A stretch of 61,942 nucleotides of DNA, the filler included, from Sphacelaria rigidula (Eukaryota): the NCBI GenBank assembly GCA_964200075.2. It is 5 parts of 5 records of this genome, joined end to end, with 100 filler letters (N's around TTAATTAATTAA, not from the genome) between each part and the next. Parts side by side here need not be neighbours in the genome. Positions count along the whole stretch, not along the records: positions 49,641 to 61,942 come from CAXNAA020003904.1; 4 more parts are not named here. One strand, 5' to 3'. Position 1 is the stretch's first letter. The number at the start of each line of letters is the position of its first letter. The notes below the pieces were generated by a model. The model did no database searches. It saw nothing but the letters and a program-made list of their open reading frames with translations, and was not told where the DNA came from. Of the stretch, positions 1 through 61,942 are shown piece after piece. The translations under genes and the position numbers were made by a program.

Positions 1-31
1 ATACACTGCCTCCTGGGTGTCTCACCAGGCT

Positions 32-205
32 GGGGGGGGGGGGAAGGGGCGTACTCATTTGTTACTTGCCTTCGTCGTTCGATCACTGACCATGAATCGC
101 CTTCGAGACATATCACTGTTTTTACGTCTAGTAGAGACACTTTCAACACTTGGGCGCTCATCACGTTTTCTTCCATACACTACGAACACAGAAACCTTTC
201 ACATA
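32..205 (-). mobile_element. LINE 3' end with poly(C) tail (diverged copy)
   Basis: GGGGCGTACTCATTTGTTACTTGCC...TTTTCTTCCATACACTAC...CCTTTCACAT aligns by eye with 39344-39510; G-run at 32-49. Confidence 0.8.
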
Positions 206-952
206 CCCCATCTGTTTGGGTGCGGGGAATCCGAACAGGGCTCCACAGACAGAATTGGCTTTGATGGACGAAAAGCATTGAGCACCTCGGTACGTCAACA
301 CGTCGACGGAGTAAACGCAACACACTTCGCTCAACAAGATATTCCACGAACCTTTTTGTTGGATACGTGCTGGCTCAGCGCGTAATCGCACCAGCCCAGC
401 ACCGTGCCCACTCCGTCAGCGAGGTCAGGCACATCAGCCCCGTACACCAATATCAAAACGCCCGCCAGCTTCAGCAACTCCCCACGAACCCCCTGTTCGG
501 ACGCCGAAGGCGGAAGGAAAGAGTAAAAGTATCAGAAGCACAAGAGGTAGCTTGTGTTGGACCCTTCTTCAACGCCGGAGCTCAACTACGACCAAACGGG
601 CTGTTGAGGCCTGATGTGTTTTCTGTCGAGTTGGCAGTTGTTGTGGCGAACAGACGCGGTTGGCTTTGCCCCGGCCGATGAGTATTAACAAGATATTCGC
701 ATTGCACAACGTACAATTGTGAACCCTTAGACCGCGATGCGGGTAGTCCATCTGGATCACGAATACTTTTTTCAAGTGAAATTGATGCCGATTCGACAGG
801 TGACCTACCCTCACGGTCAAACAGTTAACGTGCCCCAGAGAGCATGTTCACTGTTGTTTGTTGTTCCTACAAGGCGCACAGATGGAAGGCACACAGCAGT
901 TTTATTTGCGAACACCACGGAAGCCGGGCGTAAGCCATATCGATACTTTCAT

Positions 953-955
953 GAC

Positions 956-984
<29 letters not shown>
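953..984 (+). repeat. (GATT)n microsatellite
   Basis: GACTGATTGATTGATTGATTGATTGATTGATTG; a second tract at 2165-2211. Confidence 0.95.
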
Positions 985-986
<2 letters not shown>

Positions 987-3387
987 CGCACATTAGCTGA
1001 TCTTGCAGGGATCCAGCCATAGTCGCACGGTACCCGAAATGAAACAACAACAAAATTGAAGGAAATAGAAAGGTAGACCAAATAAACAGAGTAGACTAAG
1101 GTTTGAAAAAAAAAAACAGTTATAAAAGGAATGTCCAGTATTCCTAATATGGCTTCGGTACAGGAGGTCTTGCGCAATGACACATAACCGTACCCTTTTA
1201 CGGTGTGTGGTGAACCTAGTTCCAAGGCACTAACCGGATTCAGCACTCGCGCTACCAGTGCAAATCATACCCGGGGCAACCGTGGTACGGCCTCCCTCGT
1301 AGGCTATACTTCATCCCGGCACTTCACGGCTCTTTTCACAACCAGCTTTGAGCGTGTCTTTTCGACGCGCCTACCTACGTTCCTGGACGGCTTCCAAAAC
1401 AGTCGTCTGAGATTTTCAGTCTTGCCATCGGGTTCAAAGATGGCAATGCGCGACTTATGCTCGGTCCAAATGTGGTCTTGAGAGATTTTCTCTTTTACCG
1501 TCTGGGTCAAATATGGTCCCGTGAAATTTGTCAATTTTGCCGTTAAATTCAAAGGTTATGATGTGGTATTTGCATTACTGTCGCCAGGTTCAGAGACGAT
1601 CTCGTGAAAAAATGTACTTTTGCCGCCGCTTTAAAAATGGCAATGTGGAACATGTGCCCAGTCCATTGGTGATCAGGTGACATATTCCTTTCTTCCATCC
1701 GGCATGAGGATGGTCGTGTGAGAATTATATCCCATTAGGAAAAAAGGCCATCGAAAATGTTTTCTTTATTGAGCCAATGATGTGCACTCGTATGAATATG
1801 CGCGCTTCCGTACCGATCTCGCCGGCCTTTCCTGGTGTTCTAAAATATCGGAATTCCGGCGGAGCGTCCAATATCGGACCGGTCTCTCACATGACTCAGC
1901 AACGAAGAAGCCCTCTTGCAGTTCAATTTTCTCGGGCCATGATCTTAATGAACAGTGCCGGGTCATACCGTGAGTGAGTTACACCGACGATCTGGAAAAC
2001 AGTTTTCCGTGGCCTTGGACGTTTGAAATTTTACTTTCTGTGGCGGATCAAAGTGTGCCAATGGAATCGTGTGTTTTGGGTTGTATCTTGAGCGCATACC
2101 CACCAACCTGCGTTACCCCCACCCCCGAGACATGACATCATTCCCCCAACAGCTGAAATCGACTTGATTGATTTATTAATTAATCGATTGATTGATTGGT
2201 TGATTGATTGAGTGTCGTACTGTAACTGATCCCCCAGGAGACATGATCCAGCCGCGGTCATTGTCCACGTGACAAACGTATCCGAGACAAAAGCAAATGT
2301 GAAACACGCGCTGAAGAAATATCAAGAAAAAACAGAAAACGGTAGAAAAACAAAAAAAGGAAGGAAAATATGAAGAAAAAAATGACTCAAGATGAAAAAA
2401 ATAGAAATGGCCGGCCTCTGCCACATGGCTTCGGTGGAAAAGGTCTTGCGCAGAAACCTCACCGATACTCAATCGTACAAAACGAAAGGTCGTGGGAAAA
2501 GATTGTGGCTTGTCTCCTACGATCTCACTATCTTGAGTATGAAACCTCTAAACCATGAACCCTACGAAAGCGAGGCACCGAACTGCTCTAACATACACTG
2601 CCAGGAAAGAACACATACACCGGTAGGAAAGAACACACACAGATGCAAGTATTTTGACAATCTGGGGTAACCTGAAAAACGTAGCCAGAGAGTCACGAAA
2701 AGGGACGTCGTGGGCGCAGACGAGTCGAACCATGGTTTTCGTTGGACTTTCTCATGTCACTTGATGAAGGCAGCTAAATCTCGGCAGGCAAACTTCGTCA
2801 TGTCGCCGTCATATCACCAATTCATCGGCGGACACCAAGTACGACTGCGTAGATACTTTCACGAGGGTTAAAAGATAAGTGCACTACAGTACCGCGCAAG
2901 GCAGCTACACAGTAAACGTGATTTCTTCCTCGCGCACACCGCAGAAAAAAACAAATCGTTCAATCATAACGCGTGATCGGCACTCTTACATTGAAATTTG
3001 ACCCGCGCCCTCCTCACGTGTCCATGTTCTTGAACCGTTCAATGGTGGTTCATGTGGGTTTTTTTTTCATTTTTGCCGTCCGGTTGACCAAGGATGGGTC
3101 AGGCTTTGATGTGGTCATGTAAGCGTGTCGCGTTTACCGCCCGGTTCAAAGATGGGCATGTGAGAGCATGTCATTGCACATTAAATCTCTGTAAAGCTTC
3201 AACTTGTGGAGATGCTTCACCCACGTCTGACGCACGATAACTCAAGGCCAGAGTAGTCTCGTCAGTGCACAGTGCGATCTAGAGAGGAGTGCGGTACACG
3301 CGAAATCGTCGTCGAATTCTCATGGTTGATGTGTCGAACCCGAAAACTCTGATCAAAATCGAAGCCACACCAAGATCCCCTCTCCTT

Positions 3388-3648
3388 CATGGTGAGACAC
3401 GCATGAGGCAGTGTGTAACCCGTGGTGTCTCTGGCAGTGGTGATACCAGAAACTGAAGCAGCTCATTGTAGGCTGTCGCCCATATGCAAGATAATCAGTG
3501 CGCTTCGGACCGAACATTCTTGGCAAGATGCAGCTCTCCCTTCATGCGACTCGCCGAAAACATCACGGCGCTTCGCGCTTGGTGATCGCGAGCCTGGTCC
3601 GGCGAAAACACGGCGTGCTCCGTCCCGGCTTTGTAGGGATGCGAGGTC
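3388..3648 (+). mobile_element. Copy of the same ~300-bp element, lacking its last ~40 nt
   Basis: CATGGTGAGACACGCATGAGGCAGTGTGTAA...GCCTGGTCCGGCGAAAACACGGCGTGCTCCGTCCCGGCTTTGTAGGGATGCGAGGTC, preceded by CCCCTCTCCTT. Confidence 0.8.
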
Positions 3649-4450
3649 GCCAGTCTTATTCATAGCGGCTGTAAAATATCAGCTTCACCGGGATGCTACG
3701 GTTGCCAACGTTTCGAATTCTCCACCACCTTCTGCCCGGAAAGATCCTCGTTAACCTTCAGCAACCGCAGCGCAGATGGCGTTTCAGGAATGTATGGCCT
3801 ATTTCCATTGTGTTGCGCAGAGTGCGAACCAAATACATCGACAAATGGTGTACCGACTAAGCTGGAGCCACGAAGAAGAAGCGTGAGGCCGTGTCTCAGC
3901 AAATCATTTCTCGACAGAAAAAAGTGCGATGGAACAACTTTGACCATCAGATAGGTCATGATTTCAACATACATGAAGATACATCGTTGAAATCACAACC
4001 TATCACATCGGAATTTGCCATTTCGACCGAAAATATTCTCGATCGAAAAACAATGCGCTAAGACACGCGCTCAAATGAATGAAAACATTCGCCAGGAAAA
4101 GCATTCGAAAAAACGTTGGTACCACTGCGCTTGCCCGCACACTACTGTTGTATGGTTATTCGCCATCCGGTTGCTATCTCAGTACCATTTGTTTGATCAA
4201 TTACTCTACTGTAGTAGGATGGACGACCTTGCAATCCCCGGGCGAAACTAGGACCTCGTTTGGAGAGGCATGTGAGGGTCAGTCGAAACACGAACAGGCA
4301 AACAGGCGCACCGGCCCGAGCAGGGGCAAGGTAAGCACGCAAAATCCGACTGACACAGCCATGTCTTCGTCTAGTACATCCCCTTAGAACCCGAGCAGCC
4401 GCTGCCGGTGTCGGTGTGCGCAGCAGGTGGCATGATGGTCATCCAAGTTT

Positions 4451-4940
4451 GTGAGGTTGCCTGTAGCTACCCTTGGTACAGCGAGAATGCCCCTGTACGG
4501 TAGTGCCTCCTGCAAGCGAGCGGCGGATGCCTTGGTGAGTATACATAACGCTCCGCATGAAGCTGTTCGAAGGGCTTCGCTGCAGCAAGATACAGTGTTT
4601 GGCCCTCACGCACCTAGCACTAACCCCAACTGAACTGTCTCCTTTGCAGTGGGAGTCCTCCCACAGTGGACAGTCTATCACTTCCCAAAAACCCCACCCA
4701 CTACACCAATATTAAGTATTTGTACTACATCGGTAAAGTGCGGGGTTACAGGCCACTGATGATAAGGGTGCTTTGGCTGCCCGCGCAGGCCGTATCAGTC
4801 TGTGCGGCCAACACGTGGCAGTGGCGGTGGGTGATGTGACCATGAGCAAGGTGCTTGCTGTGGAAAAAGCATTCCCGAGACACGTCGCTCGAGCACTCGC
4901 ATCATGCCGGGCGCCACGTCTCGCTGCACGGAGGGAGTGA
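4451..4940 (+). CDS. Possible two-exon fragment of an unknown gene
   Basis: ...RMPLYGSASCKRAADAL|GTGAGT (donor ~4534) joins in phase 0 to TTACAG|ATDDKGALAARAGRISLCGQHVAVAVGDV...RRE* (4752-4940). No family recognised. Confidence 0.22.
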
Positions 4941-5627
4941 AATGCTGTACGATGCAATAAATACATCCTGTTCGTAAAATGTCATGCCGGAACTGTGGTA
5001 CGACACCTCATCACCCATGTGACCTGTACATACGCGCGCATGTACCATCACTCCTATCATGATGACTCTTCCAAGATTTCGTGACGACAACCCTCGAGCA
5101 CACTAAACTGGTCGTTGGCACGCTTTGATGAACCACCAGGGAACGCTAGGAGACATTGCACCGCTGGCAATCCGCATCTTGCAAGGTATAACAGGCCGAA
5201 GATCGACACTTTGACGTTTTTTCCGACTTTGGAGGATGACGTTCAGATATATTCGTACGAATACCGGATAATTGATTGCACTGTCAAAAAGTGGTACTGC
5301 TTACAGTATCGTCTATTGCGCCTATTGCAATAGGGAGTATGCAGACTCCATACTGTACACAGTTAGGCCGGAGTACGACACTTTGTCGTTTCTTCGACTA
5401 TGGAAGACGAAGTTTTAAATTCCGTACAAATCCTGAACAATGAAATGCATTGTCACAACGTGGTACTGCGTACAGTATCGACTATTGCGTCTATTGCAAT
5501 AGAGAGGACGTACACAGTACCACGTTTTGGCAATGCAATGTATTGCCCAGGGTGTGCATACTTGACAGGCTTTCAGGATCGTAATGCACAGCAATGAATC
5601 GAGGTCAATCTATGGACCATATGATAA

Positions 5628-5720
5628 GCCGGTAACCGCGGTGGCTCAGGTGGCAACCTCGAAACCTCCTAACGGTTGGGTCTTTGGTTCGAAGCTCGGT
5701 GCAGTCACACGATCTGGGAT
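5628..5720 (+). mobile_element. tRNA-derived (Pol III) SINE-like head
   Basis: A-box-like TGGCTCAGGTGG (5642) and B-box-like GGTTCGAAGCT (5686) at tRNA-like spacing; no intact cloverleaf. Confidence 0.5.
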
Positions 5721-6434
5721 TTTTTCATCGGAACATGCCCACCAGTACAGTGGAGACCGATGATGTCGTGGGCACAAAACACCCAATTTTACAGTCGATG
5801 AAGGAAAGAGAATGTTCAACCATTCTTACGATGAAAAAAAACGCAAGCACCACAGAAAAAAGGTGGGGTACTACAGTAGCGGGCGGTCTAACTATTCATT
5901 TTCTGGCATTTTGTGATTTTTTCGTAATTGGCGATTTTCTTGGGCTATTTTCGCTTGCCACCGCCTATTACATCGGGGATCTGAAGATGTTTGTGTCCGC
6001 TCCGCATCTCATGAAGAAAAAATCATCTGTAATCAATATTGAGTGACTTACGGGCTAACCGGTCATCGGGGGTCCTGCCACGTTTCAGCCCGGACTCTTA
6101 CTCTTCTGTATTTTCGGTCGATCGAGCCTATCCCGATCATATTTGTAAAGAAATGTACAGTAAATTTTTTTCGAAATCCTGCCTACTCATTGCACTAGGG
6201 CCGAAAAACTGTGTTTCACGGTCAATAACACCTCCTGATGAGCGGGGTATTTACTCGTTTCGCCCGATAACACCAACTATCATGCCTTGGGCACTGTGTT
6301 TCGAGGATGATCTGCTTCGTTGTACCAAAATCTACCGACGCAAGCAGTTTCGAGTTCTATCGAAGAGTAGTACGCGAGGGAACCCCCAAAACACCCCTAA
6401 ATAGTTAGACCGCCCACTACTGTAAATATAAACG

Positions 6435-6527
6435 AAGAAAACGCTCCTGTGTCTGCCTTCCTCCTGTGTGACCCCGGCTGCTGCGCTTATATACACCGAC
6501 AGGTGGAGACTGGCGTCCAGAATACAT
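6435..6527 (-). repeat. Dispersed repeat, second copy at 18642-18730 (+)
   Basis: TATTCTGGACGCCAGTCT(C/A)CACCT...CAGCCGGGGTCACACA(G/A)GAGGAAGGC is shared between contigs 1 and 2. Confidence 0.8.
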
Positions 6528-9500
6528 GGGATGACAACACACTGCACACACACACACATACTTCTTTTCTCCAGGGTCCGCATCAACTACGACTGACCGC
6601 GTGGTTTTGGCCATGCGCCTACTCAGGGCATGAGAGCAACAAACACGGCAAATAGCGCGCACCTGGGATGTCTTGCTGGAGCCGATTCGGTACTGCTCCT
6701 TGATGGTATCCCACATAACAGAAACCTGAACGACGGAATTGTTCAGTGGGAAATCGCATTGGGGTGAAGCAAACGCGTTAGAATTAGAGCGCACATGTTA
6801 TCAGCCAAACGGCCCCGCTGCTCGAAGGGTGGGACAGGCGACGACGCGCCTGGGAGAACCGGCTTGATCCTTTCTGCTCTTCGAACAGATGACGATCCTT
6901 CATCATTCAGGTGGTGAGTACATCAAAGAATTCAGCACGGTGATGTTAAGACACAAAACCCGGAGACGACCGGATTTAGCCATTCCTCCTGAAGGGTGAA
7001 GTGGGGAAAAAACTACAACAGGTGTCTCCTGTCGCTGGGTGACCTAACTGCTTCATCAATAGGCTCAAGTTTTTATTTATCTTGCCCCTGTTGATGGTTG
7101 CCCTACACACGGCACCGTAGTGCCAAGCCCCCAAAACACGAGATTCAGAAGGCCAATAAGCCTACCCAGCTGCCGCGCCCCGGCGGTCCAACGGCACAGC
7201 TTACGCCGTTACGTCGGGAGAATGCGGGTTGTATTTCGAAAGATGCATTTGAGTTTTTTTTCCGAAAATAATCTGATTTTCGCCATTGCTGAAAACGTCA
7301 AAACATGAGCAGTAAATGAAAGTTCATTCGACGAGAGTCCACGCGGTCCGAGAGTGTTAGTCATGATCCAATTCGCGATAACAAAATGTAAGGAGGCGTG
7401 TACCGGGGGAGAGATGGTTCAATCTCTTAAGAGCACGGACTCGTCCCAAGGAAGGAGATAGGTTCGAAGTGAGAAATAGTATGCCTTACACTGAAGCCGC
7501 GCCATGGATGGTGAATACGTAGCACACCTTGAATAATAGATTACATTGTAAAAAAATGTACTGCGCACAGTATGGAATGAATTGTCTATTGCAATAGACG
7601 CAATAGTCGATACTCTACGCTACTTCATCTGTCTCATAAGTTAGGGTACGTCAATTTGTACGGGCCCTCAACTGTGTCCCATCTGTTTTCCGATTTTCTT
7701 GCTGAAATCTTCGATGTTTTTCGAGTAAATGACGGGGGGGGGGTTTCCCAGCCGGTGCTTGAACGATGCGGCCGAACGGCCGAAAAATATCACCTGGCCC
7801 AAAAATGGCCGTATTTCACGCCTTTCCCACGGGACAACTCTGGCTGCATGACCATCTCAATCTCTACCGCCATTGCGTAGCGGCACCAATGGATATCTCG
7901 GTGCCCCGTTTGCGAGGTGGAGGTGTGCTGGGGGGTGCGTCCATCGCTAGAATGGTGCAGTGGGCAGGTAGGGTATTAAATTTGGACGCTTTGATGAAAT
8001 TTTCGAGAATTCTCAAAAACATACTTGAAAAACATTCTCAATTTTTTTCCCAAAATAGGCCAAAATAGGGTATATTCTAACCCATTTTAGGTCAAGGAAT
8101 TGAACCCCGATTTTTTTTTCTCTACTTCGTCTTCGTTTCATCTTCGCAACGAACCCGACTATACTATCCTCGCTCCCACGGTTGTACCCGGACAACGTAT
8201 TGCCCATAGCTACCCTAACTTATGAGACAGAGTAAGCATACAGGTTTTGCAATGGAATCCATTATCCAGGGTGTGATATGTAAAACCAATCCACCATGCA
8301 TCACGGTCCCTCCCGTACAGAGCGTCATCGACTGTCAACATACCTCCCATTTACTGGCAGCAAGACTCGGCGGTCTCAACTTGAGCAGCTGTCGTAAGGG
8401 CATCAGCGCGTGTGATCGCACCTCCTGAGACTGTGTTTCCTTCGCAAAGACTTCCCATAAGCCCTTTTTTATCCTGACGGACGACATCACCAACGAACAG
8501 AGAAAAGAGCTTCTTACTTCATACCACGTTTCGCCACGCGTGCTCCTCCTCCAATCCTCTTCACCGAGAAGTTTCTGAGTTGCAATGCTTCAAAAACAAA
8601 AATGAGAAATAAGTTTTTCAATGAAACGTCATCATTAGACTAGATGTGGCCGGCGTCGCCTTCAACCTGTCTTCGAACGTCGTTCAAGTAGTTCAGACAA
8701 TAGAAATCCATCCATAAATGAGGTGGTTCGTGTCTACTTGCTACCAAGAGAACAGAAGACAAGCGATCTCGCCCGTCCTAGCTGCCCCTTCACATCCCTC
8801 GTCACTTCTACATGAACACGCCATTGGTGATCAACGCACTGGCGGTGGCCCTACCGTATATCTGCTGGCGAGATCCAGGTGCAACAACATCGCTATTCCC
8901 TACGCTGCTACTTTTGATCGCAACACTACTGCTGCTGCGCTTCTACTGCAGGAAATTCCTACCACTCTTCAGGGATGTGTACGGCGGAATCGCTTTTTTC
9001 TTCTTTTCTTTTTGCTCTGAGATCAATAGTAAAACAAGTTTGACGCTAAGAAGGGCAAATAAAACAGCTGATGATGACGACGAGGAATCGAATCGGCGTG
9101 TTCGCGTTGCAAAATACATCGTCTTCCTCCCTCAGCAGCCATTTGAAAAAAAACTCCGCGCTTTGAAATCCGTGAAAATTTCGCCACGGATTACGCTGTA
9201 AATCCGTAGCAGGAGCCGTACTATGAATCCATTCGACGCGGAATGTGCGCCGATCGAGTTCTTGTGCCGGTTATTTTTTCATGTTCCCTCTTTTTGACAT
9301 GTTTCTTTCTTATTCTGGCGCTACAGTCTTCAATCCGTAGAACCACGGTTTTATCCGTACATATCCCTGAAAAATTTGAACCCGTGACCGAAAAATCAAA
9401 ATCACTTCTGAAATACGCGAGAAATAGGCACCGAGACAGAAAAAAACGCAGGAAACGTACAAGCACAAGGGAGAGAACCGAAGCAGATAGAAGAAACGAC

Positions 9501-11355
9501 GGGGATGGAAGGGGAAAGGGGACACCTGGGGCAGACCTGATTCCAAAATGCCATCAAATTTTCGGCAGCTATGAGTAATGTCATCGCGTGCGCCGTTGTA
9601 CTGTTCGTCTCTACGGCAAACACGGCAGTGGCATAGAAAAAGTCTGATAGACCTCCCGCACCCACGCCAGGACAGTGTGCGGTTGGTATGTCGCGACAAT
9701 TGCGTTATTTTCCTACGATAGATAGTACGGGTTGCTTTGTGTGCTGCTGTGACACATACCCAAGCGTAGGGGGTCGTCGCATACCGGCTCGTGCGTCCTG
9801 CATTTTTGAAGAGTCTGGCCGGACACATAGACCTGTCATTGCTGATCAAAGCCAAGCATACGAATCTACTACAATGTCCATCACAGAGGGCTGAGACTAA
9901 CGTCCTCCCGAGGAGAGAGCGAAAATAGAGATGGGCAGAACAGACTGCAGATTCGTGTGAGACCACGGCGTGGAGCGTGCGGGATTGTTCTTTCCCATTT
10001 TGAAACCATAACGATCGAACACAAGCAGTAGTGCAGGACGTGCTTTCGGAAAAATAATTCCAAAGCACGTAGCTTCAAGCGCTGTTCATACGTTCTTCGT
10101 GCAGCACTTGTACAGCAAAGTTTGCTGCTCTACTGCACGCTGTTCTGCCATTTGCTAAATCAATTCACTCTTTACCGCTATGCTTGAGTGCCTTGGAAAC
10201 ACTGCATCACCGTGTCCGCAAGTGTGTTCTCCTCTATACGGAGCCCTATGTGCATGTGCTCTCACAGAGTTCTCCAGGAAATTTCAGCGGAGTTAAACAC
10301 GCGACAAAACCAATGAAAAGCCTCGGGTCAGCCGTGGGAAATGGCGGAAGACAATAAGCAAAGCAGGGACTGGAAAATGACCTCAAGCGACAAGGCATTC
10401 GTCGAATACGTGTGTCTCTCTGGCGCCCGACCGCAGTTCTCGAAAGGCGCAAGGTAAAACAACGTGTGGCACGTTAGTGGACAAGCTCGCACAGATATTG
10501 ATGGTTAAGTACAAGACAGCAGATCGAGCGTGAATAGAACAACACTATCAAGGACAAATTGGAGAACCTCACACATGCGGAGCATTGCTAGTTAATAGAG
10601 AGGGTAAGTTATGATGTGACAAGTCAGGTTGCGTGAGTGGACTGACGTACCCAGCAGCGTAGCGGTCTACATTCGGGGTGCCCTTGGCGTGCTTGATAAA
10701 GTCTCCCACCGCCCTCAACGCCGCCATCCTCGCTTTTTTCGTTACCTTCGAAGGCCATCATCACACCAGCAGAACGCACGAGAAGGGGTACAAGAGAATA
10801 TAATCAACACGCCGTGAATTCGACCCCCCGCCAGTGTGTCTTGAAGACGCTTCTAGCCTATAAAAACACCCATGTGCAGAGCTCTTCTCGTGTAGCGGGC
10901 GCCTGGTCGTACTCTGGGGGATAAAACATCGCTCGCTGTCGCAACACACCAACCCCGATACCCGCATGAGGAAGCCCGGAGTAGTCAATCACACTCGCAT
11001 TCGATGAAAATGATCTGGCGCACACAACTCGCGACAACGCAGGGATCTTACGTAGGCTTCCGGCTGGGTTTCACGACTCGACACGGCCCGGCGCCCTGAA
11101 CAGCGATCACCAGAAACGATCACAGCGATCTCGTCATAACTCAGATATGCATCAACTACTGCGGGGAGGGGGGGAGATGTAAATTGAGAAACGACGGTAA
11201 CCTACACAACGATACAACTGTCCACGGCAAACGTCAGACCGCGTGAGGTCCCTCTGATTGTCGGTGCTCGACATGCAAGCAGAACACTATTCCCGGTTTT
11301 GTCGACGAGATCATGTCCAAAATGTTTTTTGAAAACATCGGAGCTGGACACGCTT

Positions 11356-11840
11356 TCAGTAGAGCACGATCGGCCATTTTTTCGTGTCCTCGGGTATTCC
11401 GCTGTGCCGACGAAGTCGTCTCAATTCGCAGTATGATTGACGCCAACGGTACTGTTCGTTATAAATGGTACGAACAGCATCAACGTCAGCATCGTTATCC
11501 CGAACATGAATATATTAGCAACAACGACAGTAGAACAACAAGAGCATCACCAGCAGCGACAACACCACTTCGGTATCCGTCTCACACTGCGACAGATTCG
11601 ACTCTGTCCCTCATTCACAAACCTTAGGATCTTTGTTGATGGTGTCCTTCACGAATGACAGCACGTCCCGCGGGGTCTGGGAGTCGAACATGAACGAGCT
11701 GAAAAGAGAAATGTCCGCCTGAACACGGAGAGACGAGGCAATGTCCACATAACGCAAGCAAACACGAGTTTGTGCTTGAGAAACATCTGGGAATGGATGC
11801 GCGACTTACGTTGTAAACGAAGTAATTTGCTACGCAGGTA
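11356..11840 (-). CDS. Probable last three exons of an unidentified protein-coding gene
   Basis: Exons 11840-11810 (TCVANYFVYN), 11718-11623 (ADISLFSSFMFDSQTPRDVLSFVKDTINKDPK) and 11451-11356 (YRWRQSYCELRRLRRHSGIPEDTKKWPIVLY*). Each follows a CAG acceptor; donors GTAAGT and GTTTGT; phases compatible. No family recognised. Confidence 0.5.
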
Positions 11841-12259
11841 CTGTTTCAGTAGCTCAACGCATTGCGAACATATATCTGGTACGGCCTCAACCCTTCGAGC
11901 GCCCGCAGTCTTCTGTGCCGAGAATCGGTTCCTGACGGTCCTACAGTTACTGCAGGATGACCACCGTGGAGGCGTAGGTCGCCGCAAGTTGGCCATCCGG
12001 GCGCCGAAACGACATCGCTCATTTTCTATCTTGACCAACAGAACTCCAAGGCGGGACTGGGACATTTTTTCTCACATCTTCGAAACGATATAGCCGACCG
12101 AGATCGCCCTCCCTTTTCTCAATTTTCAACGCTGCGAGCTCCCGTTTGGGCAACAGGGGTTTGTTAGGGGGACAAGCTGATGGATGCGATCCCACGCGGG
12201 TTGGTCTTGTTTGTGTCAACTTATCGTCTTCATCCAGCTCAGCTGGCTGTGGAGGTCGT

Positions 12260-12314
12260 GGGGGCGTACTCATTTGTTGCTTGCCTTAGTCATTTGACCA
12301 TTGACCACGCATCC
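12260..12314 (-). mobile_element. LINE 3' terminus (cut by contig end)
   Basis: GGGGGCGTACTCATTTGTTGCTTGCCTTAGTCATTTGACCATTGACCACGCATCC, near-identical to 39164-39218. Confidence 0.85.
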
Positions 12315-12414
12315 NNNNNNNNNNNNNNNNNNNNNNNNNNNNNNNNNNNNNNNNNNNNTTAATTAATTAANNNNNNNNNNNNNNNNNNNNNNNNNNNNNN
12401 NNNNNNNNNNNNNN
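12315..12414. other. Artificial contig spacer (44 N + TTAATTAATTAA + 44 N)
   Basis: 100-bp N block with a linker that has stops in all six frames; identical structure at all four junctions. Confidence 0.97.
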
Positions 12415-13039
12415 ACTCTTTGTACGTTCAACACCTGCGCAACGGAGTGCAACAGCCAAATGATACATCATCCTCACGCTAGAAGGAAATAGGCACCCAA
12501 CACGTCTAAAACGCATCTGGCCACTTGCAACACCGTAGAAAACGTAAGCATCGCATGCCTCCCCGCCGTCAAAGCTTCAATGCTTCAACTTGCCATCATT
12601 TCATAAACGCATTCAAAGAAAAGCCATGACTCAAACCGCTATTCAAGTCATGCATACTGACCCAACGACGGCGAACGGACCTCGACCTCCGCCATCATTG
12701 ATCACCACTCGTGGTCTCGTTTTCGAACTCTGCAAATCCCAGATATTTCTACATCTCGTTTGGATCTTGGACCATCATATCCCATCCGTGCATCAGCCAA
12801 AATGTAGGAATATTGAATTCCTCGACACTCTTGCAGTCTACCTGCACCAGTTCTTCGAACAAATGGACGCATCATCCACATGCTCCTTCTGAAATGAATG
12901 AAAAACCAACCACGTGCTCGTTCAAACACGTAGCAATCCATACAAAAACGTGCCACGGTCAAAAATCATTGATTCATGCGCGCATAATGTCTTTATCTTC
13001 AACCATCGGAAGCACTTGCGTCATACCTGCTCACATACG

Positions 13040-13270
13040 ACGAGCCTTCGCATTTCGTATCTTTCAGCTCATTTTCACGCTAACAGCAGGTGTCATTGTA
13101 TCCTACAGTTTTTACGAGCCTACGCATTTCGTATTTTTTTGCGAACTTTCACGCTAACAACAGGTGCCACCGTATCGTACATTCAGTACAAACCTACGCA
13201 TTTCGTATCTGTCAGCTCTTTTTCACGCTAACAGCAGCAATCCACGTATCCCGCAGTCAGTACGAGCAAA
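13040..13270 (+). repeat. 74-bp tandem repeat, ~3 units
   Basis: ACGAGCC(T/A)CGCATTTCGTAT...TTTTCACGCTAACA(G/A)CAG units start at 13040, 13114, 13188 and 13262. Confidence 0.9.
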
Positions 13271-16200
13271 CCGCACAGATATGATTCGACTGTGTTCCTG
13301 CGCGAACAAGATTATTCTAGCTTCTCTTCATTTAGCATACAGAGGTATATTGAAAACCGCCCCACCCTGGGTCGTCACCAGATACCATTCATATCAGTAC
13401 CATTCGAGCAAACATGCGCACATGCCTGCCATGATTCCACTCAGCATATGAAAATCCACACATGCATGCCAATATTTCACTCAGCACATACAATGCCACC
13501 TTCCTCGCAGCAAACACCATGCAACGTCCGTGCCAACCAGATGAGCACAACACACACATGCCAAATATCCACATGTACGCCAGAGTTTTACCTTGCACAC
13601 GCGATACGATCATACTCGCTCAACAAGCATGTTTCATGCGCAAACATGACCACAAACCACACAATGACAAGCTGCAATCATTCTCAAAACGATTCGCGAA
13701 TACCAGTCATGATGTGTTCCCTTATTCTCAAGAAGCACTCAATCATCTCAGCAGTTGCTCCTCAACATCAGCACCCCACTCGGCGCTCACCACAACAGCA
13801 AGCACCTCGGGTAATACGTTCTTCGTAGTCCTCCAGCCCGCTCCTGAGAAACAGCAGCACTCGAACCACAACCCCGTGCACAGCGTAGAGCAGCGTTTCC
13901 ACTCGAACACTCGCTCCTAGCGCCATGAGTCCAGCTACAGCTCGCACCCTCGTGGAGCCGCTCAGCTCGCCACTAAACGGTATATCCGCACCGCCGAACC
14001 AATGCGACAAGCCATCTGCCTCCACAGATACGTGGGCAGTACTGAACACCTGTGCTTCAGTCAGTTTTACAGAGGAAACCAGAGGCGAAACGGGCACAGC
14101 TACACAGTCCCCAACAGCAACACCTCCTGATGACGGTATGCTATCCTCCTCAAACCCCCTACGGCACAACAGTGGAGACACCTCCGCCATCGCCGCCAAA
14201 TACGCCAAAGCTGTCCATGTAAACAGCAGTGCACACGACCAACCGTCTTCAAACTTCCTGCTGACCATTTGGTAGGCCAGGCGTTTGTTGACTTCGTTAT
14301 TTTGGGATCGAAGTCACTCCCGTGCCACCCCGCGATGTTGGGTTCCCCCAATCATTCTCGTGTAGTCGTCTTTCTATGCTCGTAATCTCACCAAAAGCTG
14401 TGCTCACTTTGTGGATATTGAAGAGTTTCGGAAAAACGCAATTTTGTCAGTTCAAAGTGCAAATTCCTCAGAATCAGCGTGCAGAATAGAAAAAAACCTT
14501 AATCGAAAAAAAGTGAAGGGGATACCAAATTTGATGGAGGGGGAAATAATTTTTTGTTACATGCCCCGATCTCAAACGCTTGAAAAAAAGAATGGTCGAT
14601 TTATGCTAGGTTGGTGGATGTGATGCTCGATAAGAGCTGGGCCAGCCTAAAAGCGGGTTTATAGTTCGCAGGCCCATTTCCCAGCTCAGTTTTTGGATTA
14701 GATATCAAAATTTGACAATGAAAGGCCACAATAAAAGAACGTATGAATGAACCCAAAGCTTGTTGTTTTTCATGAGTCAACGGCATTTTATTGAAACCTG
14801 ATGACTGATTATTGCCTTTACCTCATGAAAGAAAAAATAGATTTTGGTTCATACACACTTTTTTTTATTTCAGCTTCTTTGTTGTCCATACCAAACGCTG
14901 AACACTGAGCTTAAAATGGGCCGTTTGAAAACCGGGCCGGGTTGAGTTCGGAACAGTATTTTGCGGGCCACTCATTGGCCCAGGTTTGATACTTGTATAT
15001 CGGAATTTTGGGTGGGACCTCCTCGCTAGGGCATGATGAAGCAAAAGAAGTGGACCAAGTTTTTTTTTTTACTGGTCTAGGACGTTTTGGCCTCGTAAAG
15101 ACCACGTTTTCACGAGAGCGCCCTAATCTCTCTCTAGAGAAGAAAATGAAGGTCCACTGCTTCTTTTTTCAGCATGTCTTTGCTGTCCTCCATGCTCTGT
15201 TTCAAATCAAGATCCAAATAATTGGGCCAACAGCAATATCCATTTCCCTCAAAACTCTACTAAAAAAACGGGATTTGTTTTTCTTGAAGAAAACAGTTTT
15301 TCATATATATTATTCACTAGCGGTTCCCCTTACGAAATTCCAAAGCACGACTCTCGAAAGCTGTGACGAGATATCCAGATTTTGTGCATTTAGTACTTCT
15401 GCTCGTAATATATAGACTTTCGTATGAAACTTTATGTGCACAATATCTCGAGGCAGATGATGAGTCAGGTGCAGGGTGAGGGTATCAATCGTTTTCCCGT
15501 GCTCGAGGGAATGTCCACACCAAAATTCGCCATCCTCTGTATTCATCGTCTGGGGTTTCATGTAGACTTGAGTATGGAATCCATATCCGTACGGTATAGG
15601 CGTTACTGGACATGGGGTTTAATCAGCGAGAAAAAAATGGCACAGACTCTTGAGTAAATAACCTTCCTCTTGCTTAGACGTTTAATAGGATATGCGGGTC
15701 ATGGCCCAACTCGTCTGTATCGATGAGATATTTCTTCAAGAGCTTGAACCCGTCTCTAGGCTGGACCAGTCTGTAGTTGCCTTTTTTTCACATTTTCACT
15801 GGTCACCATTATTGTTGTTATTCTTTGTCTAACATAAGTTTTGGTCATTACCGCATTTTTCACATATAGATTTTTTCTAGTTTCAGACTCAAAAATCCTT
15901 CAGCCCCACGTGTCTACGAGGTTGCGCTGAATCTGGATTGCACAACTGGCAATAATACGGCAGCACCGCAGTATTTGGAACGGCGAGTGTGCTAATTTTT
16001 CTTCTGGCCCCACTTCTTGTGGTATCGGGATTTCGGGAAGGTACCCCACCCTCTCTACCGTCGCTTGGAGAAATGACCAACTGTATGGTGGACCAGGCAA
16101 CTTGTCGACCATTCGTCAGGGTAATAGACAGCTTGCATTCGTACGCAGAGGTGAAGGAGCCGTGGCCAGAGACGATCCCATCATGACATGCTGCGGTAGG

Positions 16201-16304
16201 ATGGAACGAGTAACAGAGGTGCTGACTTCAACATAGCTGAATTTGACGACCGAAATCGTGTATGTTTACCACCCGTCAAAACAAGTGCACTCGTTAGTGT
16301 TTTT

Positions 16305-16800
16305 TTAGAACACCAAGCATGACTCGTATGCTGGAGTGGTTCATTTAAAAAAACGACGAGCATACCTGGTTTGCTCGAGTTACCGATTCTCTTCACCACG
16401 AGCAACGACTCGAGTGCTCGAGTCGTATATTTTTTCAACCAGGATCGATGACTCGTGTGCTCGAGTCATTTATTGTTTGACCCAGAAGCAATAAGTCGGG
16501 TGCTCGAGCTGTTCATTTTTTGAATCATAAACACTGATTCGTGTGCTCGAATCATTCATTGTTTTCTTCGCGAACAAGGACATTCTTTGAACTACCAGCA
16601 AATTCTCGTTCACTCCGACCGTTCATTTTTTGAATCACGAGCAATGAGTCGACTACTCGAGCTATTCATTTCTTCAACCACGACCAATGACTTGTGTACT
16701 GGAGTTTTTTTTATTATTTCCACCACGAGCGATGACTGGTTTGCTCGAGTAATTTTTTTTTTCCATCACGAGCTACTTACTCAGTTGCTGTTCATCAAGA
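16305..16800 (+). repeat. Degenerate ~43-bp minisatellite, ~11 units, with internal palindrome
   Basis: Consensus ~CAACCACGAGCAATGACTCGTGTGCTCGAGTCGTTCATTTTTT; CTCGAG/CTCGAA at ~16374, 16417, 16460, 16504, 16546. Confidence 0.85.
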
Positions 16801-18317
16801 TTCTCACCCGCAAGCTTTATTTTTACTGTGCGTCGCGCAACCCGAGGTTCGGTTCGTTGTGAAAGGCCTGCTCCCCGCTGGCCCGGAAGAAAGAATGAGA
16901 GCGGGGTGTACGTCAGACCTGATGGTCCGCACGGGAAGAACCACGACGCTGACTGCAGGCGAAAGTACCCTGGGTTGTCTCAATGCCTCGAAATTAGCGG
17001 CGTAAATCTTGACCCTCACGAGCAAGACAATTTCCTCCTGACTTTTACGTGCGTACGCTATCCACTATGACCTTAGAGGTCTTGACTTACTCTCTACGAG
17101 TCATTCACGAGATAGGCTACGAAGCCATCAACAGGGGAACCCTTACGAGGATCGTACGAAATAGTATGCACCACGGGAAGGGAGGGGTTGCTACGGTCTG
17201 TGCATTTGACATCTGGATCCGCGGACGGTGCTTTTGCAACTTCCCCTTGATGCGAATATTTGACCGCTTTGAGAGGGTTGATAGTCTCCTTGCGCGCGGT
17301 ACTTGTGCAGGGCCGGGGGGGGGGGCGCCGCTGGGATGCCATGTTTACTTCGACCCCGGCAAATGAGCGAATATGAACCAGTCATTTACATATGACAGTC
17401 GTTGTTCACCACCATCAGTTGCTCGGGGAGATCGTTTTCGGTTCGACCCTGGCAGATGGACCGGTATGATCCAGTGATTACACACGGCACTCGTTACCCA
17501 TCATCGGCACTTGTTCGGGAGCAATATTTTCGCACCCTGGCGAATAAAAGAAGAAGAGCAAGAGACCTTACACATGATACTCGTCGTTAACCATGGGCAC
17601 TTGGTCGGGGACATCATCTTTACTCAGACCTTGGAAGGTGAAAATATTCTAGGCACAGTATCTACACGTGACAATCGTTGTCCAGCACCAGCACTCGCTC
17701 GGAGACATCTTCGTTTATCTGACTCTGGCGGACGAAAAAAAATTAGCAGGTGATCTTACACATGACACGTTGGGTGTCATATCGGTCAACCAGCGTCACA
17801 TCGAGTGCGTATCTGACACACTGGAATGATTCGTTTCCCTTCCTATTTCACGCGGAAGGTATACATGACAATTAATAAGAGAAGAGACTTCTTGTCACTT
17901 GTTTACAGGTTAATTGATCCTCGCTTGTTGCTCTCTCGCATGTCTTGATCACCGATATCATGCTGAAACGAGCCGTCATATAACACATGCTGATTTTTCA
18001 TATTGATACAGTATTCCTAAATGTTCATACGTTGTGACCGTGCCAAGACGCCCCGCCAAGTACTTTCCTGTTGTCCACTTACTCGCTGCATCCCAACTCC
18101 CTAGGCGGCTATCCCTGCTGGCACCGTTCCCTGTGCTTGCGGCGCTGCCTGCGCTGCAGCAAACGACTGTATGTATGCCGTGTCTATTGTATTGTACTTC
18201 TCCCCTACCGTGGTGCAGTGCATGCACATTGCTACTAACATGGAAGTTTCTTTCTACCCGTGTCGTAGCTTTGCAACAGTGCACGATGTCTGAGCAGTCA
18301 GCTGGCAATGCTACTGT

Positions 18318-18545
18318 GGGGGTGCATTTTTTTTCGCAAAATCGTGTCTGGTTCAGTGGCTCGTAATGATTCAAGATGTACAAGAATATGGGTCAGGGCA
18401 TCCCCGTTTGGAAATTCCGTCGGGGGGTATCCCCAGCACATTGGAATAGGAATCCTGGCGTACTGTCACATATTTCATAAGTCGTATTTCCGAAGAGACG
18501 AAGGGCTCCTAAAAGTTTAACCTCAGAAAATATATGTGCACCCCT
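18318..18545. mobile_element. ~225-bp MITE with short TIR (GGGGTGCA...TGCACCCC)
   Basis: Terminal inverted repeat; second copy at 21054-21270. Confidence 0.75.
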
Positions 18546-19643
18546 CCCTACCGTAGCATCATTCCAGCAGCAATCCAGCTGCTACTACTGTACAACATCA
18601 TAGTCGGGTACCAGGTACGGTGGCTCAGTTGGTAACCCCCTTTATTCTGGACGCCAGTCTACACCTTTCGGAATATGTGGACGCATCAGCCGGGGTCACA
18701 CAAGAGGAAGGCCAACACTGGATCTTTTTCGTCTCATTTTATTTTAGTGCTCCACCTTCCTTCCGCGATGCTTTCCTTATTTTTCCATATCGAGACTGCG
18801 TTTAGCGGTTCTTTTCCCTCGTCGATCGTGAACTCGAGCATTGAAGCTTTGACGGCGGGGAGGCATGCGATGCATACGTTTTTTACGGTGTTGCAAGTGG
18901 CTAGATGCGTTTGAGACGTGTTGGGTGCTTATTCCCTTCTAGCGTGAAAATGGTGTATCGTTTGGCTGTTGCGCTCCGTTGCGCAGGTGTTGAACGTACA
19001 AAGAGTGCATTTTTTTTCAAGTCAAACCTTGTCTCGGATGAGAGGGATGACGAGTCACGAATGCTCTGGAGTTTGACGTTCGCTGACAATTCCCGTTCCG
19101 TGACGATGAAAAGTCAAGTGACTTATTTTGGGCGAAGATTTGAGAATTTGGCGCTACCTATCGCTTTGTAACTCGAAGTGGTGTGAGTAGCGTGATTGCA
19201 TGTTCATGATGGACAATATTTTCTTGGGATCTCCTGCGAGTTGTTCGGAAGTGGGGCAAGCTTGTATGGAGCTGTTGTCGAAAGCAGCGGAAGAGATTGC
19301 TATTCTTTGCGGAAAACGACAGTACTATCAGGCACCGATGATGTTTGAGTTTGTCAAGCTCTGATGTAACTACTTGTTGGTAGTATAGAGCTTTGGGGGT
19401 GCTGTAGACTCTAGCCACCACTGTTACTTAAGGTTAGGGACATTGTGTAGGTGTAGTTGCGGGTCTGATTGCCGGACTCTGTGATGGGTGACCTCCATGA
19501 CGTGTAGGCTTGGTTTTGCTACTCTGGTGGAGAGAGGCTATGATCCTGCTCTCCTGTACTATGCTGAGGGTTAATACATGAATAACTAAAGCTGCTGAAG
19601 TCCATGGGCCCGTGATGGGAGGAGTCCACACGGCAATCTGATC

Positions 19644-21053
19644 TTGAGTGACAGAAGTCTATACTCAGACGAGGAGCTGGCAGAGCTTCGTGTTGGACTG
19701 GATCATGCGGTACAGGCAGCCGCGGACAAGGGTATGTCGGCGAGCGGCGTTGATGAGCTTCGCGAAGTTGTCGGGCGCCGTATCAACGCTTTTCGGCGAG
19801 CACTACGCGGTGATCCGCCTGCTTGTCTGGAGCCACTGAAGGTGAGATTCAAACCTGGGGCTAGAGCAGTCAAGGCGAGCCCGCGGGTATATTCCTCGGA
19901 AAGAGAACGTGGGTAGCAGGGTGCATGGAGACACTGGTGGCGCTTGGGCCCGTATGTCGCAGCTTACAGGCAATGTGGGCGAGTGCGGCCATGGCCACGC
20001 CAAAAAAGGGCGCTTATCGACTGGTGAGTAATTATCGCGCGGTATACATGCAGATTGAGAAGGTTCCTAATGTCATGCCGAACCACAAGGCGGAGATGAT
20101 CGATTTGCTAGGAGCTGCGTGTTTTGGCAAGATTGATAAGCTGCAGGGTTACTGGCAGATGACGTCGGCGGCTGATGCACGAAAAATGATCACGATCGCG
20201 ACTCCCGAAGGTCTGTTTACCCCCACACGGGTGCCGCAAGAGGTGTCGAATGCGACGGAGGTGGTGGAGGCGCTACGGGTATCACTAGAGGAGCGCCTGC
20301 AGGGAAACGTGCGCCATACCAAGCGAGTGGCGTCACATCGGATAATCGAGGAGTAGGCATGGACGTCCAGGCGTGCTCAAGCGTGGCACGAAGCGCAAGA
20401 TTTGGTAGCGCATGCTGTCACTCTGTCATATCCCGAGCAGGGGTATGAGATGCTCATGTTTCCAGATGCACCGGATCTATGCTGAGGAAGTTTTCTCACA
20501 CAGGTGCCGGAGGATGAGCTGGGTGATACATTGGTAGTGGAAGAAATGAGCGGAACGTTTCGTGGAGCGCAGTTTCGTGGGGCCACGGTGGATAAGGAAG
20601 GCTATGCGATCGTAAGTACTTTCCGTAGGTTGGAGTATCTTTTATGGGATGTGGTTCATATCTTCACCGATCATCGTAACCTAGCATACATTTTCAACCC
20701 CAAGGCGTGCGTTGCATCCGTGTCTAAGACTGCTGCCCAGAGGCTCGAGCACTGGAAGGCCGTTCTTGGGCAGTAGTACGATTACTTCATCCGGCACATT
20801 GCTGGTGAGCGCAACTGCTGGGGAGATTTACAGTCAAGGTGGGTAAGCGTTCCGGCAGTGTCTGTGTGTGCTGCGGCCGTGTTTGCGAGCGGTCAGCCTG
20901 ATGAAACGCTGCCGTCGAACAACGCTATTCGTGAGGCCCAAAAGCTGGCTCAAGCCGGGCTCGGAGTGATGATTGCTGGAGTCCCTAGTTTTGCAGCCGC
21001 TGTTGGGCGGGTTCCGAAATACGTTGAGAGTTTATACTTCGGAGCAATGCAGT
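19644..21053 (+). mobile_element. Decayed Ty3/gypsy pol fragment (RT N-terminal part + RNase H)
   Basis: YRLVSNYRAV, GKIDKLQGYWQM and ITIATPEGLFTPTRVPQ are RT motifs; the YxDD region is deleted. FPDA, DKEGYAIV and HIFTDHRNLAYIF are RNase H motifs. Stops and frameshifts present. Confidence 0.9.
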
Positions 21054-21270
21054 AGGGGTGCACTTTTTTCGCGAAATTTTGTCTGGTTCAGGGGCTCCTA
21101 ACGATTCTAGACGCACAAGAATATGGGCCAGGGCATCCCCGATTTATTCGGGATATCCCCAGCACATTGGAATAGTAATCCTGGCGTACTCTCGCATATT
21201 TTCATAAGTCGTGTTTTGGATGAGATAAAGGGCTCCTAATAATGATAACCTCAAAAAATATTTGTGTACC
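21054..21270. mobile_element. Second copy of the ~225-bp MITE, at the junction of the two gypsy fragments
   Basis: AGGGGTGCAC...CAAGAATATGGGCCAGGGCATCCCCG...CCCCAGCACATTGGAATAG...AAGGGCTCCTAA...AACCTCAAAAAATATTTGTGTACC, collinear with 18318-18545. Confidence 0.8.
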
Positions 21271-23600
21271 AACCGCAGCATCACTCTGCTACGGGATTGG
21301 CACCGAATGAAATTCATGTTGGTCGTATGGCTCGGTTACCTTTGACAGTATTCGAACGCAAAAATACAGGCGGACATAAGAGTCTGGATCGTGATGTTGT
21401 AAAGTACCATTTGTCGGTTAGCAATCGTCTTCGTCTTGCATATGAAGTAGTACGAGAACAGAACCAAATCAATTTGGCCAATGGCCAGAGCGAACTCGGT
21501 GTTGGATGATGTGGTACGTAACCGCCCGGTGTAGAAGGTAGGCCAATGGGCATGAGTATATAACGATGTGAAGACCATCAATCAAGAAGCTAGCTCAAAG
21601 ATATCATATTTAGACAAAGTTTTGAAAGAAAAACTTTTTTTTAATCGGACCAGTCCTTGGGGAACCTTGGCTGTTGGTCCAAGCGCTACTTCACCCGGCA
21701 AAAGTCTGGTGGAAGCGGAACTTTTTAATTTAGATTTCCCCACCAATGAACCCGGTTCGAAGCCCACAAATTGCGTCTCGATGCTACAATGCAAACCGTG
21801 TATCCCCCCTCATGACTCCTCCGACATTCCCAAAGAACTGTCGCTTGGGCTTAGTCAGTGTGTATTCACCAAGTATGCGATCAAAACTTCGCCGTACCAT
21901 ATGACGGTCGAGGATGCGGACGCACCCTTAAAACGTGTTGCGGTAGATAGGATTCCGGGCCATCAACTGGTCCGCGGCCGTGGTGGTAAAATAGCGGTAA
22001 TCTATGAAACACATTGGAAGGGTATCATGCGTGTTACATGGGAGCGTGAAGTTGACTTGCGTCATTTTCGTCAGGAAATATTGCTGTACTGGGCAAAAGA
22101 TGCCGTCCAACCGCCCGTTGAATAAGAGATATGAGTCTATGCGCAAGGGAGCTGCCGCTCGGAAACTGGCACGTGAGCACTCAGCGCGGCTTGTCGTAGC
22201 AGAATGTAACCTTCTTTCGCGTTCACAATGCATGCAGTTTTTTCACGGATAACGTTTGCCGAAGGGGGCGTCATTTTGGTGTAAGGCTTTGGATCCACTG
22301 TGGTGGTTGGGTAAGATTCATTTGGTCGATGCTGCATCTGACTACTCCTACTTTATCCGTTTCCTTGATGACCCGAGCCCCCTTGAGATTCGCTTGGATG
22401 ATGCTTACTACACCGAGGTGCCGACCGCTCGCCGGGGATCCTGGTGCCTCCAACGACATGACCAAGGTGATCCCGACACAGCCGTTCTACACAACACGGA
22501 CGCCGCTTGAGATGCAGAAGGCTCATGATGCCGCATCTGAGTCTGCTGCCCCACTCACCTTGCGTAGTGTACCATGTTCGAATGGCTTGTCTTGCGCTGT
22601 AGCGTCGTTGGAAAACCATAATATGTTCCCCTACCCCCTTCATTTTTTTTCCGTACTGCTGTAGCCCCGTCCCTTTAGTGGTTGTATTTTTGTATTCTGT
22701 ATTCTGTGTTTGTTTGTTTGGCTTCGGACCTTCTCTTTGTGTCATGTTTAAGCTTTTGTGTCGTTTTATGTTGCTTTGTTTTCTATTCCTCTTCATTTTT
22801 TTCTTTTCGTCTTGTGTTTTGTTCCTTGTTTTTGTTTCTGATGTATAATTTGTTTTTGGTTATTTCTGGGTTCATACATCGGAGTATTACGTGACGATCG
22901 TTCCACAAACATTCCTGACCCCGAGTCTGAAATACTTGAACCTTTGTCTTCGCGCCATACACTCCCGACAATTCCGTATACTGGAACGGTTGCCACGAGT
23001 TGTTTTCTCCCCTCTCTTCGTTGTGCGCACCTTTTGTCTTGTTTTATTTATTTTGCTATTTTCTTTTTGGTTGTTTGTCTTATCGGTCGAGAGTTTCCGG
23101 AGCGAGCGCTAGACATACCTGATCCCTACGTCTGGAACATTGGCACTCTTATCCAATCGTTCCGTACACGAATACCGCCCCCGTCTTCGGTATCGGTCGT
23201 AACGTGTCTCCTTTTGTGTGCGTTCCACGTTGGGTTTTTTGTTACCATGGGCGGTAGTAACCGGGGTCAAGAGTCCACAATGTTTTGACCTTCTTGGCTG
23301 AAACACTTGGCCCTACTTGCTTCGTACACGCGACAACCGCTTCCGTTTACAGGGACGATCGCCACGTGTTACTCTTCGGCTTCATTTTGCGTTTCTCTTG
23401 TTTTCGCTGTTGACAAGCGTGCTCCTTATCTTCGTATTTGGTTTTGGTTTTGGTTTTGGTTTCGGCGTCTATATCTTGGGAATTTCGCACTGGATTCACC
23501 ACCGTTCCTGACCCTCGGCTCCAGAACACTTTGCCTCCTTGTTTGCGAGTCCTCCACACGTGCGACCGACCTTCTTTATGGAAGGGTTACGTGAAATGCG
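21271..23600 (+). mobile_element. Decayed Ty3/gypsy 3' part: integrase C-terminus, chromodomain, extra C-terminal domain, T-rich 3' region and PPT-like tract
   Basis: HSATGLAPNEIHVGR (integrase core end) and VDRIPGHQLVRGRGGKIAVIYETHWKG...TWERE (chromodomain-like), then ORF 22256-22510, a long T-rich region, and purine tract ATGGAAGGG at ~23578 shortly before a TG. Confidence 0.8.
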
Positions 23601-24725
23601 GCGCAAGTAGATGGTTGATGTTTGGGTGATTTTTAATTACAACTTGGTCACCACTGACCGCGTCGTACATAACGAGGTTGAGGAATTGTCATTGAAGTCG
23701 TGGTATAACTCGTTGCAAATGTCTCCTCATACAGGACCATTACGTATCATGCTAGGATAGATTGCTCTCCTGGAACCGACCATATAGCCGTGTCGATGTT
23801 TCGACCATTGGTACAGCCTACAGGCTCAGAGTTCGCCACTCGCTATTGTTCTTATCACTGCCTACACCAGTTATTGCGTACGGTTACCCGCCTCCGAAAT
23901 CGATATGGTGGTGTTTTGTTTTTATCAGGGGTTGTTAAGTAACGATACGACGTGACGGTAAGCCCGGCTGGGGTTTTTCCTTCAGTTGGAGCCAGCGAAC
24001 CAGATCGTCTTCGTCCGAACGGGAAAGTACCGTGAGAAGTGGACTGCGTTGGCCCTCTCTCTGTGTGTACTTGTCATGGTTCAGAAACTTGTTGAGCGAT
24101 CCGCCTCGGATTTATCTCCGATGGTTGTGCATAATCCGATTGCGTTTCTTTTGACATGTACGAATACGCGACCCTCAAACCGGCCGGCTGCCTTCGTATA
24201 TCGTTTGTGTGAGAAAAAAAACTGTACGACCGTATCATCACCCAGATGTGTTTAGCGACATGATGCACTCTCACACACATGTACCGACAATAAGCTCCCG
24301 ATAATCGAGTTACCTTGTCCGTATCATGCGTATTTCGTTTTTTTTCAACGTGTGGTTCTTGCGGCAAGTGTTTTGTTCCGCGGCGAATCAGGTATAGGTT
24401 GTACGTTGTGTTGGTTTTGCTGATTGACCGGAACGAGTGATTAGCATAAACTGGTTATCGAAGTGATATAATGCCTTGGCGGGCTTACTTGTGTTTTTCC
24501 TACCAATGAAACTGCAAAATCCGGAATTCCGGAAAAGAGGAACCTTTTCTGAAATTTATGTGTTGGAAATTTACACAGCCAGCAATCTAACTGTATATCT
24601 TTTGTGTGAGTTTTTACTCTGTAGCAAATTCGCGGGACAACTAGTGACGGTTCGGGTAGTCGGATAATAGCACAAATCTAACCCGAGATTCCGGGTACAA
24701 GTACCTCTTTTATATGGATCCTTGA

Positions 24726-24825
24726 NNNNNNNNNNNNNNNNNNNNNNNNNNNNNNNNNNNNNNNNNNNNTTAATTAATTAANNNNNNNNNNNNNNNNNNN
24801 NNNNNNNNNNNNNNNNNNNNNNNNN
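24726..24825. other. Artificial contig spacer
   Basis: Same 44N-TTAATTAATTAA-44N structure. Confidence 0.97.
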
Positions 24826-24897
24826 TGGGCTTGGGGGGCTGGTAGTTGTTGTGAAGGATGCGTTTGTGCGGCGGGGGGTGGGTGGCACGCGTGTGTT

Positions 24898-24962
24898 GCG
24901 TAGTCATTTGTTGCTTGCCTTAGTCGTTTGACCATTGACCACGCATTCCTTTCGAGACGGAG
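24898..24962 (-). mobile_element. LINE 3' terminus, short copy
   Basis: GCGTAGTCATTTGTTGCTTGCCTTAGTCGTTTGACCATTGACCACGCATTCCTTTCGAGACGGAG. Confidence 0.8.
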
Positions 24963-26375
24963 GTGGGGTAGATTATGGATATAGTTTTTTTTTTGCTAGC
25001 TCGTGAGTGATGAAATGTAAACAGGATACATTTTTTTTTTACAAAACTGATTTCCGCCACATTACAGTGCCATACAATATAATGCAACCGAGCGCGTCGT
25101 CGTAGAGCAGCTACGGGGCACACCGTTTCATGGGGACCGTACCGTTACGCATATATACCGCACTGGCTGCACATTATTATAAAAAGGTCTCTCGCCTCTA
25201 CAATCGATGTTCACGGCAGCAAGTGACATGGGGCTTCGTACATGGTCCACCATGAACAGCCGGAAGGGGGGAGGGGGGGAAGGGGAAGGGTGCTACGCAT
25301 GATCCTGTGTAACTATTCACCGCGTCCCAGTACTGTTGGAAATGTGGCCATACTTTTTCAACCCCTGCCCTTCCTCCGGACGACTTCGCAGTCTTCAGGG
25401 ATCAACCCTTCCCTTCACTATTGGATGCCTGGCATCTTGCTATTGCGGATTGGATCAGCACTCCTGCATGACATCGATACTGGTCATAAAAATGTTGCTT
25501 TTGCGACTTACGTCCTCTTGTTTCCAACGATGGAATCAGAATCTTTACAGTGAGACAAAATACGTATCTGTCGGAATACTCGGATCCTCACCCTTTAATT
25601 TTCAACCTTCAACGGCTGTGGATGTACCAGTTTAGACAAAAGAGGCACACGATAGCAGACGTATCGCGATTGACTACTCACCACCACCCAGTTGTACTAC
25701 GTCATTATCTAGAACAAGACGTGAACCAAAAATACCCAAGACTGTGCAGCCCCGCGGTGAGGTCACATGTCCTCCTGGAGGCATTCCTATCTGCACATGC
25801 CTGCGGCAGCCCTGTTCCTGCTCTTCAACGTTTGGATTTTACCCGAGTGCTCCGAAAGTGTAGTCGCAAAGCACTGCCAATAGTGCTCGTGTTTTATTTC
25901 AATTACCACATATCAACTGGTCCCCAAAAGATAATGTAAACGCATATTCAGGAGTGCCTCGATTTTAGCACAAGAGGTGACATGCCAAAAGCCAACGTCC
26001 AGATAATCGGAGAATTTATCTGGTTTCCTCACAGCTCACCGAGAAACATCACCCAGCGGACTGGAGTCCGAAACCTCAATCCGCGGGAGGAAATCGCTTG
26101 AAGACAGCAGGCTGAAATCCCCAGATTTGTACAAGTGCAGATTTGTCCCCCATTATTGTCCAACTTGCCACCGACAACGGTGGTGCAAGACGTCATGATC
26201 GCTAGTGGAATGGCAGTGCAGCCAGATGTAGCACTGCTTTTGCGCCGTAGACTACGAATTGTTCACGCTGTCTTCTTCCAGCTGAGGCTGGCAAGAGTGA
26301 AGAACTGTGCCCAAGGTGAAGTCGTCTACCCGCCGTGCATTTAGATTTCATGCAACACAACCAAGGGAATATATT

Positions 26376-26467
26376 AGGAGTAGTAACGGTGCTCTGTCTC
26401 GAGAGGGATGCGTGGTCAATGGTCAAACGACTAAGGCAAGCCACGAATGAGTATGCCCCCCCCCCCC
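26376..26467 (+). mobile_element. LINE 3' terminus with C12 tail
   Basis: GGAGTAGTAACGGTGCTCTGTCTCGAGAGGGATGCGTGGTCAATGGTCAAACGACTAAGGCAAGCCACGAATGAGTATG followed by C12. Confidence 0.85.
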
Positions 26468-27581
26468 AAAGAAGGTGGTGAAACAACACGCCATTTTGTG
26501 TAATTTTGTAGTCATATCTGGCGCGTTGATGGCAGTCCCCGCCAAAATGCAGATTTGAACAGGGGACCCTCGAAAACATGATGCAAACAAAACATACCTA
26601 CAGTATGGGATTACCAACCAAATAAATACTCGTACTCCATTTGTTAGACACTTGCACATATTCCTTGCCATATTTCGCGAAGTGCCCAACATTCGTACAA
26701 TGTAACCGTACGTACGAGTACTGGTAAGACGAACGATCGACGCCTCTTGCTCTCTCAATTTTGAAGAAACATGCGAATGATGCTACCGGAATATCAGAGG
26801 TGTTTCGTATTCTGGTGCTAATAATATGGAATTCATGGCGCCTCCCGACATCCGACCCGCTGCCAGATAGAGCGCCTAATGTTTGTATGTGTTATTTGTA
26901 TGGGCGTCGGTCACACCATGGAGCTCGCGCGGCATCAGCAACTGAAATCCCCAACACGACCGGCGGCCCTCACAATCACGTCACCTGGGCGCCAACCCGC
27001 CGACGCTATTTTTGCAAAGGTTCAGGTTGAAGATCAAAGATTCCTCGGGTGGGGTACATACGGTACCGACTGCCAGATACGCTCAGTTTTCAAGGTTACC
27101 CGGGGTACGAGTATCGACGACCACAAATACTCAAAAGAGAGTACGTAGAACATCAGAGTTAAACAACAAAGGTATCGACGGCCCAAGAATATACTCTTCC
27201 TCCGCACTCGAAAAACTAAAACAAAACTACCCTACCTTCAGCACCTTTTATACTTTCGTTACCATCACTTGGGGAAGAAGTAGGGTGTATATTTCTCCTC
27301 TTCGTCGTGGCAGGGATGGAATCGATACAACAGTGAGCTTGTCACTGGGTACATACCGCGGTTAGGGTACATACCACGTGGTACCCTGGATCTTCAGGGC
27401 ATTACTTCGGGTACACAGTGCTCCACAGTCCGCAGGGTACGGACTGTCGAAAATACTGAGTACCGCAGTGCACCGAGGTTATCGACAACCCCCCAGATAC
27501 CCTCTTCTGTACCCTGCCCTACCCGAATCATGTTCGCTATTTTGTACCCTAGGGGAAGTTTGTGGACGTAGCGACCACTTT

Positions 27582-27871
27582 CCCCCCCCCCCCGTTTTTC
27601 TACATTGCACATCTATTCTTCATCGGATAATCGGGACTTTAACCCTTTTGGGACCGGGCCTCGAGAACAACCAATGAGGCTGGTTAGAAATGACGCGTCT
27701 GGCGTCTGCACGAAACAGTGGCGTGTCCCCCCCCCCCGTTTTTTTTACATTGCACATCTTTTCTTCATCGGATAATCGGGACTTTAACCCTTTTGGGACC
27801 GGGCCTCGAGAACAACCAATGAGGCTGGTTAGAAATGACGCGTCTGGCGTCTGCACGAAACAGTGGCGTGT
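27582..27871 (+). repeat. Near-perfect tandem duplication, 2 x 145 bp, each unit starting with a C-run
   Basis: 27582-27726 and 27727-27871 differ by only a few bases. Confidence 0.95.
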
Positions 27872-30800
27872 TGCTGAAAATCCGATGTAACCGCAAGGTT
27901 ATGAGGAAGACCGAAAGTTCCGTTCAATCTATTTTCAGGTGCAGGGTGCGCATTAGGTAGTATACATCTGATGTAGCAAGCAGTATGGGTTGCGGTAGAG
28001 AGCTTCCAACGAAACGCGGCGAGCGGCGAGCGGCGGCCCGCCGGCCACTTGTGGCTTTGGATGATATTATTGTCCCCATCACCTCGCCACACAGCCCTTT
28101 GTGGTCGGGGTGGGCCGCCATTTCCCTCTTTGTTGCATGCGGAACTCTCTTCAAAGGGAATCAGCTTTGCGGCGCGCATGCACACAGTATAGTGCAGTGT
28201 AGTACGCCTCCGCGATCGCCGTCGCAGGTGCAGCAACACACTCCCTTGTTCTGGGCAGTTTTCAGCTACCGAGATCAACTGCCTATATACAGCTTTTTCA
28301 TACCCATCCACTATATACTTGTTGACTGCTATACTGAATGCAAGTAATGCCATAAACCAAGTCCCGACCGCCCTGCACTTGAAAACCTGGGAAGGCTTAT
28401 CTGGGCCAGGGATAGGGCCCCCACACGATCTTTGCAGTGGCATCATACTCGCCTACAATTCCCGAGCTACTGGTCGATAAATTTCGCCTCGCCGTGATTG
28501 GGCAGGTCGCTCAAAGATTTTTTAAAATTATTTCACGAACACAGGATCAATCCTGCGTTAGTGGGGGGTAGTTCCCAAAAGGATTGACTCCAAGCACAAG
28601 TCCCGCTCCTTGAAAAGAGCTACTTTAGCAGCGTTGCGCCAAGGGAAAACAAAAATATTTTTTCGGAACAGAATCTGACGATTTTTGCCTCTAGTGCGCA
28701 CACCCGCAGCGCACAATACCAGATATAGCGACGTGGAACTGTTGACTGTGGTTCTCACAACATATGAGCAAAGTTTCAGCGCCTTGCAGCGGCTACAGCG
28801 CGCGTAGGGCAGTGCGTAATGAACTGCGCAGCTTGACAGACTGTGTGCCGATCGGTGCAATACGTATGGTCATGATCCAGAGAGGGTCGAAGTACAGACC
28901 GGTGTCAGTTTTTTACCACATCGGCCGCCCAGCCGCACTAAATGTCCAAGTTTGTGCATCTGCGCGTGCATGTATGCATTTATCTGTAGTGCGCAAAGTC
29001 TGGGCAGCTGCATGGCCGATTCGAGAGCGCATGGACGGCATTCCCGACAATCGGTTGGGGCCATGTTGTACGGTGTTCCCCCGCCCAATCGCGCGGATAC
29101 CCAAGTTGCACTGAAAAATGGTGGTTTAGCCTGGTTTACCGTAGGAAAGTACTCAAATAAACATGAGATGCAGTCACGCCCTGATTACACCGCACATCAG
29201 ATGCGGTTACGTAGTATTACGGTACGGGTATTATCTGTAGACCGTACATTGCGTTAGCGTATTATACTGCACTTTATACAGTGGTCATGACGGAGTTTTC
29301 AAATTTCAAACCCATCAGCTCCGCCGCCAGACATGCATGCAAACGATTGTGCCGTTCTCCGGTGCGACAAAAGCAATTGAGATGCTTCTTCTTCACGCAG
29401 ATTGTACATTCCATATACTGCGCCCTGAGCTCGGTGGTGCGCTGGAACACCAAGCGTGGTCGCCACCTATCGTCATACAATGGGGCCCGGAAGGCACCCG
29501 TACCGAGGAACATCATGCACACCACCGAACGCCGGATGTGATCACGTTCTCGGCCTACAACTTGTGCCGACGATCCAACTTTGAACACAGCTTTTCAGAT
29601 ATAAGGTGTTGAGGGGTAGGTCGTCCCTCTGGGGCACGTCGCTTGGATGAACTACACCTACTTTGCGGATGATCCAAGCTGGTAGTTTATATATACAATG
29701 ATTCTTGCACGCGAAAATCGGCGTCCATGTGATTTTTTTTTCTTCTGGCGCAACACTGTAGATGCTCGCGTTTGTGCCAAGGTCGGCAGCCCCGGTCACT
29801 TGAGTGTGGGAACAAACTCAAGGTGCAGGGATCATACACGCTACTGTTAGTGTTGTCTGTAGTGAAGCCTGCAAAAGTGGATATTGTCTGGGGAACAGAC
29901 AATGCAGAACCTGAGGAACACCAGGAACGTCCTCTTCGTTCTCCTCGCTTCTGTCTGCAGTATCAAGATTATCCACAAGATCCATTTGCACTCTCCATCC
30001 AAGAGACCAGGTGGCGGCGTGGTTGTATCAATTTGAATCTCCAATATCTGCTTTGGTTCCTCCGAGGACACAAAGCTTGCCGCGGACGTAGGTAGTCCGC
30101 CGGAGCGTCAGGGCCCATCACAAGGGGCATGAAAAATGAAGCAGCGAAGAACAAAGACAGAGCAAGTGCGCAAAAACAGCATGCTGATTGGTCGCTGCGA
30201 CACCACGCGGCGGAATGACCATCAACATTTTGCTTTCGGACTTTGGACGCTTGCCTTGCTCCTTGCTCCTTTTCTTTTCAAAGCTCTCGTTGATAAACAC
30301 GTGGTTGTGACACTCTTTTTTCAGGGAAACATGATGCCAACGCAACAAACAGGAAGCAAATGAAGAAAGACATTTGGATTCTCAAAGGGTTGAAGTATTG
30401 ACGACATTCGCTGATGTTTGTCAAGGGGCGGGTGACACTTGCGTGCACTACCCATGACTGGCTGTACCGAATTAAAAAAAATAACCAAGGGAACGTCAAT
30501 CGAAGCGTCTAAGATGAGGTGCGCTGTGAGTATTGTGCGCCAGGAAGGGATCAGTGCTCTCGTGTGTGTGTGCAGCATTCATCCATGGCTGCACACGCCT
30601 TTTTTTTCATTCTACTGCTGTACCTGTAGGATACTTGTGGGATCATCGATCACCTCGTACACCTCAACTACTCCACACCATATTTATTGACTGTTTCACT
30701 ACTGTACCTGCCCAACTGGAGCCATACGGGCAGGACGTGCACCCCAGCGGCGTCATGTACGGTGAGGAGGGCACAGAGCATAAGAAGTGCAGCGGTGAAA

Positions 30801-32381
30801 GGGTGTGCACAAGGCGGGTTTACGCAAGTTGATTCGAGCTAAAACGCGTGCCTGGCTCGACTTCACGGCACGGTAACGGGGAACCTGAAGCCCCGGTGAA
30901 CAGACAAGCAGTACAGTACAGTAAACATCTGAGTCTTGCGGAGTGTGGAGGATACTGTACCGATTTTGTGCGCATGATGATTTTCGGGGTCCCTACACAC
31001 ACCAACTATTTTTTACACCACAACCGTAGGTAGAACACACAACAGAAGATATGCGAGGATATTCCTGCTTCCCAATACAACAAGAGGTGGGCGGGTGTGG
31101 GATGCGGCCCGGAATCAATTGAACCAACCCAGCCCGCTGTGTGTGGTACGGTGCTATTCCGAAGAGCAGGTGTTGAGTGAACAGCGTTCAATTTCCAATA
31201 CACGATACAACTTGACGTTTTGGTATTTGGTATTTCCATTTCTCCCATCACAGAACACAAGCAAAGTCACTCACGCGCTTGGGCAGTAGTTAAGCCCGCG
31301 ATAGCACCAGCGAGCAGCAGTGATCTCGCTTCTCTTAGCCAAGACGCTTCCATAGTTTGATCCAAAGAACCCGACCAGACCCCCCAGCCTCAGCCTCGGC
31401 GAGCACGGCCCAAATGATGTCCCGAATACCAGCACCAAGGTACTGTACGAAGCTGTAGTTGTACAGGGATGCCATGTCGAAGGGGTGCGGCCTTCAGTCA
31501 TATTCCACACAAAGCGCGTATTTTGTGCCATACTCTAGTAGTTCTTAATGATGTTCTTGTGGGGTGAGGGGTTGGGGGTGCGGTGGACGTCTCGTGGCTC
31601 TGCTGTGTAGGGTATAACGATATTTGTCGCACATAACGCACATATTTTGTAGAGCCTGAACTAGGGTTTCAAAACCTGCAGTGTGTTGTTGGAATGATCA
31701 GCTAGAGTCAAGTCGGGGATACAATGATACGCAGCGCGGTCTGCAGGAAAGGTATAGAGGCGTTCTTACCGCATTCGGAGATCTTCGATGTGGTGGGATG
31801 GTCACCCATCGCAGCGAACAGCGTAGCCGCCGTCATGGAGGGGGGGAATGGACGCCACAGTAGGGATAGCTATTGCATCGAGATGTAAATGCTAGAATGC
31901 GCGATATACATGCCACTTTAAGGTAGTGTCGGGTCACTTGACTTAATCGATTCAGGCTGAAGGAAGGCAACGCCCGCGTGAACATCACACGCTTACGCAA
32001 CATACAAAAGCATGTATCTTTGACAACTACATCTGGGCTGAGGTGTCAAGTGAGACGAGCACCCGGTAGTGCAGTTACTTCAGGGGCACATTAATGTGGG
32101 GATAAATTCGCGACGAAAGATGTGTTGCTTAGCACAGAATCAGTTCTGTCGTGTCCGTGTCGATGGGTCTTCGTTACGAAACCGTCGAAAGTTTCAAGTT
32201 TACAAATGAAGTAGCGAACGAGTCGGCCCGTCTTCGAAAATGCTCACTTCGATTCTCTCGTGATCGCGAAGTGCGTCAACACATACCATACACCGTTCTT
32301 GGAGTGAAGTACCTCTCACAAAGAAGTACCTCTCACAAAGACAACTAAGAGCAAGCGTAAAGGTGTTACTACATAGTGAAC

Positions 32382-34181
32382 ATGACGCGAAGTCCGCGTG
32401 CCTGTCTCAACCTCGGCGTGATGTACCTCGCGTCATCATGCCTGTCCATATTCGATGGACATGGTATTGCGTTCGCCTTACAGCATGACGACGCTAGCAA
32501 CACTGTTTCTGGGAAGATACCATCGATGCCTTCTGATACCGACGGTGCTGCTGCCGCCGCTGCTCTTTCAGCGGCGGCAACTGTGAGCGTAGAAGCAGCA
32601 AAAGCCCCGCCACTACCCCTGCCGAAGGCCTCGGCTGTCGAAGATCACGCAATAGACCACCAACGAAGTCTACAAATCAACGGGACACTGCTAGAAGACA
32701 GCGAAACATTTCCGGGCGACCCAGAAGCGGTGACGCCTGAGTTCAGCTTAACCGATGCATTCCCCGAGGAAGGGTGCTCTAAACCCGCGGTGATGCTGAC
32801 GGCCAAGTCTAAGAAAAATCAACCAGAGACCGGGAGGGTCGCTGCCAACGCGATCGACCGAAACGGCGCCACGTTGTTCAGCGTCCGCGGCCTTAATAGG
32901 TGGCTCGAGCTCGACTTCAGCGGAGGCGAGGGTGGCGATGATTTGGTGGAGGGTGTAGCTATAGGTATGCGCGTGTGTATACAAAATATCCTGTTTTCAT
33001 AGGTACATGATATTACTTTGCTTACAATATGCATCAACTGTATAATTGTCGTGTTCATGTTTATGTTTCATCCAGGCAAGCTCACTCGTGCTTGTTGTGA
33101 TAAGAGCTGCGGTGGCCTTTCCTTTGCTCAACATGTTTGCGCCGTCGTCCGTGAAAATAAATTTCTCGCTTCTGCTTCTTCTATTCAAATGAGAGGCAGA
33201 GAAGACTTTTCTTCATGATGCTCAAGAACGGGACATTTGGTATTTGAGCTCACTGGTTCAAATGCCAAACTACCGCTTCTTGAACAAAAGATATGCTGTG
33301 CACTCCCAGAGCTTCCGCCGCTCTCACACGCAACTCTCTGTCGTATATACATACGTTGTCATTTTTCCCACCACTATCTTGTTGCACCGCAATGTTGATG
33401 TCACCCGCCTGCCCCCCTTCCTGCTCCCGTTCTTTGCTACCGTCGCCATTTCTCCGCTCGGTGCAATTAAGCTTTCTACCGCGGCGATAGGAAAGTTGCC
33501 TTTTTCGATGTGAGTTCTTTCTTCTACTACAATATTATGGTCGAAACGGGCGTATATTTACTGCACTATAATATTGCGCTGTACGGTGCTTGTAGTACCA
33601 CGTTGAAATGACTCGGGATGCAGACAAGCGTCGACAATCACCAGTACTTGACATACAGGGGTCACTCGAATGATCTATGAAGCCGAGTAGACAACGGCAC
33701 TTACATTTTTCCTGCTAACGTTGTTTCCATCGACTCGACTCTCTCTGAGTGGTGCATATATGATTTCGTGTTTAGCCCTCAGCCACTATATCACTTGGCC
33801 AATCATCTTATTCCTCCATATGTCGTGCGTTTGTACCATCCCCCATGGTCGTCGTGTCAGATGTGAACAAAATCGAACGGGCATCTTTGAGACAAGAGGT
33901 TCGATGTAGTCGGAAGCCCCAGTTCGATTCACCCGCACGTATTGTTTGATTCGGCTCTCACGGGGACTGTGCGGCCCACTCCGTGCTGTGTTCTACACAC
34001 CTATGGACAGATATCTCTCATGAACGCAGCCGGTGATGAAGTTGCGACGATCACAGATCAATGGAGCTCGGGGCTGACCGAAGAATTCGAGGAGTTCTAC
34101 TTCAAAGAGCCCATCGAAGGTTCCGCCATCCGAATCAGATTGAAGGGAACCACTGCCGGTAAATGGAACACGATCAGAGAG
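32382..34181 (+). CDS. Secreted protein with F5/8 type C (CBM32-like) carbohydrate-binding domain; first three exons, 3' part not resolved
   Basis: Exons 32382-32964, 33472-33509 and 34011-34181 join through GT-AG introns (phase 1, then 0). Joined product: ...AANAIDRNGATLFSVRGLNRWLELDF...VEGVAI/AFYRGDRKVAFFD/ISLMNAAG...WSSGLTEEFEEFYF...IRIRLKGTTAGKWNTIRE, the F5/8-type pattern. Hydrophobic N-terminus; a donor GTGAGT follows exon 3. Confidence 0.85.
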
Positions 34182-34249
34182 GTGAGTTTGTTCTGTCTGT
34201 GTTGTCGCCACAGAGCATGATCAAGGACCGACGTCAATCACCCATCTCC

Positions 34250-34360
34250 TCGCGAGCCTGGTCCGGCGAAAACCCGGCGTGCCCCGTCCCGGCTTTGTAG
34301 GGATGCGAGGTCAATGGTCAGATGACTATGGCATGCATAATCATGAGTACACTCCCCTCT
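34250..34360 (+). mobile_element. 5'-truncated copy of the same element, in the CBM32 gene intron
   Basis: TCGCGAGCCTGGTCCGGCGAAAACCCGGCG...GGCATGCATAATCATGAGTACACTCCCCTCT. Confidence 0.8.
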
Positions 34361-34649
34361 CGAGCCGTTAATGGCCTGCTTGTTTTGCGACTCATAATGG
34401 GCGTGCTTGAGAGCGGGCCGTCGAGCAATCTGTTGCCAAATCCTGCTCTCGTCCGGCAGTAGCAGCAGCAGCAGCAGCAATGCATTGGGAGCCGTACGTG
34501 TAGGCGAAATGAGTACCACCCGCGTCGGGCAGGATGCAGATCGGGTTCGTAACGTGTTGAAATTAGACGGGTCTGATCGTTTCGTGACAAGGATAATGTA
34601 TGTAGGGGGCTCAGATATCCCTCAGCACTCGGACAAAACATACAGATTA

Positions 34650-34860
34650 TTTCAAGGGCAGGTCGGGTGGAGTGTACTCAATTGCGGGGTATTTCAAAAG
34701 ACGTACTTGAGGTCCTCAAATTAGGGTAGAGTGTTAGGAGCCGTACCCAAAAAATAACTGAAAATCGACCCCTGAAAACTTACACCCAATTCGTGTACTT
34801 CAAGTACGACTTTCAAAATACCCCGCAATTGAGTGCACTCTACTCGACCTGCCCTTGGAG
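34650..34860. mobile_element. MITE with ~62-bp terminal inverted repeats and TA flanks (Tc1/mariner, Stowaway-like)
   Basis: TA|TTTCAAGGGCAGGTCGGGTGGAGTGTACTCAATTGCGGGGTATT... pairs with ...AATACCCCGCAATTGAGTGCACTCTACTCGACCTGCCCTTGGAG|TA. Confidence 0.85.
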
Positions 34861-37136
34861 TATGTTGCATGTCCAAACGGATTTTTTCTGCTTCGTTCTG
34901 TTTCTCTCGTTGTACGCTCACCCCTACGTTCCCCTCCTTCCTGGGGAGGAATCGGTGCTCTCAAGGCATAAACCTACGTCTCCCCCAGCGTACGATCGTA
35001 TCTATATTACACTTCATGATCGAGCGCTGAATCAGCACTCCCACGGGTCGATTTCATTTTTCAAATACCCCACCACTGGTGTTATGGTATGGGGGAGTAA
35101 TGACGATGCATTTTTTCTGGCTTTATTTGTCGAACAGTCAAACACCTTCAGGTTTTTCTAATCTCGGAGCCACTTTTTCAGGAGCGGGTTCATGACACAG
35201 ATCAATCTACGGTACACCTTCATATTTGATGCTGTAGCCTTGACTCCGGAACGCTGATGCGCAGAACCAAGGCACTGATGGAAAAAGTCACATTGCCATG
35301 GAGTACACTGGGGCAAATTGCTTTCAGAGATCAAGCCCATGAAGTGTTGGCGGGGCGAACTAGACAGAACAGGACACTATTTGAGCACAAATTTGAATGC
35401 CTACCATGGGTTCGTATGCTTGAGTTTAGCCGCTTTCGCCCAATCCAAATAGTGGACTCCATTCTGCCCCTACTGTGACCAGGGCATCCAAATAGTAGAC
35501 TCTATTCTGCCCCTCTTCTGGTCAGGGCGTGCCTATGTATCCGAGAGAACAAGGTCCTCGCTACTATCGCTCATGTACACGAGAAGCTGGGAATATTCGA
35601 GGGTCCTGCACGGCATCGATTTCCGCGGGGGTGTCATCTCGCGTTTATTGCCTGTTTTTGTGCAGAATCCTGAGATGATCTTTGTTGCCGAGCCATACCA
35701 ACCATACTCAACACTTTTGTAACCCACACAACGAGTTGTGCCCCTACACGACCCTATCGGTCACAGAGGCAACCCCGAGCGATTTCAATGGCATGCGTGA
35801 TTGCTCAGATGTCTGTGGTGTTGTCGTGGGAGATTTTTTGATGATCGGGTCGTGCGGTGCGGCCTTGCTGACTGACCATGAGGGCAGCAGCACAGTTTTG
35901 CACGCAGGGTGGGCTGTTTTTGATCACTTCTCTATAAGCCCATACAACCACGTACTACTGACCACATAGTTGCTGTTGCGTCGAAGGGCTTGTCTACCCA
36001 CTTCATTATGCCTTCGCCGACTGCAACGTAGCTTCCGCAAATATATGGTCAACACAAGAATTTGGAGCCACCAGTTGCCCCTTTTCCAATACAGCACAGC
36101 TGAGTTCCGTAGCCGCGGTCGGTGTTGACTCTTTTGAGAGCGGAGTTGACTTGACGGGGGTAAGGTTGTACTATGGTGAATCGGCACCATTTTCACTTGA
36201 AAACGACTGAAAATGATGCCAGTTCACAAATTAACCTTGCTCGTAGACCAGCCTCTCACTCCAGGTTAGTGGGGGTCCGGTCCCAAAAGGATTACGTTGT
36301 CATGTTCTACTCCGCAATTGCGGCGAGATGTTGACCGTTGGAATCCCTCGGCGTTTTTTGCTGCAATCCTGCGCTACCGCTTGGAAAAACGCTTTGCTGC
36401 ACACATAAACGAGAATGACCCGTGTCCTCTGAAGGATGGAAGCGAAAAGCATCTAGTTTTTTGGTTGCGATGCAGAACCCCATGCCCATACGTGACCAGC
36501 ATATCTACACGGCATATTTGATGAGACGAGTCGTCGTCATGCAGTCCTTTGCTTCTACATCCGACACGTGCGGGTGCCCTGATTCTCTCCCCCGCTTGGC
36601 ATATCGACAAGGATTGTAACGGCTATCAATGCACACCCATCATGAGTAACCGTTCTCTTGTCCATGTTACACAGCGCGTGGCTATACATACGCCCATTTT
36701 CGCGGCACCTACACGTGTCTAAAAATATTTGCTGCTGCATGGCAACAACGCCCCAACTGAGTGTCCGTATCATCCCTCCCCTCCCCCTCCGGTGCGCGTG
36801 CTTCTCTTCCCGGTAAAAATTCGGCCGCGCATAGCGATTCAAGGATGATGATTGGTCGCCGGTACACACGTCAAACTTGTGAAACGTAGTTTATTATTAT
36901 TCTTGTTGTTTCCGCACATTAGTCCGATCTCTCGGACCCGGAGTAATATTGGCCATAAAATACGACATAACCCAGCGTATCGCTTCATCCGGATGTCATA
37001 GGGGTGCGAGAGGAAAACTCGAAAGACTGACTACAGTTGCGGCATGCGCTATTATTAGTATCTCCTTTACAGACTGCAACACGGGTTTAATAACCGACCC
37101 CTCCACCCCCCCCCCCCCCCCCCAGCCCGTGCCCCC

Positions 37137-37236
37137 NNNNNNNNNNNNNNNNNNNNNNNNNNNNNNNNNNNNNNNNNNNNTTAATTAATTAANNNNNNNN
37201 NNNNNNNNNNNNNNNNNNNNNNNNNNNNNNNNNNNN
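37137..37236. other. Artificial contig spacer
   Basis: Same 44N-TTAATTAATTAA-44N structure. Confidence 0.97.
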
Positions 37237-38193
37237 AGCGCACTTGTTGATATTCGCTGTCACTCTCCACTTCCTAGTGTATTCTAGCACCTTCTGGTGT
37301 CCCCGAAATTCCCACAAAATCATCCGCGAATATCAATCCTGATACCATATCTTCATCTACCTGAACCCCTTGCTTTGCTGCTTCTATTGCTATTATCGAG
37401 CCATTGATAAATACCTCGAACAAAGTGGGTGATAACGTACATCCTTGTGCAACCCCTTGTAAGATGTCGAAATCATTTCGATATTTCCCCGTCTAGCATC
37501 ATGGCAATTTTGGCACATTCTGTCATCTTCTTCACCATGCTCCACCTCTTTTCTCTGACCCCAGCTTCCCACAACTTTTTTCACGGCCCATTCCTCCATA
37601 CTGTGTCATACGCCTTTTGCGCGTCAAGAAAGAAACAGTACGTTGTCCGCCCGTTGTCTTTCCCACCCTGAATAATCTTACTTAGTNNNNNNNNNACATG
37701 GTCTACGCAACTACGGTTTGGTCTGAAACCTGCTTGTGCCTCGCTGACTTCGTCTTCTTTTTCTAGCATCGTTCCTCCTCTATCGTTCAGAATTTCACAG
37801 AACGGTTTCCCTACCGTGCTCAGTAGCGTTATCCCTCTCTAGTTTCCTGGGTCAGCATTGTGTCCTTTTTTAAAAGATTGACGGCTACTCCTTCTCTCCA
37901 CCTCTTGGGTGTGTACTCGTTTTCCCGGATCCAGTTGTACAGCATGACCATCATGGTAATCATTCCTTCTCCCCCGTACTTGAGGAATCCATTCACTATT
38001 CCGTGTGCCCCTGCTGCCTTTCTGTTCTTGAGGTTAGCCATGCACTCCTTTACTTCATCTATAGTAAACTCTCTCTGCAATTCTGGCAAGCCACTATCCT
38101 CCCGTTTCGACGTCTCTACATATGCCTTTGCCCACGCATCGATTTCTTGTTCGAATTCCTTGTCAAACTCCGTGATTGTTTCTGTTGTTCCTA
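37237..38193 (-). mobile_element. 5'-truncated non-LTR retrotransposon (LINE) ORF2, reverse transcriptase region
   Basis: EFTIDEVKECMANLKNRKAAG, QAGFRPNRSCVDH, FFLDAQKAYDTVWR, GVAQGCTLSPTLF and GLIFADD; cut by the contig end. Confidence 0.92.
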
Positions 38194-38195
38194 GA

Positions 38196-38530
38196 GGGGG
38201 GGGGAGGGAGGGGGGGCGGGGCGGGTTGTACTCATGATCATGCATGCCACAGCCATCACACCATTGGCCTCGCACCCCTACAAAACCTGGACGCAGCGCG
38301 CCGGGTTTTCGCTGGACCAGGCTCGCACTCACTCACCAAGCGCGAAGCGCGGTGCTGTGTTTGGCGAGTCGCATAAGAGATGAGCTGCATTCTGCTAGGA
38401 TTGTTCGGCCCGAAGCCTACTGATTACCGTGCATTTGGATGACAGCCTACAACGAGTTGTTTTTTTTCTGGTATTGCCACTTCCAGAGACAGCCATGACT
38501 TATACACTGCCTCATAGGTGACTCACCATG
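38196..38530 (-). mobile_element. ~300-bp non-autonomous (SINE-like) element sharing the LINE 3' end; apparently full-length copy with C-rich tail
   Basis: Starts CATGGTGAGTCAC after a C-run and ends GCATGCATGATCATGAGTAC + C-rich tail. Homologous to 3388-3648, 34250-34360 and 1-28. Confidence 0.8.
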
Positions 38531-38930
38531 CGGCGGGGGGGGGAGAGGGGGATTGTAGCAACAGTAGCAACACTCGTTTGGATTCTAGGTTCCCGATTCG
38601 AGTACAGCATCTTTTGAAGGGGGGGTGACACACATCGAATGACAAAGGTAAGCTAGCATCTCAAAGATATGCGCCCTGAAATTCGTGAGGAAGCTCCAGA
38701 GTGGAGCGACGCCGCATTGTCCTGTTTAGATATAGAATTTGATTTGATAGCGAACAAGTCAAGGAGGGTTCATAGACCTAAGTTCACTGGGTACAGGTCT
38801 CAAACACTAATACACTCGTGTCACCCGAAGGACTGCTATCGCTAGCAGCGTTTCGCTAGCAGTGCGACATGAAAAAAACACATCCCTGCAATGTACAGAA
38901 TGTATATCATCAGCAACGTTGGTGCCTCAC

Positions 38931-41900
38931 ATGCAAGTGATGGCCGCCTGGCACCACCACATCACGCAATACTCCGCCGCCCGACGCACCAAACGTTGCC
39001 TTTCTCTCCAGAAGCTGCTTGGTATCTTTCGCCAGGCCGTTGTCCCCCCTCACAATGAGACAGGGGCACTTTATTGCCTTCAAGTATGTAAGAGCTGACT
39101 CCTCGTTCAGATAGTCCGGGGAAGGTAGCCACAGTCTGCTGGGCATGCATAATCGGGGGGGGAGGGGGCATACTCATTTGTTGCTTGCCTCAGTCGTTTG
39201 ACCATTGACCACGCATCCCTTTCGAGACGGAGCACCGTTCCTACTCCTAGTGGAGACACCTTCAACATTCCGGCGCTCAATGCGTTTTTCCCATACATTA
39301 CACAAAACTTTTCACACATCTTATCCCCGTCCTGTTTTGTCGTGGGGGGGGGGGCGCACTCATTTGTTGCTTGCTTTTAGTCGTTTGACCATCGACCACG
39401 CATCCCTTCGAGACGGAGTACCGTTCCTACTTCTAATAGAGACACCTCCAGTACTTCGGCACTTTTTACGTTTCTTCCACACATTACACCAAAACCTTTT
39501 ACATATCTTATCCCCGTCCTGTTTCGCCGCCTGTGCCCACCATCTATCTCCTAGTATAGCCATCGTTTTCTCCCTACCGTCTGATGCATCAAACGATTTC
39601 ATGCCACCTTCGATCAGGCCCTGCATTCCCCCCTTTAGCACGTCCCATTCCTCCTTGTATAGTTCACATTCTGCCACTATATGAGTTTTACTCTTTATTC
39701 CTTTGCCATAGTGGTAATTCTATGCATTTACTTCCTCCTCCTTTCGACTACTGCTTAATATATTTCTTCCTTTTGGCAGGTTCAGGTCCCACACCCGAAA
39801 TCGTAGTTCCAATTTTTCCGCCGCGTCAATTGGGTTATGCAAAGATGTTTTCATCCCTATCCCCTCTCTCAACCACCCGTATATCTCCAGGTGTTCTTCC
39901 TCGTCTACCTTGCGTTTGGGCGCCGCCCCAGCGACAATGAGAAGCATATGTTTGTAACGTTTTCCCCCGGGCGGGCGCTTTGGATGGTTGTGTGTATGGG
40001 TACGGGAGAAGATGTTCCCCACGCTACAAACCAACTGGACGCGGCGCAATTATGACCTGCTCAATTTGGATACCACCTTGCGGCCCGATGAGTTTTCACG
40101 CTGTCTTTCACATGTTGTAACACCCCTCACCGAAGTGACAATATCTCGACACACACGACAGCTATGGAGACAAACCAAGTTGCTCTGTGTAGATAAAACG
40201 TGGCCTTCACTTCCTGGCGGCGTGGACCCTCGTCACAAAATAAAAAGTAGGGGTGACATAAACATCGTCAATTGCGGATTATGCACTATTCCAACGCTCA
40301 AATGGAGCCCGCTTGGGCTTGAACGACGCCTAGTGGCTGGTTCTACCCACCTTTACATTTTTGGCTTCGTTACATTCGTCAGTAGTCAGTAATCCTCTGT
40401 CGCGCGAAGGACCGGCATCTTGGAGAATGACTTTTTTTCGTTGTTCGAATAGTTACAACGTTTTGGAGGGGTATCCAGCGTTGATTTGTGAGCGGTACAG
40501 GGTGGAATTGAGTCAGACTGCGAGGAGAAGATAGCTACAGATGCATACAACAGCTGTGTGTCGCTTTCGTTGCATATAACGCTCTGTCCACTTGTTTGAC
40601 TCCGCCGCGTCTTCATTTTGGGGGTAGTGTTGGGAAACGTCACACCAACCCCCGGCGTAACACAGAGCGTGTTTTTGCGCTGCAATACAGTAAAGTATGA
40701 CAGGTTCCATAATGTTGCTACTTACCCGATTTCAACAGCTCCTGAACTTTGGTCTGGCGTTCAAAAGGGAGGTCCACTTCGATCAGAAACACGCCCACTA
40801 GTCAAATTCAAACCGCGGGATTCACCTTCATGGCAAATCGTCTCTGAGCTTTTGTCTCTCTAAAATACGGCCTGTTACATTTCGTTCAAAATCGGGCGCA
40901 ACTTTGAAGTTGAGCGCGTCCCGTAATAGTTGGTCTCATTCGTGCCCACAGCGAAATTGGAAAATATAGAATGCAGCTTGGGATTACCAACGCCGACTAA
41001 AACTCGTGGGATTAATATGGCTGAATAGGTTCGTACACGATGGAGCAAACACACCAATCGCGAGCATAGTAGTGGAGCTCAACGGCGCAGTAACAGGGAC
41101 ATATGCAAACGTACGGAGCGTACGAAGCGCCACAATTGGTACGGATGAGCAATCGTGCTCTCGCTTTTGAGTAGAAATTCATGGAGTTGAACAAGGTTGG
41201 TCTGACGAATATATCACCATATATGCACGGAATGAAAACTAGTACCATTGACGTACCGTTTGAAGCTACAATGACAGAGTTGCGAGGTAACGTGCAAGTG
41301 CAGCCCAGCCGTTTTTAACATTACTGTCTATACATGGCGTGCTCTCAATCCTTTTCAACGACTCGGGCACCGGGCATCCGTTCCGGGCGGACATTGCCCG
41401 CTGACGGCCCCCCAAAACAATTGAGGCGCGCCGGGGGGTGTTTGGGGAGGTGTCCGGGGACATGAGAGCTGTTTTTGAGAGCACCATGTTCCTATTATCG
41501 ATGTTTTACATCGTTTTGAGTGGGGGTATAGACCGAACTTTGGCACCATCATGGAATTGGCGCAAACGTATTTGACGCAGGTTCACATCGCGCTTGCCCC
41601 CCCTGTGGTACCAGGTGCCCGTGAAGCCGCTTGTGTGCAAAGGGCGTGGCCGCGTACCTGACATCATTGGTGAACTTGACTCGGCCGTCATTCCCGTACG
41701 GTTCGGAGCTCCCCGCCACCAAACGAGCCGCGCTGTCATAGCTTATTGTTTTCCCTCCTCCCAGGGAGAAAAGGCCTGAAAACGCACCGCACGATGGAGT
41801 TACGGAGATGTAAAAAAAATCGAAGCGTATGCTAGGTACTTACTTGCCAACAAGTTCCAATGAGTTTTCGCAACCAAAGCGACTGACGCATGAACGCAAG

Positions 41901-44900
41901 ACTTGCTGCGTGGACAGACCAGGCACCTCTTCCGCTTCCTCGAGCATCGCATTTGATTGGTGGCAAGCAAAATAGCCCAGACCATCAAACATGAGAACGC
42001 AGGAACGGAAATTGACATTGCGCATCTAGCAAGCACCCGTGACGCAAAAAAAGTGACGTATCTGGCAAGTGTGGTATCCGCTGACCGAGTATTCCTCACA
42101 TGGTAGGGGTTCATAGGACACATATTTTGACATGTTTGTTTGTCTGTGAATGTCTTTGTACGAACGATCGTGCCGTGGGGTTACCCGGTTACCGAATAGC
42201 AGGCGCGCTTCTCTAGTAGGTGATCCAGGTATTGTAGGCTATTTGATGACGATGAGCTATGTGCCATCATAGTGTTGTACAATTCCTCAACCGTGTTGTT
42301 CAATTCTTAGTTCAGCAAGCACTGGACTATATAATCTATCAAACTCCCGCTACTCATTTTGCGTACGACGGGCACACTAGTGAGGGATTGGGTGATCTCG
42401 TCTGGGGCAACAATACAACAACACGCTAGCGTGACAGTCGACCATGTGGTTGAGTACGGCTTCTACCATGTGGGGTAATGGGGAAGTAGAGCTGAGATCT
42501 GAGGACGATTTCCAAGAAGAGGGGGGTCGATGTAAGGACAGATCTCCGGCAACGTTTATGGCGCAGATTTCGAATCAAGATGCAATCCTGATATATCTCA
42601 CCGAAGCGGTACAGCGGATAAAACGAGAGACGGGGCGCCGCCGCACAGGTCGAGGAGGTGGTGGGGTGGAGGAGACAGCGGATTGGGACAGTGCAAGCGC
42701 TCCAACTCAGACTACTAGGCGCCGGGTCATTGCGTCATCATGCTTTGGTGCAAGTGGCACAATGCTCGGTGGATCTTCCGATCTTGGATCGCCGCACGCA
42801 GGAAGGGGGGTAGAAGCTACGCGCACACACCCATCAGGGTCTTGCACCCATGATCCAGGAGGTGGTACCACGCTGGGACCTGGTGCAGTAGATCGGCATA
42901 CTCAGGAGGCCAGGCGGAAGCTACGGTCACACACTCATCATGTGATTGCGTCCCTGATTCAATGGGTGGCACCGGACTAGAGCCTGGTAGAACACGTGAG
43001 GCTAAGTTGGGACTTGGTTCTGTGTATGGCGCTGGGTTGGGATAGCCAAGAACAGAGATGGACGATGTTGATGGTGCGCGCAGGCAAGGTGGAATATTGG
43101 CACCCCCGGTCTCTTGGAAACACGAGGATATATTATCAAGAACAACGCCTGGTCTCAATTCAAGCGACGAGTAGGGAGGTATGCAGGATTGGTTGGGTTT
43201 CACGGTGCTCTGTTCTTCACCGTGCTCTGTTCAGGTAACGACACTGCGTTGCACAATGATGAGGAGGCACCTGTGGACTCGGGTGAATTCATGAGAGAGG
43301 TTAATGAAGCAACGTTCGCGCAATATTTATTGGATCATGTGACAAGGAATGAGGTATCGAATCACACAATTACCATGGCAGGGTCCCCTTCTGGTGGATG
43401 GACGGAACTTGACAAGCACTATCCCAGAACAATTGATACAGGGACATATATTGGGAACGCTCATAGCAATAAAGCACTTTCGCGGGTCTGCCTCCGTAGC
43501 AAAGCGTGAGCGTATTCATGCTCGAGGTGCCATTCGGGGACAAGTTTTCCCCGGCCACTTTGTAGTTGATATGTGTCTGTAGGTCCGTCCTTCTGATCAC
43601 TCGGCTGTGAAAGACAATCTCGGAATGGAGATGAATCTTTCTATAGAGAGGCGACTCCGTCATCAGGGATACGCGTCTATTTCCGAAGATATCTGACGGT
43701 GAAAAGAGGGGTGACTACAGCTACGCACTGTTTGCGTGAAGCGGCCAACACTCCACCCCGGGCAGGGGGCGTGAGAGCAAGACCGTAAAGCATCACAAAG
43801 GTGCACCTAGCGCTGGCAAGATACAGGTAACACCCACAACGGGGGGGCTTTCAGCATCGGTTTGTGAGTCGAAGGGACCCGCGAATGGAGAGAAGGGACT
43901 CACGATCGATCTGCGTTTCGACTGCAACACGCTGCGGTATTTGCGCGCCTCTTACCCTGATTGCGTACCTCCTCAGTGAGGGGGTAAGGGGCACGGGGTA
44001 AGCTTGCGCAAGAATTTGGCCATGTGCATACTGGATGAGTCCAGAAAAATCGTGAAGTTGGCTTCTTGGCCGTTGAATCTACATAATGCGGGTGTGCGTC
44101 CGGCATGGAGACTTCGGGGGGCGGACCTGAAATGGTGAGGGTGAGGTTTGGATCGCGGATAGTAGTGCGATAGCGCGCAAGGGTCAGTCGAGTAAACACA
44201 TGGTGGATTGTAAGAAGTGTAAAAACAACTTTGTGGCGCTCGCCAAAAGACAGGTGGCCTCGGTTGCCAAGGGCGGGAAGGTGTGCGTCTTGATTGTGGG
44301 TCATGGCGTAAAGTTCAAGATATGCCGAAGTAGTGTGTCCCACGTACCCGAGCTAGGCGTAAACCTGCTCTCACTACAACGAGTGGCTAGACCCGAGCTG
44401 CCAATCAGCTTGTGGGATGTTGAAATTGTGATCACGACTCGAGCTGAGCAAGATCCTTTGTGTCCAAAGGTACACCGATGGGACATTTTGACGGTCAGGC
44501 CTTCCATCGCCACCTGGTTCACCTGGTATCCCTGGAGACGGACCCGATGCGCCCACGACATCCCAAGCCCCTTAACAAAATGGTCATCAGTCCTGACAAG
44601 GTGAGCATGCACCTGTTTCACCAATCATATCTCATTATCACGAGATTTGTTTACGCAAAAAATCGACACAACTAGGTTCTCCTCTGATGGAAGAGCTGTC
44701 GGAGTGCAAGGAATGCCCTCTGGGCCGGCGGTTTCGCAAACACATCTCTACGTCAACTGATACACGTGGACTGCAGCTTCTGGACAAAGTGTTCATATAC
44801 GAATTTTGATGCCTAAACAATAGAGAGTGTTGGAAGGGACGAACTACTCTGTATATAAGATCTGGATCCAATTAGGCCTAGACAAGTCGAATATCCCTGT

Positions 44901-47900
44901 TCAACTGTTTTTCAGGACTTCCTCGCAGGCGTAAGAGACACAGGCGTACCGTCGGTGGTAAAGACAGTAAAGATGGACGATAAGGGCGCAATTCGTGGAT
45001 TTTCCAGTCCATGCGGCTAGACTTCACACCGACAGACAGCCCAGAAGATAAGAACGTAGCTGAAACGCAATGGCTCTCGTAGAACAAACAGCCATGGGCG
45101 CTCGCATCCGACCCGACGCGAGCTGGAATGTAGATGTTCCATAACATGTGGACAAAGTTTACTCGTTGGGCAGCTGATGCGTTAGATCCTTCGGTAACTG
45201 TACCAACCCGCACAATACATCTGCGAATGAGATGTTGTTCCCGTGAAACACCAGAAACCAAATCTCTCTCCTCCCTCAAGTCGGTATGCTGAAAGTACAA
45301 GAAAGTCTTGAAATCATCGCCCGAAGCACAGGCGAGTGTCTTCACTTGGAGCCTACCTGTAATTGTCCTCGCGACGTACTGACCACTCGCAATGTCACAT
45401 GACGTTTGTGTGACTCCCGTACCCTCGCAACAAGCGGCTCCTTCTTCGACGGGAGGGGCGGGAGGGAGGACAGCTACGAACAGTCCTACTCCGAGAGGTC
45501 GGATGCCGGTGGAGGTGAGGGATATTCGCTCCGGGTTCTGGTTGTGATGAGTGCATGACGACGGGGGAGGCGGGTGAGACCCGAGCAACCTGGTTGTCGA
45601 GTGCGCCCTTTCAAGCTTCAGTCAAGAGCAACTGCTGCATCGCCAGAGTCCCCACGCCTCACTGGTGAATATTCGTCTTCATACGAGAGCGCCGACGGTA
45701 GCGAGTTTGATCGCGGGGACACATTATCAAGCGGGAGCAGCGATGTCGCGGGCGCGTCCCACTCGCCTGCAGGCCAGCCGCAGCTCGGCCACACCAGACA
45801 GCATCCATACCAACGGCGATTGCAACAGTGCCGCACGCGGCAGTATTGCGAGGATCTCATGCAATTGCCTCCCGCGTAGCGATCATTGTGCACGACTGAC
45901 CTCCATCCAGGCCTCAGACGGGTTGGGCCGCGTGATGGCAGTACTCGCCTTCCAAAATGATCCGAGGAAATCAGAGGACTGCTACGTAATCGTCGTCGAT
46001 TTTTCATGTCCATGTACATAGATGGGATATAACGTGCTCCGAAACGTGCCAAGGGCGTTGACGATTTAAAGTACGGAGGGACCTGGCTAGACATGATGAG
46101 CACAGATATTGCCGGGTTAGAGTGAAGCAACGCGTGGGTCACTGTAGATTTGTGGGAGGATGGGACGAACACGATCCATTTCTACCTTGGTTTCGAGCTG
46201 AAGTGTTCGCGAAGATGGATATGTGGTGATGGCGAGGGCTAGACAGCACTCAAAGGGGACAAACGACCTCTGGGCGAAGTTTCAACATATTTTCGTACTC
46301 CCTCTACAATCGAGTTGCAGACAGCTACAGCGCGTGCGCAGGGATAGCCAGCATACCCCTTTGACGTTGAGCAGTCTGGCTTCAGAAGTGTGCTGCACAC
46401 GAGGATGTCCCAAGTTACCGGGAGACGATTGTTAGGCGTTGCAAAACGCACGGGATCAGCCAGGGAGAAATGGTGATAAAATCTAAGTTAATACCTTTCC
46501 CAAATCACGGGTGCGACCACAGTTTACCCCATCCGTGTATCTGTTCAGGCTCATGAATAAGAATGAGGTTGGATGTTCGTGGTCCACATGGACACCTTCG
46601 AAGTATGTCATGAGCAGAAGCTTGACTGGCCGACTGCCACGCTCGACTCTCACTTCCCCACGGAAACCTCGGGGAACTCGTGTGACATGGTGTATGTGAG
46701 TTTTCGCGCGAACTGGAGGCCAACACTCTGAAAATCTCGTCTATCACTTGCACTGAACGGATCCTATAGGGTTTTGAAATCACCAAAGCCACCCGAACCC
46801 CACATACGTTCCGAGCTTCAGGATACGTGAGAAGAACTTTCACAGGTGATCCCGGGAGAAGGTAGAGTGTCTCCTGTGGCTGTCAAACAGCACCCCCAGC
46901 CTGATATCGCAGGTGAGGTTATACCAGCTTCACGCCGTAATGAAAACCCCAGCGCTAAGAATACAGGCGCAGGGCCTTGAGGATTGGCGAATATCTCAGC
47001 GGTACCCATGACCTCGGGATCACCTGCGATAGTGGCTCGGGGGTGGAGTTGGTATCCTGAGAGGACGCAACCTACGCATAATTTAAGGACATGTCTTTTT
47101 ATGTCAGGGATGTCATTTCGTTTGGTGTGGTAGAGTTTCTCTCTAGAGCACAGAAGAACGTGGCATTGAATCTCAAACGGAATACGCGGGTACATGATTG
47201 GTGGTGAAGGAAGCCTTTTCGTAAGTGCGGAGCCATCCAGCTGCTTACGAGAAACGACCCTAAACGTTCACACAACAGGTAAGGTATAGATAGATGTACG
47301 GCATCACTTGCTGAGGGATTTTGTTTGCTTAATAGACGATTCGCATGAACAACGCGTTACAGCTTACACTCAGCTCGGTATGGCTGGATGTGTGGACGCA
47401 CATACATACCTTCCCACGAGGCGAGAGGCTTCATACGCTGTCGAACGGCCGCGTCAAAAGACTCGTAGGGTTTGGGCGCCTTGTTCTTGAGTGTTTCTGA
47501 GGACGACGGCGTGGGGTGAAAGACATAGCATCAACATCAACGGAGGTAGAAAACATCAACGCACGGCAGACGAGCACGACAAGACGAAAAAAACGACAAT
47601 AAAATATATACGGTGTGGGGGACAATACAGCTGCAAGAAGAGCATTGGCGTCTCGCAGGAAGAAAGTACGAATGCGCCGACAAGCCCCAAAGACGCATCG
47701 TCTTGCACGGGCCGAGACCGTTGATGACGACACGCGGAGTGCGCAGCCTGCCTGGAAGACTTCAAGTACTGCAGGGTTTACTTTGCGCTTCATGTGTTGC
47801 ACATTGCATAATGCGTCTCTGTACGGTCTTGTCAACACATCTTTGAGCATAATGTGCAAGGACGCTGTCTACAACTACAAGCACTGCACAACGCCCACTG

Positions 47901-48948
47901 AAGCCACGAGGAGCCGCGATAGGTGCCCCATAATGTAGAGCAACAGGATATGGAGCAGCGGACCAGCACACAATACAGTACGATTGAGAGTAGGAATCCC
48001 AAGAGCGACAGCATTGATGTTGCGTTTTTGGTTTTGGGAGAATGGCGCTGCATGTGGGTGAAATATGGAACAAAAATAGCGCGGCTTTGCTCTATCTACG
48101 TCTCTTACTCTTTACGCTGGCTTCGATGCAGCGGCGCAAGAGTTTTGGAGAGCTGCCCGGGTCCAGTGAGTGAGGTCCCAAAAATTCGAGAAACACGCAT
48201 CGCGCCACGAGCTCTGGAAAACTCGCTGCTATAAGTGAAGCCACTGCCGCTCCCATGCTGTGTCCGACCAAGGTGAAGTGGTTCCACCCGAGCGATCTGA
48301 ATCGTGTAGTCCGGGGGGGGGGGCACGGGGGACAATTGGGAGGGGGGTACTCTTAAAGGCCAAGCACAACACAAATGCTGTGATTTATGATCCTGATGTG
48401 CCGTGTCCATGAGTTTTGATCCGCAGAATTACCGATGGCTTGCGGATGGTTTCGGCTGGGTGGTTGTTTTGGGCGGATATGACTTGCACGACGGAGACCT
48501 GGTCCACAGGAATGGGTGTGCATGGCTGTTGTCGAGCCTGACGAAAAGCCCTATTTATATCACGAGAATCCGCGCAGGAGAGTGATTTTTCCTGGTCAAA
48601 CAGGGAAATTCAACCACGGAGGAAACACCAATGTGGACTCGGGCTAGGTTTGTAGGTATTCAGAGAAATGAGCAAGACCTTACATCGCTCGACCTCTGCC
48701 TCGCTGCAAGGGTACTCGGTTGGGGACATCTACAACACAATCATATCAACGCGAGATACCAGAGGTATCGCCATTGCGTTGGCGCCCACGTGCAGACTGC
48801 TACTGTGCGCCAGCGTCAATGCAGTGAGTCACCTGACAGTCCCGATCACGTACTCAGGATAGTCCAGAACTGTGTACCAAGAGCCCTTGTTTATATGGTC
48901 TGACTTGCCATGGCCAGGGAAGTCCATCGCCACCACCTCAAAGCCCTC
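38931..48948 (-). CDS. Alpha/beta-fold hydrolase, serine hydrolase-like (SERHL/Kraken-type); five internal exons, 5' and 3' exons not identified
   Basis: Exons 48948-48833 (EGFEVVAMDFPGHGKSDH...), 48296-48109 (SLGWNHFTLVGHSMGAAVASLIAASFPELVARCVFLE...), 47496-47410 (TLKNKAPKPYESFDAAVRQR...), 41775-41658 (...SAARLVAGSSEPYGNDGRVKFTNDV) and 39135-38931 (RLWLPSPDYLNEESALTYLKAIKCPCLIVRG...VVVPGGHHLH). All four introns are GT-AG with matching phases (2,1,1,2). Motifs present: DxPGHG, the GxSxG nucleophile elbow and the catalytic-His motif GGHHLH. Confidence 0.92.
39155..39343 (-). mobile_element. Second, shorter LINE 3' end stacked directly on the previous copy's C-tail
   Basis: Same sequence as 39344-39530; ends ...AACAAATGAGTATG-CCCCCTCCCCCCCC. 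Confidence 0.85.
39344..39940 (-). mobile_element. LINE 3' end (ORF2 C-terminus + short 3' UTR + poly(C) tail)
   Basis: ORFs 39720-40049 and 39360-39677 give ...KLELRFR...HIVAECELY...ILGDRWW...CKRFWCNVWKKR, a LINE C-terminal pattern. Ends ...AACAAATGAGTGCG-C11. Confidence 0.85.
42440..47270 (+). mobile_element. Highly decayed Ty1/copia retrotransposon inside the hydrolase intron, antisense to the host gene
   Basis: Protease WIADSSA (44149) and HVPELGVNLLSL (44341), followed by integrase-region remnants, then RT remnants (WLDMMSTDIAGLE*SNAWVTVDL ~46080, frameshifted DD-LL ~46425, QPDIA ~46900). Order PR-IN-RT is copia-type. Many stops; LTRs not identified and boundaries approximate. Confidence 0.8.
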
Positions 48949-49540
48949 CTGAAACAAGTGCGGGTGAGCGGGGGAGCTGGCTCTAGAATTAAAAACGTAT
49001 CAAGACGACAAAACGAAACCGTCCGATGTTTTAGTCGAAAACACTACAGTAGTAGCTGGGTTAGGAACTCGTAGGTTAAGGGGTGGTTACGACGTACATA
49101 CGGGCTAGTGTATATCCGAGAGCACAATTTGCCGCGCGATAACTCTCAATGATGTTTTCAAGGGCCTCGGTTAGTTGGTTCTATCTCGAAGATTGATTGC
49201 CTTTGCCAAGGCAGGGCCCAAGACGTCGAAGGTTCTCGTGTTATCCAAAAACCCATGAAGGGCAATCGCCTTGCGAGCCGATGACGCCTGTCCCCACGTC
49301 TGCGCGACGAGCAGAAAACGACAATACCGCGCGAAACATCACCGGGAATACGTGGGTGGTCAAGGACAACGCCGAAAATGCCCGGAGAGTTTGCCTTATC
49401 GCACATGAGCCTTGCATGAGAGTCGTCCTATGATAGGGGGGGGGGGGTATTTGGTTGCACGAAAACGAGGCTCATAAGTGTGTCAGACATTCTTCTACAC
49501 TTGCGTTGTGCTTTTATTTGGTTCCAAACGGTGTCAGGCA

Positions 49541-49640
49541 NNNNNNNNNNNNNNNNNNNNNNNNNNNNNNNNNNNNNNNNNNNNTTAATTAATTAANNNN
49601 NNNNNNNNNNNNNNNNNNNNNNNNNNNNNNNNNNNNNNNN
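49541..49640. other. Artificial contig spacer
   Basis: Same 44N-TTAATTAATTAA-44N structure. Confidence 0.97.
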
Positions 49641-49702
49641 GGAATCGAACCCCCGTTCTCTCCACCCTAATGGCGACAGTCGGACCATTACACCACTGGT
49701 GC
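49641..49702 (-). pseudogene. tRNA-like sequence (tRNA-Gly-like 5' end); tRNA pseudogene or SINE head, cut by contig end
   Basis: GCACCAGTGGTGTAATGG...GGGGGTTCGATTCC has good A and B boxes, but the anticodon arm is irregular and the 3' acceptor strand is missing. Confidence 0.55.
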
Positions 49703-51882
49703 GCGGCATCATTTCCCTTTATTTCAGGAAATTATGGCATGTTTCATATCAGGTATCTGGAGCAGGGGGATATCTTTGATCCGTCGAAAGTGTTGAACAC
49801 TCATGCGGCATGGACAAGCATGTTCATTTCTCTCGCTTGCTTTGAAAAATACACTGAGCGCACGCGTCAAGAGTAAACGCGACAAACGCAATGCCGCCCG
49901 CCCGATCATCAATACTGCATTGCGTCAAGGTGATCGGCACACGTCCTTCGGTCTCGCGCTTGCCGAACATGCAGCATGCGTTGCTCTTTGTGACCACAGC
50001 ACCGCGTGGTGATGCATACTGGGTGTGCTCAAAAGTACCGTCACTTTGTGCAATGCCAGTCGTGAACACTAGACGAAACTTAGATGCGGATTTTATGTGC
50101 AAGTGTCTTACATTTCTCATGATTGAACTGTGACGTTTTCCATCTATTCACATCGTATGTGCGTCTCACATCGTACATGCTGTTCACGTCGCACATTTCT
50201 TGGATTGGGGAACTATGGTTCGGTGTTGCATGCACCCTCTTCAAAACGACAGTTAACATCACACCATGTCATGCCGGCGAGCGCTCGGTGATATGTTCAT
50301 ATGCTCCGCCTTTTGGGTGCCTGTGAGAAGGGCGTGCTCTGTGCAGGTAGATTTCATCATTAATCCCATCAAAAGTAACAATATATTTTCCGAGAATAAC
50401 CAAATGCTCCTGTTCCGTTGTTCGATGGGGTTGCTCTGTATTACTTCGTACAGTGGGAATCCCACCATAGTGCAGTAAACATTGCTTGTCCTATTTGTCA
50501 TTATTCCTATCCGTTAAATTACTTAAAGAAGCTCCACTTCACCAGTATAGTGCAGGGATCAACCATAGTGCGGTGATGTTGGAGCTTGGATCCACCGTAC
50601 TCTGCTGAGACCCCCAACGGGACGTATTGTCTGTGCCCAGGATAGCGTTTAAAATATGCTGGGATAGCTGAAACATGTGCATCATACATCACTGTGTTGA
50701 TGTGTCGATAGTCCTGCAGCAGGTGAAGATCTACACCTTTGCCTGTCGTGAGTTCGTCTCTTATTGGCGAGGGGCTCCCCTTCTTTCTCATACGGTGTCT
50801 CGTTGAAGTAGTCTTCACGGGCTTACAGCTACTCAAGAATAGCTGTACAGGGTCGCCCTCACACCTTGTGTAGTTCATTTACGCTAGACAAACGTATACA
50901 GACTCGCTAAACCTTATCCGGGTGGTGTACAGGGTGCGGTCTGCACAGGTATAAGTCATATAAGCACAGCACTTGCCACATTGCGCCAAACTGTACCGTT
51001 GCCTTTGAATTCACGGCAAGCGCAGTGTCCATGCGGGGACACCATATAATACCCCATCAAGCACGACTGATGTGGCGTCGTATGTGTAGTCTCACCACTG
51101 TAGCTTCTGAACATCAGCGACAGCCGCGGCAGAACACAGCACAGCGGCTCATTGGTACCATTACAATGATGAAAATCCGGTGCCTTTGCGTATAGAATCC
51201 CTTGTGAAACCTGTCTTACATGCGATCAGAAGTCATGCTGATCCAGTACAAACACCAGAGACAAATCAAGTCGCGGGGAGTGAATGCTTCTTTTCCATGA
51301 CGGCGCGTAGCTGACAAGGGTTTGGAAACATCTCACCGCCGATGCACGGACCGTGTTGCGATAGTGCATCTGGGAGTCGCCGTCTTGACCTGGGGTGCTG
51401 TGCAAGTTGGAATACGTTGCCGACGATGTTTGGGACACTGCTGCTATTTTGTGCAACGAGGAATACCCAGCCGAAAAGAACATGGCCTGGACCATGTATC
51501 CGCTGTTGCCTTCGCACGCCGGCGTGTGTCTGCTGAACCTTGTCCAGCCGATATCGATGCATGGACCGTGTGCCCCAAGTGCGTCTCGGCGTTCTCGTGG
51601 TATATGGTGCCATTTAGATGCTTCATTCGCTTTCGATCCCAACTGCAGTAGCGTCCAGGATGTCCCGTTCGCTAGAACTCTCTCGCGAGTGGTGCTGCAG
51701 TTGTTACGGTCAGTTTCCATGTAGCGTCGTCTGAGTTGAATGCAGGCACCCTTTTGAGGGGGGGGAGTATGTACCCCCAACAATGGTGCCGATCGTTCTG
51801 CACAGCATTCCACATCGCTTTCACACATAGCTCACGGTAGCCTTCCCGCCGGTTTGGCATTTGTCCTCCTGTGAGCAGTTAG

Positions 51883-54516
51883 TCTTCGAAGAAGCACCAC
51901 GCGAAGGACCTGACGGCCGACGTCGCAGAAGAAAGGTGCATCGCCAAGGGCTGCTCCGAGCCGCCATATCACGGTGCACAGGGCTACACGGCGGAGTTCT
52001 ACTTCAAACATGCGACGGCGAGAGGGGTGAATGTAAAGAACAAGTGCGGTGACGAGGGCTGCTTCTTCAGGCCGTCTCAAAGAGTAGATGGAGGCGAGGA
52101 GACGGAGTTCTGCTCTGGGCACGCTAGGGCGAGGATGGTGAACGTTGTGAACAAGAGGTGCGGCGACGAGGGCTGCTCGAAACATCCGTCGTATGGTGTC
52201 GTAGGAAGCAAGAAGGCGGAGTTCTGCTTCGAGCATGCCATGGCGGGGATGGTGGACGTGAGAAGCAAGAAGTGTGGTTACGAGGGCTGCTCAAAGCAGT
52301 CGTCCTATAGTGTAGTGGGAAACAAGGAGGCGGAATTCTGCTGTGAGCATGCCAGGGCGGGAATGGGGAATGTTGTGAATAAGAGGTGCGGCGACGAGGG
52401 CTTCTCAAGGAATGCGTCGTTTGGTGTAGTGGGAAGGGAAAAAGCGGAGTTTTGCTCCAAGCATGCCAGGGCGGGGATGGTGGACGTGAGAAGCAAGAAG
52501 TGCGGCTACGAGGGCTGCTCGAAACATCCGTCTTTCGGTTTAGTGGGAAGCAAGAAGGCGGCGTTCTGCTCCAAGCATGCCATGCCGGAGATGGTGGACT
52601 TGAGCAGCAAGGAGTACGGCTACGAGAGCTGCTCAAAGCAGACGTCTCATGTTGTAGTGGGAAACAAGAAGGCGGAGCTCTGCTCCAAGCATGCCATGGC
52701 GGGGTTGGTGAATGTTGCGAGCAAGAGGTGTGCCCACGAGGGCTGCTCCACTCAGGCATCGTTTGGTTTAATGGGCAGCGAGAAGGCAGAGTTCTGCTCC
52801 AAGCATGTCATGGCGGAGATGGTGAATGTTGTGCACAAGATGTGCGGCCACGAGGGCTGCTCGAAACGTCCGTCTTTCGGTGTAGCAGCAAGCAAGAAAG
52901 CGGAGTTCTGCTCCAAGCATGCCATGGCGGGGATGGGGAATGTGGTGAGGGTAACATGCTGCTACGAGGGCTGCTCGAAACATCCGTCTTTCGGTGTAGT
53001 GGGAAGCAAAAAGGCGGAGTTCTGCTCCAAGCATGCCAGGGCGGGGATGGTGGATGTGAGAAGCAAGAAGTGCGGCTACCGGGGCTGCTCCAAGACTCCG
53101 TCGTATGGTGTAGTGGGAAGCAAGAAGGCGGAGTTCTGCGCCAAGCATGCCGTGGCGGGGATGGTGAATGTTGTGAACAAGAGGTGCGGCTACGAGGGCT
53201 GCTCGAAGCATCCGTCTTTCGGTGTAGCGGGAAGCAAGGCGGAGTTCTGCTCCAAGCATGCCTCCGCGGGGATGGTGAATGTCCGAGTTGGTAAGTGCGG
53301 CTACGGGGGTTGCTCAAAGCGGCCGTCGTTTGGTGTAGTGGGAAGCAAGAAGGCGGAGGTCTGCTTTGAGCATGTCAGGGCGGGGATGGTGTATATTTTG
53401 CACAAGAGGTGCGGCTACGAGGGCTGCTCGAAACATCCGTCTTTCGGTGTAGTGGGAAGCAAGAAGGCGGAGGTCTGCTCCAAGCATGCCAGGCCAGGGA
53501 TGGTGGACATGAAAAATAAGAAGTGCGGCTACGAGGGTTGCTCTTCTCAGGCGTCTTATGGAATAGCTGGAAGCAAGACGCGAAAGTACTGCTTCGAGCA
53601 TGCCAGGGCGGGAAGGATGGAAGTTGTGAGCAAGAAGTGCGGCTACGAGGGCTGCTCCACTCAGGCGTCTTATGGTTTAGTGGGAAGCAAGAAGGCGCAG
53701 TTCTGCTTTGAGCATGCCAGGGCGGAAATGGTGGATATGGTGAACAATAACTACAGCTTTGAGGGATGCTTCAACAGGCGGTCGTACGGTGTCGCGGGTA
53801 GCGCAAAGGCAAAGCCCTGCTCTAAGCATGCCAAGGCGGGAGTGCTGAATATGGGGAGCAAAAGCTGTAGTGACGTGGCGTGCTCCGAATGGACTATCCA
53901 CAAGAAGCACGACGTTGATGAAGCGACATTCTGCCGAGAACACGCTACTGCACGTAACACAGCTGCGATGTCTGATACCGCGAAGCTCAACATTGGGGAG
54001 GGCGTCCCCGGCCGTGGCCCGACGGAGGCCAGTGGAGAAAGTGTTGCTGATGTACGAGGAACGAAACGCAACCGCGCAGCGCTCTCGGGTCCTGTTGCAA
54101 ACGACTCTGTTGGTGCTCGCCGCAATGCCGATGCCGGTCCCAGGCAGGGTGTAAGAACGCCGTTGCTTTCGGGATGCCCAGTTTCGAGGACTGGTGGAAA
54201 GGTGACTTTTGGGACAAGAGCAGAAGTAGGGATGAAGGTAGAGGTGGTAGGCCCTTCTCCTACTCACAGTGGCGATGGGATGAGGGAGTGTCGTAAGTTG
54301 TCTGCCTCTTCGAGCAGCTGCAGTAACGCGTGTGGTGGTAGTGGCTTTGTCAGCAGTGGTGGTAAAAGTAATGGGCAGATCTATAGCTCGCCGGCAATGG
54401 TACCTGGACGCCTGGGCGAACTTGATTATGCGATGTTCGAAGAGGCAAAGAAGGATTCGAACGTGAAGTTGGAGCTAGAAGTGTCCAGAGCGTATCCTCC
54501 GGCACCCGAAGCATGA
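51883..54516 (+). CDS. EsV-1-7 cysteine-rich repeat protein (~18 tandem 38-aa C-x4-C-x16-C-x2-H repeats plus low-complexity C-terminal tail)
   Basis: ORF 52027-54516 consists of repeats such as KCGYEGCSKHPSFGVVGSKKAEFCSKHARAGMVDVRSK, which match the EsV-1-7 motif of brown algae and phaeoviruses. The frame stays open upstream to 51883 (SSKKHHAKDLTADVAEERCIAKGCSEPPYHG...), just after a pyrimidine tract and TTAG, so this is probably a large terminal exon. The first in-frame ATG is 52135. True start not determined. Confidence 0.9.
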   Translation, partial: SSKKHHAKDLTADVAEERCIAKGCSEPPYHGAQGYTAEFYFKHATARGVNVKNKCGDEGCFFRPSQRVDGGEETEFCSGHARARMVNVVNKRCGDEGCSKHPSYGVVGSKKAEFCFEHAMAGMVDVRSKKCGYEGCSKQSSYSVVGNKEAEFCCEHARAGMGNVVNKRCGDEGFSRNASFGVVGREKAEFCSKHARAGMVDVRSKKCGYEGCSKHPSFGLVGSKKAAFCSKHAMPEMVDLSSKEYGYESCSKQTSHVVVGNKKAELCSKHAMAGLVNVASKRCAHEGCSTQASFGLMGSEKAEFCSKHVMAEMVNVVHKMCGHEGCSKRPSFGVAASKKAEFCSKHAMAGMGNVVRVTCCYEGCSKHPSFGVVGSKKAEFCSKHARAGMVDVRSKKCGYRGCSKTPSYGVVGSKKAEFCAKHAVAGMVNVVNKRCGYEGCSKHPSFGVAGSKAEFCSKHASAGMVNVRVGKCGYGGCSKRPSFGVVGSKKAEVCFEHVRAGMVYILHKRCGYEGCSKHPSFGVVGSKKAEVCSKHARPGMVDMKNKKCGYEGCSSQASYGIAGSKTRKYCFEHARAGRMEVVSKKCGYEGCSTQASYGLVGSKKAQFCFEHARAEMVDMVNNNYSFEGCFNRRSYGVAGSAKAKPCSKHAKAGVLNMGSKSCSDVACSEWTIHKKHDVDEATFCREHATARNTAAMSDTAKLNIGEGVPGRGPTEASGESVADVRGTKRNRAALSGPVANDSVGARRNADAGPRQGVRTPLLSGCPVSRTGGKVTFGTRAEVGMKVEVVGPSPTHSGDGMRECRKLSASSSSCSNACGGSGFVSSGGKSNGQIYSSPAMVPGRLGELDYAMFEEAKKDSNVKLELEVSRAYPPAPEA
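51934..53943 (+). repeat. Coding tandem array, 114-bp unit, ~18 copies
   Basis: Recurrent TGCGGCTACGAGGGCTGCTC...GCGGAGTTCTGCTCCAAGCATGCC at ~114-bp spacing. One internal unit is 111 bp (in-frame 3-bp deletion, GSKAEF). Confidence 0.95.
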
Positions 54517-54928
54517 TAGATGGCACCATTTCTTACCCCGGCGCCATTGCTCAGATAAAACTATGAGGGTGTTGGTGTGTGCTCACGTATGTTGTCAGCA
54601 GTCTCAAACGACAATTGGTCGATAATATATATTTTTTTCCATTGATGCAAGGCAGTTCATGAGGTTGCGGGTTGATATTCCAGCTCTATGTTCCACCAGA
54701 TTCTCGTCGAGGCGCAGTTTTCATACTTGCGCCGACCATGTGCTCCAGTGATAATTTGCTGAGAGCTCGCCGTGAGCAGATGGACCGCAGTAGTCGGCCG
54801 CCCGATGAACCATGACACCACTGTTTGACTTATAGCTCGTACTTTTCCCCTACTTTGTTCTGACTGGTGCAGTACGTACTACCACGCTTCTTCATCCTAC
54901 GATAGTATCTGTACCCCGAACAACAACG

Positions 54929-55213
54929 CGTACAACACGGGATCTTACGAATTGGGGATGGATCTTTCATTGGGGATGAACCCGGAGAATTAAAATCTTC
55001 GTATCCACACCAAATCTTCGAAATAAGGTCCCATTTTTTCACCTACCAATACCTATTGACAACCGCCACACGCCATACAAATTTGGATTTCGATCACCGA
55101 CATTTTGGGGTCATATTCCGAAGATTTGTTGTGGAGAAGACGATTTTAATTCTCCGGGTTCCTTATCCCCCAAAAAAGACCGATCCCCAATTCGTGAGAT
55201 CCCGTATTGTACG
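54929..55213. mobile_element. MITE/foldback element with ~105-bp inverted arms
   Basis: CGTACAACACGGGATCTTACGAATTGGGGA...CCCGGAGAATTAAAATC vs GATTTTAATTCTCCGGG...TCCCCAATTCGTGAGATCCCGTATTGTACG. Confidence 0.85.
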
Positions 55214-55322
55214 GCGTTTTTTTCATGCCATAGACCCGACGCCGGAGAGTGTCAGTTGCCCCAGTATGGGTATGCCGGATTATACCCACGGGCGCTGCGG
55301 TTTTGGCCGCGTAGTTTCCGTC

Positions 55323-55770
55323 TGTAACACAAGATGATAATTGGGGATGAGGTTTTTATTGAGGATGAGAAAGCCAGAGAAATTAAATATTCGTATCCAC
55401 ACAAGATCTTCAAAATATGATCCCATTTTTTCACTTGCTGGTGGCTATTGACAGCTACTACACGCGATACAAATTTGGATTTCGATTGCCGAACTGTTAA
55501 GTTCTCAGGTGAATTACCAACATTGAGGAATTTCAGCGATCTGATCGGATTTTCTATATTCCTCAAAATTATTTGTCAACCTAAGCCCCGAACATGCCGG
55601 TTATCAGGGTTCAAATTTGTATGACGTGTAGTAGTTGTCAAAAGCAACCAGTAGGTGATGAAGTGAAACTATCCTTCAAATATTCGTTGTGGATCCGAAG
55701 ATTTTATTTCTCTGGATTCTCATCCTCAGTATCAAACCCATCCCCGATTCGTGAAGTGCCGTATTCTGTC
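55323..55770. mobile_element. Second, longer and more diverged member of the same foldback family (~160-bp arms)
   Basis: ATTGGGGATG...CGTATCCACAC...TTGACAGCTACTACACGCGATACAAATTTG is homologous to 54950-55090 and is mirrored by CAAATTTGTATGACGTGTAGTAGTTGTCAA...CATCCCCGATTCGTGA. Confidence 0.75.
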
Positions 55771-58700
55771 TAATCTGGGAGCATACCGCTGATGTCGCCT
55801 CGCCCATGTGGTCCAGCGGGTAGACCTTGTAAACCTGTTGACGTGGTATCGAAGACTCACACCCGTCTCACTCTGCGGATGACTAGATGAGTAAAAATCA
55901 TGACAACAGTGAGCACAGTGAACAATTGCCCGTCAGTGATCTCGAAGCTATGGCAGGATACGGTGATGCGCTGGCCTTCAAAGGCGGAACATTCACAGTC
56001 GAGGAAGTACAGCGTGTCTGAACTCACTCAATCTCTAGACAGGCGGCTAAGGGCGCAAGAATCGCGAAAGAGCGTCGGATTTGACGGTCGTCTTCATCTG
56101 TGCTCAGTGAGTCGAGACAAACTCTTGCCTTTTTTATTGAGTCAATCGTGACGACTGGAATTCGACTCGTCCACATAATGTCGTAGTTCAGGGCGTCACC
56201 TCACGGTGTGCTCGTCACCATTTTCCCCGATTCAAATCTTTCTTTGCGGCATCGTGAACCGAACGCGTGCACCAGTTTCCGGCAATTTCTTGTGGTTGTG
56301 TATCGAATCCATTTGTGGTCGCCACCAATACTTGCATACGGTTGGCGTGTTTTCTTTTTTTCTGTTCCCTTCCCTTCCGTTGCCTTCCCTCTCCCGTTTG
56401 GCTCCACGTTTCATCCATATATTCACGTTTTGGCCCACATGCTTCATCCTATCAATTTATTTTTACCGTATGTCGTTTATCGAGTGTTCCTTTAGCTAGC
56501 TTTCCCAGTTTGTTCACCTTCACCTTGGGTGTGTCCATCTCGTGATCTCCATCGGAGGCTTCGGAAAACAATCTACGACGACCAAAAAGTAGAATAATCG
56601 TGACCTCCCAATCAGGTTTGCCCTCATCTATGGATACACTCGTATGTGTAACGTCACGTCAGCACTCTTCTTCAGGACTAGCCGTACGTCTCAAATCAGC
56701 TTCAACGTAGTGTTCCGAAGATATTTGTATGGTTTGTGTCATCTTGTGTGGCTTTCCCGCAATTGTCGTGATACCTCGAGTTTTGAATGGCAACGGTTCC
56801 CAGACTCGATGAGGACTACTTGAAGCCCAACAATTGCTCCTTCGTTTTCATCAGCCGTCGTCATTCCAGCAATCGCGAAGGTCATCCCGAGTGAATGGAG
56901 CTCCCTAGGTGCTACTTCTGAGTTTGATTACTCCTCGTACGTCGCAGAAACAACAGTGTGGAACATAGCATTTTGAATTCGCTCACCCGCTGAAATACGT
57001 CTGAGAACGTAGACAAATTGAGTTCTTGTAGGTTCATTGTTCGCCGCATTCTCGAACTTTTATTTGGCTTCCGTCTTGTCGACTCATCGGGTGGACAGAA
57101 CCAATCAAAATTTAGATCAGAGGAAGTTCAATGTGCGGAATATTTGAGGAATGCTTGTACGACAGCTCCAGCTGATCAAAACACAAAACAATTCGGAGAG
57201 ACGGAGCTTGCGCAGAAGAGAGAGGATGCTCAATTCCTGACTCTCGTACCGTGGTTTGTGATCGTAACTGCACCAACCCTGAAGTTCCGTGAGATTCTGA
57301 CGGGGGGGGCAGGGGGGGGGGGCGCGAGTCATCCCCAAGGGCCAGTTTTTCTCTCGTTCACTCGCATAGTCTTGAGTATCTCAACGGCGCGATGACTACG
57401 TACCAAATCGTCCCGTACCCGTAGCCCGCGCCTCCAGGTGGATGTTCCAGCAACGTTCGAACCGTAAACCCATTTCTATACCCCTCTCCGGAGAAAACAA
57501 TAACAATCCGGCTTAAGCGCACACGTAGCCCGGTGCGGGGGGTATGTCGACTGCTATTTGGTTTTCGTGTTGGGGTCATCTGGAAAGACTCGGGGCTGAC
57601 GTAAAGTGAAACTGGAAATGAGATAAAATAACAAAAAATGAAGCTGCGTGCCTATCCGGCGACTAGTATTTCTCCCTGGACCAGGTGATTGTCCAGCCAG
57701 AATCGTTCAGGGTTGGGATAAAACAAGCGATTTGATTATTGCACAGACCTCAACACGGGGCTGACATCAACAAAAAAGTATGCCAATGTGTTGTCATACT
57801 TGTGTCACACATGATGATCCAACCGTTGAAATGTACCGTCCCCCCGATACTTGACTCGACGCCGTCGTGATGAATGGAGTCCGAATTATCGAAGGCCTTT
57901 CGCAATTGCTCGTGATGACTAGACGCAGAGACATGTCCTCCTCGTCGGATTAGTCGTAGCAACTCGAGTCAGATTTGTTCAAGTTCCCAAGCTCCGATAG
58001 GAGACTAGGTCTGTGTCAGCGGAATATTCCAAGCTCCGATAAGTGACTCGGCCTTTGTCAGCAAAAATGGAAACATGCTGTGTCGTTTTGTTGACGAGGG
58101 TCACCCCTTGATCGACTGACTCTCAATAGCTGATCTCAGCTCACAGCACAAACCTCGCGCCATTTGATTCATCTCTGTTCATGTGAAATGACTTTGTGAG
58201 GCCTTCTATGTTCTTCATGTTTTTCTAGCGAATATCGTCTTCTGCAGCATGAGAAAAATCAATGTTCTTCAGACGACAGGCGACAGGTGAAACGCCAAAC
58301 CTGCCGCAGATTCTAAAGTAAGCATGGTCCTGTTTCGGTTTCTTCTGTACCGACCGATCTCAGCTCACAGTGCAAATCCCGCTCCACTGTATCCATCTCT
58401 GTGTAGAGAGGACGATTGTGTCAGCTCCCCGTTGTTTCTTCGTAGTTATCGTCTCCTGCGACATACGAAAACCGGTGTTGCGCTTTCAGGCGACACGACA
58501 ACCAACAACGTTTCCGTGAGATTGAGAGTAGAGCGCTGATTGAGAGTGGCTCTGATCATTCACTATAACATGGCCAAAATTTTATTCCGTGTATGCTTCC
58601 CCTTGCCTCCATCGCTTGTGGGTGCTTACAGCTACACGTCGATATCCTACTCGGGGACATCGAGGGCCTTCGTGGCAGGCTACTACAGAAATCATACTGG

Positions 58701-61700
58701 GCCTCGTGTAGGGGCATTTTGGAACTGAAACGATTCATTCACTAATCGACCGCTTTCCACTCTCGATTGTATCTTTCACTCTCGGACTCACGAAACTTTG
58801 TTAACCGTCGAACATGCTGCATACCGTAAATTGAACACTAGCCCGTTGCGGTCATCGTTTCCGATCGGGCACCCCTTGATCGATTGCATCCCAAAAGATT
58901 ATCTCAGCCTACAGTGCTCATCTCGGGCCACGTTATGCATTTTTGAGCGTTCTATTGCCGTTCATGCAGCTGCCTTTGTCCACTGCACTCGGGAACCGAT
59001 ATAGAGTTGTCAGGCGAAACCTCCCGTAGGTGCTAGATTGAGGCGCGACCTATTGCAGGCGGGGGATGCAAATAAGAGCGTACAGGTCGCGAACACCTCC
59101 AGAGCCAAACTCACGACACATTTAATCTCAAATCGAAGTACTACACACACGAAACAACGGCCAGTCGCACTTCAATGTTTCTTGGCCAGCCAAGCACCGC
59201 GCATGCTCGATTCCATGGATGCTCTCACGACACGGACTGTATGCAGTATCCATCAGCTGAGTAGTATCGATAATACCGCAATATCGTACTGTTGCACTGC
59301 TGTTGTATAAGACACCGCGTTATCTATACACTGTTTCTGCGTGCGGAGCAGGCTATCCAGGTGGCAGCACGAGTAGTGAGAGTGTTCCTGTACCGTACCA
59401 CTTGTCAACTACACAATACAAAGCACTTCAAGCCCTGTATAGTAGTACTACTGTACTACTGTTGTCTGTTGTCTGCTGTACAGAGTCCACAGTCCGCACG
59501 GCAGACAGCAGACAACGGTACTTGTAGTACGATGATTGTGTGATTCCACAAGGTCACTCCCTCCTTGCGTGTATGCAGCCGTGTCCACCCAAATGTCGTT
59601 ATGTGCCCTGATACACTGTTTTCCCGCGCATAGGCTGCGGCGGGTGTGAACGGTTGACATCACGTAGTCGCACTTCCTCATGGCAGGATCACATTCATTT
59701 GAATACTCAGCTGATGTCCTGTTGTCCGTGACGCCGCAGCAACTATCAACATTATTTTATTTCCTGGAGAAATTGCTTTGAAGAAGTAAGTGCTCAAATA
59801 TAAGACGGCTCATTCTACAATATTCGGCGGGATCTAGCAGAAAATTCATCACCACCTACGTTCGTGGTATCCTGCCATACAACAAGAGAAGTATGTTTGT
59901 TGTTACAGCCCTACTGTGAGCTGCTGCGGAGTACGTCTGTTGTTTCGTGTGCTCTGCATTTGAATTTGGGCTTCTTGTGAACTTGGCTCTGGAGGCGTTC
60001 GCGACCTGTGCTCTCTTACTCGCATACCACACCTGCAAACAGGTCGCGTGTACAAACTTGTGTAACACATGGGATGTTCCACCCTGCGATCTACTTTCAC
60101 CGTACTTCTGCTCACCTCTCTACATCGCATGCGGCGCTACCACGGAGGGCATGACCTGTACCTTGGGCTCTATCCGTCTCCAGGATATTTAGGAACGCCA
60201 GATACTCACTACACGCCTGGTAGCCCTTCGCGTTGTTGAAGCATGTCATATGACACAAAATCGAGAATGGGGAGTTCTGCGCCTGGACAATAGTAGTACC
60301 CAAATAGGACACGCGGCTGCACAGCTATCGCGTGAAATATCTTGACATAGACACTTCCTACGATAGCCCCCCCCCCACAAAACCATTGGTGGTCAGTCAA
60401 AATGAAAAGAGCCAAGCACAACGAGCACCTGGGAATTCCCACTCTTGGGTTCGTTTTCGCCAATGTCGCCCATATGAGGAGCTTCATGCAGCCTGAAGCC
60501 AAACATCAGGCGCTGTATGGTCGTTTTCTTTGTGACAGGTTTCGGCTGGATTGTTTTGGGGTGGAGATATCGTAAAAGGACTATAGATATGCACACACTT
60601 GGGCAGATGGCACCCAGTGGGACACGTGTATGGAGTTCAGTCATCCTGTGCAGTGTTTCCGCGGTGAGCACGCGGTGGGGTGCTTAATTCACACTGCACG
60701 GAGAAATTCGCATAAGTTCGTGCTCACAAACAACCACTCGAACACCCACGTATGGTAACAGATATCGGAATACTTGATTAATGAAAAATGGCACAACCCC
60801 TTGGTGTACACAAATTCCTTGCCACTGGCACCAACCGATCCCACGATGTTAGCTTGGCTTGTATCGGTAACCCTGCTGCTACTCGCAGCTAGTTGTCTCC
60901 GGCTATTTTTTACAAGCGGCAACGGTGATGAGAGCAGCGGGAACTCAGCACTGCATGAGCGCGACGTGTGTGCACAACAATGTTCAGCACATATACAGGT
61001 ATGTGCAAGCCTTCTGATGGTGTGGCATGCTTCTGTAACCGACAACGTTGGGCGTACAACGAAATAGCGGATATACTACCGTACATGCATCACGTGAACT
61101 GTAGCCCACGTAGCTGCTGAAACTCTTCGACACTTTGCGATTAGTATCATCCTGAGATGATCCGAACGACTAAAGCGTGCGTCCGGAATCGAGCTTCGCA
61201 CCCCGAAAGATGAACCTTTGAAATTTATCGCATTCGGCTGGATTACGTAAACCAAGTATTGATTTTCCATTCCTCAAAGGGTACACAACCTACCGATGAA
61301 CGAAAGCAGCTGTGATCTCGCGCCGACCATATGGGGATATATCTCACGATTCACGAGGAGTTCAGCAACAATCCACAGCGTGAATAAAAGGCTGGCCCAT
61401 GAGCAACAGTTGTAATCCATCTGCTGATATTCACCATAATGGCATTTGACCTCAATATCCATCTGGAGATGGGATGAATACTGTGCGAAATTACCACACC
61501 TGATCTTTTACACGATTTTTGCCCACGCCGCTCTCGAGACCTCGGGGCGGAGCGAATCCGAATAAATGGTCGAGACTCCTCGATGAGGGGATGCAAAACG
61601 TTTCCAAGACGTGTGATGGCGATTATCCCTGTTTGGGGCTCGAAAACCGCGGCAAAGGTCCCAAATATGGGAAGTACGACCCAATGAAAATATTAGCCGC

Positions 61701-61942
61701 AAGAAACGGTCTTGAAACACCCGCAGAGACCACATTTAATTTTCCCGAAGTCTTTCCAGGGGTCATTCTCGAACTCTCTGAGCCAAGCAAATCGCAAAAG
61801 TGGGCTAGAATCCTCTCGGTGGGGTAATGAAAAGTGCTCAAGACGCGTCATGGCGACATTCTCTGTTTGCGGGGCATGTAGCCAAAATACACCAAGGCGT
61901 AGTAGATGTAGCATGTGTAGGATCCTGGATGATGACCAGGGG

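What the first reader, a model, noticed from the sequence alone, without database searches (positions are those of the whole stretch)
51883..54516. EsV-1-7 array with a fixed scaffold and hypervariable positions: candidate modular, TALE/zinc-finger-like nucleic-acid reader
Seen: ~18 head-to-tail 38-aa repeats keep the frame C-G-x-E-G-C-S-[xxx]-S-[YF]-G-V-V-G-S-K-K-A-E-F-C-x-x-H-A-x-A-G-M-V-[ND]-V-[xx]-K almost constant. Variation concentrates in the triplet after the second Cys-Ser (KHP, KQS, RNA, KHP, KQT, TQA, KRP, KHP, KTP, KHP, KRP, KHP, SQA, TQA, NRR) and in the inter-repeat linker (VVNK, VRSK, LSSK, VASK, VVHK, VVRV, VRVG, ILHK, MKNK). The varying residues (H, Q, R, N, T) are typical base-contacting residues, and the terminal repeats are degenerate, like capping repeats. 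Established: EsV-1-7 repeats are a Cys/His motif expanded in brown algae (e.g. IMMEDIATE UPRIGHT) and found in phaeoviruses; to my knowledge no ligand or recognition code is established. Inference: each repeat may read a short DNA/RNA unit, making the family a recombination-reprogrammable sequence reader analogous to KRAB-ZNF, PRDM9 or TALE arrays, possibly aimed at transposons or viruses.
Basis: partly seen in the sequence, partly recalled or inferred. Interest (0 to 1): 0.8.

Follow-up and report, generated by a model that had tools for sequence, protein, structure and literature searches.

The report
Long EsV-1-7 zinc-finger repeat gene
This is an intact brown-alga gene for a long chain of small zinc-finger-like repeats from a known, functionally unexplained family; it probably binds DNA, but nothing found here shows a TALE-like reading code.

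Summary
The repeats are real. There are 18 head-to-tail units of 38 aa at 51937-53979. Pfam EsV_1_7_cys matches 17 stretches (E 2.5e-216).

"Fixed scaffold, hypervariable positions" is overstated:
- 34 of 38 positions vary.
- The seven named positions hold 34% of the entropy, against 18% if it were spread evenly.
- Their dN/dS is about neutral (0.67-1.14), against 0.42-0.44 for the rest.

The first in-frame ATG is at 52135, so repeats 1-2 are probably untranslated relics. The predicted protein has 793 aa: 16 repeats plus a tail shared with Sphacelaria rigidula paralogues.

AlphaFold models are confident (pLDDT 92 and 88), lack long helices, and match no solved fold.

The best support for DNA binding comes from relatives. 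53 of 117 long homologues, on giant-virus-type contigs, end in a probable PD-(D/E)XK nuclease domain. A paper reports an Ectocarpus transposase with an N-terminal EsV-1-7 domain.

Verdict: a new, unusually long member of a known family. DNA binding is plausible; a modular code is untested and gains no support from the selection tests.

The parts
51876..51878 (+). CAG, probable splice acceptor; the exon would start at 51879
   Evidence: Sequence read. Contigs of three runs of one study (kind guessed RNA) leave the window at 51877/51878 and continue with letters not found in the window. A contig of run X1 runs straight through 51719-51895. This is a weak hint; paralogues could give the same picture.
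51879..52134 (+). Probable 5' untranslated part of the exon. It holds relic repeat 1 (51937-52044) and most of relic repeat 2 (52045-52158).
   Evidence: In-frame TAG at 51880-51882, and no in-frame ATG before 52135. Three short out-of-frame ATGs open frames of 1-17 codons. Repeat 1 is 36 aa with the third Cys replaced by Tyr. Both relics are only 59-74% identical in DNA to repeats 3-17.
52135..54516 (+). Predicted coding sequence: 793 aa plus stop. It has an 8-aa leader, 16 EsV-1-7 repeats and a tail.
   Evidence: First in-frame ATG, with A at -3 and G at +4. The S. rigidula paralogue models P0002 and P0003 start at the equivalent Met of a repeat. Pfam PF19114 E 2.5e-216.
52159..53865 (+). 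Repeats 3-17: fifteen units of 38 aa (repeat 12 is 37 aa), each C-X4-C-X16-C-X2-H.
   Evidence: DNA identity among repeats 3-16 is 67-91%. Two lineages stand out: A = repeats 3, 5, 6, 9, 10, 12, 14 and B = repeats 4, 7, 11, 13, 16.
52387..52500 (+). Repeat 5, second Cys replaced by Phe
52615..52728 (+). Repeat 7, first Cys replaced by Tyr
53752..53865 (+). Repeat 17, first Cys replaced by Tyr; diverged (61-69% DNA identity to repeats 3-16)
53866..53979 (+). Repeat 18, a degenerate terminal repeat that keeps all four ligands
   Evidence: It aligns with the last repeat of S. rigidula P0003 as part of the tail match.
53980..54513 (+). C-terminal tail of 178 aa with no Pfam domain, shared with S. 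rigidula paralogues
   Evidence: Repeat 18 plus tail is 47% identical to P0003 over 210 aa, E 3e-43. No Pfam family at E up to 1.
54064..54075 (+). Basic patch K-R-N-R, inside a stretch conserved in paralogues; possible nuclear localisation signal (inference)
   Evidence: Reading it as a localisation signal is my inference; no predictor was run.

Best explanation
The locus is a maintained nuclear gene of a brown alga; the closest database proteins are from Sphacelaria rigidula. [quoted passage not shown]

Shown:
- 18 tandem 38-aa units lie in one 877-codon open frame.
- The predicted protein, from ATG 52135, has 16 units plus a 178-aa tail shared with paralogues.
- Each unit is predicted with high confidence as a small strand-and-loop module carrying C1, C6, C23 and H26.

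Inferred:
- Each unit binds one zinc ion.
- Strand 31-33 and the basic K37/K-R38 link consecutive units into an extended, positively charged rod.
- The array grew by recent tandem duplication and unequal exchange of one- to three-repeat blocks, which is why positions that vary across the family are uniform here.
- The positions that differ between repeats (9, 35, 36, 38, then 8, 10, 28, 33) are the least constrained loop and linker positions and drift at about the neutral rate.
- The most likely activity is zinc-dependent binding of nucleic acid, probably DNA, in the nucleus. Many weak, similar modules would add up, possibly on repetitive targets.

A one-repeat-one-unit code is possible but has no support yet.
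For: Family and anatomy:
- Pfam PF19114, 17 stretches, E 2.5e-216.
- Tandem period of 114 nt.
- 18 units, with all four ligands present in 14 of 18.

The frame is maintained:
- 877 codons are open, against at most 254 elsewhere in the window.
- Divergence between repeats is dS 0.45-0.65, yet there are only two in-frame length changes.
- dN/dS is 0.42-0.44 on the 31 scaffold codons.
- The tail is conserved with P0003 (47% over 210 aa, E 3e-43).

Start codon: the first in-frame ATG is 52135, in a good context. P0002 and P0003 start at the same repeat position.

Fold:
- The 6-repeat model has pLDDT 91.8 and pTM 0.57. The 2-repeat model has pLDDT 88.0.
- Every unit shows strands at 12-14 and 31-33. 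The 6-repeat model also shows a bridge at 22 in every unit and a 3-residue helix at 24-26 in four of six units. There is no helix of 4 or more residues.

Young array:
- 10 of 15 repeats have their nearest neighbour inside the array.
- Positions 2, 3, 4, 7, 14, 15 and 17 exceed 3 bits across the family but are nearly uniform here.

Near-neutral variable sites: triplet dN/dS 0.87-1.14, linker 0.67-0.69.

Nucleic-acid link:
- The array is basic, net +43, pI 9.2. K37 is conserved in 83% of 471 family repeats, followed by R/K at 38.
- 53 of 117 homologues have a C-terminal domain with invariant D, E-x-D-E, H and R...N-P-D.
- That domain's weak best hits are all PD-(D/E)XK nucleases: Pfam Hjc E 0.14; PDB 1gef E 1.2 with the catalytic columns aligned; PHROG 'homing endonuclease' E 8e-4 in 1 of 10 proteins scanned; Atlas PvuRts1I_N 0.86-0.89 and DUF559 0.86.
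- HA domains occur in P0049, E 2.2e-17.
- The Ectocarpus transposase TcMar-2_Ec32 has an N-terminal EsV-1-7 domain (PMC12477816, passage read).
Against: - There is no direct evidence of zinc or nucleic-acid binding for any family member in the papers I could read. The founding paper (Macaisne 2017) is not held.
- The window protein has no nuclease, transposase or other effector domain, so the argument from fused relatives is by association only.
- The nuclease assignment rests on sub-threshold matches. hhalign to E. coli Vsr covered 16 columns at probability 3.7%.
- The weak structural rows are RING, LIM, PHD and nsp13 zinc-binding domains; by my recollection most of these bind proteins.
- 3 of the 16 translated repeats lack a zinc ligand, whereas the ligands are 96-100% conserved in 471 family repeats. 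That sample is biased towards intact repeats.
- Scaffold dN/dS reaches 0.74 among the five lineage-B repeats, so constraint on single repeats is loose.
- Net charge per repeat is only about +2.7.
Confidence: 0.55

Rival explanations
1. Each repeat reads a short DNA or RNA unit through residues 8-10 (and perhaps 35-38) on an otherwise fixed scaffold. Shuffling repeats would then reprogramme specificity, as in TALE, PRDM9 or KRAB-ZNF arrays.
For: - Position 9 ranks first, and 35 and 36 rank second and third, in mean within-array entropy over 51 family proteins with 5 or more repeats: 1.73, 1.62 and 1.57 bits.
- In paralogue P0004 the backbone is close to uniform while positions 8-10 change from repeat to repeat.
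- The residues at position 9 here are H, Q, R, N and T.
- Among the five lineage-B repeats, pN/pS is 1.82 at the triplet and 1.57 at the linker.
- Repeat number differs between paralogues, with 5-7 near-full repeats counted in P0002-P0004 against 15 in the window's array (repeats 3-17). A 342-nt higher-order period is also present.
- In the viral clade each repeat keeps its own residues between orthologues (pN 0.15 against pS 0.72), as expected if repeats are not interchangeable.
Against: - Variation is graded. The next positions in within-array entropy (7, 2, 11, 14) reach 1.25-1.40 bits.
- In the window 34 of 38 positions vary, and the seven named ones hold only 34% of the entropy.
- dN/dS over all core repeats is 0.87-1.14 (triplet) and 0.67-0.69 (linker), although the sites were picked for being variable. 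In lineage A the values are 0.60 and 0.59. The lineage-B values rest on 3-4 codons in 5 repeats, and I ran no significance test.
- His at position 9 goes with Asp at 33 in 4 of 5 repeats, so the states are partly inherited as blocks.
- In the viral orthologues, position 9 is also among the fastest between orthologues (pN 0.30). Variability within the array correlates with low constraint (rho 0.61, p 8e-5).
- The fold is not a helical solenoid.
Confidence: 0.12
2. The array is a zinc-stabilised scaffold for protein-protein interaction, like LIM, RING, PHD or B-box modules. The basic residues and the variable loops would then serve partner binding, not nucleic-acid binding.
For: - No DNA-binding family appears in Pfam for the window protein.
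- The one family member with a known mutant phenotype, IMM, still has unknown biochemistry (PMC7457493, passage read).
Against: - All those structural matches are far below significance.
- Fusion partners in the family are nucleic-acid enzymes or modules: a probable nuclease in 53 of 117 homologues, HA domains, and a transposase. In those architectures the array sits where a targeting domain would be expected (inference).
Confidence: 0.2
3. The locus is a decaying or functionless product of runaway tandem duplication in a very large gene family. Its open frame would simply reflect youth.
For: - There is no ATG at the start of the open frame.
- 4 of 18 repeats have lost a ligand.
- Overall dN/dS between repeats is about 0.5, and 0.90 in lineage B.
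- A preprint describes the family as behaving like young, peripheral genes (10.64898/2026.04.27.720984, passages read).
Against: - 877 codons stay open despite dS 0.45-0.65 between repeats, with only in-frame length changes.
- Scaffold codons are under purifying selection, 0.42-0.44.
- The tail and the terminal repeat are conserved with paralogues.
- The start at a repeat Met is shared with annotated paralogues.
- Contigs of three runs guessed to be RNA match 51946-52160 with no differences.
Confidence: 0.08

Closest known systems
EsV-1-7 domain proteins of brown algae (Pfam PF19114; includes Ectocarpus IMMEDIATE UPRIGHT)
   Same: The repeat motif and ligand spacing are the same, the repeats are tandem, and the host is a brown alga. 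Best hits are S. rigidula, Scytosiphon and Ectocarpus proteins. The family is described as greatly expanded (2018 members in 31 genomes) and as possibly a new zinc-finger class (10.1101/2024.02.19.579948, passages read).
   Different: It has 18 repeats (16 predicted as translated). By my repeat model no homologue among the 115 with a hit has more than 11, and Pfam counts 12 in P0020. Only proteins of 482-1535 aa were searched. By that preprint's description IMM has five repeats and a unique N-terminal domain; the predicted window protein has only an 8-aa leader. I did not compare it with IMM's sequence.
Giant-virus-type EsV-1-7 arrays with a C-terminal PD-(D/E)XK-like domain (P0048 group; IMG/VR loci L001-L022)
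   Same: Same repeat family, with 7-10 repeats detected per protein and a similar 38-aa period.
   Different: They carry a domain of about 140 aa with invariant D, E-x-D-E, H and R...N-P-D that the window protein lacks. Their repeats differ from one another at about 20 positions and are conserved between orthologues (pN/pS under 0.5). The gene sits in the same neighbourhood in nine loci.
TALE repeats (Xanthomonas effectors)
   Same: Tandem repeats of similar length (34 against 38 aa), with some positions more variable than others. The TALE facts are recalled.
   Different: TALE repeats are two-helix units that are nearly identical except for two residues (recalled). Here the units are zinc-type modules without long helices, 34 of 38 positions vary, and no base contacts are known.
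C2H2 zinc-finger arrays (KRAB-ZNF, PRDM9)
   Same: Tandem Cys/His modules joined by a conserved basic linker, in a basic array, within a family that expands in tandem clusters.
   Different: The ligand order and spacing differ (C-C-C-H with 4/16/2 gaps). There is no recognition helix in the model, no C2H2 Pfam hit, no KRAB or SET effector domain, and no excess of non-synonymous change at candidate contact positions.
Treble-clef zinc fingers (GATA, ArfGAP, RING, LIM types)
   Same: As I recall this fold, it has a zinc knuckle, then a hairpin, then the last two ligands at the start of a short helix, with about 16-17 residues between the ligand pairs. ArfGAP fingers aligned over 27 residues at 2.8-3.1 A rmsd and 22-26% identity.

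Membership tests
EsV-1-7 cysteine-rich repeat family (PF19114) | Match to the Pfam model above its gathering score | tested here: met
   699.6 bits against a cut-off of 25; 17 stretches; E 2.5e-216
EsV-1-7 cysteine-rich repeat family (PF19114) | C-X4-C-X16-C-X2-H ligand pattern in each repeat | tested here: met
   Complete in 14 of 18 repeats. One ligand is replaced in repeats 1, 5, 7 and 17. Repeats 1 and 12 have 15 rather than 16 residues between the second and third ligand positions.
EsV-1-7 cysteine-rich repeat family (PF19114) | Zinc coordination by the four ligands | not testable with these tools
IMMEDIATE UPRIGHT orthologue | IMM-specific N-terminal domain before the repeats (criterion used in 10.1101/2024.02.19.579948) | not tested
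   No IMM sequence was fetched. The predicted window protein has only 8 residues before the first repeat, which argues against orthology.
TALE-like modular reader | Near-identical repeats with variation confined to a few positions | tested here: not met
   34 of 38 positions vary. Scaffold pairwise identity is 0.68. The seven named positions hold 34% of the entropy.
TALE-like modular reader | Helical solenoid repeat fold | tested here: not met
   The AlphaFold models have short strands and no helix of 4 or more residues.
TALE-like modular reader | One repeat contacts one base or short unit of nucleic acid | not testable with these tools
   No tool here models nucleic acid, and no binding data exist in the papers searched.
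C2H2 / KRAB-ZNF / PRDM9-type array | C2H2 finger motif and fold | tested here: not met
   No C2H2 family in Pfam at E up to 0.01. The ligand pattern is C-C-C-H with different spacing.
C2H2 / KRAB-ZNF / PRDM9-type array | Excess non-synonymous change at specificity positions | tested here: inconclusive
   Triplet dN/dS is 0.87-1.14 and linker 0.67-0.69 over all repeats. It exceeds 1 only in five lineage-B repeats, on 3-4 codons. The counts are pairwise; no site model was run.
C2H2 / KRAB-ZNF / PRDM9-type array | Effector domain (KRAB, SET or similar) | tested here: not met
   The tail has no Pfam family at E up to 1.
Treble-clef zinc fingers | Structural similarity to solved members | tested here: inconclusive
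Nuclease-fused EsV-1-7 proteins (viral type) | C-terminal domain with D ... E-x-D-E-x-x-H ... R-x-N-P-D | tested here: not met
   The motif is found in 53 of 117 homologues but not in the window protein. The window tail instead matches S. rigidula tails.

The most novel reading that the evidence does not exclude
EsV-1-7 repeats are a modular DNA-recognition unit not yet described as such. Giant viruses would string 8-12 different units together to aim a PD-(D/E)XK nuclease, making a natural 'finger-nuclease'. Brown algae would have kept nuclease-free arrays as nuclear regulators, or as competitors for the same kind of target. In young arrays such as this one, residues in the 8-10 loop and the linker would be where specificity is being re-set by duplication and exchange of repeats.
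Probability: 0.15. Interest if true: 0.85.

Novelty: new member of a known kind. Interest (0 to 1): 0.45.

Why it matters
A 2026 preprint reports EsV-1-7 proteins as the largest orthogroup across brown-algal genomes. The family includes one developmental regulator, IMM, yet no ligand is known.

This locus adds a very long, recently amplified array. It shows which repeat positions are free to change and which are held.

The more useful result is the link to relatives that carry a probable nuclease. A cleavage assay on those proteins would read out directly whether, and how specifically, the repeats bind DNA. That would make the family's open question testable. If a code existed it would be a new programmable DNA-binding scaffold. 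If not, the family is an ordinary multi-finger binder.

Tried and rejected
- **Whole genome.** None is held for this window, so paralogues and alleles could not be compared at DNA level.
- **Earlier notes of this scan.** Searches by words, by sequence and by place returned nothing.
- **Other copies in the window.** A six-frame search with a repeat model found none outside 51937-53979.
- **Tree-based counts of changes per site.** I used pairwise Nei-Gojobori counts instead. Pairs are not independent, and exchange between repeats blurs the counts.
- **Surface mapping of the variable residues.** Only secondary structure could be used.
- **Sequence profiles against PDB.** The array-plus-homologues profile gave only chance rows. 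The C-terminal-domain profile gave Hjc at E 1.2.
- **NCBIfam** gave nothing relevant for 10 nuclease-type homologues.
- **PHROGs** gave one relevant row in 10 proteins.
- **hhalign of the viral C-terminal domain against E. coli Vsr** aligned 16 columns at probability 3.7%.
- **Pfam DUF559 search in the viral records.** The records are not held.
- **Sequencing runs.** No RNA holder is listed.
- **Contig cover upstream of the exon.** In the three runs guessed to be RNA, most of 49725-51824 has little or no contig cover, while 51877-52160 is covered. Absence of cover is not evidence, and contig depth cannot rank parts of a gene.
- **Upstream exon.** The 30 letters that those contigs carry before 51877 occur nowhere in the window at up to 3 mismatches, so it was not located. 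It may lie outside the window, in a masked stretch, or belong to paralogues.
- **Mobility of the viral nuclease-type gene.** Rejected for the one clade examined, where flanks are homologous in all nine loci that had flanks.
- **Papers.** The founding family paper (Macaisne 2017) is not held. The supplements of the two bioRxiv preprints, including the EsV-1-7 gene table S17, were not opened; they may hold repeat counts and gene models that bear on how unusual 18 repeats is. Searches for 'EsV-1-7' with 'nuclease' and with 'DNA-binding' gave 3 papers each. Going by their listings and the passages I read, none links the domain to a nuclease fusion or reports binding data.


Full report
**What is there**

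The window looks like eukaryotic nuclear DNA. Apart from this locus, no stop-to-stop frame exceeds 254 aa. GC content is about 0.49 throughout and rises to 0.56 over the array. No whole genome is held.

At 51883-54516 on the + strand one frame stays open for 877 codons. Tandem Repeats Finder reports a 114-nt period with 14.5 copies, 77% matches and 1% indels at 52103-53747, plus a 342-nt period over the same stretch. Pfam's EsV_1_7_cys model (PF19114) matches 17 stretches at E 2.5e-216.

Parsing by the Cys/His pattern gives 18 units at 51937-53979. Sixteen are 38 aa, repeat 1 is 36 aa and repeat 12 is 37 aa. The ligand pattern is C-X4-C-X16-C-X2-H. A six-frame search with a model of these repeats finds no further copy anywhere in the window.

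**Checking the observation**

Among repeats 3-16 entropy peaks at positions 35 and 38 (2.13 bits), 9 (2.01) and 36 (1.99). Next come positions 33, 28, 10 and 24 at about 1.5 bits.

The contrast is moderate, not TALE-like:
- Only positions 7, 11, 23 and 26 are invariant, and 34 of 38 positions vary.
- Mean pairwise identity is 0.68 over the 31 'scaffold' positions and 0.35 over the seven 'variable' ones.
- Those seven hold 34% of the total entropy, against 18% if it were spread evenly.
- They hold 38% of pairwise non-synonymous differences and 24% of synonymous ones.

One zinc ligand is replaced in repeats 1, 5, 7 and 17.

**Gene structure**

The open frame has a TAG at 51880-51882 and no ATG until 52135. 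That ATG has A at -3 and G at +4. It encodes the conserved Met at position 31 of repeat 2. The S. rigidula models P0002 and P0003 begin at the same repeat position.

The predicted product is therefore 793 aa: an 8-aa leader, repeats 3-18 and a 178-aa tail. The two most degenerate N-terminal repeats are probably relics in the 5' untranslated region, not caps.

A CAG lies at 51876-51878. Contigs from three runs of one study, whose kind is only guessed to be RNA, leave the window's sequence at 51877/51878. They continue with letters that occur nowhere in the window. A contig of a fourth run passes straight through. I read this as a weak hint of a splice acceptor; paralogues could produce the same picture. 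The same three runs contain contigs identical to 51946-52160.

Repeat 18 and the tail align with P0003 at 47% identity over 210 aa (E 3e-43). The alignment includes a conserved basic patch, K-R-N-R here. Pfam finds nothing in the tail.

**How the repeats evolve**

DNA identity among repeats 3-16 is 67-91%. Two lineages stand out: A (repeats 3, 5, 6, 9, 10, 12, 14) and B (repeats 4, 7, 11, 13, 16). They are interleaved without a strict higher-order pattern; identity by lag is flat at 0.75-0.77.

Ten of the 15 repeats 3-17 have their nearest neighbour inside the array. Five are nearest to repeats of S. rigidula paralogues. This fits local amplification with some exchange.

Pairwise Nei-Gojobori dN/dS:

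| Comparison | Triplet 8-10 | Linker 35-38 | Other 31 codons |
|---|---|---|---|
| All repeat sets | 0.87-1.14 | 0.67-0.69 | 0.42-0.44 |
| Within lineage A | 0.60 | 0.59 | 0.47 |
| Within lineage B (five repeats) | 1.82 | 1.57 | 0.74 |

Synonymous divergence between repeats is 0.45-0.65. The lineage-B values rest on three or four codons in five repeats.

So the named positions change at about the neutral rate even though they were chosen for being variable. I see no convincing excess. Their states are also partly inherited as blocks: His at position 9 goes with Asp at 33 in 4 of 5 repeats. Tree-based counts per site were not available.

**The family at large**

A search of proteins of 482-1535 aa returned 117 homologues, the best from S. 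rigidula, Scytosiphon and Ectocarpus. My repeat model finds 634 repeats in 115 of them, with at most 11 per protein. Pfam counts 12 in P0020. The window's 18 is the most I saw in that length band.

Over 471 near-complete repeats:
- The ligands are 96-100% conserved.
- G5, P10, F/Y12, G13, G16, F/Y22, G30, M31, V32, N/D33, V34 and K37 are well conserved.
- Thirteen positions exceed 3 bits: 2, 3, 4, 7, 9, 14, 15, 17, 24, 25, 28, 29 and 35.

Many of those 13 positions are nearly uniform in the window's array. This points to recent common origin of its repeats, not to a functionally fixed scaffold.

Within single proteins (51 with five or more repeats), mean entropy is highest at positions 9, 35 and 36 (1.73, 1.62, 1.57 bits). 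Positions 7, 2, 11 and 14 follow at 1.25-1.40 bits.

**An older array for comparison**

Nine orthologous loci on IMG/VR viral contigs encode a protein with seven to ten detected repeats and 75-92% identity to the query. Their synonymous sites are saturated (pS about 0.72).
- pN/pS is below 0.5 at every repeat position.
- The fastest positions between orthologues are 3, 4, 7, 25 and 9.
- Within that array, repeats differ at about 20 positions.
- Within-array entropy correlates with divergence between orthologues (rho 0.61, p 8e-5).

Variable positions thus look like the less constrained ones. Each repeat also keeps its own residues between orthologues, so repeats are not interchangeable copies.

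**Structure**

The AlphaFold2 model of repeats 8-13 has mean pLDDT 91.8 and pTM 0.57. The model of repeats 10-11 has pLDDT 88.0. Every unit shows a strand at 12-14 and a strand at 31-33. The six-repeat model also shows a bridge at 22 in every unit and a three-residue helix at 24-26 in four of six units. There is no longer helix.

The knuckle-hairpin-helix-start arrangement of the ligands resembles treble-clef fingers, as I recall that fold. No search gave a significant match:
- Foldseek best E was 1.3 and 2.3. The rows were nsp13 zinc-binding domain, LIM, PHD, RING and ArfGAP fingers.

I could not test whether the variable residues share one face.

**Why I favour nucleic-acid binding**

- The array is basic: net +43 over 607 aa, pI 9.2. 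Conserved K37 and R/K38 sit between units.
- 53 of 117 homologues end in a domain with an R-P-D ... E-x-D-E-x-x-H ... R-x-N-P-D pattern. The pattern search hit 54; I set aside one hit by eye.
- In an alignment of 13 such domains, D33, E46, D48, E49, H52, R63, R80, N82, P83 and D84 are invariant.
- Every weak best match to that domain lies in the PD-(D/E)XK nuclease clan:
  - Pfam Hjc at E 0.14, in 1 of 6 proteins scanned.
  - PDB 1gef, a Holliday junction resolvase, at E 1.2. Its D ... E-x-K columns sit over the invariant D ... E-x-D.
  - PHROG 'homing endonuclease' at E 8e-4, in 1 of 10 proteins.
  - Language-model neighbours PvuRts1I-like nuclease domain (0.86-0.89) and DUF559 (0.86), for two different proteins.
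- hhalign to E. coli Vsr covered only 16 columns around its R-P-D-F segment, at probability 3.7%. I rate the nuclease assignment probable, not shown.
- These proteins occur on viral contigs, four of them named as giant-virus bins.
- P0049 carries helicase-associated HA domains.
- A paper reports an Ectocarpus Tc1/mariner transposase with an N-terminal EsV-1-7 domain (PMC12477816, passage read).

In such architectures the repeat array sits where a targeting domain is expected. That is an inference by association, and the window protein itself has no such partner domain.

**What is known**

The family is well described as greatly expanded in brown algae: 2018 proteins in 31 genomes, often in tandem gene clusters. 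[quoted passage not shown] It has been hypothesised to consist of zinc-finger transcription factors (PMC12629598, passage read). A 2026 preprint finds the genes behaving like young, peripheral genes (10.64898/2026.04.27.720984, passages read).

I found no report of a ligand, a structure or a nuclease fusion in the held library. The founding paper is not held, and the preprints' supplements were not opened.

**Verdict**

This is a genuine, maintained and unusually long member of a known family. Its uniform 'scaffold' reflects recent amplification. Its variable positions are the least constrained loop and linker sites. DNA binding is the most likely activity, at about even odds. A TALE-like code remains an open, testable idea, at about one in eight.

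Noticed in passing
Homologues P0008-P0116; loci L001-L022 (for example L001:4312-4746): About 45% (53 of 117) of long EsV-1-7 homologues, on giant-virus-type contigs, end in a conserved domain of about 140 aa. It has invariant D, E-x-D-E, H and R-x-N-P-D. Its weak best matches are all PD-(D/E)XK nucleases (Hjc, PvuRts1I-like, DUF559, a 'homing endonuclease' PHROG). Pfam has no model for it.
   Followed up: partly
window 51825-51992: In run X1 the summed contig depth over the first ~115-170 nt of the exon is several times that of neighbouring bins. Several contigs there carry a few differences. Near-identical paralogues seem to share this 5' part.
   Followed up: no
window 49641-49724: Extremely high summed contig depth in all four runs laid (13,000-19,000 in three, about 844,000 in X1). 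This looks like the edge of a very high-copy element next to a masked stretch.
   Followed up: no
window 12315-12414, 24726-24825, 37137-37236, 49541-49640 (and 37687-37695): Runs of N in a 44 + 12 letters + 44 pattern recur about every 12,411 bases, which looks like regular masking, not assembly gaps. The upstream exon of the gene could be hidden in one.
   Followed up: no
window 44131-44604 (+): An open frame with a Pfam Pol_BBD match (E 5.8e-7): a retrotransposon polyprotein fragment about 7.5 kb upstream of the gene. Five other long frames tested had no Pfam match.
   Followed up: partly
Family members P0013, P0014, P0041, P0099: Pfam Zf_WRKY19 (PF24906), named after a land-plant protein, co-matches EsV-1-7 repeats in 4 of 90 family members scanned (best E 9.8e-9). 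It may be related to the EsV-1-7 motif, although the family is said to be absent from land plants.
   Followed up: no
window 27583-27871 and 39153-39524: Two-copy tandem repeats of 145 nt (97% matches) and 186 nt (83% matches), each beginning with a long homopolymer run. Not examined further.
   Followed up: no
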